DNA from: a virus
Virus record (IMG/VR): IMGVR_UViG_3300017782_004332
Span: 32,001 to 96,000 of that record
DNA length: 64,000 nt
Direction: 5' to 3' (one strand)
Below, piece after piece: positions 1 through 64,000 of this stretch. Under the pieces are notes generated by a model that was given only the letters and a program-made list of their open reading frames with translations, was not told where the DNA came from and searched no databases. Both the position numbers and the translations under genes were made by a program. Position 1 is the stretch's first letter; every line of letters begins with the position of its first letter.

Positions 1-99
1 CAAGAGCCAGGAATCAATAATGACGGTTCAGATCAAGATCCGTATATTGAAACAACACCCGACAACATGATGACTTACTTACAAACAGCATCTGTTTAA
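1..99 (+). CDS. C-terminal end of a peroxiredoxin (Prx5/AHP1-like), 5'-truncated by the window
   Basis: Frame 1 reads QEPGINNDGSDQDPYIETTPDNMMTYLQTASV*, resembling the EEPG...DPY..ssP C-terminus of alphaproteobacterial-type peroxiredoxins; not in ORF track. Confidence 0.55.
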   Translation, partial: QEPGINNDGSDQDPYIETTPDNMMTYLQTASV

Positions 100-109
100 T
101 AGAAATAAG

Positions 110-140
110 AAAAGGGGCAGTTTTCACTGTCCCTTTTTTT
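110..140. terminator. Bidirectional rho-independent terminator between convergent genes
   Basis: AAAA-GGGGCAGT-TTTC-ACTGTCCC-TTTTTTT hairpin flanked by A and T runs. Confidence 0.8.
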
Positions 141-143
141 GAC

Positions 144-335
144 TTAACGATATAAGTTTTCTGATTGATCAGCAATAACGTGTTTATCGTCATGTTCGAC
201 ATATCTGTCAAACCATAAACTAAAACCTAGTGCAACAAATCCAATACCAAGTAAAACCCAAAAAAACGGTTCTGTTGTTAACAAATGCCATAGTACTTGC
301 AATCCGTCCATGTTTGAATAATCTACTTCAGCCAT
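144..335 (-). CDS. Small single-pass membrane protein
   Basis: 63 aa with hydrophobic segment FFWVLLGIGFVALGFSLWF; overlaps the ybaN stop in an operon. Confidence 0.7.
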   Translation of the reverse strand: MAEVDYSNMDGLQVLWHLLTTEPFFWVLLGIGFVALGFSLWFDRYVEHDDKHVIADQSENLYR

Positions 336-742
336 GCTACTCGTTCGCCTGCTTTGACTCTTCTTGCATGTTCTTCAACTGATCCTGGATATCTCCACGC
401 CCATATTGCAACACCTAACATAAATGCTCCTGACCATAGGACTGCGTTTACATTACCTGTCGCAAAAAACGTAAATGCCAAAGTTGACGACATTACTATT
501 ACCATTGCATATTTTCCTTTAGTAGGAAAAACTCTTTTACCTGTCCAGTTAGTTAAAAACTTACCAAACCATGGATGGTTGTATAACCATTTTTCCATCT
601 TAGGTGAACTCTTTGCAAACGCCCAGGCCGCGATTACTAAGAAGATTGAAAAGGGAATTCCTGGCGTAACAAATCCTATGTAGGCCATACCTACACAGAA
701 AAAACCAATTGCTTGGTACATATATTTTTTTATTGTATTCAT
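323..742 (-). CDS. ybaN: YbaN/DUF454 family inner membrane protein
   Basis: GFVTPGIPFSIFLVIAAWAFAKSSPKMEKWLYNHPWFG matches the DUF454 signature. Confidence 0.85.
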   Translation of the reverse strand: MNTIKKYMYQAIGFFCVGMAYIGFVTPGIPFSIFLVIAAWAFAKSSPKMEKWLYNHPWFGKFLTNWTGKRVFPTKGKYAMVIVMSSTLAFTFFATGNVNAVLWSGAFMLGVAIWAWRYPGSVEEHARRVKAGERVAWLK

Positions 743-1929
743 AAAATTTTGTGCCTTTCTAACACTACAAGTAATTTATCCACAAGTTCGTCCATCATAG
801 CGTTAGTGTGATTAGGCGTAGGAGTAAAACGTAGTCTTTCTGTACCTACGTCAACTGTCGGATAGTTAATAGGCTGTACGTATATACCGTCTTTGTACAG
901 CAAGTCATCGGATATCTGCTTACACTTAACAGCGTCTCCAATCATCACAGGTACTATATGACTAGGATTATCTAGTACAGGAATACCCGCGGATTTAAAT
1001 TTGTCCTTTAATGTAGTTGCTCTATCCATAATTTCATCACGTAGATTTGGATGTTCTTTTACGTATCGAATTGACGCAAGAGCACCTGCACACAATACAG
1101 GACTTAAACTAGTAGTGAATATAAATGCTGGTGCTAATGATCTAATAGCATCTATAAAAGGTGTCTTAGACGCAATATAACCGCCCTGTACACCGAATGC
1201 TTTCGCTAGGGTGCCGTTTACTATATCAACATCTATGTTGTCTCGTTCAGTAACACCCCCGCCATTTTTACCATATAACCCAACTCCATGAACTTCGTCC
1301 AAATAGGTCAATGCATCATACTTCTTACACAGTTTTACAATTTCTTTAATAGGACTTATATCACCATCCATGCTATAAACAGATTCGAACACAACCATTT
1401 TGGTTCCTTTTATCTGTTTTAGTTTTAATTCTAATTCTTGTAAATCATTATGCGACCAAATTACTTTGTTAGCACGACTATGTCTAATACCTTGTATAAT
1501 ACTAGAATGATTTTTACTATCACTAATAAATGTAATATCAGGAATAATTTTAGCAATAGTTTCTAATGTAGTTTCGTTGGCATTGAAAGCACTTGTAAAA
1601 AGTAATGCACTTTCTTTTTTATGCAACTTTGCTATCTCGGCTTCTAATGCTACATGGTAATGAGTTGTCCCAGATATGTTTCTAGTTCCACCACTACCTG
1701 CACCTGCTGTGTCTAATGCTGTTCTCATAGCATCTAAAACAAACTGATGCTGACCCATACCTAAGTAATCGTTCGAACACCAATTTACTATTTTTTTAAT
1801 TGCATATTTTGAATACCAAATAGCATTAGGAAAGTCACCGCAGTCACGCAGGATATCATTAAACACCCTATACTTTCCATCAGATTTAAGTTGATCTATA
1901 ACTTCTTCGAATTTTTTAATATTAATCAT
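739..1929 (-). CDS. hemA: 5-aminolevulinate synthase (PLP-dependent, Shemin pathway)
   Basis: WCSNDYLGMG, GSGGTRNISGT, NHSSIIQGI, FESVYSMDGD, DEVHGVGLYG, GTLAKAFG (PLP lysine), ERLRFTPTP. Confidence 0.95.
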   Translation of the reverse strand: MINIKKFEEVIDQLKSDGKYRVFNDILRDCGDFPNAIWYSKYAIKKIVNWCSNDYLGMGQHQFVLDAMRTALDTAGAGSGGTRNISGTTHYHVALEAEIAKLHKKESALLFTSAFNANETTLETIAKIIPDITFISDSKNHSSIIQGIRHSRANKVIWSHNDLQELELKLKQIKGTKMVVFESVYSMDGDISPIKEIVKLCKKYDALTYLDEVHGVGLYGKNGGGVTERDNIDVDIVNGTLAKAFGVQGGYIASKTPFIDAIRSLAPAFIFTTSLSPVLCAGALASIRYVKEHPNLRDEIMDRATTLKDKFKSAGIPVLDNPSHIVPVMIGDAVKCKQISDDLLYKDGIYVQPINYPTVDVGTERLRFTPTPNHTNAMMDELVDKLLVVLERHKIL

Positions 1930-2056
1930 GTTATTCCAATAATATGCGTATATTATATTTAGTATAGTTTTGGAAGAAAAAACTTCAAATTGCTCTTGTA
2001 ATTTTAAAAAAAAGTATTATATTATATATGTACAGTAGAAATGCTGTATAAATAAA

Positions 2057-2115
2057 TGTGTAGGTTGCTTGATAGGACCTGCATATAATAACTTGCTTAA
2101 TAAAGGAGAAAAACA
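2057..2115 (+). promoter_or_regulatory. ROSE-like RNA thermometer in the hsp20 5' UTR
   Basis: Hairpin TGTAGGT...ACCTGCA followed by TAACTTGCTTAATAAAGGAGAA, where UUGCU can pair with the SD AGGAG; same motif precedes groES. Confidence 0.6.
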
Positions 2116-2562
2116 ATGACAAACAAAACCCTATCAATTTTTAATCAACTAAGACCCGTAACTGTAGGATTCGATCCTGTATTTGATCGTTTTGAACGAA
2201 TGTTCAATGACGATTTCTTTAACGGTCCAAGCAACACAGGATATCCGCCTTACAATATTGTAAGAACAGGTGACTACACCTATGATATCGAAGTTGCGTT
2301 AGCAGGCTTCAGCAAAGAAGATATTGATGTATCATACGAAGATGGTGTGGTATCTATCAAATCTGTTCATGAAGCAAAGGACAAAGAAGAAAAAGAAGGT
2401 ACTATATACAAAGGAATTAGTAAAAGATCGTTTACTAAAGCGTTTCAAATTTCTGATGATGTAGAAGTTAAAGGTGCCGAGTTGAAAGATGGCTTGCTTA
2501 GAATCTGTTTGGAAAGAATTATTCCAGAGAGTAAAAAACCAAGAACTATCGAAATTAAGTAA
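2116..2562 (+). CDS. ibpA: Small heat shock protein Hsp20 (IbpA-like)
   Basis: GYPPYNI, IEVALAGFSKEDIDV, YKGISKRSF, GAELKDGLL, ERIIPE..KPRTIEI. Confidence 0.95.
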   Translation: MTNKTLSIFNQLRPVTVGFDPVFDRFERMFNDDFFNGPSNTGYPPYNIVRTGDYTYDIEVALAGFSKEDIDVSYEDGVVSIKSVHEAKDKEEKEGTIYKGISKRSFTKAFQISDDVEVKGAELKDGLLRICLERIIPESKKPRTIEIK

Positions 2563-2568
2563 AACATT

Positions 2569-2601
2569 TATTGGGGGATAGTTTGGTGCTTTCCCCCAAT
2601 A
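2569..2601 (+). terminator. Stem-loop after hsp20 (probable terminator or stabilising hairpin)
   Basis: TATTGGGGGA...TCCCCCAATA inverted repeat; weak U tract. Confidence 0.55.
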
Positions 2602-2665
2602 TTACCTATTGCATTATTTTTATAAAGGTGCTATAATACTTAAATACTATTGAGAGGAATATATA

Positions 2666-2974
2666 ATGACACAAGAATCTACAGCAACAGTAACTAAAGA
2701 AAAAATTGCTGATAAAATTAACGAGCCTGGTTTATATAAGGTTGTATTTTTTAACGACGATTTAACTCCTATGGACTTTGTTGTACAAGTGTTAATGACA
2801 ATCTTTAAGCATTCAGAATCAACCGCAAATAAAATTACACAAGAAGTTCATTCTAAAGGTGAAGGCATTGCCGGTATATTCACATACGAGATTGCTGAAC
2901 AGAAGGGTGTAGAAACTACTGTCCTAGCAAGAGAACAAGGATTTCCGCTCGCAATTAAGGTCGAGCCTGAATAA
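2666..2974 (+). CDS. clpS: ATP-dependent Clp protease adaptor ClpS
   Basis: YKVVFFNDDLTPMDFVVQVL, VHSKGEGIAGIFTYEIAEQK, FPL. Confidence 0.95.
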   Translation: MTQESTATVTKEKIADKINEPGLYKVVFFNDDLTPMDFVVQVLMTIFKHSESTANKITQEVHSKGEGIAGIFTYEIAEQKGVETTVLAREQGFPLAIKVEPE

Positions 2975-2980
2975 TAAGTT

Positions 2981-2994
2981 TAAATAGTAGTATG
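2981..2994 (+). promoter_or_regulatory. Late-type TAAATA promoter, 5 nt before ATG (leaderless arrangement)
   Basis: TAAATA-GTAGT-ATG with no SD; same geometry recurs at about ten genes. Confidence 0.6.
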
Positions 2995-3534
2995 ACTACT
3001 ATAAAAGAACTAACTTGGGAACATCACAAAAACGCTGAGCGTCAACAATTTGTAAAAGTTCTAATGAGCGGATCGATTGATCCTAAACTCTATGCAACTT
3101 TCCTTTTTAATCAACATCCATGCTATAACATACTAGAAGCGATTGCTACTGGTCACGGGTTACTTGATGGAATATTCGAAGTAAAACGTGCAACTAAAAT
3201 TCATGAAGACTTTTTAGAACTATGGCCGGACGAATCTAAACCTAAATTACTTAAATGTACAGATGAATACATGGAACACATTAAAAGTATCATGGATGAT
3301 CAAGATAAAATTATGGCACATGTATATGTGAGACATATGGGCGATCTAAGTGGCGGACAGATGATTCGTAAAAAGATTCCTGGCAAAGGTACTATGTACG
3401 ACTTTGATGGTGATATTCCAACAATGAAAGATAAAATTAGAGCAAAGTTAAATGATAGTATGGCCGAAGAAGCCAAGTTATGTTTTGAATTTGCAACTAA
3501 CACATTTAAAGAACTAATGGAGATTGAAATTTAA
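2992..3534 (+). CDS. hemO: Biliverdin-producing haem oxygenase
   Basis: KELTWEHHKNAE (proximal His) and AHVYVRHMGDLSGGQMI signature. Confidence 0.9.
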   Translation: MTTIKELTWEHHKNAERQQFVKVLMSGSIDPKLYATFLFNQHPCYNILEAIATGHGLLDGIFEVKRATKIHEDFLELWPDESKPKLLKCTDEYMEHIKSIMDDQDKIMAHVYVRHMGDLSGGQMIRKKIPGKGTMYDFDGDIPTMKDKIRAKLNDSMAEEAKLCFEFATNTFKELMEIEI

Positions 3535-4231
3535 AATGAGTGCTATCTGGGATAAATTGATTTCATGCAAAGATGAAATTATTGATATATTTGATGAACA
3601 TTGCGGCGAAGTTGAAGAACCCGGAATGCAACAATTTAATCAACCTGAAAATGGTTGGATTAATAGAGTGTGGTCGAACACTGATATACGTAGAGCACAT
3701 ATCGATGTTGTTGATGCTAGAGATACAAAAGGCCTATGGATGATGCATGTTTGTTGTTTTCCAGTGTTTAACAATGACGGACCTATATATGGATTTGATG
3801 TGATTGCTGGTAAAAATAAAATGACCGGAGCATTTCATGATTTTAGTGCAAGTAGTGGTGGTGAAGATCATCCTCTAGTAGATTGGTATCAAGATGCTGT
3901 GAAAGATTTTATTCCGAGTAAACGCCGCGAATTGCCTGAGTGGGCTCAGAATATTTTTAGTCCAAGTATGATTGCCGCAGGTAATGTTAGTAGCGAAGAA
4001 GAAGCGTCTGCTATTATTGAACTTGCTACAAACAATTTAAGAGTATACTTTGAAAGTATCAGTGATTACACAGGGCAAGGTATGGTTGATATTACTAAAG
4101 GCGCACAAAACTATTATTGTCATAACCAGCAACAGAACCCACATACACCACGTACTATGAAGTCGTTAGGACTTAACGAGCAAGATGTTATAACATTTTG
4201 CACAGATGCATTGTTTCCTAAAGTGGACTAA
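3524..4231 (+). CDS. pcyX: Ferredoxin-dependent bilin reductase, PcyX/PcyA-like
   Basis: RRAHID, WMMHVC, GFDVIAG, HDFS, LPEWAQNIFS, QNYYCHNQQQNPHT; directly downstream of haem oxygenase. Confidence 0.85.
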   Translation: MKFKMSAIWDKLISCKDEIIDIFDEHCGEVEEPGMQQFNQPENGWINRVWSNTDIRRAHIDVVDARDTKGLWMMHVCCFPVFNNDGPIYGFDVIAGKNKMTGAFHDFSASSGGEDHPLVDWYQDAVKDFIPSKRRELPEWAQNIFSPSMIAAGNVSSEEEASAIIELATNNLRVYFESISDYTGQGMVDITKGAQNYYCHNQQQNPHTPRTMKSLGLNEQDVITFCTDALFPKVD

Positions 4232-4239
4232 ATACTGTC

Positions 4240-5778
4240 ATGAGAGCATTAGAATTCACACGATTACTTGAAGAGCCTATGGCTCCTGGAGACATGGAAC
4301 GAGTAAGAAGCAGTAAGCCAGTCGATCCTAAACTTGACCAAGCACTGTCTGACGTACAAACTGCTATTGAAAACGATCCTAGTCTTTTACAAAAATTCAA
4401 ACAAATTGTTATTAATACTAAACAAAAAGCACAACAATTATTAAAAAATAGTAATCAAGGCGATCCTAATACTAAAACTGAAATTGAATCAGTCGAAGTT
4501 ATTGAAGACGCTCAGGCACATACAGCCGCTAGTGATTATAGTGATGCTATAAAAGGTATCATAGCCACTCTAGCAAATCAAGGTCAACCTACACAAAACC
4601 TTCAGGACGAATTACTAAAGCAGATCAATGCACTTGTACAATCAGAAAAAGCAATTTCTTTTCAGCAAGGCGACGAACAAGGCGAAGCAAGAGGCAAAGC
4701 AAACTCAGATAAAGTTTTAAAACAATTAAGTAGTGAGATTAGATTACTTGCACAAAAAGTATCAGGTTTTGTAGATTTAGATCCAACAGTAAAGTATAAC
4801 AGTAAAGATAAAAAGAAACATGCAAATGCACAAAAAGCCACAGAAGAATTAGGAAGTGGATTGTATCAATTGTTTTTTAATAAAGTGTTTTTGCAGAATG
4901 AACTAACTGAACAAGAAGTAGTAAATTTTGTCAAAGATTGTGTTGCTGGTAACGTTTTAGATATGCCTAAAATGATTAATTCAAAAAATGGAGTTATTGA
5001 TAACTTTGTTAAAATGCACAAAAAAGTATACGATTCTGTAGTAGAAGATTTAGTTAATTTTAAAGGTGCTGGTACAACTGGCGGTGCATTAGGACCTGCA
5101 GAAATATTATTAAGTGCTATCGGTTCTCCAGTTGAAACAGGTACTGGAGGCGTAAAAGGTGACCTTGCTGTAAAAATGCCCGACGGAACTATTTTGGGTG
5201 TTGAAGTAAAAGCAGGTAACGAAAGCAAAGGCTCAGGTGCTAGATTAAATGGTACAGAAGTCAATGATGGTAAAGGTGCATTAAGTCACTTTAAAAAATT
5301 ATACAAAGATCTAGGATTAGAAGTAAGTTCTTATTCTATTAGTCCTAAGTTTTTAATACCACTTAACCAGCAATTATCCAAATTTGATAATACAAAATTA
5401 AATCAATATGTTGTAGGAGTGTTGAACGCATTAGTTAATAACTACGACGAAGTGTTAAAATTCAAAGACAACAAAACAGATGCTGGCCAAAAAATAAAAG
5501 AATTAATTGATAATACAATTCAACCAGGAAATGAAAATGGTCCAATTGTATTTGAAGCATTTAGAGATCTAATAACATATGTTCAACTAGTAAGTTACAA
5601 GATATCAGACGGTGTTGCAACTATTATGACTGTTGATACTTTACATCGTTCGTTTAGTATTACAGATAGTCCAGAAGAATTTATAGATCAAATTGGTAAA
5701 AGACATGTAGTTGCAAAAAACCTTTCTATTACACCAGATCCACAAACGGCATCATTTCATTTTAGATCATCCAAATAA
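4240..5778 (+). CDS. Hypothetical phage protein; helical N-terminus and PD-(D/E)xK-like C-terminal region
   Basis: 512 aa; GPAEILL...GDLAV...VEVKAG; preceded by TAAATA-N5-ATG. Confidence 0.6.
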   Translation: MRALEFTRLLEEPMAPGDMERVRSSKPVDPKLDQALSDVQTAIENDPSLLQKFKQIVINTKQKAQQLLKNSNQGDPNTKTEIESVEVIEDAQAHTAASDYSDAIKGIIATLANQGQPTQNLQDELLKQINALVQSEKAISFQQGDEQGEARGKANSDKVLKQLSSEIRLLAQKVSGFVDLDPTVKYNSKDKKKHANAQKATEELGSGLYQLFFNKVFLQNELTEQEVVNFVKDCVAGNVLDMPKMINSKNGVIDNFVKMHKKVYDSVVEDLVNFKGAGTTGGALGPAEILLSAIGSPVETGTGGVKGDLAVKMPDGTILGVEVKAGNESKGSGARLNGTEVNDGKGALSHFKKLYKDLGLEVSSYSISPKFLIPLNQQLSKFDNTKLNQYVVGVLNALVNNYDEVLKFKDNKTDAGQKIKELIDNTIQPGNENGPIVFEAFRDLITYVQLVSYKISDGVATIMTVDTLHRSFSITDSPEEFIDQIGKRHVVAKNLSITPDPQTASFHFRSSK

Positions 5779-5782
5779 AAGG

Positions 5783-5811
5783 TTGACTTTTACATTTAAT
5801 TTCCATATAAT
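5783..5811 (+). promoter_or_regulatory. Sigma70-type promoter
   Basis: TTGACT-N17-TATAAT. Confidence 0.7.
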
Positions 5812-5859
5812 ATATACATATTGCGGAGTACCAGTCCGGTGCCACGAATAGGAGACAAA

Positions 5860-6429
5860 ATGAATAGAATAGAACATAAAACAAAAGACGGCGATAGTAT
5901 TGTAATTTTTGACGATTTGTTTGATTACTCTACTAGAATGCTTTGGTTTCAGGCTATCTATAATAGTAGTTTAACATTTGGAATTTCGTATGACAGTCAA
6001 TTGTCAGATATGAAAAGTGTTAGCGGGTTAGGTAATCATTGGCCCAAATACGAATGGGACAATTACGGACTAGATAGACACAAAAATTGGCCTGAAGTAC
6101 AAAAAGAATTGGGTGATAGACAATGGAAAAGAACATGGTTGAATGTTGCTACAGGTAAAGAACTGTTTAGATTTCATGCAGATCATAATTTAAATAATGC
6201 AAAAAGTATTTTGTATTATCCAAATCTTAAATGGGACACTGATTGGGATGGTCAAACATTGTTTAAAAGTCGAGATGGAAAAACTTACGAATACTGTATA
6301 GATTATGTTCCAGGAAGACTTGTGGTATTTGACAGCATTATACCACATAAAGCCACTCATGCTAATCACGAGGCACCCGGCCTTAGAATGATTATTAATG
6401 CTGTATTTTACAAAGAAGAGAAAAAGTAA
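5860..6429 (+). CDS. 2OG-Fe(II) oxygenase
   Basis: HAD (HxD), YYPNLKWDTDWDGQT, PGRLVVFDSIIPH, LR; start moved to ATG 5860 after GGAG SD. Confidence 0.85.
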   Translation: MNRIEHKTKDGDSIVIFDDLFDYSTRMLWFQAIYNSSLTFGISYDSQLSDMKSVSGLGNHWPKYEWDNYGLDRHKNWPEVQKELGDRQWKRTWLNVATGKELFRFHADHNLNNAKSILYYPNLKWDTDWDGQTLFKSRDGKTYEYCIDYVPGRLVVFDSIIPHKATHANHEAPGLRMIINAVFYKEEKK

Positions 6430-6447
6430 CTTTACGAAAGGACTAAA

Positions 6448-6654
6448 ATGACATATAACAGACAAGCAATGATTGAAGCAATGATTAAACATGCTGAAGG
6501 TCATATCGCAAAACACAAAATGAACGTCGAAGTATATTTGGAAAGAGCCGCAGGTGTTGGTGAACATCCAGACATTTTGGAAGCAGTTGAAAAAGAATTG
6601 AACATTGTAGCAGAATATGATGATCAAATTGAAATGCTCAAAAAATATTTTTAA
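6448..6654 (+). CDS. Conserved small phage hypothetical protein
   Basis: 68 aa; NVEVYL..AAGVGEHPDI; SD AAGGA. Confidence 0.75.
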   Translation: MTYNRQAMIEAMIKHAEGHIAKHKMNVEVYLERAAGVGEHPDILEAVEKELNIVAEYDDQIEMLKKYF

Positions 6655-6655
6655 C

Positions 6656-6686
6656 TTGACAATCTGTATAAAGATGCTATTATAAT
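6656..6686 (+). promoter_or_regulatory. Sigma70-type promoter for tRNA-Arg
   Basis: TTGACA followed by TGCTATTATAAT just upstream of the tRNA. Confidence 0.65.
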
Positions 6687-6692
6687 AGACAT

Positions 6693-6769
6693 CTGCTCGT
6701 AGTTCAGCCGGATAGAACATCAGTTTGCGGAACTGGAGGTCGGAGGTTCGAGTCCTCCCGAGCAGGCCA
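6693..6769 (+). tRNA. tRNA-Arg (anticodon GCG)
   Basis: Acceptor CTGCTCG/CGAGCAG, D arm GTTC/GAAC with A20, anticodon arm TCAGT-TTGCGGA-ACTGG, T loop TTCGAGT, encoded CCA. Confidence 0.92.
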
Positions 6770-6778
6770 AAAAATATT

Positions 6779-7003
6779 ATGACAGAATTTACAAAAGGAA
6801 TTGGAACCATATTTAAAACAAGTAGCCTAGCACTTGCAATAGTATATACATTTGGTCATATATTAATTGCTATGACTGTTATTAGTGTTATGACAGATGC
6901 TAGTCTATTTGAAGCAGGCACAGTAGCATTAGTAGAACCTGCGATTAACGGTGTTTGGTTTTATGTACTACATAAAATATGGTTCATTTATAACAACAAA
7001 TAG
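6779..7003 (+). CDS. DUF2061-like small membrane protein
   Basis: YTFGHILIA...VALVEPAINGVWFYVLHKIW; start at ATG 6779 because the longer ORF overlaps the tRNA. Confidence 0.7.
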   Translation: MTEFTKGIGTIFKTSSLALAIVYTFGHILIAMTVISVMTDASLFEAGTVALVEPAINGVWFYVLHKIWFIYNNK

Positions 7004-7077
7004 GTCCCTTCGTCTATCGGTTAGGACAGCGGTTTTTCATACCGCAAAGAGGAGTTCGATTCTCCTAGGGACTACCA
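7003..7077 (+). tRNA. tRNA-Glu (anticodon TTC)
   Basis: Acceptor GGTCCCT/AGGGACT, anticodon arm GCGGT-TTTTCAT-ACCGC, T loop TTCGATT, CCA end. Confidence 0.92.
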
Positions 7078-7097
7078 AATATTTGAGTCAGAAAGAC

Positions 7098-7127
7098 TTG
7101 ACAACAAACATATTATGAATATATAAT
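7098..7127 (+). promoter_or_regulatory. Sigma70-type promoter of groES-groEL
   Basis: TTGACA-N18-TATAAT. Confidence 0.65.
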
Positions 7128-7160
7128 ATTATACATCAAGACGCTACAAAGGTTTTGTTG

Positions 7161-7182
7161 TAACTTGCTTAACAAAGGAGAA
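7161..7182 (+). promoter_or_regulatory. ROSE-like motif in the groES 5' UTR
   Basis: TAACTTGCTTAACAAAGGAGAA, 21 of 22 nt identical to 2089-2110 before hsp20. Confidence 0.6.
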
Positions 7183-7191
7183 GAAACGTTT

Positions 7192-7485
7192 ATGAAAGTA
7201 AATCCAATTAGAGATAGAATACTAGTAAAACCTATCGACGCAGAAACAAAAACTGCATCTGGTCTAGTTATACCCGATACTGCAACTGAAAAACCAAACC
7301 GAGGTATGGTTGTTGCATTAGGAACCGGTAAGGTTGCTGAAAACGGAACTATTGTTCCAATGGTTTTAAAACAAGGCGATACCGTACTATACGGAAAGTT
7401 CGCAGGTAATGAAGTAAAAATTGACGGTGATAACCATCTTGTATTAAATGAAGATGATGTTATGGCTGTTGTAGAAGGAGTATAA
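7192..7485 (+). CDS. groES: Co-chaperonin GroES
   Basis: MKVNPIRDRILVK, KTASGLVIPDTATEKP, GDTVLYGKFAG; start at ATG 7192 after AGGAG. Confidence 0.97.
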   Translation: MKVNPIRDRILVKPIDAETKTASGLVIPDTATEKPNRGMVVALGTGKVAENGTIVPMVLKQGDTVLYGKFAGNEVKIDGDNHLVLNEDDVMAVVEGV

Positions 7486-9111
<1,626 letters not shown>

Positions 9112-9129
9112 TCAAAGCATTACCGGATT

Positions 9130-9154
9130 AAGGGGGAGCAATCCCCCTTTTTTT
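9130..9154 (+). terminator. Rho-independent terminator after groEL
   Basis: AAGGGGGA-GCAA-TCCCCCTT-TTTTT. Confidence 0.9.
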
Positions 9155-9220
9155 GTGGCCGAATCAAGCAGTTATCTTATTAAATACTTTTGGCTAAATA
9201 ATAGTACATAAGGACATAAC

Positions 9221-10990
9221 ATGGCAGATAACTACATTACAAATTATAACGGTTCTATTACCGCATTAAGCGATAATATTGATGTTAACGGAAAATCAAT
9301 ACAAGGTGCTGAAGTAAACATCAGAACAAACGCTTCCAACGGTGACGTTAACATTGATGCTAACGGCACAGGTAATGTTGTACTTTCCGGATTGAAATTT
9401 CCCAATACTGATGGTAATCCCAATGATGTATTAATTACAGATAGTTTTGGAAATTTAAGTTTTGCTCCACCATCAGCAGGTGGTGCAAGTGGTAGTTATT
9501 ATTGGCAAGTTGCCGCAGATGATTCAACAGAAATTAGAGTCCTTTCAGATAACACAATTAAATTTATTGGTGGTACTGGGTTAACTTCTGCATCTGATGC
9601 ACAAGGTAATATTACATTTAATCAAGTATCAAATGACTTTTCATTAACAGGAGAAGCAACTGCTTCCGCTGTATCATATGATGGTACAGGTAACGTAGCG
9701 TTGTCAGTAACACTTGATCATAATGCATTAGATACTGAATACTTAAGATTAGACGGAACAACACAACCGGCAGGAGCATTGAACTTTAATGGACAAAATG
9801 TTACAAATGCTGGAGCAATTACAGCAACAAGTTTTACAGGACCACTTACAGGAAACACAACAGGGTATCACACAGGTGACGTAAAAGGTAGTGTTGTTGC
9901 AGATGACAGTACACTTATTGTCGATGCTGTAGGCGGCGGTGTTCCTTTTACAAGAATATTAAATAAACCAACCGATGTTGCAGGTTATGGAATTACAGAT
10001 GCACTTGCACTTTCAAGTTTAAGTGTTGGAGCAGATGCTTCAGCAAGTGGCAGTGGTGGAATTGCATTTAATGATGGAACAGGTGTTTTCACTTACACTC
10101 CACCAGACTTTACGCCTTATCTAACTGCTGAAACAGATACACTAGATAATGTAACTGGCAGAGGTGCTACAACAACAAACGATATTACAGTTGGAACAAT
10201 TACAACAACAGGTACTAATGCAATTACAACTGCTGATTTAACAATTTCCGGAACTACAATTAGAGGAACTACTTCAAATTCAAATATTGAAATTGATCCT
10301 TCTGGAACTGGTGTTGTAGATATTAAGTCTGGTATTACTATGCCAGATGCGTCTAACTTTACTATTGGTACAGGAAATACTATTGCAGGCGCAGGAGCCA
10401 ATGTATTAGATGTTGCTTCACAAACATTAACACTAAAAGCAAATACATTTACAGTTAAAAACTTTGCCGATGATAATACGTTGTTGAGTGCAAACAATGG
10501 TGGTAATGTTCACTTATACTATAACAATGTAGCAAAACTAAACACTAGTGCAGATGGTGTTGCTGTTACAGGTGAACTAGAAGTTTCAACAAATTTAAAT
10601 GTTACAGGAGACATAGGTAGTGCTAACCTAACAAATGGTAGAATTACTTTTGCTACAACAAATGGTGTTCTTACAGACAATCCAAAACTAACTTGGAATG
10701 GTGCAACACTTGATGTTAATGGTACAGTTGATGCAACTACTGTTGAGACAGAAGGATTAACGATTACACAAAACGATATTAGTGGTACACGTTCAAATGA
10801 AAACTTAACTATCGCCGCTAATGGTACAGGAAAAGTACAAATTGATGATCCTATGGTAGTTGGTGCAACACTAGAAACAACAATTGGTTCAGATGGCGCG
10901 GCGGCTGGATTGCCGGCGGCACCAGAACGATATTTAAAAATTAACGTTAATGGAGCAGATTATAAAATTCCATTATACTTAATATCATAG
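9221..10990 (+). CDS. Virion tail fibre-like structural protein
   Basis: G/T/N-rich beta repeats, repeated ADDST motif, NGTGxV repeats, C-terminal YLKINVNGADYKIPLY; TAAATA upstream. Confidence 0.7.
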   Translation: MADNYITNYNGSITALSDNIDVNGKSIQGAEVNIRTNASNGDVNIDANGTGNVVLSGLKFPNTDGNPNDVLITDSFGNLSFAPPSAGGASGSYYWQVAADDSTEIRVLSDNTIKFIGGTGLTSASDAQGNITFNQVSNDFSLTGEATASAVSYDGTGNVALSVTLDHNALDTEYLRLDGTTQPAGALNFNGQNVTNAGAITATSFTGPLTGNTTGYHTGDVKGSVVADDSTLIVDAVGGGVPFTRILNKPTDVAGYGITDALALSSLSVGADASASGSGGIAFNDGTGVFTYTPPDFTPYLTAETDTLDNVTGRGATTTNDITVGTITTTGTNAITTADLTISGTTIRGTTSNSNIEIDPSGTGVVDIKSGITMPDASNFTIGTGNTIAGAGANVLDVASQTLTLKANTFTVKNFADDNTLLSANNGGNVHLYYNNVAKLNTSADGVAVTGELEVSTNLNVTGDIGSANLTNGRITFATTNGVLTDNPKLTWNGATLDVNGTVDATTVETEGLTITQNDISGTRSNENLTIAANGTGKVQIDDPMVVGATLETTIGSDGAAAGLPAAPERYLKINVNGADYKIPLYLIS

Positions 10991-10998
10991 GATAGATA

Positions 10999-11463
10999 AT
11001 GACAGACTTTATACAAAATATTAATTTAAGTTGGGATAGCACAGAAACTAATCCTGTACTAGCAGGCGACCTTGACACGAATAACAATAACATCACAAGT
11101 TCAAATAATGCTAATATTAATATTGTTCCTAATGGAGCAGGTCAACTAATCCTTGATACTGTTAAAGTAGTAGGTAATACTATTAGTACAGTTAACGGAC
11201 AACCATTAACATTTAGTAATAACGTAACATTCTCAGGAACAGTAGAAACAGCAGGTGCAGGTACTCCTGTGCTAGAAAGTAGTACTGATATAGAACTTGA
11301 TGCAACTAATAGAGTTATTATTAAAAACTCACCTTTTAAATTAACTTCGTATACTACAACTGCAAGAAACGCTCTTTCAGCACAAAACGGTGATATGATT
11401 TATAATTCTACTACAAATAAGTTTCAAGGATATGCAAACGGTTCTTGGGTCGACTTACATTAA
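10999..11463 (+). CDS. Virion structural/tail-associated protein
   Basis: PVLAGDLDTN motif and C-terminal TTTARNAL..NGDMIYNSTTNKFQGYANGSW domain typical of phage fibres. Confidence 0.7.
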   Translation: MTDFIQNINLSWDSTETNPVLAGDLDTNNNNITSSNNANINIVPNGAGQLILDTVKVVGNTISTVNGQPLTFSNNVTFSGTVETAGAGTPVLESSTDIELDATNRVIIKNSPFKLTSYTTTARNALSAQNGDMIYNSTTNKFQGYANGSWVDLH

Positions 11464-11474
11464 GGTAGGATATA

Positions 11475-13538
11475 ATGGCTGATAACAGGTATTACGAATT
11501 AGCAACACACAACGAAGCACAATTTGATGAATTGTTTCTAGAGATAACAGGAACAGCATCAAGCCCAGATACAATTCCAGATAGAGCAGTTGAAAACACA
11601 GAATACTTTCAACATAGTCCTGTGCGTGGAGAATTTTTACTTACTGACGATGAAGCAGAAAATTTAAAAACAGATGCAAGAATAAAATACATTCAACTAT
11701 CACCAGACAAGTATCCTGATATTTTTAACGCAACTGAAGATGACCTTCGTGCAGACGTTACAGGTAATGAATATGAAAGATATAGTTTTTCTGTTAAGAA
11801 CTATCAGTTCTGGGCAAATAGTGGGGCGATATCAAGTGCATTTGGTACAGGCGCGGCAGATCTTAATCATGCATCAAATCAACTTTATAGAATGGGTCAA
11901 CAAAGAAACCCATGGATTGTAAGTGGTACTAGTAGTACAACTGCTATCTCAGATACTATTACACAACGAGGTGCAGGAGAAGATATAGATATTATTTGTG
12001 CTGATAACGGAACATGGATTGGCCATGTTGAATTTATTAATACAGGTGTTACTAATGCTGTTAATCCAGATGATTACACAGGCGGTAATGTTTTACCCGG
12101 CAACGGATATTGTGATGTATTAGATGTTATTTTAGATGGACCTTATTATATAGATCCAGATTGGTTTAACGCTGATGCGGCGACTAGATTAACCACACGT
12201 TGGGACGGAACAACAGTGCCTGTAGAAAGTGTTGCTAGAACATGGTGGGGAAACAGTTCTCAACGTTCTGCCGCATTTGCTAGTGCAGGAACAGTAACAA
12301 TAAGTTCATTTTACACAAGAGATGGTGTACATGGATCTAACACAACACATCCAACAGGTGCCGCGGCTACACACGGAACTCAGTGTGCAAGTTTGATATA
12401 CGGTCGTACACACGGTTGGGCATACAACGCAAACAAATGGCATTTAAATTTATACGGCGCTAGTAACGCAGGGTCAATTGAGCGTGGGTTTGATATTCAA
12501 AAGATTTTCCATGAAAACAAACCTAACAATTCAAGATACGGAACTAAAGATCCAACTATAAGTTCAAACAGTTGGGGATATAGAGCAGACAAGTCAGGAA
12601 CACATTATTATTTTCGTGATAGCGGAGCAGTAAGTTATCCTGGATCAGTTGACGAACCAGAATTTTTAAAGTATATGGGTATAGATGGAGATGGTGGTCG
12701 TTGGAAATCAGAATTTTATGATAATAGTTTAACTCAGGCTGGAGAAGAATTAGTAAACAGTGGAGTTATTTTTGTAGTGGCGGCTGGCAACAGTGGACAG
12801 ATGCAAGTTAATCCAAGCCATCCTAATTACGATAATAGAATTGCTAACAATAATACTGATAGTTTTTACAATACCACTTACAGTAGTTTTGGTTATAGTG
12901 TTACAGGGTCTACAAATAGAAGAGGTTTCCCACAACACATTGGTAAATCAGTAAGTCAAAGTTCACAAGGTGATACAGTAAACTTTCCTGCTATTAACGT
13001 AGGAGCACTAGATGATTCATTTCAAACTGGTCCATTAGAACGTAAAGTTAATTATAGTGATATGGGGAATGCTATTGACTTATACGCACCTGCAGACGGA
13101 ACACTTGCGGCGGCAGTAGGAACATATGGAACTGATGTTGCACGTCATGATGATACTTACACAGATCTATCAACAACAGATTGTCGTGATACACGCTTTA
13201 GTGGTACTTCAGCGGCATGTCCAGTTGCGGCAGGATTTTTAGCAACTATCTTACAATACAATAGAGGTTGGACTTATACTGATGTACGAAATTGGATTAC
13301 AACTAATGTTCAAGGTGTTGACAGCACCAACGAATTTTATGTAGGCACAGAAGATACTACAGCCGAAAGCGCCGGTTGGGCTGATCGCAACAAACCACAA
13401 AATAGTGCAGATGATGTACGAGTTCTTTATCTAGCACCTTTTACAATTTCAACACCCGACCCACAAACAAACCCTACTGTTTCAATTGGTAATGGATTAA
13501 CGTTCAGTAAAGGTCTAGTTCTTAAAAGACGTGTGTAG
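11475..13538 (+). CDS. Subtilisin-like (S8) serine protease
   Basis: Catalytic D (DIICADNG), H (HGTQCAS), oxyanion N (AAGNSG), S (FSGTSAACP). Confidence 0.88.
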   Translation: MADNRYYELATHNEAQFDELFLEITGTASSPDTIPDRAVENTEYFQHSPVRGEFLLTDDEAENLKTDARIKYIQLSPDKYPDIFNATEDDLRADVTGNEYERYSFSVKNYQFWANSGAISSAFGTGAADLNHASNQLYRMGQQRNPWIVSGTSSTTAISDTITQRGAGEDIDIICADNGTWIGHVEFINTGVTNAVNPDDYTGGNVLPGNGYCDVLDVILDGPYYIDPDWFNADAATRLTTRWDGTTVPVESVARTWWGNSSQRSAAFASAGTVTISSFYTRDGVHGSNTTHPTGAAATHGTQCASLIYGRTHGWAYNANKWHLNLYGASNAGSIERGFDIQKIFHENKPNNSRYGTKDPTISSNSWGYRADKSGTHYYFRDSGAVSYPGSVDEPEFLKYMGIDGDGGRWKSEFYDNSLTQAGEELVNSGVIFVVAAGNSGQMQVNPSHPNYDNRIANNNTDSFYNTTYSSFGYSVTGSTNRRGFPQHIGKSVSQSSQGDTVNFPAINVGALDDSFQTGPLERKVNYSDMGNAIDLYAPADGTLAAAVGTYGTDVARHDDTYTDLSTTDCRDTRFSGTSAACPVAAGFLATILQYNRGWTYTDVRNWITTNVQGVDSTNEFYVGTEDTTAESAGWADRNKPQNSADDVRVLYLAPFTISTPDPQTNPTVSIGNGLTFSKGLVLKRRV

Positions 13539-13585
13539 TTTATAATAGTAGCATAAATACTTTTGAGCGAAACAGAGGGTATATT

Positions 13586-13864
13586 ATGGATTTTTTAACG
13601 TTTATCGGTGAAGTTGGTTTTCCTATAGCAGGAGCAATCGCCGCAGGCGTATTTGTTTTCACAACATTAAAATTTATTCTAGCAAGTGTAACAGGATCTG
13701 TACAAGGTCTTAAAAATATTATCAATGCACTAGACAATCGTGTGCAAACAATGAATAATGATCTAATTAAAATTGATGCCCTACTATCTCATGTAGTTGG
13801 GGTTAAACCTAACATAGAAAGATTAGCCGCGAACGAAGGCAAGGAAGATGCAAGGAGAGATTAA
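13586..13864 (+). CDS. Membrane-anchored coiled-coil protein with GFPI motif
   Basis: N-terminal TM VGFPIAGAIAAGVFVF; paralogous to 14246-14566. Confidence 0.75.
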   Translation: MDFLTFIGEVGFPIAGAIAAGVFVFTTLKFILASVTGSVQGLKNIINALDNRVQTMNNDLIKIDALLSHVVGVKPNIERLAANEGKEDARRD

Positions 13865-14047
13865 ATGATTTGGATGGACTACCTCGTAGAAAGTTTCCCA
13901 GACGGAAGTTTCACAGTTAAAGGTGATTGGCCACAAGAAGTAATGGGCAAACAAAAAGATGGTGCCGACAAAGGTTATGCATTATATAAACCAGGTGACA
14001 AGTTTGTTGTTGACAACAACGGTATTTTAAGGAAAGTAAACGCATGA
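13865..14047 (+). CDS. Hypothetical protein
   Basis: 60 aa ORF abutting both neighbours, AGGAG SD. Confidence 0.65.
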   Translation: MIWMDYLVESFPDGSFTVKGDWPQEVMGKQKDGADKGYALYKPGDKFVVDNNGILRKVNA

Positions 14048-14244
14048 AGAATTTTTATAGAACAGTAACAGGCCATAAACCAACTGACGATTTTTTGCAA
14101 AGACAAGGTATCTGGTACGATAGCGATATGATTAAATCAGTTCTTATTGGTTTAGCAATAGGAGTTGCACTTGGATTCATTTGGGGATTTGGTGTAGGTG
14201 CTCCAGACTTTAGTGGACTCGTATCCACAGGAATAACAGGATAG
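14044..14244 (+). CDS. Small membrane protein
   Basis: TM segment VLIGLAIGVALGFIWGFGVG; ATGA overlap with upstream gene. Confidence 0.65.
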   Translation: MKNFYRTVTGHKPTDDFLQRQGIWYDSDMIKSVLIGLAIGVALGFIWGFGVGAPDFSGLVSTGITG

Positions 14245-14245
14245 T

Positions 14246-14566
14246 ATGACATCAGAGTTAGCGGCGGCAATAAAAGACTTTGGCTTTCCTATTGTTGCGG
14301 CAATGGGTTTAGGTTACTTTGTCTACTATGTTTGGCAATGGGTAACACTACAAGTTAAACCTGTTCTAAGTGATGCTAGTGCAACACTTATTAAATTAGT
14401 AGATCGTATTCGTATGCTAGACAACGATATGATTAGACTAAACACAAAATTATCTATGATACTTGAATACTATCAGAAAAAAGGTATGGAACCTGATAAG
14501 GATCTAGAAAAAGTTATTACAAAATATCAATCTCAAAGTAATACACTTAAACAAGATAAAAAATAA
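14246..14566 (+). CDS. Membrane-anchored coiled-coil protein with GFPI motif
   Basis: FGFPIVAAMGLGYFVYYVW then DRIRMLDNDMIRL; paralogue of 13586-13864. Confidence 0.75.
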   Translation: MTSELAAAIKDFGFPIVAAMGLGYFVYYVWQWVTLQVKPVLSDASATLIKLVDRIRMLDNDMIRLNTKLSMILEYYQKKGMEPDKDLEKVITKYQSQSNTLKQDKK

Positions 14567-16618
14567 TTATTTGGTTGTTGCTATAAAGACGCCGTTCCAG
14601 TCTTTAGGTAAGTCTTGTGTTTTCTGATATTTACAACGTTCAATCCACATATCATAATAAGCATCCATTTGTCCATCAAATTGTCCTTTAAGGTCTTTAC
14701 ACATTTTAATAGCAATATCAAAACGTTGATCTTTATATTCTTTGTGCATATGATCGTGTAGTTCTTTTGCCTTAGCATGATCTTTTATAACAATATCTAA
14801 TACTGTCCATATACCTATTCCTACACTCTTGCCTTTAACAGCAAGATCATCTACTTTTAAGTAGAAGAAATCATTCTTAGTTGCTTTATAAGTTGTTTCA
14901 CCTACTAATAGCAAACATCCGTATTCTTTACACTTGCTTTCAATTCTTGCGGCTGTGCTGACGGCATCACCAAGTACATCGTAGGAGTGTCTTGCTGTCG
15001 ACCCCATTTCTCCAAGGTAACCAAGTCCGGAGTTAATACCCGCTCCCATACCGATGGCTGGCCTTCCTTCTGCTGTAATTTTTTCATTAAACTTCTCCAC
15101 TGCTCGTAGCATATTCAATCCAGTGCGGACTGCACTCTTAGGATGATCTGGATCATCAAGTGGTGCACCATGTACATGCATACTTGCATCTCCTATATAC
15201 TTAATTATCATTCCGTTTTCGTTTAAAACAGGTAAAGTAATAGCGTCCATATATGAGTTCATAAGTGTTGTCAATCCTTTTACATCATCTCCAAAACTTT
15301 CACCCAAAGGAGTAAAGCCTCTCAGATCACTGAAGCAGATTGAAATTTCTTTCTTCATGCCTTCTTTGATCAGTGCAGGATTTTCTTGTAGCATACGCAC
15401 AACTGTTGGTGATGCATATCCTGCGAACTGTTTCTTAATTGCTTGTTTTTCAAAGAACTCTTTGGAAAATCGATTGAACACAGAATGGAAACCAACAATA
15501 GTAGTTACTAGTACTATCCAACTCCAATCCCATAACTGTAGATGCCCTATAAACGCTGTATAAGCACCGTACACAGGCGCTATGATTACTGTAAGCATAG
15601 TAGTACCAACGACCCAGTAAGGCGCTTTAAACGCTATTATAATTAGAATAAGACCTATAATAGTAGCAGTTATATACTCTAAAAACGTAGCATAATCAAA
15701 ACGTACAATAGTATCCCCATTAATGATAGTTTGGAGACTTGTGCCTATAAGTTCGTGTGCATATCGTTCTCCGTTTGGAGTAGCAATAATACTGCCTATA
15801 CCTTCTGCTGTAGTTCCAATAATAACTGTTTTGCCTGCAAATTGTGTGTAATCTTGTTCTGTTATACTGTAGGTAGGAAACTGCTTGTTCCAACGTAGCC
15901 ATATCTGTCCATTTGCATCTGTTTTGATTGTGGCGTACTTTGGAATACGCATTGCAGTAATACCGCCTTCTTGCGTTTTAACTTGATAACTTGGATCTCC
16001 AACAGCAACTCTGATGGCTTCAATTGCTATAGCAGGATATGTTTCGTTGCCTACACGTACAATAAGTGGCATTCTACGTACAACCCCGTCTATCTCTGAA
16101 CCTGTGTTTAAAACTCCAACACCGTCTGCATTTAATCCTAATAATTCTATTGGTCCTAACATGCCAGGCCATTCAAACAACCATGGCATAGGATCGCCTA
16201 TCTTAGCAACACCTCGTGGTACAGAATTCTTGTTTGCATTTCGCGAACCTACTTGTCCTATGACTACAGCATTACCTACTAATGCTTGAGCAAGTTCCAT
16301 GTCACCACCAAGTCTATCTTCCTCTGAAAATAATATAGGCAGTACAATTACTCCTGCACCTGACTCACGTAACTTCCATATAACATCAGCGAGTACTGAA
16401 CGTTTCCAAGGCCATTGCCCATACTGCTCGATCGCTTTTTCGTCTATCTCAAGTATGGCGATATCTTCGCTAACAACTGGAGTATCGTATTGTTGAACAA
16501 CATCAAATGCTTTTAGTCTCAATAGTTGCTTAACATAAGGATCTGAAAATCCGTATATTGTAAGAAATGCTAAAGTAATCAGGGCGGTTGCCCAGTGGGT
16601 TACATATTTCATACTCAT
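14567..16618 (-). CDS. CHASE2-domain membrane adenylate/guanylate cyclase (class III)
   Basis: N-terminal TM, CHASE2 motifs (IDEKAIEQYGQWPW.R, DGVVRRMPL), three TMs, cyclase motifs FSDLRGFT, IKYIGDA, GAGINSG, YDVLGDAV, VKGK; C-terminal TPR-like region ending WNGVF; start may be ATG 16612. Confidence 0.93.
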   Translation of the reverse strand: MSMKYVTHWATALITLAFLTIYGFSDPYVKQLLRLKAFDVVQQYDTPVVSEDIAILEIDEKAIEQYGQWPWKRSVLADVIWKLRESGAGVIVLPILFSEEDRLGGDMELAQALVGNAVVIGQVGSRNANKNSVPRGVAKIGDPMPWLFEWPGMLGPIELLGLNADGVGVLNTGSEIDGVVRRMPLIVRVGNETYPAIAIEAIRVAVGDPSYQVKTQEGGITAMRIPKYATIKTDANGQIWLRWNKQFPTYSITEQDYTQFAGKTVIIGTTAEGIGSIIATPNGERYAHELIGTSLQTIINGDTIVRFDYATFLEYITATIIGLILIIIAFKAPYWVVGTTMLTVIIAPVYGAYTAFIGHLQLWDWSWIVLVTTIVGFHSVFNRFSKEFFEKQAIKKQFAGYASPTVVRMLQENPALIKEGMKKEISICFSDLRGFTPLGESFGDDVKGLTTLMNSYMDAITLPVLNENGMIIKYIGDASMHVHGAPLDDPDHPKSAVRTGLNMLRAVEKFNEKITAEGRPAIGMGAGINSGLGYLGEMGSTARHSYDVLGDAVSTAARIESKCKEYGCLLLVGETTYKATKNDFFYLKVDDLAVKGKSVGIGIWTVLDIVIKDHAKAKELHDHMHKEYKDQRFDIAIKMCKDLKGQFDGQMDAYYDMWIERCKYQKTQDLPKDWNGVFIATTK

Positions 16619-16631
16619 ATTTACCTAGTCA

Positions 16632-16682
16632 GACCGTCAAATTTCCAACATTCTTGTTGTACAAATTATTTCGACCGTCAAA
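16632..16682. repeat. Direct repeat GACCGTCAAA x2 in the divergent promoter region
   Basis: Copies at 16632-16641 and 16673-16682, 41 bp apart. Confidence 0.6.
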
Positions 16683-16739
16683 ATTTTGTACCAGCATTAT
16701 TTGTGGGGTGGCGTTGGTAAATACGTATGGAGGGCAATA

Positions 16740-17210
16740 ATGCGTAATAACATAACATTTAGAGTAGTACCACTAATCGGACTATTAATCGTTACTTTAA
16801 CAGCAAATTCTGTTGCTAGTGAACTAGTACATGAATTCAAGAATCCTTCCTTCTCAGGACAGGGTTATAGTAACCATGTCTTGTCAATAGAACAATTACA
16901 ATTCCAACGTAAAAAAGAAGCACAGGAAAAGGCAGAGGCAGATGCGGCCAAGGCTAAGCGTGAAGCAGAAAGCACTACACTAGCAAAGTTCTTGAACAAT
17001 GTGGAATCTCGAATTTATGCTCAACTCTCTAAACAGTTAGTAGATAATATGTTTACTGACGATGGAGACACATCAGGCACTGCTGAGATTGAAGGTGCAA
17101 CAATTTATTGGGTCAAAGATACTACCTCGGATACTATTACTGTAACAATTACAAATGAAGACGGTACTACCACAGAGATAGTTGTTCCATTAAGCGGATT
17201 TGGATTTTAA
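16740..17210 (+). CDS. csgF: Curli assembly protein CsgF-like
   Basis: Signal peptide then SELVHEFKNPSFSG; ESRIYAQLS; C-terminal TVTIT.EDGTTTEIVVP; start at ATG 16740 after GGAGG. Confidence 0.85.
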   Translation: MRNNITFRVVPLIGLLIVTLTANSVASELVHEFKNPSFSGQGYSNHVLSIEQLQFQRKKEAQEKAEADAAKAKREAESTTLAKFLNNVESRIYAQLSKQLVDNMFTDDGDTSGTAEIEGATIYWVKDTTSDTITVTITNEDGTTTEIVVPLSGFGF

Positions 17211-18249
17211 GAAAATGAGTAAGATATTGGGTCTGTTTGTGTTATTAACACTACTAGGTGGCTGTGCGACTACTATGCCCGATTCTATGGTCAAAGATCC
17301 ACAAGCGGCAAGAAGTCCTATTGCAAGTATTTTAAAAACAACACCTGAGTTAGACGGACCATTAATCACTATAGCACTTTATAGTTTTACAGATAAAACA
17401 GGACAACGTAAGCCTAGTCAAAATTTTAGTCAATTAAGTTCAGCAGTTACACAAGGTGCTGAAGTTTGGGTCATTGACGCACTACAAAAAGTAGGTAATG
17501 GAACTTACTTTACAGTTTTAGAAAGAATAGGATTAGATAATTTAGTAAAAGAAAGGCAATTAATTAGATCAACAAGGGAGATATATGAAGGCAAGAAAGG
17601 GCAGAATAAATTAAAACCAATGAAGTTTGCAGGTTTAATTTTAGAAGGCGGTGTTGTTGGTTATGACTCGAACATAACCAGTGGTGGCACAGGAGCAAGA
17701 TACTTTGGTATCGGTGCTAACACACAATATCGTACTGACAAAGTTACAGTTGCAATAAGAATTGTGAGTGTACAAACTGGAGAAGTATTATTAAGTGTAG
17801 CCACTGAAAAAACAATCGCCAGTTATTCGTCCGGAGCGGATGTATTTAGGTTTCTTGATTTAGGGACAAAAGCATTAGAAATTGAGGCTGGTGCGGCAAT
17901 CAATGAACCGACCAATTATGCTGTGAGGTCCGCTATTGAAGCGGCTATAGTTGAATTGGTGAAAAATGGAGAAATAAAAGGTCTTTGGAAGTTTAAAGGA
18001 AAAGTGTACAAAGAAAAAGTTGTAGAGGTGCCGAACCAACACAATGAAGTCAAAGTAGATACTCCTTTACCAAACCTCCGCCCACTGCCAGACGTTGAGG
18101 CGTTTAAAAAGTGGCCGGGTCAGACTTTGTATTGTTCAGAGGATAATCTGTGTATACCATCAGATGTTGCTGTGATGCAGTTCAAGTATGAAAGACTGAG
18201 ACAAGAAAACAAAGAAAACAAAGATAGCGAGGATAATAATGATGAATAA
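17200..18249 (+). CDS. csgG: Curli secretion channel CsgG-like outer membrane lipoprotein
   Basis: Lipobox LLGGC; FTDKTGQRKP, SSAVTQGA, FTVLERIGLDNLVKERQLIR, EGGVVGYDSN, GGTGARYFGIG, NEP. Confidence 0.93.
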   Translation: MDFKKMSKILGLFVLLTLLGGCATTMPDSMVKDPQAARSPIASILKTTPELDGPLITIALYSFTDKTGQRKPSQNFSQLSSAVTQGAEVWVIDALQKVGNGTYFTVLERIGLDNLVKERQLIRSTREIYEGKKGQNKLKPMKFAGLILEGGVVGYDSNITSGGTGARYFGIGANTQYRTDKVTVAIRIVSVQTGEVLLSVATEKTIASYSSGADVFRFLDLGTKALEIEAGAAINEPTNYAVRSAIEAAIVELVKNGEIKGLWKFKGKVYKEKVVEVPNQHNEVKVDTPLPNLRPLPDVEAFKKWPGQTLYCSEDNLCIPSDVAVMQFKYERLRQENKENKDSEDNNDE

Positions 18250-18946
18250 ATCATTTGCAATAAGAAATATCCTTTTTGTGGCTATGTTAATCTTTATTTC
18301 ACCGGTGCAGGCGAATGACATTTACATTCAACAGTCAGGTGACAATTTGGATTTAGATATATCACAAGACGGACAAAACAACGTAATCGGTACATCACAA
18401 ACTGGTGTGACTCTTACCGGTAACGCCATGACGTTTAACATTGACCAAATTGGTGGTGCTAACGTTGTATCAGCAATAGTTAAAGGTGTAACTTACACAG
18501 GTAATATTGATCTTACTGGTGACAGTAATGATGTAGCATTACTCTGTGATAGTGCAGGAGCAGGAAACTGTGATACTGTAAGTTTGAGTATTGACATAAC
18601 TGGTTCAAGTGCAGATATTAATGTAAGTGTAGGTGAAGCGGCAGACGCAGAAACCTTCACTGGTACAATAGATATCACAAGTGGTGCATCTGAAACAGTT
18701 ACACTAACAGTAGACGGTAAAAGTGCAATAGCAGATATTGACATTTCAAACAGTTTAGGTAGTGCAGGTAATACAGCAGTGATTGACATTAATGATGATG
18801 GCGATGTCAACGGACACACTTTAACACACAGTCATACAGGAGATGGCGGATTGATTAATATTACGCAGAGCGGGTTATACGATAATATAATTAATCTTAC
18901 AACCAGTGGTGACAGTGCTGATATCGACATAACGCAGGACGATTAA
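18239..18946 (+). CDS. Secreted curlin-repeat (CsgA/CsgB-like) protein
   Basis: Signal peptide ending PVQA; repeats of I-x-Q/I-x-G-x-x-N (IYIQQSGDN, ISQDGQNN, IDQIGGAN, ITQSG..N); acidic. Confidence 0.75.
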   Translation: MMNKSFAIRNILFVAMLIFISPVQANDIYIQQSGDNLDLDISQDGQNNVIGTSQTGVTLTGNAMTFNIDQIGGANVVSAIVKGVTYTGNIDLTGDSNDVALLCDSAGAGNCDTVSLSIDITGSSADINVSVGEAADAETFTGTIDITSGASETVTLTVDGKSAIADIDISNSLGSAGNTAVIDINDDGDVNGHTLTHSHTGDGGLINITQSGLYDNIINLTTSGDSADIDITQDD

Positions 18947-18947
18947 C

Positions 18948-20054
18948 ATGCTAAAACATGTTCTCATACATACCGTCCTCTTATTTGGTTTTTCATTCCC
19001 TGCCCTTGCGACTATTGGCGATGTTATCCAACAAGAAGGTAACGCTGTCATTGAACGTGAGGCAGGAGAAATAGTTACAAGCCAAAAAGATACTGATGTG
19101 TTTAGTATGGACACAGTATTAACACAGCAAGGAGCAACTTCTATTCAATTTATAGACGATACAAGAGTTGACGTTACTCCGCATAGTAAATTAGTAATAG
19201 ACGATTTTGTTTATGATCCTAATTCTAAAACAGGTGCTCTGTCGTTAAAAGCATCTTTAGGAACTGTTAGATACGCAAGTGGACAAATAGCAAAAAATTC
19301 AAGACAAAATGTCAAGATAAAAACACCAACAGCAGTGATTGGTGTTAGAGGAACAGATTTTACCATGACCGTCGATGAGACTGGTAGTACTATGGTAATC
19401 CTACTGCCCAGTTGTACAACAAATGGGATATGTATAGTAGGAGAAATTTCAGTGGAGTCAGACGTGGGTATAGTAATACTCAATCAGGCCTTCCAAGTTA
19501 CTTCTGTTGACACTCCTAAGAGTGCTCCACTGAAACCCTTATTGTTAGATCCAACTAATTTGATCATTAATAATATGTTGATTATACGCAAACCTGTGTA
19601 TGACGATGAACAACAAGAATATGAAAGAGTTAGAAAGTTAGGCGACTTCTTAGGCGTTGACTTTTTATCCTTTGATGAACTTAATACAAACTACTTTGCA
19701 GAAAGTGAAAAAGGTCTTTGGATGACCGATTTAGACATAGACTTCTTAGGTCATAACTTTCTTGCAAACGTATTAGATCAAATTAATCAAGCATTAGCAA
19801 GACTTATGCGTGGAGCATTAGACTCAAGACAAAAGGGTATACAGTTAGGTAAAGATCCAGAAACAGGAATAGAATTGTATGATCAAAACCCAGACTGGGT
19901 ATTAAGACGTGATGACGGATTAGGAAACTTTTATGAATTACGTTTAGATCAACAGTATGGTTATAATATTAATATGCAACAGAACGATTTTGAATACAGA
20001 GACTACCAACTTGGAGATGGACAAAATGAAATTGACATTGTCCAAACACAATAA
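18948..20054 (+). CDS. FecR-domain exported protein
   Basis: Signal peptide; D.V.T....IQFIDDTRV, GTVRYASG, IKTPTAVIGVRGTDF, GEISV are FecR motifs. Confidence 0.85.
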   Translation: MLKHVLIHTVLLFGFSFPALATIGDVIQQEGNAVIEREAGEIVTSQKDTDVFSMDTVLTQQGATSIQFIDDTRVDVTPHSKLVIDDFVYDPNSKTGALSLKASLGTVRYASGQIAKNSRQNVKIKTPTAVIGVRGTDFTMTVDETGSTMVILLPSCTTNGICIVGEISVESDVGIVILNQAFQVTSVDTPKSAPLKPLLLDPTNLIINNMLIIRKPVYDDEQQEYERVRKLGDFLGVDFLSFDELNTNYFAESEKGLWMTDLDIDFLGHNFLANVLDQINQALARLMRGALDSRQKGIQLGKDPETGIELYDQNPDWVLRRDDGLGNFYELRLDQQYGYNINMQQNDFEYRDYQLGDGQNEIDIVQTQ

Positions 20055-21517
20055 TGTTTGAGAGATTTATTATAAGATTGGCACTTGTATTATTTGTACT
20101 TATGGTGATGTTAGCATCTAAACCTGTACAGGCTAATGACGCATTTATATATTATAAAAATAGTGGTACCTATGCTACTACAAGCCAGTACAACAACTTA
20201 AAAACAGAACTTGAAGATGCAGGCTTTACTGTTTCAAGTAGCACAAGTGGTACTGTAAGTTCAAGTGATGTGTCAGGTCAGGACCTTGTGATTGATATCA
20301 CAGGTGGTTCAAACTGTGGTAGTACTTGTAAATCAGTGTATGACAGTTATGTTAGTGGTGGTGGTAAATTAGTTATAGTAGGAACCTACGGAGCAACCAA
20401 CAGAAATAGCAGTATAGAAGCACTGATCGAAACTAAGATGAGTGTAGGAAGTTTCACTTTAGGTGGAGGTTGTAGTACTTGTTATAGTTCAGTTGCTGTA
20501 GGAAATTACGCTTCAACAGGTGTAGCAGGTGAGAATGTTTTACCAGGTACAGACCACTATATGTACAGCGTATCTGGTGGTACCGCAATGGCTAATAACT
20601 CCACCAGTAGTTCTAATATAAGAATGTGGCACAAATGGGACTATGGTAGTAATGGTGGAAGTGTAGCAGTTACTTTTGGTTATGGACAATTTCTTTCAAC
20701 TCACACGTATGCAAGTAATATGAATGACTTCTTGTATCGAGCAATGCAAGAAGAAGGATTAATTACAACAGCGTCTTATACTTCAAGCATCAGTAACGCA
20801 CAGACCACACAAATGACAACATCAAGAGGTGTAACACACAATGGTAATGGAATATACATTAATCAAGTAGGCAACAGTAATTCACTTACTATTGTACAAG
20901 ACGGCAATGATAACTTAATAGCAGGTGTTGGTAGTACAACAAACAGTTTAGTTGATGCAGATATTACAGGAAATAACAACACTACTACACTAAAACAAAA
21001 AGGTAACAACAATGTTATGTTGTTTGATATTACAGGCGATTCTAATACGACAACTGTTGATCAAGGTAGTACATCAGGTGCAGATGATAATAGAGTTGAG
21101 TTTGATATTAATGGCGACACTAATACAACAAGTATAACACAAAATCATAACAACGGTATAGGAACTAATGGACACTTCTTTGCATTAGATTTAGATGGTG
21201 ACAACAACAATGTTTTAGCAAGTCAACTCAATGACGGAGATAAAAAAGCATTCCTAAGTGTACAAGGTGATGATAACGACATTGATCTAATACAACAAGG
21301 TGCAGGTTCGCACTATGCAGAAATTGCTGTTGGCAGTGATCAAACTGTTGACATTACACAAGACGGCAGTGGACAACATAACACTTCAGTGTCTATGTCA
21401 GGGTTTAGTGCAACACTTGACCTTGATCAATCTGGTTCAACAAATCAAACATATTCAATAAACCAATCTTGTATAAATGCAAATGGTTGTGGTACAACTA
21501 CTGTAACACAACAATAA
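20054..21517 (+). CDS. Secreted protein: N-terminal alpha/beta domain plus C-terminal curlin-like repeats
   Basis: Signal peptide ending PVQA; from about residue 265 repeats IYINQVGNSN, IVQDGNDN, LKQKGNNN; ends SINQSCINANGCGTTTVTQQ. Confidence 0.75.
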   Translation: MFERFIIRLALVLFVLMVMLASKPVQANDAFIYYKNSGTYATTSQYNNLKTELEDAGFTVSSSTSGTVSSSDVSGQDLVIDITGGSNCGSTCKSVYDSYVSGGGKLVIVGTYGATNRNSSIEALIETKMSVGSFTLGGGCSTCYSSVAVGNYASTGVAGENVLPGTDHYMYSVSGGTAMANNSTSSSNIRMWHKWDYGSNGGSVAVTFGYGQFLSTHTYASNMNDFLYRAMQEEGLITTASYTSSISNAQTTQMTTSRGVTHNGNGIYINQVGNSNSLTIVQDGNDNLIAGVGSTTNSLVDADITGNNNTTTLKQKGNNNVMLFDITGDSNTTTVDQGSTSGADDNRVEFDINGDTNTTSITQNHNNGIGTNGHFFALDLDGDNNNVLASQLNDGDKKAFLSVQGDDNDIDLIQQGAGSHYAEIAVGSDQTVDITQDGSGQHNTSVSMSGFSATLDLDQSGSTNQTYSINQSCINANGCGTTTVTQQ

Positions 21518-21527
21518 TAAATACGTT

Positions 21528-21947
21528 ATGAACAAGAGTAGGTGGCAACGTTTTAAAGAATGGTGGACCATTGATCATGTAGTTGATCTTTGTGTTGATG
21601 CATTGCTTTTAATATGGGAAGTAGTTTCAAGTCCTATTCTTATTGTTGTTAGAATTATTAGACACTTTATAGGTGATTGGTTTGTTGGCGGACTTAAACG
21701 TATTGCCCGAGCAATAGTTCATTGGTTTGCACGTAAGAGAGCATACCGCAAAGAACACGGACACGGAATATTTAGAACCTATTGGTACCTAATACTAACA
21801 AGTCCTTTTATAGCATTTTTCCTTTTTATTTTTCTTGCAATGATAACAGGTATTGCACAAGACCTTCCTGAAATGTTAGAACTGCTAATACGTGGTTGTG
21901 ATTCTTTACAGCCTGCCGCAGAACAATATTGGTGCAATATTAACTAA
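21528..21947 (+). CDS. Hypothetical membrane protein
   Basis: 139 aa with hydrophobic segments; TAAATA 4 nt before ATG. Confidence 0.65.
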   Translation: MNKSRWQRFKEWWTIDHVVDLCVDALLLIWEVVSSPILIVVRIIRHFIGDWFVGGLKRIARAIVHWFARKRAYRKEHGHGIFRTYWYLILTSPFIAFFLFIFLAMITGIAQDLPEMLELLIRGCDSLQPAAEQYWCNIN

Positions 21948-21979
21948 ATATATTTGTTACAAGAGAAGGGCGAGGGTAA

Positions 21980-22462
21980 TTGATTGATCCAATATCAGCG
22001 GTCATGGCCGCAACATCAGCCTTCAGCACAGTCAAGAAGTTTGTAAGTGCTGGACAAGAGTTTGAACAAGTAGCAGGCCAACTTGGCAAATGGTACACAG
22101 CAGTCAGTGACTTCCGCCACGCACAACAAGAACAAAAGAAACCACCCTTATTCAAAAAATTATTTGCCGCAGGTAGTGTAGAAGAAGAAGCACTACAACT
22201 CCTAATACACGAAAAGAAAATCATGGAGCAAGAAAAAGAACTTGCGGTGTTGCTGAACCTACGTTTCGGATACGGGACAATGGAAGAACTCAAAGAGATG
22301 CGTCGAAAGATTAGAACCCAGCGTGAACGCACCATATACAGACAAGCACAACGAAAGAAAGCATTCATTGAAGCAGTGTCAATTGCCGTATTGTTAGGTG
22401 TACTTGTTGTTGCTGTAGGTATTATGTTTTGGTTTATAGGAAAGGCGAAAGGTTTATTTTAA
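21980..22462 (+). CDS. Conserved phage protein with C-terminal TM
   Basis: MIDPISA.. N-terminus, GSVEEEAL motif, coiled coil, TM tail. Confidence 0.7.
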   Translation: MIDPISAVMAATSAFSTVKKFVSAGQEFEQVAGQLGKWYTAVSDFRHAQQEQKKPPLFKKLFAAGSVEEEALQLLIHEKKIMEQEKELAVLLNLRFGYGTMEELKEMRRKIRTQRERTIYRQAQRKKAFIEAVSIAVLLGVLVVAVGIMFWFIGKAKGLF

Positions 22463-22762
22463 TTGAGATATGTTTATGAGAACTATGTTTTTGTAAATGA
22501 TAACAACAAAGGTATACTTTACAAAGACAACACATTGGTGTTCATGGGAAATGCCTGGACTGGCATAAACATATTCTTAAATTCTACAAACCATGCTCAA
22601 GAAGTCCGAGACATGTTTAAATCACAATTAGATCAACGAGAGCAAATTAGATTCAAAGCAGAATCTAAAAAACCCAAAGACCCTGATCCTATACAACGAC
22701 CAGAGCCAAAGAAAGATCCAGTGTTAAGGCGTTCAAGGAATGACCGGAGACTTGTTAGGTGA
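22463..22762 (+). CDS. Hypothetical protein
   Basis: 99 aa, TTG start, tiles between neighbours. Confidence 0.55.
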   Translation: MRYVYENYVFVNDNNKGILYKDNTLVFMGNAWTGINIFLNSTNHAQEVRDMFKSQLDQREQIRFKAESKKPKDPDPIQRPEPKKDPVLRRSRNDRRLVR

Positions 22763-22977
22763 TACACGCATTTATGTTAGTAGTATTGATTGGTGGAGAC
22801 TTACAACCAGCACCTATGTATTTTAGAAGTATTGATGTTTGTCAATACTATGCTAAACGCATACCAAGACAGTATGGAAACTATTCACACAGTAGTTTAG
22901 TACCTTCTGAACACAGAGTTACAGCATATTGTAAGCCTGTAAAAGTCCAGGACGGACCTAACATATACGATCATTAA
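22759..22977 (+). CDS. Small Cys-containing phage protein
   Basis: MIHAFML...YFRSIDVC...AYCKP. Confidence 0.65.
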   Translation: MIHAFMLVVLIGGDLQPAPMYFRSIDVCQYYAKRIPRQYGNYSHSSLVPSEHRVTAYCKPVKVQDGPNIYDH

Positions 22978-23006
22978 GATGGTAAATACAAAACAAAGGA
23001 GTTGTT

Positions 23007-23228
23007 ATGGAAAAAGTAATTAATATCAAAGAAAATGCTCGTGTAGAAGACGAGGATTATGTAAAGTCAAAAGAAGAACGCAAAGCAGTTGAGGCTAATA
23101 AGGCTCCAGCAGTTGAAAAAGGCGTTGACCCTTCAATTGAATATACAGATGAAAATAGAGAAGAAGTAAATGATTCTGATCTAGAAAAACCTGTTCACGC
23201 AGTTGCTACAAGTAAAAATAGAAAATAA
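23007..23228 (+). CDS. Hypothetical charged protein
   Basis: 73 aa, TAAATA and AAGGAG upstream. Confidence 0.65.
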   Translation: MEKVINIKENARVEDEDYVKSKEERKAVEANKAPAVEKGVDPSIEYTDENREEVNDSDLEKPVHAVATSKNRK

Positions 23229-23557
23229 TAGGTTGTGATATGCAGGCTTTGGTCTACAGTCTGCAACAACCAAAATTCCCTATCACTTTCAATAATATTA
23301 TATTTCTTCTTAATATAAGTTTTAGAAAAATCTATATTCCAGTGTGCAATATGATCTATTATTCCTAGCATTAGTGCAATCTGAAAATCTACAAAAAAAG
23401 CACTTATTACAAATGTTAATAATGAATGATGTAGATAATGTATTTGTGCTCGTGGATTAAAATAGAATTGCTTAACCGATCCTGTTACAAAATATCTTTG
23501 TAATGCTAAGTCGGCTATTGTGTGTTTGATACAGTACCAGAAGAAAAGTTCCATCAA
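23195..23557 (-). CDS. DUF3307-like membrane protein
   Basis: KHTIADLALQ, H..HH, H..HWNID..K, DQSLH histidine pattern. Confidence 0.75.
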   Translation of the reverse strand: MMELFFWYCIKHTIADLALQRYFVTGSVKQFYFNPRAQIHYLHHSLLTFVISAFFVDFQIALMLGIIDHIAHWNIDFSKTYIKKKYNIIESDREFWLLQTVDQSLHITTYYFLFLLVATA

Positions 23558-23637
23558 CAGTAATTACCCTCGCTCGTTGGGGACATTGTTATTTACTGGT
23601 TTTGGAAAAATAATAAACACGTAGTTTAAAAAAGTGG

Positions 23638-23666
23638 TTGACCTTTGAGTAGAGTTGTGTTACTAT
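23638..23666 (+). promoter_or_regulatory. Sigma70-type promoter
   Basis: TTGACC-N17-TACTAT. Confidence 0.55.
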
Positions 23667-23703
23667 ATAAACATAGTTAGGAATTAGACAAGAGGAGTAT
23701 TCC

Positions 23704-23967
23704 ATGGCTTACTGGACTCACACTAAAAATCCAATCGGCGCATTTACGGAAAAAGATGTAGGAAACATCTTTGAGTATTCTGTGAATGACGATCAGTTTA
23801 ATATCGACATGCCCCACAAAATATGGGTAGGCGGATTAGTGAATGACTCCGGTTTTAGATATGGCCAAGTTAAAAAAACTGTGGCGTATATCGTTACCGA
23901 CGAAGACGATTATGGATTGCCAGTTGTTCAAAAATGGCAAATTAAAAATCAGCGGGAGTATAGTTAA
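23704..23967 (+). CDS. Hypothetical phage protein
   Basis: 87 aa, strong GAGGAG SD, VKKTVAYIVTDED motif. Confidence 0.75.
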   Translation: MAYWTHTKNPIGAFTEKDVGNIFEYSVNDDQFNIDMPHKIWVGGLVNDSGFRYGQVKKTVAYIVTDEDDYGLPVVQKWQIKNQREYS

Positions 23968-23974
23968 TATCTTA

Positions 23975-24051
23975 CTGCCCGTAGAACAACTGGATAGTTC
24001 ATCAGTCTTCTAAACTGAGGGTTGCAGGTTCGAATCCTGCCGGGCAGGCCA
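23975..24051 (+). tRNA. tRNA-Arg (anticodon TCT)
   Basis: Acceptor CTGCCCG/CGGGCAG, anticodon arm TCAGT-CTTCTAA-ACTGA, T loop TTCGAAT, CCA. Confidence 0.93.
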
Positions 24052-24055
24052 ATTC

Positions 24056-24174
24056 GTAGCACAGAAGTGCTACATTTAAGGAAAGATCTGGGGATCCGTG
24101 AGCGTTGTTTGTATGGGACTCCGTGTTCATAATGAGCCAGATCATCAAGTAGGCGGGTTGGGGGCTGTACTTGG
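24056..24174 (+). ncRNA. Candidate structured non-coding RNA of unknown class
   Basis: GC-rich intergenic stretch with stems GTAGCAC/GTGCTAC, GATCTGG/CCAGATC, TCAAGTA/TACTTGG. Confidence 0.4.
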
Positions 24175-24186
24175 AATAATTAAAAG

Positions 24187-24216
24187 TTGACAAATGACTA
24201 AATATACGTATATAAT
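24187..24216 (+). promoter_or_regulatory. Sigma70-type promoter
   Basis: TTGACA-N18-TATAAT. Confidence 0.6.
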
Positions 24217-24224
24217 TAATTGTT

Positions 24225-24788
24225 ATGCCTAAATATGATAATTGGAATAGTTCTGACGCAGTAGATAGATCGTTACTTGATAACGACATATACTACCTAA
24301 GCGGAGAAATTACTAACGAAAACGTTGGTGAATGTATCAAATGGATTCTTAGTGCAAATTTAGTTAAGAAACCAAAGAGAACCTTAGAACTTTATATTAA
24401 CACAACCGGCGGAGATCTATATGAGATGTTTGCTTTAATTGATGTAATGAAAAACAGTTATCACAATATAAGCACAGTAGGTGTTGGTGCTGTTATGAGT
24501 GCCGGATTTATGATTTTTGCAAGTGGTACAAAAGGATATCGTTGGATTGGTAAGAACACAGGTATTATGAATCATCAACATTCAGACACAATGGAATCTA
24601 AAATGCATGACATGAAAGCACAGATGAAAGAAAATAATAATTGCGAACAAAGATGTATGCAAATTCTTAAAGATGCAACTGGAATGAGTGTCCAGGAAGT
24701 TAACAGTAAATTTATTAAAAATCCTAGTGATCAATATTACACAGCCAAACAATTGGTTGACCTAGGTATAGCAGACGATATATTATAG
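24225..24788 (+). CDS. Divergent ClpP-family protease
   Basis: YYLSGEI, LYINTTGG, GAVMSAG (Ser), MNHQ (His), DQYYTA..LVDLGIAD. Confidence 0.85.
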   Translation: MPKYDNWNSSDAVDRSLLDNDIYYLSGEITNENVGECIKWILSANLVKKPKRTLELYINTTGGDLYEMFALIDVMKNSYHNISTVGVGAVMSAGFMIFASGTKGYRWIGKNTGIMNHQHSDTMESKMHDMKAQMKENNNCEQRCMQILKDATGMSVQEVNSKFIKNPSDQYYTAKQLVDLGIADDIL

Positions 24789-24795
24789 AGGTAAC

Positions 24796-25284
24796 ATGAA
24801 AAAATTTAAAGACAATGTAGACGACTTTTTTAAATGGGTCAAAGGCACAGAACTTGTAGAACTAGACGACATTGATGTAGCAGAAGATCCGGTAAGGCCT
24901 GAACTAACACTAGGATTTAGAATCACGCATGGACGTAAGATTTTTGGGCTAAAGTACGAAAACGAAATTGAAGCAATCGTTTGTACGGCGGCCTGTCCTG
25001 AAGTTCCATTTACTGTAAGAGAAATGGATTACATGTCACAGGCGGCAAATCAGGGTGCTGAAAGAGGTCAAATTCTTGTTGCATACACAGTATGGTCACG
25101 TAAGCGTGGTGCAGGTAAAGAAATTATTAAAAAGTTAGGCGAATATGCAGATACTCAAAACTTTGAGAGACTAGTTACATTATCACCATTAACACCTATG
25201 GCTACCCACTTTCATATCAAGAATGGAGCCAAGCAAGTAAACATTAACGACGAAACTCAAAATTTCGAATATAAGTTAAATTAA
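24796..25284 (+). CDS. Conserved phage protein, possible GNAT-like fold
   Basis: EDPVRPEL, YTVWSRKRGAG, VTLSP..MA.HFHIKNGA. Confidence 0.6.
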   Translation: MKKFKDNVDDFFKWVKGTELVELDDIDVAEDPVRPELTLGFRITHGRKIFGLKYENEIEAIVCTAACPEVPFTVREMDYMSQAANQGAERGQILVAYTVWSRKRGAGKEIIKKLGEYADTQNFERLVTLSPLTPMATHFHIKNGAKQVNINDETQNFEYKLN

Positions 25285-25305
25285 ATACATTGATAGGAGA
25301 AAAAA

Positions 25306-25740
25306 ATGCCAGTTAGATCATTTGCATGTGAAGAATGCGAGATGGAATGGGATCAACTCGTTGGTATAAATGAGACCATTGATGTTTGTCCGAACTGTGG
25401 TTCTAGTAAAGTAGAAAAACAAATCACAGGAGCACCTGTTCTTAGAAAGGGTGAAGAATCTTGGAATGCAAGAAAAGGTAAATGGGAAACTTCTAAAGCA
25501 GTAACTGATAGACATTCTACACAGATGGATGTCGGGTATAGACCAATTGAAGAATCTAGAGTAAAAGAATTTGATAATGTTTATCCAACTGCCGTATATG
25601 GTGAATATGAAGATAGAGTAAGTGTATTACAAAAAGTTGATTACGATCCTAAAGAAATTAAAGATAAAACAAAAGAGTGGGAAAAGAAAATGGAAGGAAA
25701 GGGAGCGACTGTTGGTGTTATTAAACCTAAGTCAAAATAA
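25306..25740 (+). CDS. FmdB-family zinc-ribbon protein
   Basis: MP...F.CEEC...CPNCGS..VEKQIT. Confidence 0.75.
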   Translation: MPVRSFACEECEMEWDQLVGINETIDVCPNCGSSKVEKQITGAPVLRKGEESWNARKGKWETSKAVTDRHSTQMDVGYRPIEESRVKEFDNVYPTAVYGEYEDRVSVLQKVDYDPKEIKDKTKEWEKKMEGKGATVGVIKPKSK

Positions 25741-25745
25741 CTGCC

Positions 25746-26450
25746 ATGTATCTTTCAGAAATCCAACAACCGATTAGTCGAGAAGAAATTGAAATTGCAC
25801 TAGAACCATTTCTTATATTTTTAAGTAGTGGTGATCAACCTCTTAAAAGAAAACACATTGCTAAAAAATTAGAACAAACACTAAAACAATTTGGTGTTGA
25901 TACTGTAAAAGTTATCGCAAGTAAAAATGTAGATAGTGGCGACATGAATATGAACGCCGCATATGACCCGTATGATGACGAAGATGGGTTTGATCCTTTT
26001 ACTATTGATTTAATTTTTAGTGAACAAGATACAGAACTAGAGTTTACTAAAGAAGGAATAGTAAACATTAAAGATAGAATAATTGATGCATTAGAACATG
26101 AAATGATTCATATGCGTCAATATAGATCAAGAAGGTTTGTTCGTCAACGTGAGTATAAGACAAAAGATAAAGAACCTGATGTTAAACGTGCTAAGGAATA
26201 TCTTGGCAACGATGACGAGATTGAAGCATTTGCAAAAAATATTTCAACAGAACTTTTAAGAAAAAGAAATAAAGAAGATGCAATGAATCTTTTACGTAGT
26301 GTAAAAGACACTGCCGGTTTAAAAGACGAACTAGGTTATCTTCTTTCACCTAACCTGTTAGGTTACCTTGCAGTGTGGGGATTTAATACATCACATCCTG
26401 TGATAAAAAAAATGTTAAAAAAAGTATACAATAACATAGAAAACAGTTGA
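25746..26450 (+). CDS. Putative zinc metalloprotease-like phage protein
   Basis: HEMIH (HExxH) followed by EYL...EIEAFA. Confidence 0.65.
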   Translation: MYLSEIQQPISREEIEIALEPFLIFLSSGDQPLKRKHIAKKLEQTLKQFGVDTVKVIASKNVDSGDMNMNAAYDPYDDEDGFDPFTIDLIFSEQDTELEFTKEGIVNIKDRIIDALEHEMIHMRQYRSRRFVRQREYKTKDKEPDVKRAKEYLGNDDEIEAFAKNISTELLRKRNKEDAMNLLRSVKDTAGLKDELGYLLSPNLLGYLAVWGFNTSHPVIKKMLKKVYNNIENS

Positions 26451-26475
26451 CAAAGTTACCATTCGGTAGTATTAT
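26447..26475 (+). promoter_or_regulatory. Sigma70-type promoter for the tRNA cluster
   Basis: TTGACA-N17-TATTAT. Confidence 0.65.
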
Positions 26476-26495
26476 AAGGTATAGTTAGAAACACA

Positions 26496-26581
26496 GCGGG
26501 CGTGGTGGAATAGGTAGACACACAAGACTTAAAATCTTGAGACCACAGGTCGTGCGAGTTCGAGTCTCGCCGCCCGCACCA
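26496..26581 (+). tRNA. tRNA-Leu (anticodon TAA)
   Basis: Acceptor GCGGGCG/CGCCCGC, anticodon arm CAAGA-CTTAAAA-TCTTG, long variable arm, CCA. Confidence 0.93.
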
Positions 26582-26583
26582 AA

Positions 26584-26680
26584 AGAGGAATGAGTATAAA
26601 CATGGTTAAGCCTGTAACCTCTATAAAATTAAGACACAGGTAGGAAACGGTGGCCGCCTTCATAGAAAGGGCCACGCCTA
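26584..26680 (+). ncRNA. Candidate structured RNA (H-type pseudoknot plus hairpin) between tRNA-Leu and tRNA-Trp
   Basis: AGAGG/CCTCT and CCTGT/ACAGG interleaved stems; then TAGG/CCTA and GTGGCC/GGCCAC. Confidence 0.35.
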
Positions 26681-26681
26681 A

Positions 26682-26755
26682 GCCGGGATGGTGTAGTGGC
26701 AACATGATGGTCTCCAAAACCACAGACTGAGGTTCGATTCCTTGTTCCGGTGCCA
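26682..26755 (+). tRNA. tRNA-Trp (anticodon CCA)
   Basis: Acceptor GCCGGGA/TTCCGGT, loop CTCCAAA, T loop TTCGATT, G73, CCA. Confidence 0.9.
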
Positions 26756-26771
26756 ATTAATAGGATTATAT

Positions 26772-26942
26772 ATGTGGGAAATATGGTGCAAAGCAATAGG
26801 AGAAAAAGCATATGAAGATAACAATCGCTCTGACAGAGTTGCAATTATACGCAGTTGCTGGGTGTTGCTACACATTCTTACTTGCCTTGCTATTATCTTA
26901 AATGCAATAGCAAATCACGGCTGGGGATTATTAGGCCTATAA
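26772..26942 (+). CDS. Small membrane protein common in T4-like phages
   Basis: MWEIWCKAIGEKA...SDRVAIIR; start at ATG 26772 after AGGA. Confidence 0.7.
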   Translation: MWEIWCKAIGEKAYEDNNRSDRVAIIRSCWVLLHILTCLAIILNAIANHGWGLLGL

Positions 26943-26955
26943 CAAGGAGATAAAG

Positions 26956-27114
26956 ATGAAAAGCACAAAAAGTGAAGCAGACCAAAAAGCAATTGATGAA
27001 TGGTTAGCAAAAGGAAATAAGATTACTGTCTATCCTAAGTTTCAACGTACTGCTAATACTGATGTAAAATATGCGTGGGGACGAAAGAAGAAGAAGAAAG
27101 AAGAAAAGAAATAA
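26956..27114 (+). CDS. Small basic protein (52 aa)
   Basis: MKSTKSEADQKAIDEWLAKGNKITVYP...; AAGGAG SD; not in ORF track. Confidence 0.65.
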   Translation: MKSTKSEADQKAIDEWLAKGNKITVYPKFQRTANTDVKYAWGRKKKKKEEKK

Positions 27115-27120
27115 TATAGT

Positions 27121-27196
27121 AGGCCTGTAGTTCAGTGGTTAGAACCAACCGCTCATAACGGTTTTGTCGTCGGTTCGAATCCGGCCGGGCCTACCA
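27121..27196 (+). tRNA. tRNA with CAT anticodon, probably Ile2 (lysidine) rather than Met
   Basis: Acceptor AGGCCTG/CGGGCCT, arm AACCG-CTCATAA-CGGTT, paired 1-72, lacks initiator GGG/CCC; resembles tRNA-Ile2. Confidence 0.85.
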
Positions 27197-27218
27197 ACTT
27201 ACTTGAAAGGTAAAGATA

Positions 27219-27455
27219 TTGGGAAGAGTTTTTATTGAAGAAGCAATGCAAAGAACAGGCATTAATAGAACGGATCTAGTCGGAGTGCTTACATACTTAA
27301 TTAGAACTAAACAAGCAACCAGCCAAGGCGATGCAATAAACAAACTTGAATCAGGAGAGTTTGACGGTGTTAACTTAAAAGAAAAATTAATTGAATACTA
27401 TCAAGTTAAACTATCTGATTTAGAAGATAATGAAGAAGAGGTTGACAAAACTTAA
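27219..27455 (+). CDS. Hypothetical protein
   Basis: 78 aa, TTG start after AAGGT. Confidence 0.6.
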   Translation: MGRVFIEEAMQRTGINRTDLVGVLTYLIRTKQATSQGDAINKLESGEFDGVNLKEKLIEYYQVKLSDLEDNEEEVDKT

Positions 27456-27493
27456 ATTGATGCTATTATATATTAATAATAGAGGAGTAGAAA

Positions 27494-27664
27494 ATGTCAA
27501 CATTAAACGAACAAGCAGAGACCCTAGCACGTATGTCAACAGATGAACGTGATAATTTTGTAGAAAGCATTGTAACTAGATATCCTAATCTAGCAGACGA
27601 ACTAATGAGTTCGATCGGATATGCACTACTAGAACAAGACATAGGAGAAGACAATGAAATTTGA
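27494..27664 (+). CDS. Hypothetical protein (56 aa)
   Basis: GAGGAG SD, TTGACA promoter at 27442; MSTLNEQAETLARM...; not in ORF track. Confidence 0.65.
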   Translation: MSTLNEQAETLARMSTDERDNFVESIVTRYPNLADELMSSIGYALLEQDIGEDNEI

Positions 27665-27938
27665 TGAAATAAAATTTAAAGAAACTGATGTTCCTAACGG
27701 CATTCAAGCAATGTTGAACTTTGGTGTTTATGACCTGAGTATAGTACAGAGTGACTTCTCTTATGGTGGTAAGCAAGGTCTATATGAGATCGCAGTGTTT
27801 GAAGGCAATGATCAAAAAGAATTAGCGGGTATTACTGAAAAAGGTGATACAGTTAAAGGCTTCTTAACTGAAGGCGAAGTAGAAGCAATTATTAAAAAAA
27901 TGCATCTAGTGACTGGTACGGATCCAGCAAATGGGTGA
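27654..27938 (+). CDS. Conserved phage hypothetical protein
   Basis: SYGGKQGLYEIAV...VKGFLT motif. Confidence 0.75.
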   Translation: MKFDEIKFKETDVPNGIQAMLNFGVYDLSIVQSDFSYGGKQGLYEIAVFEGNDQKELAGITEKGDTVKGFLTEGEVEAIIKKMHLVTGTDPANG

Positions 27939-28122
27939 GTATCCTAAAAAAACTGGTCCAAACAGTTGGATAGTACAAGTTCGCGAGAACGGTAAAACGA
28001 AAGAACTTTACCTAGAATTTCCTGAAGGTTGTATTGATCAAGTTGGTTGGGACATCGGAGACACGCTTATGTGGGAAGAATTAAGCAACGGTGATTGGTC
28101 ATTAACAAAGAAGGTTGAATAA
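27931..28122 (+). CDS. AbrB/MazE-like small protein
   Basis: LYLEFPE...QVGWDIGDTLMW. Confidence 0.6.
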   Translation: MGEYPKKTGPNSWIVQVRENGKTKELYLEFPEGCIDQVGWDIGDTLMWEELSNGDWSLTKKVE

Positions 28123-28130
28123 ATATCTAT

Positions 28131-28373
28131 ATGAAACTAGTATTTAAAACACCATCAGGCCCTGTCGAAGCACAAGGTGAATTTACAAAAAGATACAAGG
28201 TTGTATCTAATAATTCTACTAGTGCATCAGACATTACACAGTTCTGGACTTGGTTGAAATACGAGTTACCACACTTAGATCAAAATAAAACCCAACGTGT
28301 GTTTGGAGCATCTTTGTTAGATTTTAACAAGATAAATGCACAATGGAAAGATAAATTCACTTTTGAGTCATAA
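28131..28373 (+). CDS. Hypothetical protein
   Basis: 80 aa; TAAATA-N5-ATG. Confidence 0.6.
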   Translation: MKLVFKTPSGPVEAQGEFTKRYKVVSNNSTSASDITQFWTWLKYELPHLDQNKTQRVFGASLLDFNKINAQWKDKFTFES

Positions 28374-28447
28374 ACCACATTCGAACCGGTTGCTTTTCTT
28401 CACAAAGATATATATAATTTGTAAAGTATATTCAATGGAGATTATTA

Positions 28448-29722
28448 ATGGCATTACCAAAAGGCCCTAGAAAAAAGAAACCTATAGTTAGACGCACCAA
28501 AGGTAACGAACCATCGTACGATGGTGTTGAACAACTAACTGGTAAAGCATACGGTAGTTTTAGATCGGCATGCCAGGACCATTATCGTATGGAATTTAAA
28601 ACTTCAGATTACAAACAATGGACTATAGATTATCTAGAGAATATTGAATACGGAAAATACAAAGACGTTATTAGTATTGTAAAAAAGAATCCAGATAATA
28701 ATTTTAGTTCGACACTTGGCGGTCTTTGTAGAATGCGTTTAAAGGGTGTTGCTGATTACAACGAAGAGTATGATACCTATTGGCAGTCATTGCCTGGTAC
28801 TAGTGGTTTTGTAAAACCAATGAGTGCGTTTATTCAACGACAGATAGAAGAATTAAAAGAAAAAGGCAATGCCATTGTTGAAATTAAGCAACAAGAAAAA
28901 AAGAAAGAAGAAGAAAAGCCAAAAAAATATATTCCAACTATACAAGAAAGAATACAAATGGCAATCCCAGCAATGACTGATCAATTTGAAGATGCTATTG
29001 ACGAGTTTGCAATGCAAAGCAGATTAGACTTTAAAGATATTAAACCTTTAACAATATTCCGTCAGCGTGATGTTAAACAACCACATGCAAAGATTATTGC
29101 AGAAATATACGAACCTGCACTAGCAGAAATGCGAGAACTGTTAAATCCGCCTGTATTAAAAACAGAACATGATAAAGATTTTCATCAACAATTAAAAGAT
29201 GGTTATTCACATTACGATAAAAAACAAATTAAAAAGTTATATGAATTTTATTCTTCAATAATTACTGCCTGTGATGGTATCATTGCAGAACGTAAGGCTA
29301 GCCGTAAACCACGTAAATTGAGTGTTAAGGCCCCAGAAAAAGTAGTAGCCAAATTGAAATATAAAGTTAGTGACGCAACATATGGAGCAAGTATCGAACC
29401 ACATAAATTCATTATGGCAAATATGTTGGTAATTTTTAATTGCAAAAATAGGAAATTGGGCGTATACTATACTAATAATGAAGATCCATTGGGCCAAAAA
29501 AGAGACGGTACTGGTCTTTATTTGAAAGGACAAACTATCCAACGATTTGATGAAAAGACATCGGTATGGAAAGTGTTACGTAAACCACAAATACAACTTG
29601 AGGAAATGCGTAATTTAAATACAAGACGTAAATTTGAAAACTGGTGGAGTACTGTTAAAACTACTGAGACTAAGATGAATGGCAGAATTAACCCAGAAAC
29701 AATATTGATAGGAGTATATTGA
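28448..29722 (+). CDS. Conserved T4-like phage hypothetical protein
   Basis: [44 protein letters not shown] pattern of large myophages. Confidence 0.75.
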
Positions 29723-30315
29723 TGAGTAACCTAGTACCTATGGTGGTTGAAAAATCACATGACGGAGAAAGAGCCTATGACATTTTTAGTCGTTTGCTTA
29801 AAGATCGTATCGTTTTTTTAAACGGTCCGGTGCATGACGGTGTAGCACATAGTTTAACTGCACAACTAATTTTATTAGAATCAGATAGTGGAACAAAACC
29901 GATCCACTTTTATATTAATTCACCGGGTGGTGTAGTAAGCAGTGGTATGGCAATTTATGATACAATGCAATATATCAAGTCTCCTGTTTATACATATGTT
30001 ATGGGTCAAGCGGCATCAATGGGATCTTTACTTGCTCAGGCAGGTGATCCAGGACACAGGTATATGTTGCCACATGCAAGACACATGATTCACCAACCAA
30101 GCGGTGGTGCTAGTGGTCAAGCAACTGATATTCAAATTCATGCAGAAGAAATTATCAAACTTAAAAAAGAATTAACAGAAATATATGTTAAGCATAATTC
30201 AAAAGAAAAAACATTTGATGATTTAAGTAATGATATGGAACGTGATAAGTTTATGACTGCCTCAGAAGCACTTGAATACGGACTTATTGATGAAATCTTT
30301 GAAAGGAGAGACTGA
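29722..30315 (+). CDS. clpP: ATP-dependent Clp protease proteolytic subunit
   Basis: [51 protein letters not shown]. Confidence 0.97.
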
Positions 30316-30497
30316 TGAAAGACGGACCTATGTTTGAACATATCAACAGAAGCACAGAAGGTATGATCAAAGCAGAATATATTACATACACTGTGAAGGA
30401 CGGACAACTTATAAAGGAAACTTCTATTAGACAGTTTCAAAAAAGTGGAGACTATCATGATAGTTTTCTAAGTGATCCATTGGTAGAGGTAAAATAA
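30315..30497 (+). CDS. Hypothetical protein
   Basis: 60 aa, stop/start overlap with clpP, AAGGAG SD. Confidence 0.65.
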   Translation: MKDGPMFEHINRSTEGMIKAEYITYTVKDGQLIKETSIRQFQKSGDYHDSFLSDPLVEVK

Positions 30498-30658
30498 TGG
30501 AACCAGTAGATCCTAGCAAGAAACATTTTTATATTAGTTTAGTAAAGAGTGCGTTACGTATCCTAGGATGTGTAGCAGTTTTGTTAGGTGGAGGTATTAT
30601 ATACCTAGCAAGTGCATTTTTACTTGCTGAACTGTTGGGTATTGCAGAGGAATTGTAA
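30497..30658 (+). CDS. Small membrane protein (53 aa)
   Basis: MEPVDPSKKHFYISLVKSALRILG...AELLGIAEEL; TAATG overlaps both sides; not in ORF track. Confidence 0.7.
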   Translation: MEPVDPSKKHFYISLVKSALRILGCVAVLLGGGIIYLASAFLLAELLGIAEEL

Positions 30659-31767
30659 TGCCTGTAGCAACCTTTGATAAACCAATCGACAATATTAGGG
30701 TCTCGCAATTAGATATTAAGAAGGGAGAGTTTCCTGGTGACTGGGTCAAGGGCGGTCCTATACAAGATTTCAGCAGTATTGGTATCGACGATCGTGCTAG
30801 TAAGATATCGTTAACTGTTATCGACGATACTGTTATTGTTGATACTGTGAAAACAAAAACATTACTAGGCGATATTGATTTTACAGGTAATGTAAATTTT
30901 AAAAAAAATGTATTTGTTGCTGGCAAACTCGAAGTTGACGAATTAATTACAAAGCAGTTAATGGCGGACGAACATACCGAAAGACAGTATGTTGAATTTA
31001 GCCACAAGAATAAACGCAAAACAAGTGTCGGAACAGGATTTATTTGGACACATCCTAAGCAATACACAAAGCAATTTGTATATCTAAATAAACCTGACAG
31101 ATTTTACAGCACAGAACCATTAGAATTACATAAAGATAAGTCATATATGATAGGACAACAAGATGTATTATCACAAAGTACACTTGGTGCTAGTGTAGTT
31201 AAAAGTAGTTTACAACAGGTAGGACAACTTAAAAATCTTAAAGTAAGTGGACGAGTTGAAATTGGGGAATACATATTTTATGATCCTAATTTAGATAGAA
31301 TAGGGTTTGGTACAGACAAGCCTGCAGGCGATCTTGCTATTCTTAATTTTGAATATGATACAAATTTTGTTATTGATGCTGATGAAGGACTTATTAAACT
31401 AGGTGCTTATAATAATAAAAGTGTTGGGTTAATTACAGATGACCAAGTACGATTAACTATTGATCCCAAAGGTAACTTAACCGTAGGACAAGAAGGTAAC
31501 AATGATGCTGTTCATCACATTTACGGAAAAGTAGGAATTGGCATTAAAAACCCGCAACATAGTATGGATGTTGTTGGAAATATAAAGTTTCAAAACAGGG
31601 TGTTTACTGTTGCTGATCGCCCACCTTTAAAAGGTAGATGGAATAAAGGCGACACTGTGTGGAACAAAAATCCTAAAGAAGATGCACCAGTTGGATGGAT
31701 TTGTACTGTTGGTGGAAACCCAGGACAATGGAACAGTTTCGGTTTTATCGGCAAACCTAACAATTAA
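30658..31767 (+). CDS. Fibre-like phage protein
   Basis: RIGFGTDKP and KVGIGIKNP repeats, C-terminal GD.VWN..P....GW.C...G.PGQW..FG domain. Confidence 0.65.
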   Translation: MPVATFDKPIDNIRVSQLDIKKGEFPGDWVKGGPIQDFSSIGIDDRASKISLTVIDDTVIVDTVKTKTLLGDIDFTGNVNFKKNVFVAGKLEVDELITKQLMADEHTERQYVEFSHKNKRKTSVGTGFIWTHPKQYTKQFVYLNKPDRFYSTEPLELHKDKSYMIGQQDVLSQSTLGASVVKSSLQQVGQLKNLKVSGRVEIGEYIFYDPNLDRIGFGTDKPAGDLAILNFEYDTNFVIDADEGLIKLGAYNNKSVGLITDDQVRLTIDPKGNLTVGQEGNNDAVHHIYGKVGIGIKNPQHSMDVVGNIKFQNRVFTVADRPPLKGRWNKGDTVWNKNPKEDAPVGWICTVGGNPGQWNSFGFIGKPNN

Positions 31768-31808
31768 CCATATACCTAATTTCTTAAATCAAAACAATAA
31801 ATATTGGT

Positions 31809-32147
31809 ATGAAGAACATTATTTTTTTAAAGAAAGAGATTCCTAATCGCATCAGGAAACAAGTAGAATATTGGAACCTGTTTGCGAAGTTAGCACCAAT
31901 AGCATTTGTTGTTGGAGGGTTCTTTTTCTATGAGTTTAACTTTTGCTCGTTACAAACACTATTGTTTGTAGGCGCCGGGATGTTTACTGTCACGGCAGTT
32001 ATTTGGTGGTTCTGGACTGTTAATACTATTGGGTTTGTATCAGACAGAGTACATAAAGCAGAAGAAGGAATTCAAGATGTTCTATCAGATCTTAAAATAA
32101 TAAAAGAACTTTTTCGAGAAATTAAAGACAACAATAACAAGAAGTAA
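31809..32147 (+). CDS. Two-TM membrane protein
   Basis: Two hydrophobic helices then coiled coil; TAAATA-N5-ATG. Confidence 0.65.
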   Translation: MKNIIFLKKEIPNRIRKQVEYWNLFAKLAPIAFVVGGFFFYEFNFCSLQTLLFVGAGMFTVTAVIWWFWTVNTIGFVSDRVHKAEEGIQDVLSDLKIIKELFREIKDNNNKK

Positions 32148-32155
32148 ATAACACT

Positions 32156-32776
32156 ATGAGTGCTTATGTTACAGTTATTGGAAACGGTGAAAGCCGTAAG
32201 GGATTTGACTTATATACCTTAGAATGGTTAGGTGAAACTGTTGGAACAAATGCAGTACACAGAGATTTTATTCCTGATAACCTTGTTTGCTGTGATCGAC
32301 GTATGGTTAGCGAAGCCGTAAATAACGATTATAAAAATCCGTTATACACTAGGAAAGATTGGCGTAAGAATTTTAGTTTTTGGCAGAATGTTAGAGAACT
32401 GCCAGCCTTACCATATAACGGAGATAAAAGAATTGACGACCCGTTCCAATGGGGAAGTGGAGGACATGCACTCAATCTAGCATGTACTTTCAATCCTAAC
32501 TTTGTAGTAATGATTGGTTTTGATTTGTATAGTTCGGATAAACTGTTTAATAATATATATAAAGATACAGAAAATTATAACACAAAAACCAAACATGCAA
32601 CTGATCCTTCATATTGGATATATCAAACTGCTAAACTATTCGAGTTATATCCTAATATAAAGTTTCTTCAAATACAACCAGATGACTGGGAACCACCAGA
32701 AGAATGGGATCAATACGATAACTTTTTTATCGATAATTACGAAAACTTTAAAATATTGGTTGACAAACACAAATAA
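32156..32776 (+). CDS. Rossmann-like protein related to glycosyltransferase/DUF115 families
   Basis: VIGNGESR, GTNAVHRDF.PD.LVCCD, SG..A, MIGFD. Confidence 0.55.
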   Translation: MSAYVTVIGNGESRKGFDLYTLEWLGETVGTNAVHRDFIPDNLVCCDRRMVSEAVNNDYKNPLYTRKDWRKNFSFWQNVRELPALPYNGDKRIDDPFQWGSGGHALNLACTFNPNFVVMIGFDLYSSDKLFNNIYKDTENYNTKTKHATDPSYWIYQTAKLFELYPNIKFLQIQPDDWEPPEEWDQYDNFFIDNYENFKILVDKHK

Positions 32777-32788
32777 ATCTACTATAAT
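32760..32788 (+). promoter_or_regulatory. Sigma70-type promoter of the queD operon
   Basis: TTGACA-N17-TATAAT. Confidence 0.75.
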
Positions 32789-32894
32789 ATGTGTATGTTA
32801 AAAATATTTTGTAGTAACATAAGACTGCATATATACAATACAGGACTTGGCGTCAACCCTTCTAACTCTGCCGCTGTTATTATAGGAGAATAAT

Positions 32895-33371
32895 ATGGCT
32901 TATTACAGCACAAAAACATACGGACACAACATTGGACTTTCAGCAGTGTTTAGACAACCAAATGCAGATCATTCACACTGTCATCTGCTTCACGGATATA
33001 GTTTGCAATTTAAATTTACATTTGGATGTGCAGATCTTGACAATAAAAACTGGGCAGTAGACTTTGGCGGATTGAAACAAGTCAAAGCATGGCTTGAAGA
33101 TAACTTCGACCATAAGACTTGTGTAGATATTAACGACCCGCACAAACAAGACTTTTATGATTTGCAAGACAAAGACTTGTGTGAAGTACGAGAGTTTGAT
33201 GGTGTAGGTGCAGAGAAGTTTGCCTACCATGCATACAATTTTGCAAACAATCTTGTTGAGAAAACGAGCAACGGACGTTGCTGGGTTGAATCTGTCGAGT
33301 GTGCAGAACACGGTGCCAATAGTGCAATCTATACACCCTTTGAATCTCAGAAGATGAGATTCGATGGCTAA
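32895..33371 (+). CDS. queD: 6-carboxytetrahydropterin synthase (QueD/PTPS)
   Basis: HSHCHLLHGY, VDFGGLK, FDH, E.FA, VECAEHGANSAIY. Confidence 0.88.
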   Translation: MAYYSTKTYGHNIGLSAVFRQPNADHSHCHLLHGYSLQFKFTFGCADLDNKNWAVDFGGLKQVKAWLEDNFDHKTCVDINDPHKQDFYDLQDKDLCEVREFDGVGAEKFAYHAYNFANNLVEKTSNGRCWVESVECAEHGANSAIYTPFESQKMRFDG

Positions 33372-34257
33372 GGTTGATAAATCTAAATATTCCAAAGCAG
33401 AATGGAAACGGATTCGCCAAGAGCGTAGAAATTTAAAAGCACAAGATAGCCATGATAAGGTTGTTGGAGCATTACGTCGACAACAAATACCAGAAATAGC
33501 ACCAGTATTTGAAAAAGGTTATCCCGACTATGAAGCAGTTAATAAAGATGAAGTCAGTAATTATGTTTTATGTCTAAAACATGGAACAAAATATAGTGCA
33601 GAATACGTGAACACTTTATATAATATGGTTAAAAGAAACTTAGGTGTTCCTTTTAAAATGGCATGTTTAACAGATAATCCTAAAGGTATCAATGAAGATA
33701 TAGAATGTATTAATATACCTCATAATTTATCTGGTTGGTGGTGCAAACCTTATATGTATAGTTCTAGTTTACCACTACCAAACGACTGTACAATTTTGTA
33801 TATGGATTTAGATGTAGTAATTTCAGGACCATTAGATAAACTGTTTACATATCAACCCGGAGAATGGTGCGTTATTAGAGATTTTACTCGTGCTATGCAA
33901 CCTCAATGGCAAAAATATAATAGTTCAGTAATAAGATTTAGAAAAGGTCAGTTAAATGATGTATGGGCAAGATTCATTGCAGATCCACAAAAAGTAATAG
34001 GCAGTCATTTCGGAGATCAAGATTGGTTATGGACAGCGGCACAAGGAACTGCAAAACTTTGGCCTGACGAATGGATTAGAAGTTATAAATGGGAAGTAAG
34101 AAAAGATAGACATTTATCAGCAGGTGTGAAAGGTGAAAGAAAATTTACTAAACAAGAAAATCCTAAACCCGACGAGCAGTGTAGTATAGCAGTATTTCAT
34201 GGAGATCCTAATCCACACAACTGTGACGATCCTTGGGTAGTGGAGAACTGGAAGTAA
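33364..34257 (+). CDS. Glycosyltransferase (GT-A fold)
   Basis: CLKHGTKYSAEYVNTL, CLTD, GWWCK, YMDLDVVI (DxD), NSSV, GDQDW, FHGDPNPH. Confidence 0.8.
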   Translation: MAKVDKSKYSKAEWKRIRQERRNLKAQDSHDKVVGALRRQQIPEIAPVFEKGYPDYEAVNKDEVSNYVLCLKHGTKYSAEYVNTLYNMVKRNLGVPFKMACLTDNPKGINEDIECINIPHNLSGWWCKPYMYSSSLPLPNDCTILYMDLDVVISGPLDKLFTYQPGEWCVIRDFTRAMQPQWQKYNSSVIRFRKGQLNDVWARFIADPQKVIGSHFGDQDWLWTAAQGTAKLWPDEWIRSYKWEVRKDRHLSAGVKGERKFTKQENPKPDEQCSIAVFHGDPNPHNCDDPWVVENWK

Positions 34258-34258
34258 T

Positions 34259-34855
34259 ATGGATCATAAATTACATAACGTTTTTCCAACTCTTGTAATG
34301 GAGTTTAATCTAAATGCAGATGTAGATACAAAGTTATTACAAGGTGTTTTACAAAAAGAACAAACCAAACCTCATCCATTACTTTCAAAGAATGCTGAAA
34401 GTTCTTATTTTTCAGGCAATCATAATATACTTGACATTGACCATCCGTTAGTTATTAAGTTAAAAGAGACATTTCAAAACTGTATTGATCAATATATTCA
34501 AACTGCTGGACTAACACAATGCAATATATCAAATAGTTGGTTAAGTATTATGGATACAAACAGCAAACTTGTTCCTCACAGACATGAAAACAGTGTGTTA
34601 AGTGGAGCATATTATCCAAAAGTTCCGAAGAACAGTACCGGATTAAAGTTTTTCAATCCAACTAAAATATATAAGATGTGCGAAACACATCAAGAAACAA
34701 CTATGTATAATGCTGATAATGGAGAGTTTCCGGCACAAGAAGGAGTTCTATACATATTTCCTAGTTGGTTAGAACATGGTAGTGAAACTAACCAAACCGA
34801 TAATCGTATGGTGATAAGTTTCAATACATTAAATATGAATGGAGTACAAACATGA
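34259..34855 (+). CDS. 2OG-Fe(II) oxygenase-like protein (TIGR02466-like)
   Basis: FPT, SW, HRHENSVLSGAYY, IFPSWLEH, RMVISFN. Confidence 0.85.
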   Translation: MDHKLHNVFPTLVMEFNLNADVDTKLLQGVLQKEQTKPHPLLSKNAESSYFSGNHNILDIDHPLVIKLKETFQNCIDQYIQTAGLTQCNISNSWLSIMDTNSKLVPHRHENSVLSGAYYPKVPKNSTGLKFFNPTKIYKMCETHQETTMYNADNGEFPAQEGVLYIFPSWLEHGSETNQTDNRMVISFNTLNMNGVQT

Positions 34856-35436
34856 GCATAGAAGAATCATATATTAGAGAATATCCAGGCGCATTTTCAA
34901 AAGAATATTGCGATAAAGTTATTGATCGTTTTGAAACGATGAATAAAAATCATCAAACATCAAACTATGACGGTAGTGTTAAATTTAATGCCGACACTCG
35001 TGTAGTTTATGATTGGGCACCACACCATAATATGTTTTATCATGATCCTGCACTTTGTGAAGAATTTTATAAAACTGTAAATGAATATTATGGTAAAAAA
35101 TATGTTAGCGAATTTACTGTTCTTAAAGACAGCATGATTAAACACACACCCAAAGGCATGAGTGTTCAACGTAATGGTCCAAAAGAAGCATACCATATCT
35201 GGCATATTGAAAACAATGACAGGGCAAGTAGAGATCGTGTTGCTGTTTACATGCTATATCTTAACACTGTAAAAGAAGGTGGCGAAACAGAGTTTCTTTA
35301 TCAAGGAATAAAGACTAAACCTGTTGCTGGTAAACTAGTGTTCTTTCCTGCTACATGGCAACATCCACACAGGGGCAATCCAATATATGATGGATACAAA
35401 TACATTATTACAGGGTGGTTTACATACGACGAATAA
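34852..35436 (+). CDS. 2OG-Fe(II) oxygenase (prolyl hydroxylase-like)
   Basis: YHIWHIE, YLNTVKEGGETEF, FFPATWQHPHRGNP, KYIITGW. Confidence 0.88.
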   Translation: MSIEESYIREYPGAFSKEYCDKVIDRFETMNKNHQTSNYDGSVKFNADTRVVYDWAPHHNMFYHDPALCEEFYKTVNEYYGKKYVSEFTVLKDSMIKHTPKGMSVQRNGPKEAYHIWHIENNDRASRDRVAVYMLYLNTVKEGGETEFLYQGIKTKPVAGKLVFFPATWQHPHRGNPIYDGYKYIITGWFTYDE

Positions 35437-35440
35437 TCTA

Positions 35441-36160
35441 GTGTCTAGTAGATTTATTTTCGACGTCGATGGAACGTTAACACCTAGCAGACAACCGATG
35501 GACGCTGAGTTCCAGAAATGGTTTGCAAACTTTCAAGAACATAATTATGTCTATCTCATTACGGGTAGTGATAGAGATAAAACATTAGAACAAGTTGGTT
35601 CGATAGTATATAATTTTTCTGTCAAGGTATATAACTGTTCAGGTTGTGATGTATGGGAGCAAGATAAAAATGTTTATACTAGTAGTTGGGCATTGCCTCA
35701 AGATGCTCGCAATTGGTTGAATATTGAACTAGACAAAAGTAAATTTGTTCTACGCACAGGTAATCATATTGAGGAACGTCCTGGCATGGTTAACTTTAGT
35801 ATTGTAGGGCGTAATGCTACAATAGGTGAACGTAAGTTATATGTTCAATGGGATGAAAACAACCTAGAACGCAAACACATTGCGGCACAGTTTAACTTTC
35901 GCTTTCCAAAATTACAAGCAGTAATTGGTGGAGAAACAGGCCTAGATATTTTTCCTAAAGGAAGCGACAAAAGCCAAATTATAAGAGATTTTAATCCACA
36001 TGACATTTTACATTTTTTTGGTGATGCTACATTTAAAGGAGGAAATGATTATCCTTTGAAAAAAGTAATCATTGACAACGATCTCGGTTACTGTTATAAT
36101 GTAAAAGACTACAAAGAAACTTGGAAAATATTAAGAGAACAATTTGAATGGATGATCTAA
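35441..36160 (+). CDS. HAD-IIB phosphomannomutase (eukaryotic PMM-type)
   Basis: FDVDGTLTPSR, ITGSD, IEERPGMVNFSIVGR, GG....DIFPKG.DK, FFGD...GGNDY; likely GTG start at 35441. Confidence 0.85.
   Translation: MSSRFIFDVDGTLTPSRQPMDAEFQKWFANFQEHNYVYLITGSDRDKTLEQVGSIVYNFSVKVYNCSGCDVWEQDKNVYTSSWALPQDARNWLNIELDKSKFVLRTGNHIEERPGMVNFSIVGRNATIGERKLYVQWDENNLERKHIAAQFNFRFPKLQAVIGGETGLDIFPKGSDKSQIIRDFNPHDILHFFGDATFKGGNDYPLKKVIIDNDLGYCYNVKDYKETWKILREQFEWMI
36072..36100 (+). promoter_or_regulatory. Sigma70-type promoter inside PMM, driving uvsE
   Basis: TTGACA-N17-TATAAT. Confidence 0.65.
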
Positions 36161-37278
36161 AATTTATGACAGCAGGTAATTTTATTACAGGTCAACAAGA
36201 CATACATCGTATAGGCTTTGCATGTAAGTACATGCATCCAGACCAAACACAGAAGAAAAAACTACTAGAAGAAATTCAACGACCACTAAATACTCGTAGC
36301 ACAACAGTACAGTGGCTTAATAGGCAAACACGTGAAGTTGCTGAACAACGTTTGTGGGATATCATGGTTCACAATATACAATCGTATATGAACCTTATTA
36401 CCTATGTAGGAGGATTACCAAATGAACTGCGTATGGTTAGACTGGGTAGTGATGTGCTACCGGTATACACACAAGCAGATTGGTCTTACTTTTGGCAGAA
36501 GCCAGATGTACGTGCCTACTGCGAGAAAAACTTTGCCAATGTCGGCAAACAAGCAAGAGCCCTCGATGTCCGACTATCGATGCACCCAGGCCAATTTACT
36601 GTACTTGCGAGTGACAACCCCGAAATTGTAGATAGGAGCGTAGAAGAATTTGAATATCACACCGATGTCATCAGGTGGATGGGCTATGGACGCTCATTCC
36701 AAGACTTTAAATGCAACGTCCATATATCAGGCAGGCAAGGTCCAGCCGGTATCAAACACGCAGTTAACACAAGATTATCTCAAGAAGCGAGAAACTGCAT
36801 CACGATCGAGAACGACGAAAACAAATGGGGCATCATGGACAGTCTTGAATTGGTCGACACCTGTGCCCTCGTACTTGACATACACCATCACTGGTGCCGT
36901 GAAGGTGAATACATTTTGCCAGCCGACGATAGATTTTCTCGCGTAATTGATTCATGGCGTGGTGTACGTCCTGTTATACACTATTCATACAGTAGAGATG
37001 AAGCATTACCTGAAGGCTTTGCACACGACACAATGCCCGACATGCCTGTACTATTAGAATCAGGCTTTAAAAAAGGCAAACTAAGAGCCCATAGTGATTA
37101 CTATCCTAACAATGCAGTTAACGACTATGCACTTTCGTTCTTAGAACACGCTGATATTATGTGTGAGAGCAAGGCAAAGAATTTGGCTAGTATCGGTTTG
37201 CATAAATATTATTATGAAAATTACGGAACTAACCAACACAAGTTGTCCAAGAACCAAAGCCAAGCAGTGCCAGTGTGA
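36148..37278 (+). CDS. uvsE: UV DNA damage endonuclease UvsE
   Basis: RIGFAC, RLGSD, RLSMHPGQFTVLAS, IENDE, LVLDIHHH, HYS, RAHSDY, DIMCESKAK. Confidence 0.93.
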   Translation: MDDLKFMTAGNFITGQQDIHRIGFACKYMHPDQTQKKKLLEEIQRPLNTRSTTVQWLNRQTREVAEQRLWDIMVHNIQSYMNLITYVGGLPNELRMVRLGSDVLPVYTQADWSYFWQKPDVRAYCEKNFANVGKQARALDVRLSMHPGQFTVLASDNPEIVDRSVEEFEYHTDVIRWMGYGRSFQDFKCNVHISGRQGPAGIKHAVNTRLSQEARNCITIENDENKWGIMDSLELVDTCALVLDIHHHWCREGEYILPADDRFSRVIDSWRGVRPVIHYSYSRDEALPEGFAHDTMPDMPVLLESGFKKGKLRAHSDYYPNNAVNDYALSFLEHADIMCESKAKNLASIGLHKYYYENYGTNQHKLSKNQSQAVPV

Positions 37279-37777
37279 AAGTGTTAACGCACTAACCGAA
37301 TCACAAGATACTGTATTTGCTGTTGTTTCAGAACTTATCCATTCAGATAAAGTTAAAGGACAAATACTTTTCATGCAACAAGCAGATGGACCTACTTTAA
37401 TTAAAGGTCGTGTTACAGGTCTTGAACCTGGCAAACACGGATTTCATGTTCATCAATTTGGTGATCTGTCAGATGGTTGTGATTCTGCCGGCCCTCATTT
37501 TGATCCTGATGGTGTTGACCATGGTGATCTTGATAAAGGACATGTCGGTGATTTAGGAAATATCACAGCGAACACTTCCGGCATAGCCGATTTCACTATA
37601 GTTGCAAAAAGAGTGGATCTTGTAGGAGATCGTAGCATTGTTGGTCGTGCTATTGTTATTCATGCCGACGAAGATGACTTAGGTAAAGGCGGCGATGAAG
37701 AATCACTTAAAACAGGAAATGCAGGAGAAAGAGTAGCCTGCGGAATAATTACACTTAAAGATAAATCAGGAGAATAA
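37214..37777 (+). CDS. sodC: Cu/Zn superoxide dismutase
   Basis: GLEPGKHGFHVHQFGD, GCDSAGPHFDP, HVGDLGNI, SIVGRAIVIHADEDDLG, TGNAGERVACG; start at ATG 37214 (TAAATA-N5-ATG). Confidence 0.95.
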   Translation: MKITELTNTSCPRTKAKQCQCESVNALTESQDTVFAVVSELIHSDKVKGQILFMQQADGPTLIKGRVTGLEPGKHGFHVHQFGDLSDGCDSAGPHFDPDGVDHGDLDKGHVGDLGNITANTSGIADFTIVAKRVDLVGDRSIVGRAIVIHADEDDLGKGGDEESLKTGNAGERVACGIITLKDKSGE

Positions 37778-37780
37778 ATC

Positions 37781-37999
37781 ATGTTAAATTGGTTGAAAAA
37801 AGTTTTCTTGCCGGCTGTTGAGGATATCGATGCGTTGGTATTAGAAAAGCAGGTGATTGAAAAGAAAGCAGAACTAACAAAAATGACTAAAGTACAACTT
37901 GAAAAATTAGGTCGTGCTTATGATGTTGAATTAGACCGTAGATTAACTAAAGCAAAACTAGTTGATCAATTATGGAAAGTAGTAAAACCTAAAAAATAA
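37781..37999 (+). CDS. Small protein with Rho-N/SAP-like helical motif
   Basis: LTKMTKVQLEKLGR....ELDRRLTKAKLVDQL. Confidence 0.65.
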   Translation: MLNWLKKVFLPAVEDIDALVLEKQVIEKKAELTKMTKVQLEKLGRAYDVELDRRLTKAKLVDQLWKVVKPKK

Positions 38000-38009
38000 G
38001 GAGAACACA

Positions 38010-38183
38010 ATGGTAGATAAATTTAAAGGCTGGGTAGAAAAACGTTTTAAAGAACGTACATCTTGGGACGGAGCAATGCTTGTCCTACTAGGAGTTTTAG
38101 TATTAATTGCTAAACCAATTGCAGGCTTACTTGCATATGCGGCTATCGCATATGGTGCTTGGACTATTTGGAAATCAGAATAA
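38010..38183 (+). CDS. Small membrane protein (57 aa)
   Basis: MVDKFKGWVEKRFKERTSWDGAML...AYGAWTIWKSE; AAGGAG SD; not in ORF track. Confidence 0.7.
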   Translation: MVDKFKGWVEKRFKERTSWDGAMLVLLGVLVLIAKPIAGLLAYAAIAYGAWTIWKSE

Positions 38184-38471
38184 TTAATTTTTTCCAATTG
38201 GTTTGTCTGTGCTTACAGCCAAATCCCAAACTAATCGTTTCTCAACGCCACGCTTTTGAGCAAAGCGTTTAGGATCACATTGAGGGCAAACGTGGAAATA
38301 GTTGTTACTTAAACGTCTAGGATCCACTTTGCCTTTCTCTCTATTAAACTCTTGTTCACAACTGTCGCACTTAAATACAACTACTGTACGTTTTCGAGTA
38401 TATGGATGAAATTTGCCTGTACGACTCTTACGCACATATGATTTTGTAACAATATCTTCTCTTACAAACAT
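38184..38471 (-). CDS. Basic zinc-ribbon protein
   Basis: CDSC...HVCPQC; TAAATA-N5-ATG on minus strand. Confidence 0.7.
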   Translation of the reverse strand: MFVREDIVTKSYVRKSRTGKFHPYTRKRTVVVFKCDSCEQEFNREKGKVDPRRLSNNYFHVCPQCDPKRFAQKRGVEKRLVWDLAVSTDKPIGKN

Positions 38472-38524
38472 ATTGTTATTTACACTTTACATTCGGTTTA
38501 TAAAAAGAAAGGCTAAATATTGTC

Positions 38525-38848
38525 ATGAGCATAGTAAGTTTAACAGAAAATGCAAGAGAACGCATGGAAGTAATGCTTAAAGAGCATGAAAAAAATGTTG
38601 TTAGACTAGCATTAAAAGGCGGTGGATGTGCTGGTTTTAGTTATGAATGGACTTTAGATGATGAAGTACAAAACGACGACGAAGCAATTGAACTTGAAAC
38701 TGGCAAATTTGCTATAGATGCAACGAGTATAATGTACTTGTTAGGAAGTACAATTGATTACAAAAAGGAAGTATTTGGATCATATTTTGCAATAAACAAC
38801 CCTAAATCAACATCGAGTTGTGGATGCGGAGAATCAGTAGGATTTTAA
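38525..38848 (+). CDS. iscA: Fe-S cluster assembly A-type carrier (IscA/HesB)
   Basis: GGGCAGFSY, YLLGSTIDY, NP...SCGCGES. Confidence 0.93.
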   Translation: MSIVSLTENARERMEVMLKEHEKNVVRLALKGGGCAGFSYEWTLDDEVQNDDEAIELETGKFAIDATSIMYLLGSTIDYKKEVFGSYFAINNPKSTSSCGCGESVGF

Positions 38849-38851
38849 AAA

Positions 38852-41800
38852 ATGGCACGTAAAACAATTAACATTGGTACAACAGGTAACGACGCTACCG
38901 GCGATAGTATTAGAGAAGGCTTTAATAAAGTCAATCAGAACTTTACTGAAATCTATGCATCATTAGGACTTGGCGGCGGATTAACATTTACATCTTTAGA
39001 CGACACTCCACCAACACTCACTGCTAACACAGTATTAACAACTAACACAGCAGGTGATGCTGTTAGTGCAAGAGTAATTGAAGGTGAAGGTATTGCAGTT
39101 GATTTTACATCTGATCCTACTAAACTTAAATTACGAACAACTGGTACAGAAATTAGATTAGATACAACTCCAGAACTTGGTGGTGACTTAAATGCACAAA
39201 CGTTTTTAATTGAAAACTTAGGTACTCCAGTTAAAGATCAAGATGCTGTTACTAAAAAATATGCAGATGACAAGTTTTTAGATGCCTCTGGTGATACTGC
39301 AACAGGTATTATTAAATTACAGGATTCAGGACAGCCAAGAGTACCAAATAGTCAAGACGAAGCAGTCAACAAAAAATATGCTGATACAAAAATAAGACTT
39401 GCTGGTGACTCAATGACTGGACCGTTGGTTCTATCACAATCACCTACATTTACCTCAAGCGAGTTACAAGCGGCTACTAAACAATATGTAGACAATAACA
39501 GTTTTACAAGTAAGAAAAATTTATTCGTAAGCACCAACGGTAGAACAGAATCACAAATGATTGCTGACGGTGTAGACCGAACACAGGTTGGTCGTTCTTT
39601 AGCATACGCATTTGACAATGTTAGAGAAGCGGCGTTCTATGCAGAAAGAATTATTAAAGGTGACATTACACTTAAAGATCAAGGTCTACTAACTGGTGAT
39701 GTTGTTTTTCCTGTACCTGGTAGAAAGCCTGGGCCATACACAGTTAACATGGCGGCCGATGGAACTGAAGATACAACAAATGTTTTAGCAAACAAATTGT
39801 TTGTTAACAACCGAGAATTTATTCAACGCGAAACACTTGCATTTATTGAAGCAGAAATTAACGACGGTGATAACACAGATGACTTTGCTTCTAACTTTAC
39901 ATTTAACAGAGAAAAATGTTTCCGTGATATTGGATTAATTATTGATGCAGTAAGTTTTGATTTAACCTACGTAGGAAATTCAAGAACAGTTGATGCGGCG
40001 GCTTCATATTGGGACGGTGCTACATCAAGAGTAGCAGGACAACAAACCGAAACTGTTGCGGCACTTGTATTTGCTAAGAACCTAATTCAAAACAATGTGT
40101 TGACAAATACTGCTTATGTTGCTCCATCGAACACAGAAAACCCGTATGCTGTTGCACTTATTAATGCAAACAGAGAATACATTGCAGACGAAACTATTGC
40201 TTACATTGAGGCACAAATTGCGGCTGGCGCTGGTATTTGGAACGGATTTACATACGATAAAACAAAATGTGAACGTGATGTAAAAATTATTTTAGATGGT
40301 ATTGCATTTGATTTAAAATACGGTGGTAACTCTGAATCAAGAGAAAATGCTTCACGTTATTGGAACGGTGCTACAAGTTATGTTGCAGGTCAACAGCCAC
40401 AAACAGTTGATGCATTAAACTTTACTAAAGACCTAGTAAGAAATAATATTATTCTAAACACAGCATATGCTTCAAGACAAAGTGTAACTGAACAGGTTAC
40501 TAACAGTAACAACGGTGAAAGTTCAGCAAGTACAAAAATTAATACACTAATGAATATGATTGCTGACGTTATTACTAACGGCTTAGGCAACTTACCTGTA
40601 CTAGAAGGTACTTACAGTAATCAAAGTGGTGCTGAACAATTTATTGATTCATCGGTTATTGCTGAGTCAGGAGCAAGTACTGAAATTGGTAACTTGATGG
40701 ATATTGTTACCAATGTTATTACTAACGGATTAAGTGCATTACCTGCAAAAATTGGCGGAGAAGGTAGAGAACAAAATGTTCCACTACCTGAAGTAACTAT
40801 TCATGTTGAATCAGGATTTTATGAAGAACTTACACCGATTGTACTTCCTGAGAACTGTTCAATCAAAGGCGACGAATTTAGACGTGTAATCATTCAATCT
40901 CAAGTAGGTGTACGTCCACCACAACGTGCATTAGATTTAACATTTGAACGTGGTGATCAAAAACGCTACGATGGTACTGGTACACCCAAAGCGGCACGTT
41001 TCCGTAATCACTATGACTCACAATATTCAAGAGCAGATACAGGAGCCGGTGTTAACCAAACAGGTGCGGCGCAGATTAGATTAAAAGATTTAGTTTATTA
41101 CCCACGTTGGGGGCAATACTTTGAGTACAACGGTACAACTTATTACGTCAAAGAAGTTAGTTTTGATCCTGCTGGTGTAGAAGATTTTACAAGAGCAGAC
41201 TTAACGTTGTATAGTGATATTAACTTAACAACTACTACAACACTTCAAGATGATGTCCCAAATAATACTGTTATTGAATTAAAAATGCTTAACCAACACG
41301 GTGATGTGTTCTTAGTTAATAACTCTACAATTTTAAGAAATATAACAATACGTAGACACCAAGGTGCAGTTATGGTACTTGACCCAGAAGGGCAAATCCT
41401 AACCAAATCACCATACGTACAAACATGTTCTTCGTTCTCATCACAGGGTGGTGCAGGACAACTTGTTGATGGTAATGCAGGTGCACAATATGGTGTAGTT
41501 GTAGATAATCCAGCAAGTGGTGCAACACTTACGCTAAAAGGATTGACTAGAAAAATCCAAGTACCGACTACATTTATATACCAAGGTGCAGGTGGTACAG
41601 AAAAGAAAACATATAGAGTTATTGCTGTAACTGCGCCAGTTGATGACGGCGACGGTAACACACCTGCGACATTTAAACAACAATTAACACTTGCGGCAAC
41701 AACTACTATTACTGTTGATGCTAAAACATTACCTACAGGAACTATACCACAAAATGATGAAATAAGAGTTGAAACTGCTGGTAACAAGTCAATGACATCA

Positions 41801-44800
41801 AATGACTATACACAGATTAACAATGACGGGTATGGATTGATTGCAACAAACAACGGACTAGTTGAAACTGTTTCAGTATTCACATACTATTGTGACACAG
41901 CATATTGGGCAAGAAACGGTGGTCAAATTAGATCATTAAATGGTTCTAACGCTTATGGTAGACTTGCACTTAAAGCAGAAGGTTCAGATCCAAACGAAAA
42001 TATTCAGTCAGGAAGTATTTTCCATAGAGAACTTAACGCTTTGGTTGAATCAGACTCATCAAGAAGAGATTACTCGCAACCATTTAAAATTCATGACCCA
42101 TCAGGTGCAGGTGATATTACAACAGGTGCAACTGATATACCAATTAGAGATTTTGAATTCTTACCTGTTCCAGGAAGTATTTTTAGATTAACACAGTATG
42201 CATCAAATTCAGATACTACTGATTATAAAATTGACGAAGTTGAAGATGTTAGTGTTAATATAACAGCAATTTCAATTGCCGCTGAGGCAGTAATTACAAC
42301 TGACGTTACTCATTATTACAGAGACGGAGCAATGGTGTTCCTAACTGGTGCCAATGCAAATGGTATGACAGGTGTTGACGGTGCCTATTATGTTAAATTA
42401 GTAAATGCAACATCATTTAAACTTTGTACTGACATTGGTTTAACAACTTTCTTAGATACAACCGCAAAAGGAAATCCAAGTTATAATGGTTCAGGTTGTG
42501 TTGCTAAAGGTGGTGGTAGAGCAGTATTAAAACTAGGATCTCAACTAAGCCTTGGTGTTGGAACTACAGTACCAGACGCAAGTGAAGTTATACTTAAACT
42601 AGGTAAAAAGGTATATGTAAGAAACTTAACAGATACTCCTAGAGTTTTACCAAGTTCGGCACTAACATTCGCTACAGGCGATCAAACAGTATTTAGAATT
42701 TTAGGTGTAGAAAGATTAGTAACTAGTGAAGTTGGTGATTCAAACGTTGATCATCAATTAATGAGTTTGGATTTACAATTTCCAGCAGATAGATTTAATG
42801 GCGACGTTGTAAAAGTAACAACTAAAATTTCTACATTAAGAGCAACAGGACATGACTTCTTAAATATTGGTTGGGGTAACTTTGCAAACTCTAACTATCC
42901 AAACAATGTGTTTGGTGCACCAAGTGGACGACCAGACTTTGCTTCAGACCAAGCAAGTGAAGCAGTTGAAGTAGGTGCAGGTAGAGTGTTCTATGCAAGT
43001 ACTGACCAAGATGGTAACTTTAGAGTTGGTAAGTTCTTCCGTGTTAACCAAGGTGATGGATCAGTTGAACTTAATGCAAATATTTCATTAACGAATGTTG
43101 ATGGATTAGGATTTACAAAAGGTACTGTTGTTGATGAATTTAGTACAGATGATAAACTCTTAGGTAAGTCAGATGATGCTGTACCAACAGAAGCAAGTAT
43201 TGTTACATACCTTAATAGTGCTATTATTGGACAACACGAAGATGGTACTGCGTTTCCTGAATGGACAACTACAGGTGCACAGAGTGGTGGAAACTTTGGT
43301 GTTTTAACTAGAGCAGGATACAATAGTACAAACCTTTCTTGGAATAGAATGTATGGTGAACTTAATATGGGCACCAACAAAATTACAAACATCTCAATGA
43401 CAGGCGCTCAAGATGTTGACGGTGTAAACAAATTATATGCTGACAATGTATTCCGAGGCGGAACAACAGATAGTATTAGAACAGATGTAAAATCATTTAC
43501 TATGTTAAATGATAGTACAGTTGATAGTGGTGCTATTGATATGGCGGGTAATAGAATTAAATCTTTAAGAGATCCGTTTGATGGGTCTGATGCTGTAACA
43601 AAACAATATGTTGATGAACAAAATAGAATAGGTGGCCTAGAAGGTGTTACTGTAACTGGTGATCCAAGCAATACAGATTTACTAATGTTTAGCGGAACTA
43701 ACCACACAGATGGTTTAGGTAATGCAATTCAAGGTGCTGTAAATGTTGCATTAGATACTACTATAGATAACACAGGCGGAAGTCCAACATTTGGTGAGCC
43801 AACTGGCACAGGTTCAGATATTAGATTTACTAGAATTAATAATGAGATTAATATTCAACTTGCTAGTGGTGCAGTTAAAAATGCAGACATAAGTGCGGCG
43901 GCGGCAGTAGCACAAAGTAAATTGAATATGAATGCGGCAACTACTAGAGTAAATGCTTCAGGTATTACACAAGCAGATTTAGGTCTAGCAAGTTTTGATA
44001 GTACAGAATTTTCAGCAACAAGTGGTTGGATAGAATTAAAAACTCCAACATTGGCCAATCCAAATGATGGTGTAACATTAGATAAAATAGAATTTATTAC
44101 AGGTACAAGTATACTTGGTAACAGTTCAGGTAGTGAAGATGCTGTAACTGCTCTTACACCGGCACAGGTTAGAACACTTATTGATTTTAATAACTCAGTT
44201 GAATCATACATTGATGAAAACGTTTTAGATACTAACGGTGCTATTGTTAAAACTGGTGGTACTATGACAGGTACTTTACAAACACTTAACGTAAGACCTG
44301 CAAGTAACGAAACTAGTGATTTAGGACAATCAACAGCACGTTATAATACGCTACATTCAAAACAAGTTAACACAGATACAATTCAAGAAGCACGTGGTAA
44401 TATAGTAAACATCACAGCAATCACTCAAGCAGATCCGGCAGTTATTACAACAAGTGTTGCTCATAATTTTAAAAATGGCGATAAAGTTAAATTCCTTGGT
44501 GTAGGAGGAATGACTGAAATTAACGGATTACAAAAATTCGTTGGCGGAGTAACATCAAACGGTTTTGAAATTTATGAGGATTCTGGATTATCAAACGGTA
44601 CTGATACAACAGGATTTACAACATACACATCAGGTGGTACAGCAAATACAGTATTTGATTTAGTATTAGGTACAGATGGAACAGCAATTCTTATACTTGA
44701 TAAAGGTAACAGTTATACTGACAGTAGATTTATTGGTAGTACTGATAAGTTAACCACTGCAAGAACTATTACATTTACAGGTGCGGCAACAGGCACAGTT

Positions 44801-45451
44801 GATTTCGACGGTAGTACAGATGTTAGTGTGGCATTATCAGCGGCAGTGGCGGCAGGTTCTCCATATGATGGAACCTACATGCGTAGAAACGGTTTAACAG
44901 AAGATTCAAACATGACTGGTGTACTTGGATCTAAAGCAATTATGCCAAGTGCAAGTGTATCCGGTGGTACAAACGTAGCGGCAGATGCAACATATGATAT
45001 TGGTGAAACAAGTAACAGATATAATAATGTATATGCTGTAAGATTTGAAGGTGTTGCTTCAGAAGCAGAGTTTGCTGACTTGGCAGAGAAATACCTAGCA
45101 GATACAAATTACGAAAACGGAACAGTATTAATGTTTGGTGGCGAACAAGAAGTAACTGCTTCGAATCAACAAGGAACTACTAAAGTTGCTGGAGTAGTTT
45201 CAACAGCACCAGGGTACACAATGAATAATAAATTAGAAGGTGAACATGTTACAATGTTAGCACTACAAGGTAGAGTACCTTGTAAGGTAGTTGGAACCAT
45301 TGAAAAAGGTGACATGATTGTTGCAAGTTCAATTACTGGTGTTGGAACAGCAAGTGACGATCCGAGATTAGGATCAGTTATAGGTAAAGCACTAGAAAAT
45401 TACAACAGCGATAGCGTAGGCGTTATTGAAGTTGTAGTTGGAAGACAGTAA
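38852..45451 (+). CDS. Giant virion structural protein (baseplate/tail fibre, VrlC-like), 2199 aa
   Basis: T4 gp9/gp10-like N-terminus INIGTTGNDATGDSIREGFNKVNQNF; DAVTKKY repeats; KCxRD repeats; SPYVQTCS; C-terminal ADLAEKY...GRVPCKV domain. Confidence 0.85.
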   Translation: MARKTINIGTTGNDATGDSIREGFNKVNQNFTEIYASLGLGGGLTFTSLDDTPPTLTANTVLTTNTAGDAVSARVIEGEGIAVDFTSDPTKLKLRTTGTEIRLDTTPELGGDLNAQTFLIENLGTPVKDQDAVTKKYADDKFLDASGDTATGIIKLQDSGQPRVPNSQDEAVNKKYADTKIRLAGDSMTGPLVLSQSPTFTSSELQAATKQYVDNNSFTSKKNLFVSTNGRTESQMIADGVDRTQVGRSLAYAFDNVREAAFYAERIIKGDITLKDQGLLTGDVVFPVPGRKPGPYTVNMAADGTEDTTNVLANKLFVNNREFIQRETLAFIEAEINDGDNTDDFASNFTFNREKCFRDIGLIIDAVSFDLTYVGNSRTVDAAASYWDGATSRVAGQQTETVAALVFAKNLIQNNVLTNTAYVAPSNTENPYAVALINANREYIADETIAYIEAQIAAGAGIWNGFTYDKTKCERDVKIILDGIAFDLKYGGNSESRENASRYWNGATSYVAGQQPQTVDALNFTKDLVRNNIILNTAYASRQSVTEQVTNSNNGESSASTKINTLMNMIADVITNGLGNLPVLEGTYSNQSGAEQFIDSSVIAESGASTEIGNLMDIVTNVITNGLSALPAKIGGEGREQNVPLPEVTIHVESGFYEELTPIVLPENCSIKGDEFRRVIIQSQVGVRPPQRALDLTFERGDQKRYDGTGTPKAARFRNHYDSQYSRADTGAGVNQTGAAQIRLKDLVYYPRWGQYFEYNGTTYYVKEVSFDPAGVEDFTRADLTLYSDINLTTTTTLQDDVPNNTVIELKMLNQHGDVFLVNNSTILRNITIRRHQGAVMVLDPEGQILTKSPYVQTCSSFSSQGGAGQLVDGNAGAQYGVVVDNPASGATLTLKGLTRKIQVPTTFIYQGAGGTEKKTYRVIAVTAPVDDGDGNTPATFKQQLTLAATTTITVDAKTLPTGTIPQNDEIRVETAGNKSMTSNDYTQINNDGYGLIATNNGLVETVSVFTYYCDTAYWARNGGQIRSLNGSNAYGRLALKAEGSDPNENIQSGSIFHRELNALVESDSSRRDYSQPFKIHDPSGAGDITTGATDIPIRDFEFLPVPGSIFRLTQYASNSDTTDYKIDEVEDVSVNITAISIAAEAVITTDVTHYYRDGAMVFLTGANANGMTGVDGAYYVKLVNATSFKLCTDIGLTTFLDTTAKGNPSYNGSGCVAKGGGRAVLKLGSQLSLGVGTTVPDASEVILKLGKKVYVRNLTDTPRVLPSSALTFATGDQTVFRILGVERLVTSEVGDSNVDHQLMSLDLQFPADRFNGDVVKVTTKISTLRATGHDFLNIGWGNFANSNYPNNVFGAPSGRPDFASDQASEAVEVGAGRVFYASTDQDGNFRVGKFFRVNQGDGSVELNANISLTNVDGLGFTKGTVVDEFSTDDKLLGKSDDAVPTEASIVTYLNSAIIGQHEDGTAFPEWTTTGAQSGGNFGVLTRAGYNSTNLSWNRMYGELNMGTNKITNISMTGAQDVDGVNKLYADNVFRGGTTDSIRTDVKSFTMLNDSTVDSGAIDMAGNRIKSLRDPFDGSDAVTKQYVDEQNRIGGLEGVTVTGDPSNTDLLMFSGTNHTDGLGNAIQGAVNVALDTTIDNTGGSPTFGEPTGTGSDIRFTRINNEINIQLASGAVKNADISAAAAVAQSKLNMNAATTRVNASGITQADLGLASFDSTEFSATSGWIELKTPTLANPNDGVTLDKIEFITGTSILGNSSGSEDAVTALTPAQVRTLIDFNNSVESYIDENVLDTNGAIVKTGGTMTGTLQTLNVRPASNETSDLGQSTARYNTLHSKQVNTDTIQEARGNIVNITAITQADPAVITTSVAHNFKNGDKVKFLGVGGMTEINGLQKFVGGVTSNGFEIYEDSGLSNGTDTTGFTTYTSGGTANTVFDLVLGTDGTAILILDKGNSYTDSRFIGSTDKLTTARTITFTGAATGTVDFDGSTDVSVALSAAVAAGSPYDGTYMRRNGLTEDSNMTGVLGSKAIMPSASVSGGTNVAADATYDIGETSNRYNNVYAVRFEGVASEAEFADLAEKYLADTNYENGTVLMFGGEQEVTASNQQGTTKVAGVVSTAPGYTMNNKLEGEHVTMLALQGRVPCKVVGTIEKGDMIVASSITGVGTASDDPRLGSVIGKALENYNSDSVGVIEVVVGRQ

Positions 45452-45471
45452 ATACAGTATAGGAAAAGATT

Positions 45472-48369
45472 ATGGCAGACGTAGTTAAAATTGGTAATAA
45501 CGTAAACGACGGGACAGGTGATGATCTAAGAACGGCGTTTGAAAAAGTTAACGCCAAATTTGTAGAAGTCGACGCTAGAGGCGGCGAAAGTAATACAGGT
45601 TTGAACTTAGGTACAGAAGCGGCTGACGGTCAGGCTGTGTTTGCTAGTAAGAGCGGTTTCAATTTACAATTTAAAAGAATTAAAAGTGCAGATCCTGCAA
45701 GATTAACAATTACCAGTGATGGTGAAAGTATTATACTTGATAACAGTGCTGTTGATAATCCTGCTGTAAGAACTATACAGTGGAGTAATGATATAAACAA
45801 TGTCAATAATTCCATAACAACTTCCACTGGACAAGAAAGTGTTGGTATTGTTGGTGGATCTAATATTACATTATCACAGACTGGAAGAAACTTATTAATC
45901 AGTGGTTCATTTACTGTTGACCAAGATAGTACACCTGAACTAGGTGGCAATCTTGCAATGCAAAGTAATAACATTATTGGCCCTGGTGAAATTACAAGTT
46001 TAACAAATATTGAATCTGCTGATGCATTATTAACTGAAGCAACAGTATCAAACCAACTTACTGTTACCGGATTAACAACTTTAACAGGTGTAGTTACTGC
46101 TACAGGCGGAGTAACTGGTAATGTTACAGGTAATGTAACTGGTAATGTAACTGGAAACTTAATTGGTGGGTTGGGATCAAATCTTGCTACCAACGGATAC
46201 ACAATTGAAGGCGGACATAGATTTAAATTGCGTAGAGGTGATCCTGCAAACAATGTTCTTGCAGATGAGATAGCAGACGGTGATTTCTATGTACAACTAG
46301 ACGAAGTGTCGCCAACTGCGGCATTTAGACGTATAGGTACAGAGAACGATCAAATTGAATCATTCTTAACTGTAAGTAACCATACTACTCAAGGAAGTGT
46401 AAACACTGGTATGGGTGTTGGTATTGATTATTTAATTGGTACATCAACTGGCGTTGGTGAGTCATTAGGACAATTAGGTGCATATAGAAATTCAGGATCT
46501 GTTAATGCGTTTATTATTCAACCAATTGATCCACTTAATCCAATTGGTGAAACATTTGCTCCAGTAGCAGAGTTTAAAAGCAATAACGAAATTCTTTTAG
46601 GGTCCGGTGAAGGACAAATTAAAATTAGTGCAGGTACTATCGAAACTGTTGGTACTTCAAATAATAACTTACAATTAAATGCAGACGGTGCAGGCTATGT
46701 TGACTTTTATGGTGCATACCAAGTACCAAGAACTATTGGACAAGCAGGACAAGTTCTTAAAGTTCCTACTAGCGGTACAGTATTAGAATGGGGAACTGGC
46801 GGCGGCGGTGGCGGACAACCAGAGGCTATTAGTGGAATAACACAAGCAAACCCAGGTGTTGTAACAACAACAGATGCACACGGATTAGGTGACGGTCAAG
46901 CAGTAACATTAACTGATGTTGTTGGAATGACAGAAGTTAACGGAAACGAATACTATGCTGACGTGTTAACATCAAATACCTTTGCATTGTACAGCAATGA
47001 TAATTTAAGTACAACAGTTGATACTACAGGCTTTACAGCATACACATCAGGTGGTTTTGCAACTGGTGAAGCAAGTGGATCAGGATCAGTTGACTTTGTT
47101 GGCTTAACAGACACACCAAGTTCTTATGCAGGTGCGGCAGGCGATGCTGATAAAGTATTGCAAGTTAACGCAACAGGTAATGGTATTGAATTTACAACTA
47201 TTGACAACATTATAGATAGTACATACATTGAAGGCAAAGGCTTTATGCCTAAGTCCGGAGGAACATTTAGTGGTGATGTTACAGTATTAGATATTATAGC
47301 AACTGCAAACACAGATATTGGTTCAGTTGGAACTCCAGCAAGAGACATTTATGCACAAAACTTTAGAGGACAACACGTTGGTGCTGTTATAGGTAACGTT
47401 ACAGGTAATGTAACAGGAAATACAACAGGAGACGTAACAGGTAATGTAACAGGTAATATTACAAGCACAGGAACCAGCACACTTAATAATGTTACTTTAA
47501 CAGGTGCATTATCAGTTAGCGGTGGTAGTATTACTGCAAATATTGCAGGTAATGTTACAGGTAATGTTACAGGTAATGTAACAGGTAACACAACTGGTAT
47601 TCACAACGGTAATGTAAATGCTACTAGCGGAACAAGTGTGTTTAACATTACTAATGTTGCTAGTTTAAGTGCAACAGGTAACGTAACTGCAAATTCATTT
47701 ACAGGTGATATTACAAGTCCAATTAATAGTACATTTGATAGCCTAACTGTTAGCGGAACAATTTCAAACGCATCGGGTGATCTAGAACTTAATGATAATA
47801 CAAATGTTACAGGAACTCTAACAGTAAGTGGTGTAACAACTATTAACAATAAATTAGATGTTAACGGACAAATTGATTTAGGTGATTTACGTATTGATGC
47901 AAATAATATTGAAACACAAACATCAAACAGTAACTTAAGAATTTCTGCTAATGGTACAGGTAACTTAGAACTAGAAGGTGATATAAGATTAAATGGCACT
48001 GTAAGTTTAAGTGGAACTAATGAATTAATTATTGGCTCTACACAGTCTCCATCAACAATTAATATGTCATCTACAGTGACATTTGTTACTGTTAATGATT
48101 GGACAAGTGCAAGTGCAGGATTAGGTTTTGCAACATTACCTGATGCTACATCAGAAGGGCAGATGAAAATACTTAAAATGAAATCACGAGGTGTTTATTC
48201 ATTAGATGGTATTTCAACGTTTGATAGATATTTAGAAGTATCTTTAACAATTAATGGTGCCACAAGTACACTTGATCTAAGTAATGGGACAAATAACGAG
48301 CACGGCGCCCTTACACTTATTTGGCACTCTGGAAGTTGGTGGTTGATAAGTGAATACATTGAAGCATAA
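45472..48369 (+). CDS. Virion baseplate/tail fibre protein
   Basis: IGNNVNDGTGDDLRTAFEKVN N-terminus, TPELGGNL, GNVT repeats, LTDTPSSY. Confidence 0.82.
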   Translation: MADVVKIGNNVNDGTGDDLRTAFEKVNAKFVEVDARGGESNTGLNLGTEAADGQAVFASKSGFNLQFKRIKSADPARLTITSDGESIILDNSAVDNPAVRTIQWSNDINNVNNSITTSTGQESVGIVGGSNITLSQTGRNLLISGSFTVDQDSTPELGGNLAMQSNNIIGPGEITSLTNIESADALLTEATVSNQLTVTGLTTLTGVVTATGGVTGNVTGNVTGNVTGNLIGGLGSNLATNGYTIEGGHRFKLRRGDPANNVLADEIADGDFYVQLDEVSPTAAFRRIGTENDQIESFLTVSNHTTQGSVNTGMGVGIDYLIGTSTGVGESLGQLGAYRNSGSVNAFIIQPIDPLNPIGETFAPVAEFKSNNEILLGSGEGQIKISAGTIETVGTSNNNLQLNADGAGYVDFYGAYQVPRTIGQAGQVLKVPTSGTVLEWGTGGGGGGQPEAISGITQANPGVVTTTDAHGLGDGQAVTLTDVVGMTEVNGNEYYADVLTSNTFALYSNDNLSTTVDTTGFTAYTSGGFATGEASGSGSVDFVGLTDTPSSYAGAAGDADKVLQVNATGNGIEFTTIDNIIDSTYIEGKGFMPKSGGTFSGDVTVLDIIATANTDIGSVGTPARDIYAQNFRGQHVGAVIGNVTGNVTGNTTGDVTGNVTGNITSTGTSTLNNVTLTGALSVSGGSITANIAGNVTGNVTGNVTGNTTGIHNGNVNATSGTSVFNITNVASLSATGNVTANSFTGDITSPINSTFDSLTVSGTISNASGDLELNDNTNVTGTLTVSGVTTINNKLDVNGQIDLGDLRIDANNIETQTSNSNLRISANGTGNLELEGDIRLNGTVSLSGTNELIIGSTQSPSTINMSSTVTFVTVNDWTSASAGLGFATLPDATSEGQMKILKMKSRGVYSLDGISTFDRYLEVSLTINGATSTLDLSNGTNNEHGALTLIWHSGSWWLISEYIEA
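46108..46158 (+). repeat. 12-nt coding tandem repeat (GNVT)
   Basis: GGTAATGT(T/A)AC(A/T) units. Confidence 0.8.
47392..47600 (+). repeat. Two further blocks of 12-nt GNVT coding repeats
   Basis: GGTAATGTAACA-type units at about 47392-47463 and 47548-47600. Confidence 0.75.
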
Positions 48370-48404
48370 AAATAAGCAAAATAAATACTTGCAAGGAGTG
48401 AAAA

Positions 48405-50660
48405 ATGTCTAAACCAACATGGGTCACGAATGCAGGTAGTCTTGGAACAATTCAAGAAAATGAAACACAGAATATCTCTTTAGCAACTACCGGCAATGAT
48501 GTAACATTAAGTCTAATCAGTGGAAAGTTACCTGCTGGTATGAGATTAGTTGGATCAAAACTTGTTGGTACACCGTTTGACGTTGCAAAATTAACGTTGC
48601 ATGAGTTTGTTATTAGAGCATCTAATACATTTGGATCAATTGATAGAACATTTACAATTAGTGTCGAAGGTGAAGATCCTCCAATATGGTTAACTCCTGT
48701 TGGTACACTTGACATCGGTCCTAATGGTGAATATTTTATAATGAATAAAACACCAATTGATTATCAATTAAGTGCTAGTGATTTAGATTTAAGTGCAGGT
48801 GATACATTAGAATATTATCTAGATGATTTAAGCGGTCAATTACCTCCAGGTATTAATTTAAGTAAAGACGGAAAATTAACTGGAATCATAAACGCTCCAC
48901 TTACATTAGATTATAAAGCAACTAACGCAAATTATGATCAACAGCAGTTTGATTCGTTTCCATATGATTATGGCGGCGGTACTCAAGAAGGCGATGCTGT
49001 TCCAAAATATCTTTCTAGATTTTATGAGTTTGAAGTTACTGTTACTGACGGTACAACTAGAGAACGTAGAAAATTTAGAATCTTTGTTATTAATGAACAA
49101 CAGTTTAGAACTGACACAACATTAATTAGTATTGATTCTGAAACACTATTATCAAGTTCTACATATTTAAGAGCACCTATTTGGTTAACAACAGGTAACT
49201 TGGGTGTACGTAGAGCAAATAATTATATTACAATACCATTACAAGTTTATGACCCTAATCAATATAGCGGTGATGTTGTATATGAAATTGTAGAACTAGA
49301 GGATAGTACTCTAAGTCAATTACCTAACGGATTAGATCTTGATAGTACAAATGGTGTATTGTTTGGTAAAGTTCCATATCAACCTGCTGTTACATCAACT
49401 TTTACTTTTAGAGTAAGAGCGACTAGAACAGATAGTGTTAATAATGAACAAACATTTAGTCAACGTACATTTATTTTAAAAATACAAGGTGAAGTTGATA
49501 GTACTATTAAATTTACAAGTGACGAACTTATTGGAACACTTGTACCAAATGAATTTAGTACTCTACAAATTGTTGCTACAACAACATTGCCAAACGCAGA
49601 TGTTAGATACAATCTAGTAAGTGGTAACTTACCACCAGGAATTAATCTTAGTGGTGACGGTACATTAATTGGCAAGGTACAACAGATACCTGATACTGGA
49701 CAACAGAATGGGTTGACTAGTATTGACTTAACTAATTTTGGTCTTAATAGTTTCTTACTTGATGGTGGAACAACATCAATTGATAAAGAATATCGATTTA
49801 CTGTACAAGCAAAAGATTACTATCTTGCGAGTGCAGTTACAAAAGATTTTAAAGTAAGTGTTAGTGCTGACAGTTTAACACAATACAGTAATATTTTCTT
49901 AAAACCGTTACTTTCAAAAACAAGTAGATTATATTATTATAATTTTATTACAGATGATAAGATTTTTACACTAAAGAATTTATATCGTCCTGCTGATGAA
50001 CAATTTGGAATACAAAAAAATCTTAGTATGTTACTACAACATGGTATTGAAACTGTTAGTATCGAAAAGTATGTTCCAATTTTAGCACGTAACTTTAGTA
50101 GAAAAAATTATAGATTTGGTACTATAAAAAATGCAGTAGCAAAAGATGCAAACAATAAAGTAATTTACGAAATCATTTATGTTGAAATGATCGACGAATT
50201 AGAACAAGAAAACAAATCCGTAAATAGCAAAGTAGAAATTAGTGGCAACACCAAAGAAATCGATGCCAGCCAAGATAAATTTAAAGTATCAACTGATCTA
50301 ATCACTATTGATCAATTGGTTGAAAAATTTGTATATCCAAATAGTACTACTGCTATGAAGCAGAGATTTGCTGAAGCATATCCAAATAATGATAGTTCAT
50401 TAATACAGATAAATGACTCATTTTTACCATTATGGATGCGTAGTATACAAGATGCAACAGGAACTAGTTTAGGCTATATAAAAGCAGTCCCTATTGCGTA
50501 TGTTAAACCCGGAACTAGCATAAGTATTATAGACAATATCAAAGACAGTGGCTTTGATTTTAAAACTATTCACTTTGATATTGACCGCTTAACCATAGAT
50601 AGTGTTGAGGGTCAAAAAGGTGATAAATACATTGCATTTCCAAAAAGGAAGGTAATATAA
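48405..50660 (+). CDS. Virion protein with Ig-like (He_PIG-type) repeats, probable baseplate wedge component
   Basis: P.W.T..G.LG and SG.LPPG..L...G.L.G repeats; C-terminal LPLWMRS. Confidence 0.75.
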   Translation: MSKPTWVTNAGSLGTIQENETQNISLATTGNDVTLSLISGKLPAGMRLVGSKLVGTPFDVAKLTLHEFVIRASNTFGSIDRTFTISVEGEDPPIWLTPVGTLDIGPNGEYFIMNKTPIDYQLSASDLDLSAGDTLEYYLDDLSGQLPPGINLSKDGKLTGIINAPLTLDYKATNANYDQQQFDSFPYDYGGGTQEGDAVPKYLSRFYEFEVTVTDGTTRERRKFRIFVINEQQFRTDTTLISIDSETLLSSSTYLRAPIWLTTGNLGVRRANNYITIPLQVYDPNQYSGDVVYEIVELEDSTLSQLPNGLDLDSTNGVLFGKVPYQPAVTSTFTFRVRATRTDSVNNEQTFSQRTFILKIQGEVDSTIKFTSDELIGTLVPNEFSTLQIVATTTLPNADVRYNLVSGNLPPGINLSGDGTLIGKVQQIPDTGQQNGLTSIDLTNFGLNSFLLDGGTTSIDKEYRFTVQAKDYYLASAVTKDFKVSVSADSLTQYSNIFLKPLLSKTSRLYYYNFITDDKIFTLKNLYRPADEQFGIQKNLSMLLQHGIETVSIEKYVPILARNFSRKNYRFGTIKNAVAKDANNKVIYEIIYVEMIDELEQENKSVNSKVEISGNTKEIDASQDKFKVSTDLITIDQLVEKFVYPNSTTAMKQRFAEAYPNNDSSLIQINDSFLPLWMRSIQDATGTSLGYIKAVPIAYVKPGTSISIIDNIKDSGFDFKTIHFDIDRLTIDSVEGQKGDKYIAFPKRKVI

Positions 50661-50661
50661 T

Positions 50662-51288
50662 ATGGCAAGTAATATAGACACAAATAACATAGTTGAAACT
50701 TATCCAGTTGCTGGACAGGACAATGATAGTCAAGGATTTAGAGATAATTTCCAGAATATCAAAACAGCAATAGGTGTAGCGAAAACTGAAATTACAGCGT
50801 TGCAGAATGATGCACCGTCTTTAACAACTGACAACAATTTTAACGGTAGTACTCTTAGTAATGCAATTACAAAAGATATTACAGAAAAAACAAGTGCATC
50901 ACAAATTGATGGTGTCGACGATACTATTGATTTTAGTGCTGGTTCATACCAAAGACTTAACTTAACAGTTGAAGATCCAGGTGTAAACAGTATTAACTTT
51001 AGTAACTTTGGTCCTAACGATACACTTACAAAACTTAGACTAGCAGTTACTAGTGTGGATTCCGGCGATGTCGCGAAAACAACTAGAAAATTTGAAATTA
51101 ACCTTGCTGGTTCACCTATATACTTTAAGCAATCAACACCAGGTTCGGCAACCCCTTTAACGTTTCCAATTGATTTAGCCAAAGATGATCTTTCAGTTTA
51201 TATCTTTGACGTATGGTCATGGACAACATCAGGCGGTGTACCTGCAGACATTTATGTTGATTACGTAGGTAAGTATACTAGATCATAA
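50662..51288 (+). CDS. Virion structural protein
   Basis: YPVAGQDNDSQGFRDNF N-terminus; in late structural operon. Confidence 0.65.
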   Translation: MASNIDTNNIVETYPVAGQDNDSQGFRDNFQNIKTAIGVAKTEITALQNDAPSLTTDNNFNGSTLSNAITKDITEKTSASQIDGVDDTIDFSAGSYQRLNLTVEDPGVNSINFSNFGPNDTLTKLRLAVTSVDSGDVAKTTRKFEINLAGSPIYFKQSTPGSATPLTFPIDLAKDDLSVYIFDVWSWTTSGGVPADIYVDYVGKYTRS

Positions 51289-51548
51289 TGTTACATCCGT
51301 TACAAGAAGACGTTACCTCTCTTAAGGATGATCAATTAGAAGAAAAAATTAGAGAACTTTCTAAAAAATATTCTATAGCAAGTCGTCATTACAATCAGGA
51401 TGTCTTAGGTCAAATGCAGATGCTACTAACTACATATAAGGAAGAACATACTCGCCGTTTGCGTAAGCAGTATAATAATACTATTGCTACCGCAAAAGAA
51501 GAAGTTGAAACCGATTTAAATGAGTTAGTAAATGTTGATAAACAATAA
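51288..51548 (+). CDS. Hypothetical coiled-coil protein
   Basis: MLHPL...LKDDQLEEKI..L.KKY. Confidence 0.7.
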   Translation: MLHPLQEDVTSLKDDQLEEKIRELSKKYSIASRHYNQDVLGQMQMLLTTYKEEHTRRLRKQYNNTIATAKEEVETDLNELVNVDKQ

Positions 51549-52164
51549 CGATACAGACCAAATAGCAAACTTCTTCTCGTGGGAAACTGACTTCGATGCA
51601 ATACTTGCCATCGACGATGTAATATATCCAAACACGTATAATATTAGAATGAGTTTTTTACCCAAAGTAACTGACATCAAATTACAAAATAATAGTTTTG
51701 AAAGAGTAAAATATCTTATCCATAAACTTTGTGAAAATAGTATGATCATCAAAGCAGGAAGTCCTTTAGAAAAAACTTTTTATAGTATGCCAATAAACAA
51801 AGTTTTATTGCCTGGAGATCCATATGATCAATTATTTGGCATTGCATTATTTCATAAAATAAAGTCAATAGCAGGTGCATATATACATTTTGGACAAATA
51901 ATGGTTGACAGCAAGATGGGAGATAATGTACAATACACTGTAGACAATGATAGTTATGAAAACAGTGCATTACAAACAAAAACAATTGACGGTACAATTA
52001 TTGAAAAACCTTGGTGGAACAGAAATGACACAGCAACATTTGATCAAGTTATCAGTGAAACTAGTTACTGGCAAGGTGCAAGGACTTGGAGAGATTTAGG
52101 ATATGGATCAGACGCTGAACAAAAAGAATTCAACCCAACAATCTTGGACGGCGGTCGAAGTTAA
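51532..52164 (+). CDS. Hypothetical protein
   Basis: 210 aa ORF tiling the operon; LPGDPYDQ, PWWNR.D. Confidence 0.65.
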   Translation: MLINNNDTDQIANFFSWETDFDAILAIDDVIYPNTYNIRMSFLPKVTDIKLQNNSFERVKYLIHKLCENSMIIKAGSPLEKTFYSMPINKVLLPGDPYDQLFGIALFHKIKSIAGAYIHFGQIMVDSKMGDNVQYTVDNDSYENSALQTKTIDGTIIEKPWWNRNDTATFDQVISETSYWQGARTWRDLGYGSDAEQKEFNPTILDGGRS

Positions 52165-52672
52165 TTCAAACGGTAAAGCAGTATTAACTGATTTAAACGT
52201 ACTCGAATTATTATACCAAGACAAGATCGACAATGCAGAACATTGCATTGTAAAAGATACAGACGATATTAAAAAGTATAAGCAGTTTGTTGATATTAAT
52301 CGTGATAATTTTACGACATTTAACACAACAAACGATAACGTTGATCGAGATGGGTTTGATCAATCCAATAGAGAAAATTGGTTTATTCCGCAATCTTACA
52401 AAGATCTTGACATAGAAGCATATGTGTTGGGATTGTGTAAAACTGATCAAGAAAAAGAACGTGTAAATTTTGAACTAGATTTATATAAAAACTTTGCTAT
52501 GATTGATGTTTTGAAATGTTTGAAATACATTATAGATACATTACGTGAAAAAAAATTAGTTTGGGGTGTAGGACGTGGATCTAGTGTAGCAAGTTATGTG
52601 CTATATTTGATCGGAGTACACAAGGTTAACAGTATTAAGTTTGATCTTAATCCAGAAGAATTTCTAAGGTAA
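52103..52672 (+). CDS. Short DNA polymerase III alpha (DnaE)-like fragment
   Basis: ERVNFEL, WGVGRGSSVASYVLYLIGVHKVN..KFDL..E.FL equals the DnaE GxGRGS region. Confidence 0.8.
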   Translation: MDQTLNKKNSTQQSWTAVEVNSNGKAVLTDLNVLELLYQDKIDNAEHCIVKDTDDIKKYKQFVDINRDNFTTFNTTNDNVDRDGFDQSNRENWFIPQSYKDLDIEAYVLGLCKTDQEKERVNFELDLYKNFAMIDVLKCLKYIIDTLREKKLVWGVGRGSSVASYVLYLIGVHKVNSIKFDLNPEEFLR

Positions 52673-52707
52673 TATGTACTTAATAAGTACAGTAACAAGG
52701 AGGCAAT

Positions 52708-53157
52708 ATGGGAAAAACATATAGAACAATGCAGGGCAGACAGATTGACATGGAGAAACTCCGTGCCCAAAATGAACTTATGCCTGCTGTAGGAAACATG
52801 AAGGTTAATGCTAGAGGTGACGAAATTGGACCAGGTGGTAAAATTTTACGTACTAGAGAACAAATTATGGGTGAGTATTATGAGGCAAATCCAAATGCAA
52901 CACCTGATCCTAACGCAAACAAAAAAGATAATACTGTAACAAATCAAAGTGCAGTACCACCGACAACAACATTAAAAATTGAAGACACTTCAGTTAATGA
53001 TGTAGTTGAAAATGTAGATGAAGTTAAAGACGAACCAAAAATGAAAGACGAAACTCTTGCTAAAGTTGAAGAAAAAGTTGCTGAGAAAACTATCGAAGCA
53101 GTACAACGAGCAAGACGTAGACGTAGTGGAATCGAAGACGCAACAGGAGAAAAGTAA
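52708..53157 (+). CDS. Conserved phage hypothetical protein
   Basis: YRTMQGRQIDM.KL, AVGNMKVNARGDEIGPGG. Confidence 0.7.
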   Translation: MGKTYRTMQGRQIDMEKLRAQNELMPAVGNMKVNARGDEIGPGGKILRTREQIMGEYYEANPNATPDPNANKKDNTVTNQSAVPPTTTLKIEDTSVNDVVENVDEVKDEPKMKDETLAKVEEKVAEKTIEAVQRARRRRSGIEDATGEK

Positions 53158-53633
53158 TGGTAGCATCATTAACAATACACAAAGGCAACGTAAAGGCCAA
53201 AGGAGAAGATGTTCTATTAACTAACATGTACTTTGGCGAACAGAAGACTGCCGGAGGACTTATTGTTAGTTCTGATGATGGAGTAGAACGTGGTATTAAA
53301 CCTCGTTGGGGCCAAGTATTTTCAATAGGACCTAATTATAAACATCGGGACGAGATTACAATCGGCGACTGGGTACTCTTAGAGCATGGTCGTTGGAGTA
53401 GAGGAATTCATATCGAAGACAATGAAGGTGTTGAATGGATTATTAGAAAAGCAGATACAGATAGTATTCTAATGGTTACCAGCGACGAACCTTCAGATGT
53501 TAGCGAATGGGTCGAATTGCATAAGGAACAAACACAATACCTTAAGAGCAAAGAAGAAGAAAGAAACACTGCTTCTGACGCTCCTGCAATTACAATTAGA
53601 AAAGCACCAAAGCAAACACAAACTAAGGAGTAA
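53157..53633 (+). CDS. GroES-like co-chaperonin (divergent)
   Basis: EQKTAGGLIV, PRWGQVFSIGP, IGDWVL. Confidence 0.75.
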   Translation: MVASLTIHKGNVKAKGEDVLLTNMYFGEQKTAGGLIVSSDDGVERGIKPRWGQVFSIGPNYKHRDEITIGDWVLLEHGRWSRGIHIEDNEGVEWIIRKADTDSILMVTSDEPSDVSEWVELHKEQTQYLKSKEEERNTASDAPAITIRKAPKQTQTKE

Positions 53634-53634
53634 A

Positions 53635-53847
53635 ATGTTCACAGCAATAATTTTGACATTTACAAGTTTATTCATGTACGACAATTCAGAGTTCTTTTCA
53701 GAAGTTAAAAAAGAACGTGCTGAAGGTTATAGGTTCGAATATGTGGGTAAACAATCTGCAGATGAATATACTCACAGTATCCCTGTTATAAATCAGGAAA
53801 CTGGTGAAGAGTTTATTTATTGGCAACATAAAAAGCCACAGGAGTAA
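53635..53847 (+). CDS. Hypothetical protein
   Basis: Start at ATG 53635 after AAGGAG; hydrophobic N-terminus. Confidence 0.6.
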   Translation: MFTAIILTFTSLFMYDNSEFFSEVKKERAEGYRFEYVGKQSADEYTHSIPVINQETGEEFIYWQHKKPQE

Positions 53848-53850
53848 GCA

Positions 53851-54261
53851 TTGGCACAAGTAGATCTAAACAAGTACAAAAATTTTGTACAAGAAGTAAC
53901 CTCATTACAAAGTAATGAAACAGGTGCTCTAACTTCACAGTTAGAAAAATTAGAAAAAGACAGTGGTGTTAATATGGCATTACTATTAACAGGTGCAATT
54001 GGTATTGCATCAGAAGGAGGCGAATTTGCTGAAATTGTTAAAAAATGTATATTCCAAGGTAAGCCTTTGGATGCAGACACAATCTTTCATGCTAAACGAG
54101 AACTTGGCGACATCGCTTGGTATTGGATTAACAGTTGTCGTGCTTTGGGCCTTGACCCTAATGACGTCTTAGAAGAAAACGTAAACAAACTAAAAGCACG
54201 TTACCCTGGTGGCGAGTTTGATGTACATTATTCTGAGAATCGCAAAGACGGCGATCTTTAA
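53851..54261 (+). CDS. mazG: MazG-like nucleotide pyrophosphohydrolase
   Basis: GIASEGGEFAEIVKK, KRELGDIAWY, N..KLKARYP. Confidence 0.85.
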   Translation: MAQVDLNKYKNFVQEVTSLQSNETGALTSQLEKLEKDSGVNMALLLTGAIGIASEGGEFAEIVKKCIFQGKPLDADTIFHAKRELGDIAWYWINSCRALGLDPNDVLEENVNKLKARYPGGEFDVHYSENRKDGDL

Positions 54262-54277
54262 TTAAATCACAAATAGG

Positions 54278-54306
54278 TTGACAGAAACATAAAGGATATG
54301 TATAAT
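54278..54306 (+). promoter_or_regulatory. Sigma70-type promoter, ATG 6 nt after the -10 box
   Basis: TTGACA-N17-TATAAT-ATAACT-ATG. Confidence 0.7.
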
Positions 54307-54312
54307 ATAACT

Positions 54313-54537
54313 ATGACTGATGATTACGACATAAAACTTTCCGATGAGATTACTGCTCTTGTTAATGCATTTATAAAAAAGTATCCCCATAGTGAAATAA
54401 GCGTTGCAAGTTTTTTGTTTGCTAATGCTATTAGAATTTGGAAAGAACAATTAGACGAAGAAGATTTTCATGCGTTACTAGAAGAAGTAACGGATAACAT
54501 ATTATACGACGAAGTTGATAAAAGGGTATTACATTAA
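54313..54537 (+). CDS. Hypothetical protein
   Basis: Start moved to ATG 54313 downstream of the -10 box. Confidence 0.6.
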   Translation: MTDDYDIKLSDEITALVNAFIKKYPHSEISVASFLFANAIRIWKEQLDEEDFHALLEEVTDNILYDEVDKRVLH

Positions 54538-54546
54538 AAGGACTAT

Positions 54547-54729
54547 ATGAAAATATTTGTAGTATATATTTGGATGACTATGGCGTATCAGCCGTGGGAC
54601 ATTGTTAAGGTAGGCGAGTTCGCAAACTGTGAGCAAGGCATTGCTACAGCAAACAATTTATATCCAGGATACGTAGCACTACATTGTATTACACCTGACT
54701 TGGTACCACCAGGAGGAACAGGCACATGA
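54547..54729 (+). CDS. Hypothetical small protein
   Basis: 60 aa, two Cys, hydrophobic N-terminus. Confidence 0.55.
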   Translation: MKIFVVYIWMTMAYQPWDIVKVGEFANCEQGIATANNLYPGYVALHCITPDLVPPGGTGT

Positions 54730-55136
54730 AAGTAGGATTTACAGCATCATCATTTGATTTGTTCCATAGTGGACATGTTGCTATGCTTAAAGAAGCAAGA
54801 AACAACTGTGACTTTATGATAGTTGGATTACAAACAGATCCTACAATAGATCGACCAGAAAAAAATCAACCAATCCAAAGTGTATTTGAAAGATATGTAC
54901 AACTAGAAGGTTGTAAGTATATTGACGAAATTATTCCATATGCTACAGAACAAGATCTTGTTGATATACTTTTAACCTATAAAATTAATGTACGTTTTAT
55001 TGGCGAAGAATATAAGTCCAAAACGTTCACAGGTAAGCAATTATGTGTTGACAAAGGCATAGAATTATACTATAATAAAAGACAACATTCATTTAGTACA
55101 AGTGGATTAAGAAAACGTATAAGTGAGGCAAAATGA
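54726..55136 (+). CDS. Cytidylyltransferase-like protein (TagD-like)
   Basis: GFTASSFDLFHSGH (HxGH), VGLQTDP, ER, IDEIIPY, STSGLR. Confidence 0.85.
   Translation: MKVGFTASSFDLFHSGHVAMLKEARNNCDFMIVGLQTDPTIDRPEKNQPIQSVFERYVQLEGCKYIDEIIPYATEQDLVDILLTYKINVRFIGEEYKSKTFTGKQLCVDKGIELYYNKRQHSFSTSGLRKRISEAK
55048..55076 (+). promoter_or_regulatory. Sigma70-type promoter upstream of the clamp loader
   Basis: TTGACA-N17-TATAAT. Confidence 0.65.
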
Positions 55137-56059
55137 AAGATTTATGGGTAGAAAAATATCGTCCTAACACAGTAGGTGACTATGTGTTTAGAGATCAAGC
55201 ACAAAAAGATCAAATCAACGGCTGGGTAAAAGATAAAAGTATTCCGCACTTGTTGTTTAGTGGACATGCTGGTATTGGTAAGACTACACTTGCAAAAGTA
55301 TTATTAAATGAACTAGAAGTTAATGAGTATGATGTATTAGAAATTAATGCAAGTAGAACAAACAGTATTGAAGACGTAAGAGATAAGATTGTAAACTTTG
55401 TACAAATGATTCCTTTCGGTGACTTTAAGGTTGTGCTACTTGATGAGGCAGATTATTTGTCACCAAATGCACAAGCGGCATTGCGTGGTGTGATGGAAGA
55501 GTATCATACAACAAGCAGATTTATTTTAACTTGTAACTATCCAAACAGAATTATTCCTGCACTACACAGTAGATGTCAAGGCTTTCATATTACTAATCTT
55601 GATCAAACAGAGTTTACTGCACGTATAGCAACTATCCTGCTAGAAGAAAGTGTAGAACCAGACCTAGACGTTTTAGATACATTTGTAAAAGCAACATATC
55701 CTGATATGCGAAAATGTATTAATATGTGTCAAATGAATAGCACAACAGGTAAATTACTTCCACCATCTAAAGGCGATACTGGTGAAGCAGATTATAAAGT
55801 AAGTATGGTTGAGTTGTTTAAAGCAGGTAAGATTACTGAAGCACGTAAACTAGTGTGTAGTCAAGCAAGGCCAGAAGAAATGGAAGACATATTTCGTTGG
55901 TGTTATGATAACCTTGATGTGTTTAGCAAAGAAGAAGATAAGCAGGATCAAGCAGTATTAATCTTAAAACAAGGACTAGTTGATCATAGTTTCGTTGCAG
56001 ATCCAGAAATTAACATGAGTGCAACACTTATCAAACTAGCAAGATTAGGAAAGGCTTAA
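55133..56059 (+). CDS. Clamp loader AAA+ subunit (RFC small/T4 gp44-like)
   Basis: LWVEKYRP, GHAGIGKTT, EINAS, LLDEAD, AQAALR, SRC, DMRKCIN. Confidence 0.92.
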   Translation: MKDLWVEKYRPNTVGDYVFRDQAQKDQINGWVKDKSIPHLLFSGHAGIGKTTLAKVLLNELEVNEYDVLEINASRTNSIEDVRDKIVNFVQMIPFGDFKVVLLDEADYLSPNAQAALRGVMEEYHTTSRFILTCNYPNRIIPALHSRCQGFHITNLDQTEFTARIATILLEESVEPDLDVLDTFVKATYPDMRKCINMCQMNSTTGKLLPPSKGDTGEADYKVSMVELFKAGKITEARKLVCSQARPEEMEDIFRWCYDNLDVFSKEEDKQDQAVLILKQGLVDHSFVADPEINMSATLIKLARLGKA

Positions 56060-56060
56060 T

Positions 56061-56309
56061 CTGAAAATAAGATACTATCATAAGATTGATGGCTGGAGGT
56101 GGCTAGGATTTATATTAGCAATGATCAGTGCATTTACGTTAAGTGGTGGTAACCCAAACATACAATGGTTAGGTTGGACAGTAGCACTAGCATCATGTAG
56201 TATTTGGATTTGGATGGGAATTAAAGACAAAGATATACCAAGGGCATTAATGGAACTAATGTATTTGTTATTAGCAGTGCGTGGTGTATGGAACTGGACA
56301 GTAATTTAA
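56061..56309 (+). CDS. Small three-TM membrane protein (PnuC-like pattern)
   Basis: Hydrophobic helices ending RGVWNW; frame is open back to CTG 56061; ORF track starts at ATG 56121. Confidence 0.55.
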   Translation: MKIRYYHKIDGWRWLGFILAMISAFTLSGGNPNIQWLGWTVALASCSIWIWMGIKDKDIPRALMELMYLLLAVRGVWNWTVI

Positions 56310-56327
56310 AATGGTTAGGAGTATAAA

Positions 56328-56666
56328 ATGGCACATCTAGTAAATGACAAATGTATAATGTGTAAGCACACAACCTGTGTAGAAGTTTGTCCTGTAGACT
56401 GTTTTTACGAAGGTGAAAACATGTTAGTAATTAATCCAGAAGAATGTATTGACTGCGGAGTATGTATTCCGGAATGTCCTGAAGAGGCCATTTATCAAAC
56501 AGATGATGAAAACGATCCGTGGTATAAACACAACGAATATTTTTCTACTACTGGCAACTGGCCTAATATTACAGAAATGCAAGATCCAATGCCGGGTTAT
56601 GAAGAATATAGTTTGCAGTCGGGCAAAACTAAACTATTTTCTAAAAATCCAGCGGGTAAAGATTAA
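56328..56666 (+). CDS. fdxA: 7Fe ferredoxin FdxA
   Basis: CIMCKHTTCVEVCPVDCFYEGENMLVINPEECIDCGVCIPECP, WPNIT. Confidence 0.93.
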   Translation: MAHLVNDKCIMCKHTTCVEVCPVDCFYEGENMLVINPEECIDCGVCIPECPEEAIYQTDDENDPWYKHNEYFSTTGNWPNITEMQDPMPGYEEYSLQSGKTKLFSKNPAGKD

Positions 56667-57373
56667 TCTTCGCCGTAAATTGTTAGAACCTCTTTAACTA
56701 CTTCGTGTCGTTCTACATCTCCTTTTTCAAAATTACATACGGCTAACCGCTGTAATTGTTTAGGTGAAACTTTATTACAAAAGTCTAACAACCCATTAGA
56801 TGTCATTCGATCTGCTTGTTGCAAATCACCGGTCACTACCATTCGTGATCCTTTACCAATTCTGGTTAACAACATCTTCATCTGACTAGGTGTAGCATTT
56901 TGCATTTCGTCAGCGACAATAAAAGCATTCTTAAACGTTCTACCTCTCATATAAGCAAGAGGTGATATTTCGATAATATCTTCTTCAAGCATACCTTTAA
57001 TTTCGTGTTTCCAAAAATACTCACCAAACACGTCAAAGATAGGGCGTGTCCATGGCTCCATTTTTTGTTCAATTGTTCCTGGAAGAAAACCGTGTTGTTC
57101 GTCTACGCTTACAGCCGGACGTGTGATCACAATTTTATCAACCTGTTTCTCTTTGAACTCCTTGATAGCCATCATTACACCTAACAGAGTTTTACCTGTA
57201 CCTGCAGGACCTACTGCAAATACAATGTCTTTTTTCCTGTCTTTTAGTGTCTCTAAGTATGTTTCTTGGTTAATGTTACGCGGAAGTATAGATACTTCCT
57301 GTTTCTTATGTGTGTAGTTGTTATAATCTATTACATTATTACTTCTACGTTCTTTGCGTTTTGCTCTTGACAA
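56663..57373 (-). CDS. phoH: PhoH family ATPase
   Basis: GPAGTGKT, ITRPAV, GFLPG, PLAYMRGRTF, DEMQN, VTGDLQQ.D, VERH. Confidence 0.95.
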   Translation of the reverse strand: MSRAKRKERRSNNVIDYNNYTHKKQEVSILPRNINQETYLETLKDRKKDIVFAVGPAGTGKTLLGVMMAIKEFKEKQVDKIVITRPAVSVDEQHGFLPGTIEQKMEPWTRPIFDVFGEYFWKHEIKGMLEEDIIEISPLAYMRGRTFKNAFIVADEMQNATPSQMKMLLTRIGKGSRMVVTGDLQQADRMTSNGLLDFCNKVSPKQLQRLAVCNFEKGDVERHEVVKEVLTIYGED

Positions 57374-57497
57374 TATAGACCTCCTTTAAAGGTTATGCCC
57401 AACTGCAAAAGTATTTAATAGATTTGCACCATTTTAAACCTATAATATAATATTTTTATTGACAACACAACAGATAAATAAAAGTGGAGACTAAATT

Positions 57498-58025
57498 ATG
57501 TATGACGTATTAAAAGTAATAGAAAATATCAAGGGTATATACGAGTCTAATAACACACTTAGAGTACTTAAGGACTTTGAACGTGTTATGGACGAACTTG
57601 ATTTATATGTGTTTGAAAACTGGGAAGATGGCGAATTATGCGAAGGTCCTATTGTAAACAGACACACTGTAGGCTGTAGTTTTATGTGGCCTAGAGATAA
57701 AATGCCTAATCCTAAAGCAGGTGAAAGGTTACTTGATTATAACTGTAAAGTTACATACAAAAAAGACTTTCTTATGCAACCAAGAAAAATTAAAACTCCA
57801 GGCGATTATAGACCGGGTACTAAAAAAGGTAAAATTGACAGACATCCTATTTGGATAGTAGGTATTGAAATGCCTAAGAGTTTACTGTTTGATATGTATA
57901 AAGGTTATCTAAGAAATCTTGATGAACAATTATACGGTCAATTAGATGACGTAACAACTCAACCCGAAGTTCAAGCAACACCAGACAGCGACGTGGAGCA
58001 ACAAAATGACATCACTCAAATCTAA
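57498..58025 (+). CDS. Conserved phage hypothetical protein
   Basis: DFERVMDELDLYVFENWEDGEL..GP, MPNP. Confidence 0.7.
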   Translation: MYDVLKVIENIKGIYESNNTLRVLKDFERVMDELDLYVFENWEDGELCEGPIVNRHTVGCSFMWPRDKMPNPKAGERLLDYNCKVTYKKDFLMQPRKIKTPGDYRPGTKKGKIDRHPIWIVGIEMPKSLLFDMYKGYLRNLDEQLYGQLDDVTTQPEVQATPDSDVEQQNDITQI

Positions 58026-58721
58026 CGATTTAAAAGGTTTCGTTAACGAAATCTTTACTATTGATTCCTATAAATCAAAAATGGGAAAGGACGAAAATGT
58101 TGCAGTTTTAGCATTTGAAGTTTCAGATCAAGAACCTGCAAAAGACTTAATGTCTTTTATTGAAAAAGGATATCCTTTTATTTTAGATGCAGATGTTAGT
58201 TCAGGCGAAAATCGTAAAGGAAAATATGATGTATTCGTAGAAATGGAACGTAATAGGTATATTGGAAAAAATATCAAACAATATTAGACGATGTACAAAA
58301 ACTTGCAGGAGTCGAAGATTGGAAATATCGATACTATAAAGAAATAGAAAGCAAACCTTTCACAGAAGAATTAGATGTTCCAACAGACAAAGAAACATAC
58401 AATATGTTTATTGAAACATATAAACAACAAGAATTAGATCGATTTTTCAATAAAGGCGTAACTGAACAAAAATATATATCTGATAACATGCTTGAATTTA
58501 AAAGACATGCAAGTGGTTCTGTTAGATTAGAAATTATCGATGAAGGTACTACAGAAGAAATTACAGGAAAATATGTAGGAGCATCAAAACTAGACGAAGT
58601 ATCAATGTCAGAAGTTCTATGGCTTACAAAGTTTTTTGGTAATTATAATATATACAAAGTTGAAGAAAACCTGTTTTTTACTAACGGAGTAAGAACAAAG
58701 GTATTACAAAGGAAGAAATAA
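58006..58721 (+). pseudogene. Single hypothetical gene split by a -1 frameshift near 58265-58280
   Basis: First ORF stops at TAG 58285-58287; the -1 frame is open from there (ILDDVQKLAGVEDWKYRYYK...) into ORF 58404-58721. Confidence 0.65.
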
Positions 58722-58724
58722 TAT

Positions 58725-59237
58725 ATGTCTAAAGAAAACTATCAACAAGCATTAGAAATGATTTTACATCATGAAGGAGGGTATGTAAATCACCCTAAAG
58801 ATCCAGGTGGAGAAACTAACTTGGGTGTTACAAAAAGAGTTTACGAAGAATGGGGCGGAACAAAAGATATGAAGGATCTTTTAGTTGAAGATGTTGCTCC
58901 AATTTATGAAAAAAATTACTGGGGTAAAGTTAAAGGTGACGATATTCCAAGTGGCTTAGATTTATGTGTATTTGATTTTGCAGTAAACGCAGGTCCAGGC
59001 AGAGCCGCAAAGTTTTTACAAGCAATGATTGGTACTACTGTTGATGGTGGTATTGGTCCAAACACACTTCGTGCATTAGGAAACTTTGTTGAAAGCGAAG
59101 GTGTTGAATCTGCTGTTAAAACATATCAAGAAAAACGTCAAGAATATTATGAATCATTATCAACATTTTCTACTTTTGGTAGAGGATGGACAAGACGTGT
59201 TAACGAAACTACAGAAGCCGCTCTAAAAATGATATGA
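58725..59237 (+). CDS. Endolysin, glycoside hydrolase family 108 with peptidoglycan-binding domain
   Basis: HEGGYVNHPKDPGGETNLGVT, FDFAVNAG, DGGIGPNT, FGRGWTRR. Confidence 0.92.
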   Translation: MSKENYQQALEMILHHEGGYVNHPKDPGGETNLGVTKRVYEEWGGTKDMKDLLVEDVAPIYEKNYWGKVKGDDIPSGLDLCVFDFAVNAGPGRAAKFLQAMIGTTVDGGIGPNTLRALGNFVESEGVESAVKTYQEKRQEYYESLSTFSTFGRGWTRRVNETTEAALKMI

Positions 59238-59359
59238 GCCGAGTCTGTCAAAACTGCGGTAGACAACACAGTGGTAAACTAATTGAAACGTTTACAGACG
59301 GTGACAATAAACCAATAAAAATTATCGTCTGTGAACATGCTCGATATAAGGAAGAATAA
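59234..59359 (+). CDS. Small Cys/His peptide (41 aa)
   Basis: MSRVCQNCGRQH...VCEH; overlaps both neighbours; not in ORF track. Confidence 0.55.
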   Translation: MSRVCQNCGRQHSGKLIETFTDGDNKPIKIIVCEHARYKEE

Positions 59360-59847
59360 TGTTTGGGTCGATTAAAATAGCAATAGTATTAATTATGTTG
59401 GCAGGTGCTGGCGGTGGCTTTGTTTATGTTAAAGGCCTTAAAGCAGACTTGGCAACATCAGAAGCAAACAATCTAAAATTAGAACAAAGTGTTGAAAGCC
59501 AAAAGGCTGTGATAGAACAACAGGCTAATGACTTCAAAGCAATTCTTGTTGCTAACCAAGAACTTGAAAAAACAAATAAAACACTTGCCGCAGAGTTTGC
59601 CGATCTTGACAAACGTTTCAATAAAATTAATGGTCGTGGTGAAGTAAGAGACTTAGGTGATCTTGCTGTAAAAAGAACCAAGCCAATCGAACGTGTTATT
59701 AATAATGCTACCAAGAAAGCAATGAGATGTGTAGAAATTGCTATGGGAGCAGAACTAACAGAAAAGGAAAAAACCGCTACTAAGAAATCAGAGATTAATT
59801 CTGAATGTCCAAGTATAGCGAATCCAAGTTATGTACCATATGATTAA
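59359..59847 (+). CDS. Inner-membrane spanin-like protein (Rz-like)
   Basis: N-terminal TM, long coiled coil, C-terminal Cys; follows endolysin. Confidence 0.7.
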   Translation: MFGSIKIAIVLIMLAGAGGGFVYVKGLKADLATSEANNLKLEQSVESQKAVIEQQANDFKAILVANQELEKTNKTLAAEFADLDKRFNKINGRGEVRDLGDLAVKRTKPIERVINNATKKAMRCVEIAMGAELTEKEKTATKKSEINSECPSIANPSYVPYD

Positions 59848-60199
59848 AAATACAATTTTAATTTTATTACTTGCTGTTGTTGTAAGTGGCTGTTCAAGTG
59901 TGAAAGAACTAAAAATCTTTGAAACAGAAGTTCCAAGAGAGAAATTAAACTTACCACACCCTGAAGCGGCTAAAATGGAACCACTACAGTGGGTAATCAT
60001 TACAAGCGAAAACGCTGAAGAAGTATTTGCTAAACTAAAAGAACAAGGCAAAGATCCTGTGTTGTTTGGTTTAAGCGACAAGGACTATGAGTTCCTATCT
60101 AAGAACTTTGCACAGATCCGTGCATACATGATCAAGCAACGTCAGGTTATAGATCAATACAAAGACTACTACGAGAACGAAGACAACAAAGCAGAGTAA
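59831..60199 (+). CDS. Outer-membrane spanin-like lipoprotein (Rz1-like)
   Basis: Lipobox VVSGC, Pro-rich linker, C-terminal YY; overlaps i-spanin. Confidence 0.7.
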   Translation: MYHMIKNTILILLLAVVVSGCSSVKELKIFETEVPREKLNLPHPEAAKMEPLQWVIITSENAEEVFAKLKEQGKDPVLFGLSDKDYEFLSKNFAQIRAYMIKQRQVIDQYKDYYENEDNKAE

Positions 60200-60200
60200 T

Positions 60201-60374
60201 ATGTTTAGAGCAGTAATCATATTAACTTTGGCGATTGTTCTGGCTGGTTGTTCAGCAAAAACTTCATGTAAAGTAAAACCCGGTGTTGATATAGACGTTG
60301 AAAACATTCAAACTATAGATGATCTTAAAAATCCTAACGTAACTCCTAAGGGCGAATTAGCCTGTTCTTTCTAA
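60201..60374 (+). CDS. Small lipoprotein (57 aa)
   Basis: MFRAVIILTLAIVLAGC lipobox; not in ORF track. Confidence 0.7.
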   Translation: MFRAVIILTLAIVLAGCSAKTSCKVKPGVDIDVENIQTIDDLKNPNVTPKGELACSF

Positions 60375-60403
60375 TAAATACTCACATAACAAAGAGGAAA
60401 ACT

Positions 60404-60685
60404 ATGTGGGAAATGATTGAAAGAATGGCAACAGATCGACTATGGATCTATACTGCCTTAGTTGGATCGCTATTCGGACTTGCGTTTTCAACTTATATCA
60501 AAGGTACACGTATTGGATTATGGGCCTATGCAAAGTTTGATTTGGTTGTAGATTTTTTAGTTGAGCGATATGGCTGGACTTGGTTACAACAGCCTACAGA
60601 TGCTTGGCGTAAAAAGTATCCACACGTAACAAAGAAAATCGATGAGTTAGAAACTCGTCTAAAGAAATTAGAGGGTAAAAAATAA
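60404..60685 (+). CDS. Membrane protein (holin/antiholin candidate)
   Basis: One TM; TAAATA and GAGGA upstream; in lysis region. Confidence 0.55.
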   Translation: MWEMIERMATDRLWIYTALVGSLFGLAFSTYIKGTRIGLWAYAKFDLVVDFLVERYGWTWLQQPTDAWRKKYPHVTKKIDELETRLKKLEGKK

Positions 60686-61020
60686 TGAGTGATTTAAAAA
60701 CTGAAAAAGAAAAAATTGCGGCAGGACATGCAATTAAAAAGAGTGTACAAATTGATCTTGAAGTAGACACAACTACTACCGACAGTTCAAAAAATCCTTA
60801 CCAAGGACTTATCCATATGGCAAAAGCAGTTGATGCTTGGAGAATTTTTCCAAGACTGTTCTTAACTGTTTACATTGTATTGTTATACAAATGTGTTATT
60901 TGGTACATGGATCTAGCGGCTCCTACAATGGAACAATCAGGTTTGATTAGTATTGTAGTTGGTGCTGGTGCGGCATGGTTTGGTCTTTACACAGGTACAT
61001 CTAAAAAGTCAGACAAATAG
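60685..61020 (+). CDS. Two-TM holin-like protein
   Basis: DAWRIFPR followed by two TMs and a basic C-terminus. Confidence 0.55.
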   Translation: MSDLKTEKEKIAAGHAIKKSVQIDLEVDTTTTDSSKNPYQGLIHMAKAVDAWRIFPRLFLTVYIVLLYKCVIWYMDLAAPTMEQSGLISIVVGAGAAWFGLYTGTSKKSDK

Positions 61021-61023
61021 AAC

Positions 61024-61052
61024 TTGACAAACACCTAAAATAAGTATATAAT
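61024..61052 (+). promoter_or_regulatory. Sigma70-type promoter; dnaJ ATG 6 nt after the -10 box
   Basis: TTGACA-N17-TATAAT-AGTACT-ATG, no SD. Confidence 0.75.
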
Positions 61053-61058
61053 AGTACT

Positions 61059-61925
61059 ATGGATTATTATGACTCTTTAGGTGTTTCTCGTAATGCCTCC
61101 GAAAAAGAAATAAAAACGGCTTTCCGCAAATTGGCGGCAAAGCACCATCCTGACAAAGGTGGAGATCATAAAAAGTTTACACAACTTAACGAAGCATATC
61201 AAGTATTAAGTAATCCTGAAAAGAAAGCAATGTATGACCAATATGGAACTACAGAGGCACCACAAGGATTTGGACCAAATGGTTTTCAAGGTACTGGAGG
61301 GTTCCAAGATATGTTTAGTCAAATGTTTGGACAAGGGACTGGAGACTTTGACGGAGAAGAAATTATTTTTGGTCCGGGTGGGTTTACTCGAAGACGTAGT
61401 AATAGAAACCACGATGTAAGAACTAATTTACAGATTAGTTTAGAAAATGCATATAATGGACATGAAGTAACTGTCCAATTTCCATTACCGCAAGGTGGAA
61501 CAAGAACAATTGATGTAAAGATACCAAAAGGTATTGATCATGGACAAACTATTAGATTACGCGGGTTAGGAGACCAAAGTATAAAAGGTGTGCCTCCGGG
61601 TGATCTTCATATAGCAGTTTCGATACATGATTATAGAGGATATAAACGGCAAGGAAATGATCTCCAAAAAGACTTGACAATTAACGTTTTTGACCTTATA
61701 ATAGGTACTAAGGTAAAGGTAGATCATATTAATGGAGAAAGTTATAATTTAAACATACCTTCCGGAACACAACCTGATACTGTATATAGTATTGGCGGAA
61801 AAGGTATGCCTGTTGTAAATGGCAATGGATATGGAAATTTGTACATCAAAGTTAAACCCGAGATACCAAAAAATCTTACGCCAGAGCAACTAGAAATGAT
61901 AACTAAAATTAGAGGAAAACAATGA
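61059..61925 (+). CDS. dnaJ: DnaJ-family chaperone (class II/CbpA-like, no zinc finger)
   Basis: DYY..LGV, HPD motif, G/F-rich region, IPKG, GDL, GKGMP. Confidence 0.9.
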   Translation: MDYYDSLGVSRNASEKEIKTAFRKLAAKHHPDKGGDHKKFTQLNEAYQVLSNPEKKAMYDQYGTTEAPQGFGPNGFQGTGGFQDMFSQMFGQGTGDFDGEEIIFGPGGFTRRRSNRNHDVRTNLQISLENAYNGHEVTVQFPLPQGGTRTIDVKIPKGIDHGQTIRLRGLGDQSIKGVPPGDLHIAVSIHDYRGYKRQGNDLQKDLTINVFDLIIGTKVKVDHINGESYNLNIPSGTQPDTVYSIGGKGMPVVNGNGYGNLYIKVKPEIPKNLTPEQLEMITKIRGKQ

Positions 61926-62434
61926 ACTTAATTTATTACCCAGACGAATTTTTAAACAAACAAGTAAAACCAGTTGACTTCGAAAACCCTGGCATGGATC
62001 TAGCAGATGTTAAAAAAGATATGCTAGACATTATGTATGCTAGTGATGGAGTAGGATTAAGTGCAAACCAAGTAGGCATTGATGCACAGATATTTGTCAT
62101 GGGAAGTAAACATGTTCCTGATAAAAGTGCAGTCTTTATCAATCCTAAAGTATTAGAAGCAAGTAAAGAAACAACATTAGATTGGGAAGGTTGTTTAAGT
62201 TTCCCTGGAGTTTACGTAAAACTACATAGACCCAAGTGGATAGTAGCAGAATTTTATAACGAGAAAGGTGAGAAGCAAACAGGCAAAATTGAAGAATATG
62301 ATGCAAGATGTTACCTTCATGAATTAGATCACTTACTTGGTATTACATATAAAGATCGTGCAAGTGGTCTTAAATGGGAAATGGCAGTAAAACGTGCAAA
62401 TAAATTTAAGAAACGAGGATTAATTAATGCTTGA
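61922..62434 (+). CDS. def: Peptide deformylase
   Basis: GVGLSANQ, EGCLS, HELDH. Confidence 0.95.
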   Translation: MNLIYYPDEFLNKQVKPVDFENPGMDLADVKKDMLDIMYASDGVGLSANQVGIDAQIFVMGSKHVPDKSAVFINPKVLEASKETTLDWEGCLSFPGVYVKLHRPKWIVAEFYNEKGEKQTGKIEEYDARCYLHELDHLLGITYKDRASGLKWEMAVKRANKFKKRGLINA

Positions 62435-64000
62435 ACCTGATTCGCAATTAGAAAGTATTTTTGAAAAGGCTATTAAATTAGCACAAGATGCAAAACACGA
62501 GTATGTTACTGTAGAACATTTCTGCTATGCACTTGTATTGAACGAAGATTTTAAAGAAGTGCTCGAAGACTTTGGTGCAGATGCTACAGAGATGGGCAAA
62601 GAGTTATCTACCTTCATCGGAACAAAACTACAGGAAATTGTTAATGAGACCCGCAAAGGTCGTCCGACTAAAACACAAGCATTAGAACGTGTACTCAATA
62701 GAGCATTTACACAAACACTGTTTAGTGGTAGGACTACTATTTCTCCAAGTGATGTATTCATGTCGATAATAAATGAAAAGAAATCTTACAGTTCTTTCTT
62801 AATGAAGAAATACAATATTGATAAAGAAAAATTTAGTAACTTTATTGAAACCGAGGAAGTTCTAGGTCAGGCGGCAAGTGGTGAATATAATAAGAGTCAG
62901 TTAGAAAGACTTATAAGTCAATTTTGTTCTAATCTTTCTGCTAAAGCAAAAGCAGGTAAAATTGATCCTGTTATTGGCAGAGGAAAAGAGATTGAAGAAA
63001 CTGTGCTTATTTTAGCACGTAGACAAAAAGCAAACGTAATGTTAGTTGGTGATCCGGGTGTTGGTAAAACTGCAATCGCTGAAGGACTAGCAGTTGAAAT
63101 AGTTAATGACAATGTTCCAAATTTTATTAAAGGTGCAACAGTATATTCATTAGATATTGGAGCAATGGTTGCCGGAAGCAAATATCGAGGAGACTTTGAA
63201 GAACGACTTAAAATGGTTGTTCATGCATTAGAAAAGAAAAAGAATAGTATTTTATTCATCGACGAAGCACATATGATTAATGGTGCAGGTAGTGGTGGAC
63301 AAGGTCAAGCAAATGATATGGCTAATATGCTAAAGCCTGCTTTAAGTAAAGGAACAATCAAGGTCGTAGCAAGTACTACATGGGAAGAATATCGTAAGCA
63401 CTTTGAAAAAGATCGTGCTTTAATGCGTAGGTTCCAACGTGTAACAATTGACGAGCCTGATGAGGAAACAACAATTGATATCTTAAAAGGTATTAAAAAA
63501 TACTACGAAGAGCATCATAATGTAAAAATTACTGAAAAAGCAATTGAAGGAGCAGTTAAGTATTCAATTAAGTACATGGCTGATAAAAAATTACCTGATA
63601 AAGCAATCGATGTAATTGACCGTGCAGGTGCAAGATTTAAAATAAAAGATGTCGAAAACGGTATTATTGATCATGACGAAGTTGTTTACGAAATTAGTAA
63701 ACTTACAAACCTACCACTAGAACAAGTGGCCGCAAAAGATAATGAATCAATGCGTGACCTTGATGGTAATATGAAAAAACGTGTGTATGGTCAAGATGAT
63801 GCAATCAATAGTTTACTTGACAAAATTTTTATTGCTCAAGCAGGATTGAAGTCTCTTAATAAACCTGTAGGTTCATTTTTGTTTGTAGGTCCAACTGGGT
63901 GTGGTAAAACAGAAACAGCAAAAGTTTTAGCAGAAGAAATGGGCACAAAACTTGTACGTTTTGATATGAGTGAATTCCAAGAGAAACATTCTGTTGCTAA
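62427..64000 (+). CDS. clpA: ATP-dependent Clp protease ATP-binding subunit ClpA, 3'-truncated by the window
   Basis: MLEPDSQLE...HEYVTVEH, IDPVIGR, GDPGVGKT, GSKYRGDFEER, FIDEAH, LPDKAID, VYGQD, GPTGCGKTE, FDMSEFQEKH; missing from ORF track because it runs off the end. Confidence 0.93.
   Translation, partial: MLEPDSQLESIFEKAIKLAQDAKHEYVTVEHFCYALVLNEDFKEVLEDFGADATEMGKELSTFIGTKLQEIVNETRKGRPTKTQALERVLNRAFTQTLFSGRTTISPSDVFMSIINEKKSYSSFLMKKYNIDKEKFSNFIETEEVLGQAASGEYNKSQLERLISQFCSNLSAKAKAGKIDPVIGRGKEIEETVLILARRQKANVMLVGDPGVGKTAIAEGLAVEIVNDNVPNFIKGATVYSLDIGAMVAGSKYRGDFEERLKMVVHALEKKKNSILFIDEAHMINGAGSGGQGQANDMANMLKPALSKGTIKVVASTTWEEYRKHFEKDRALMRRFQRVTIDEPDEETTIDILKGIKKYYEEHHNVKITEKAIEGAVKYSIKYMADKKLPDKAIDVIDRAGARFKIKDVENGIIDHDEVVYEISKLTNLPLEQVAAKDNESMRDLDGNMKKRVYGQDDAINSLLDKIFIAQAGLKSLNKPVGSFLFVGPTGCGKTETAKVLAEEMGTKLVRFDMSEFQEKHSVA

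Follow-up and report, generated by a model that had tools for sequence, protein, structure and literature searches.

A rearranged curli secretion region in a marine T4-like phage includes a putative NsrA-type FecR/CHASE2 sensor pair

We describe a marine T4-like phage that carries a rearranged form of the curli (type VIII secretion) region published for pelagiphages, in which clustered csgF, csgG, curlin, FecR, curlin, and cyclase genes stand in a phage context. Judging from the sequences, we consider it moderately probable that the locus combines a curli pore and secreted curlins with a sensor of the NsrA type, whose FecR and CHASE2 parts would read the state of the pore or fiber. The locus lies in a 64,000-nucleotide stretch of DNA (hereafter, the window) from the viral record IMGVR_UViG_3300017782_004332, which is 105 kb long and estimated to be 30% complete. 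An earlier note on the window had interpreted six of its genes as one signaling apparatus, and our results partly support that interpretation.

Gene Content and Expression Signals

The six genes are found at the positions first proposed, and Pfam backs five of them. The CHASE2 class III nucleotidyl cyclase is encoded on the minus strand (14567..16612, in an ORF extending to 16618) and is 681 aa long from the second ATG, at 16612, which is the most likely start because all homologues start there in the alignment. It matches Pfam CHASE2 (E 3e-42) and Guanylate_cyc (E 2e-16) as well as adenylate cyclases in the PDB (down to E 1e-21). Head to head with it, the plus strand encodes a CsgF homologue (16740..17210; Pfam CsgF, E 3e-17; phrog_35372), the outer-membrane channel lipoprotein CsgG (17215..18249; Pfam CsgG, E 2e-50), the curlin-like repeat protein CurA of 235 aa (18239..18946), an exported FecR-domain protein of 368 aa (18948..20054; Pfam FecR, E 1e-9; phrog_37870), and CurB of 487 aa (20054..21517), the true ATGs of csgF and csgG being those at 16740 and 17215. 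The operon is as tight as had been described, with adjacent genes overlapping or separated by 1–11 nt, and the export signals are in place: signal peptides, judged by eye on the N-termini, in CsgF, both curlin-like proteins, and the FecR protein, and the lipobox LLGGC in CsgG. CsgE and CsgC, reported missing by the earlier note, were not found in the 105-kb record at its estimated 30% completeness, and the literature describes alphaproteobacterial operons that likewise lack both.

The module is larger than six genes. It includes two small membrane proteins of phrog_18771, encoded on the plus strand beyond the cyclase, and sometimes a third small membrane protein. The first of the pair (13586..13864; 92 aa; E 5e-30) is a paralogue of the second, o106 (14246..14566; 106 aa; E 4e-28), a bitopic protein with one transmembrane helix followed by a basic and probably helical tail. 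Papers on the pelagiphage system place a "histidine kinase" at this position, whereas the proteins found here are membrane proteins of about 100 aa in which Pfam detects no kinase domain, and the two are equated by position only. The third, an accessory membrane protein of 139 aa (21528..21947, plus strand), has counterparts that tblastn synteny places, in some relatives, between the CurB and cyclase genes, and it has no family match in Pfam or PHROG searches.

Of the curli type VIII secretion system, the CsgG lipoprotein channel and CsgF are both encoded. CsgG residues 5–279 match the Escherichia coli CsgG structures (E 3e-52), and a C-terminal tail adds about 65 aa to the protein; CsgF has no sequence match in the PDB. 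CurB shows one Curlin_rpt match (E 7e-10) and consists of curlin repeats (about residues 265–487) preceded by an unassigned N-terminal domain (about 30–262). CurA, for which Pfam gives no match, was recognized by its repeats and by strand motifs common to both proteins, together with a weak BLAST match to the CurB repeats (E 8e-5), and it is kept in all viral loci. Neither the N-terminal domain of CurB nor the C-terminal half of the FecR protein gave a useful result in the ESM Atlas.

The two TAAATA boxes noted between the cyclase and csgF are indeed there, one before each of the divergent genes. The minus-strand box (16623–16618) starts 11 nt upstream of the second ATG of the cyclase, and the plus-strand box (16718..16723) lies 22 nt upstream of the csgF ATG and is followed by GGAGGG. 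No hexamer is more enriched than TAAATA in front of the window genes; it precedes 25 of 86 against an expectation of 1.9 (13-fold), and the spacing seen at the cyclase recurs at no fewer than 8 other genes of the window. The module would be expressed from the phage's own TAAATA promoters, probably late in infection. Because all its genes lie behind this phage motif, no route is visible by which cAMP could control their transcription.

Occurrence in Viruses

The block as such has been described before (PMC9599517; Zaragoza-Solas et al. 2020, PMC7029224; PMC9004378), and its composition of CsgF, CsgG, curlin, FecR, curlin, and adenylate cyclase was reported for pelagiphages by Wittmers et al. 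2022 (PMC9599517). It is contiguous in HTVC008M (KC465899, genes AGE60348–60353) and Melnitz (MZ577097, genes 99–104), where the small membrane protein(s), csgF, csgG, curlin, FecR, curlin, and cyclase belong to the same families and have the same internal order as here, with identities of 55–56% for the FecR protein and 46–70% for the cyclase. In contrast to the published region, the cyclase here is inverted and placed upstream of csgF. Papers on the pelagiphage system assign FecR to iron regulation, and CHASE2 is absent from them; podovirus versions of the region often lack the cyclase (literature).

A FecR relative was found in 280 viral contigs, of which 80 were fetched and 29 had at least 4.5 kb of flanking sequence on both sides. 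The cyclase, CsgG, CsgF, and o106 accompany it in all 29 of these loci, and the cyclase occupies at least five positions or orientations among them; the head-to-head arrangement with csgF is otherwise seen, among the 80 loci, only in L003 and L004. The synteny expected by the earlier note is therefore present, and its view of the genes as one apparatus stands as far as a single module conserved through several rearrangements is concerned, the block itself being already in print.

Six contigs labeled as bacterial MAGs (L083–L088) hold the whole phage-type module. L088 was rejected as bacterial, being clearly phage by its DNA polymerase, ligase, endolysin, and clamp loader. Among the loci examined, we found no cellular genome in which CsgG adjoins the FecR–cyclase pair.

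The FecR Protein and Its Bacterial Counterparts

The FecR protein consists of a signal peptide, a FecR beta domain (about residues 25–205, the Pfam match beginning at residue 56), and a phage-specific C-terminal half with no match among its bacterial relatives. We rejected its identification as an iron-type anti-sigma regulator: a cleavable signal peptide directly precedes the FecR domain, and the protein has neither a cytoplasmic anti-sigma domain nor a membrane anchor. With FecI/FecR/FecA ferric citrate signaling it shares the Pfam FecR beta domain only, and the record, at 105 kb and an estimated 30% completeness, contains no match to the ECF sigma domain Sigma70_r4_2.

In support of the earlier note, the FecR protein and the CHASE2 cyclase form a genuine and old bacterial pair that is accompanied by an outer-membrane partner. 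Among 72 bacterial loci with a FecR relative, 30 encode a full-length homologue of the CHASE2 cyclase and 46 a protein that we refer to as X477. In these loci, the FecR domain (30–37% identity to the phage protein) and the cyclase (28–32%, including the C-terminal extension) are adjacent as separate genes, but X477 is present in place of CsgG, CsgF, and curlins, and the C-terminal half of the phage FecR protein is unmatched. The predicted fold of X477 has TPR repeats followed by 14 beta strands (pLDDT 78) and resembles the 14-strand barrels OmpG and CymA, and Pfam assigns SlipAM to 14 and TPR_Slam to 6 of 41 members, which suggests a Slam-like protein with TPR and a 14-strand outer-membrane barrel. 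Because the X477 HMM matches NsrA weakly and in the TPR region only, and a PDB sequence search returned TPR proteins only, the Slam assignment draws on the Pfam matches in a minority of members and on the predicted 14-strand fold. A similar set of a Slam/T11SS-like TPR-barrel protein, FecR-domain protein(s), and a CHASE2 cyclase has been reported for Campylobacterota (PMC9239204).

The claim that no described mechanism links these parts does not hold. In the experimentally studied system of Sinorhizobium meliloti, NsrA is genetically required for signaling through CyaK and CyaD1/D2 (PMC7529298; PMC13001267), which provides a described mechanism. NsrA combines TPR repeats and a barrel with a FecR domain (E 2e-15), its gene overlaps cyaK, and the phage FecR protein is 25% identical to its N-terminus (E 2e-6). 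The NsrA-CyaK/CyaD1/CyaD2-Clr system, in which the gene for a CHASE2 class III cyclase directly follows the coding sequence of a FecR domain and an outer-membrane component takes part, resembles the phage locus, where such a cyclase is likewise found alongside a FecR-domain gene. NsrA, however, unites FecR domain, TPR, and barrel in one protein of 1200 aa, whereas the phage FecR protein stands alone, and the X477 profile matches nothing among the phage module proteins; by analogy, CsgG/CsgF may take the role of the TPR-barrel partner.

A receiver for the cyclase product is also less apparent than in the S. meliloti system. We found no cNMP_binding domain of the Clr/CRP-type receptor in six phage records (the present one, Melnitz, HTVC008M, and three others) and a cNMP receptor in only 3 of 61 SAR11-family genomes, so the cyclase output has no known receiver. 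The metal-binding Asp pair, the Lys/Asp pair for adenine, and the transition-state Arg of class III cyclases are all present; D431, D477, K473, and R558 do not vary among 52 phage homologues, and Asp547 occurs in the 25 that are of the window type. The transition-state Asn is absent and its position is taken by Ser554, a residue shared by 25 of the 52 and always combined with Asp547, the other 27 having Asn together with Ser or Thr at 547. As residue 554 thus co-varies with the specificity residue, the product and the activity of the enzyme are uncertain.

Co-variation and Structure Prediction

Across 32 phage loci, the divergence of the CHASE2 domain correlates with that of the FecR domain (0.68) more strongly than with that of CsgG (0.35) or of its own catalytic domain (0.28). 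The difference between the correlations with FecR and CsgG is 0.31 (CI 0.15–0.43), and, conditional on FecR, the partial correlation of CsgG and CHASE2 is −0.02. The C-terminal half of the FecR protein tracks CsgG (CI 0.05–0.28) and CsgF (CI 0.03–0.24) better than the N-terminal domain does, against the gene order. The pattern fits a FecR protein of which one half would face CHASE2 and the other CsgG/CsgF, while the correlated pairs are not independent and recombination blocks or unequal rates may also produce co-variation of linked genes.

Structure prediction was less informative. Complex predictions of FecR 23–205 with the periplasmic CHASE2 domain 26–308, computed from 35-row alignments, scored 0.28 and 0.23, where the mark is 0.32, and weigh neither for nor against such a contact. 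For the FecR protein, the AlphaFold model has a mean pLDDT of 49, only the FecR beta domain reaching 60–79, and was left out of the fold searches because of this low confidence. The C-terminus was also considered as a curlin repeat, an idea that found no support, its profile comparison with CurA giving a probability of 3.7% over 10 columns; a conserved terminal N-x-I-x-I-x-Q strand is the sole feature that it has in common with the curlins.

Discussion

From the gene content, linkage, promoter motifs, bacterial-module homology, and domain-level co-variation, we infer physical contacts, a direction of signaling, a cue, a product, and a target for that product. The infected cell would gain a CsgG/CsgF pore in its outer membrane and two secreted curlin-repeat proteins, together with a sensor pair of exported FecR-domain protein and inner-membrane CHASE2 class III cyclase. 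This pair probably derives from the widespread bacterial module of outer-membrane TPR-barrel, FecR-domain protein, and CHASE2 cyclase, the curli pore having presumably replaced the barrel partner in the phage. The FecR N-terminal domain would contact the periplasmic CHASE2 domain and the phage-specific C-terminal half would contact CsgG/CsgF, such that the state of the pore or the surface fibers may set the output of the cyclase, probably cAMP. In its fullest form, with FecR bridging CsgG/CsgF and CHASE2 and the late-infected cell turning a surface or secretion cue into a cyclic nucleotide that acts on a receiver belonging to none of the known cNMP-binding families, for instance to time lysis or block superinfection, the proposal is rather unlikely. 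The suggestion of the earlier note that superinfecting phage or cell contact is sensed by a curlin at the surface, which would set the timing of lysis, is speculation.

Published work has proposed that the curli-like fibers on the infected cell are themselves the purpose, serving aggregation, "sibling capture," or surface masking (Wittmers et al., PMC9599517; Zaragoza-Solas et al., PMC7029224), in which case FecR and the cyclase would merely regulate secretion. CsgG, CsgF, and the two curlin-repeat proteins with their signal peptides are intact and conserved, but neither CsgD, CRP, nor another cNMP-responsive regulator was found in the phage records searched, the phage promoter motif leaves the cyclase no visible transcriptional route, the FecR protein has no anti-sigma part and the record no detected ECF sigma, and no clumping was observed in Melnitz infections (Buchholz et al.); we therefore judge this explanation unlikely. 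The cyclase could also report secretion status rather than an outside cue, if FecR itself were exported via CsgG and CHASE2 monitored its periplasmic pool. A terminal cargo barrel of the FHBP_C or TbpB_B_D type is present in 4 of 64 FecR partners from bacteria, X477 is Slam-like, and the phage FecR protein both ends in conserved curlin-like strand motifs and co-varies in its C-terminal half with CsgG and CsgF. Yet most of the 64 partners show no recognizable cargo domain, the comparison with the CurA profile is not significant, and in NsrA it is the barrel protein itself that carries the FecR domain, which makes such feedback from cargo load quite improbable.

We regard as very unlikely the speculation, which Buchholz et al. 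built on structure models and on synteny in Melnitz, that CsgG/CsgF were repurposed as a gated pinholin- or secretin-like pore for lysis timing, with the cyclase incidental. The single-pass small membrane proteins that accompany the module would suit it, but CsgG is an outer-membrane lipoprotein channel and not an inner-membrane holin, and the account leaves out the FecR protein and the cyclase, both as conserved as the pore. No more credible is the view that a curli set and a FecR–cyclase pair are unrelated cargoes, traveling together only because they were acquired jointly: the bacterial pair does occur without CsgG or CsgF and podovirus versions often lack the cyclase, but the linkage holds in all 29 loci across five or more rearrangements, the FecR gene lies between the two curlin genes, and the C-terminal half of its product co-varies with CsgG and CsgF.

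To the published accounts, we add the extra small membrane proteins, the arrangements, the placement of TAAATA, the non-anti-sigma nature of FecR, the kinship with the bacterial module, and the co-variation. Understood as an NsrA/CyaK-type sensor, the FecR/CHASE2 half is no longer the literature's "iron regulator," and a gene block that had lacked an explanation becomes accessible to specific assays of binding and cAMP; if FecR does bridge the two membranes' components, a type VIII secretion pore would have been recruited as the outer-membrane arm of an NsrA-type pathway. As the inputs of CHASE2 domains are mostly unknown, the compact phage version could serve as a model for them. The module is widespread (280 viral contigs in one scan), and the hosts of these phages, SAR11 and OM43, rank with the ocean's most abundant bacteria. 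Neither encodes curli components according to the literature and few of the SAR11-family genomes searched have a cNMP receptor, so the phage appears to install an envelope apparatus and a second-messenger source that the cell lacks.

Gene content of the module and its published relatives

The phage record is 105 kb long and T4-like; among isolates it is closest to Pelagibacter phage HTVC008M and Methylophilales phage Melnitz. Outside the module, the window, a part of this record, encodes GroEL (7489-9111, plus strand; phrog_5725, E 3e-177), a clamp loader, a tail fibre protein, a 2199-aa ORF (38852-45451, plus strand) and a Lon-like ATP-dependent protease (62427-63998, plus strand) continuing past the window end. 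Just upstream of the module lies an S8 subtilase-family protein of 687 aa (11475-13538, plus strand; Pfam E 8e-17; phrog_9158) in which no signal peptide is obvious; such a gene adjoined the module in none of the 80 related viral loci.

Most gene calls of the earlier note were backed by Pfam. The 683-aa protein on the minus strand combines CHASE2 (E 3e-42) with a class III cyclase domain (E 2e-16), and the plus strand gave matches to CsgF, CsgG, the FecR domain and, in the 487-aa curlin-like protein CurB, Curlin_rpt. The correct start positions are 16740 for csgF and 17215 for csgG. CsgG has a lipobox, matches E. coli CsgG along its entire mature length (E 3e-52) and carries an extra tail of ~65 aa relative to it; CsgF, CurA, the FecR protein and CurB have signal-peptide-like N-termini, as judged by eye. 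The 235-aa CurA had no match in Pfam; it weakly resembles the CurB repeat region (E 8e-5) and has in common with CurB a hydrophobic-x-hydrophobic-x-Q strand motif. CurB begins with a ~235-aa domain without a family match (residues ~30-262, window 20138-20840) that is found in the closest relatives only, CurB of distant phages being shorter and its match confined to the repeats.

The module was described as six genes, which holds, but small membrane proteins also belong to it and it is thus larger than stated. The 106-aa o106 (14246-14566) and a 92-aa ORF (13586-13864) are paralogues, both in phrog_18771, and a minority of the viral loci also have a counterpart of the 139-aa membrane protein at 21528-21947. 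Zaragoza-Solas et al. 2020 (PMC7029224) reported a pelagimyophage csgF/csgG operon with three more genes, and Wittmers et al. 2022 (PMC9599517) a region of one or two "histidine kinases", CsgF, CsgG, CsgA/B, FecR, CsgA/B and adenylate cyclase, found in pelagiphages of podo- and myo-type alike; the latter authors take FecR for an iron-dependent regulator and make no mention of CHASE2. By position alone, o106 and the 92-aa ORF would correspond to their "HK"; o106 showed no kinase domain in Pfam at E 0.01 or better. HTVC008M and Melnitz have the same six genes, collinear and with the cyclase at the end, and the block in the window is a further, rearranged member of this published module.

Across the 60 nt that precede each gene of the window, no hexamer is more enriched than TAAATA, which occurs before 25 of 86 genes (1.9 expected). 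In one spacing class, which includes csgF, the start of the motif lies 22-26 nt ahead of the ATG, with a ribosome-binding site after the motif; in the other, with at least eight genes in the window, this distance is 11 nt. The latter class matches the cyclase exactly if the second ATG (16612) is used, the position at which every cyclase homologue starts in the alignment. The full T4 late-promoter consensus octamer TATAAATA was strongly depleted in the window (1 against 9.5 expected). Because of the likeness to T4-type late promoters, from which the timing is deduced, both divergent units are probably late genes, and the 11-nt class suggests leaderless or near-leaderless late transcripts.

Conservation and co-variation among viral loci

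A scan of viral contigs gave relatives of the FecR protein on 280, of which 80 loci were fetched and 29 were well flanked (at least 4.5 kb on both sides). Regarding module conservation and REARRANGEMENT, the cyclase, CsgG, CsgF and o106 were all present in 29/29 well-flanked loci. The six-gene observation is confirmed: the block exists as described and is under selection as a unit. The cyclase gene takes at least five arrangements relative to the rest: most commonly downstream on the same strand, upstream and inverted in the window and two other loci (L003 and L004), and elsewhere downstream inverted, upstream on the same strand or 1-5 kb apart. Two cyclase homologues contain in-frame stop codons (L030:6895-8772, one; L057:2333-4444, two), which may reflect errors of assembly or pseudogenes.

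All 52 phage homologues of the cyclase retain both metal-binding aspartates, the lysine that specifies adenine and the arginine of the transition state. Positions 547 and 554 co-vary between two types, Ser/Thr547 with the canonical Asn554 (27 of 52) and Asp547 with Ser554 (25 of 52, the window included). Since Ser554 is conserved, decay is unlikely; the activity and product of the cyclase are putative.

For 32 non-redundant phage loci (496 pairs), we compared pairwise identities by Spearman correlation. As correlations among linked genes, the values with the CHASE2 domain were 0.68 for the FecR domain, 0.66 for the FecR C-terminal half, 0.44 for CsgF, 0.35 for CsgG, 0.28 for the cyclase's own catalytic domain and 0.15 for CurA. 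The cyclase gene is a mosaic: relative to the window, the L010 homologue is 75% identical in CHASE2 and 46% in the catalytic domain, that of L062 36% and 76%. The FecR-CHASE2 correlation exceeded the CsgG-CHASE2 one by 0.31 (CI 0.15-0.43, bootstrap over taxa); with CsgG controlled the former was 0.62, and with FecR controlled the latter was -0.02. The C-terminal half of FecR tracked CsgG and CsgF more closely than the N-domain did (differences 0.16, CI 0.05-0.28, and 0.13, CI 0.03-0.24), and it is the N-domain, not the C-terminal half, that lies nearer csgG on the DNA. The pattern fits a FecR protein that would bridge the two sides; it could also stem from blocks of recombination or from unequal rates.

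Bacterial relatives and the NsrA/CyaK pathway

In the FecR protein, a signal peptide leads directly into the FecR beta domain. It is not an anti-sigma factor: the protein has no cytoplasmic domain, and no ECF sigma was found in the 105-kb record.

Searching the FecR alignment against one genome per prokaryote species gave 251 relatives. The six best (L083-L088) all have the whole phage-type module, and in the case of L088 a MAG bin has demonstrably taken in a phage contig. In the remaining 72 loci the match is limited to the FecR domain (residues ~20-205, 30-37% identity); 30 of them have a full-length CHASE2 cyclase homologue (28-32% identity over sensor, membrane and catalytic parts), and none has CsgG or CsgF. 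A protein of ~477 aa, X477, is encoded in 46/72, mostly directly upstream. Its predicted architecture is a TPR part in the periplasm and then an outer-membrane barrel: its 41 members matched TPR_19 (38/41), SlipAM (14/41, best E 2e-8), DUF2860 (10/41) and TPR_Slam (6/41), and the modelled structure (mean pLDDT 78) has TPR helices and then 14 strands, superposing best on the 14-strand barrels OmpG and CymA, with the TPR-barrel exporters BcsC and PelB also among the matches. Among 64 bacterial FecR partners, four have a TbpB/fHbp-type barrel at the C-terminal end; in Slam systems this is the cargo domain.

A cellular-looking contig of Rickettsiales MAG MED657 (L090:5210-15400), with a glycosyltransferase and an ABC transporter, encodes in order a 1317-aa FecR-domain protein, a CHASE2 cyclase and two small proteins up to 52% identical to phage o106. 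In rearranged phage loci the cyclase again tends to sit beside o106, and because of these neighbourhoods the o106-type proteins could be part of the module's cyclase half. In the SAR11-family single-cell genome AG-337-M21 (Pelagibacteraceae; L116:8485-11470), a Slam-like X477 and a 514-aa FecR-domain protein are followed by a dienelactone-hydrolase-like protein and a tautomerase, and a cyclase is absent within 10 kb.

The nsrA gene of S. meliloti lies on pSymB and shares one base with the start of cyaK. In NsrA, a FecR domain (residues 66-160, E 2e-15) is followed by TPR repeats (378-587) and, according to PMC7529298, a predicted barrel (600-1200); CyaK consists of CHASE2 and a cyclase. Between the phage FecR domain and the N-terminus of NsrA, identity is 25% over 182 aligned residues (E 2e-6). 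According to PMC7529298 and PMC13001267, NsrA sits in the outer membrane and the CHASE2 cyclases CyaK and CyaD1/D2 depend on it to perceive signals; these cyclases supply the regulator Clr with cAMP. Because this pathway has been described, the remark in the earlier note that it knew of no mechanism linking these parts is out of date. The outer-membrane arm is a curli pore in the phage, whereas it is a TPR-barrel in S. meliloti. SMc02177, a stand-alone FecR-domain protein of S. meliloti, is reported to be dispensable for plant-signal perception, and a FecR neighbour is therefore not essential in every case.

Possible functions of the module

A lysis pore, as Buchholz et al. 2022 discussed for Melnitz CsgGF without mention of the cyclase and FecR, is possible, as are fibre production with local regulation and a feedback on cargo load. 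No cNMP-binding domain was found in the window's record, the complete Melnitz and HTVC008M genomes and three more records, and only 3/61 SAR11-family genomes searched had one, leaving the cyclase output without a known receiver. The cue suggested in the earlier note, a superinfecting phage or cell contact, and a role in lysis timing are speculative. With homology to NsrA/CyaK, linkage and domain co-variation as its basis, trans-envelope signalling is the best-supported reading, and we lean somewhat towards the block having this role.
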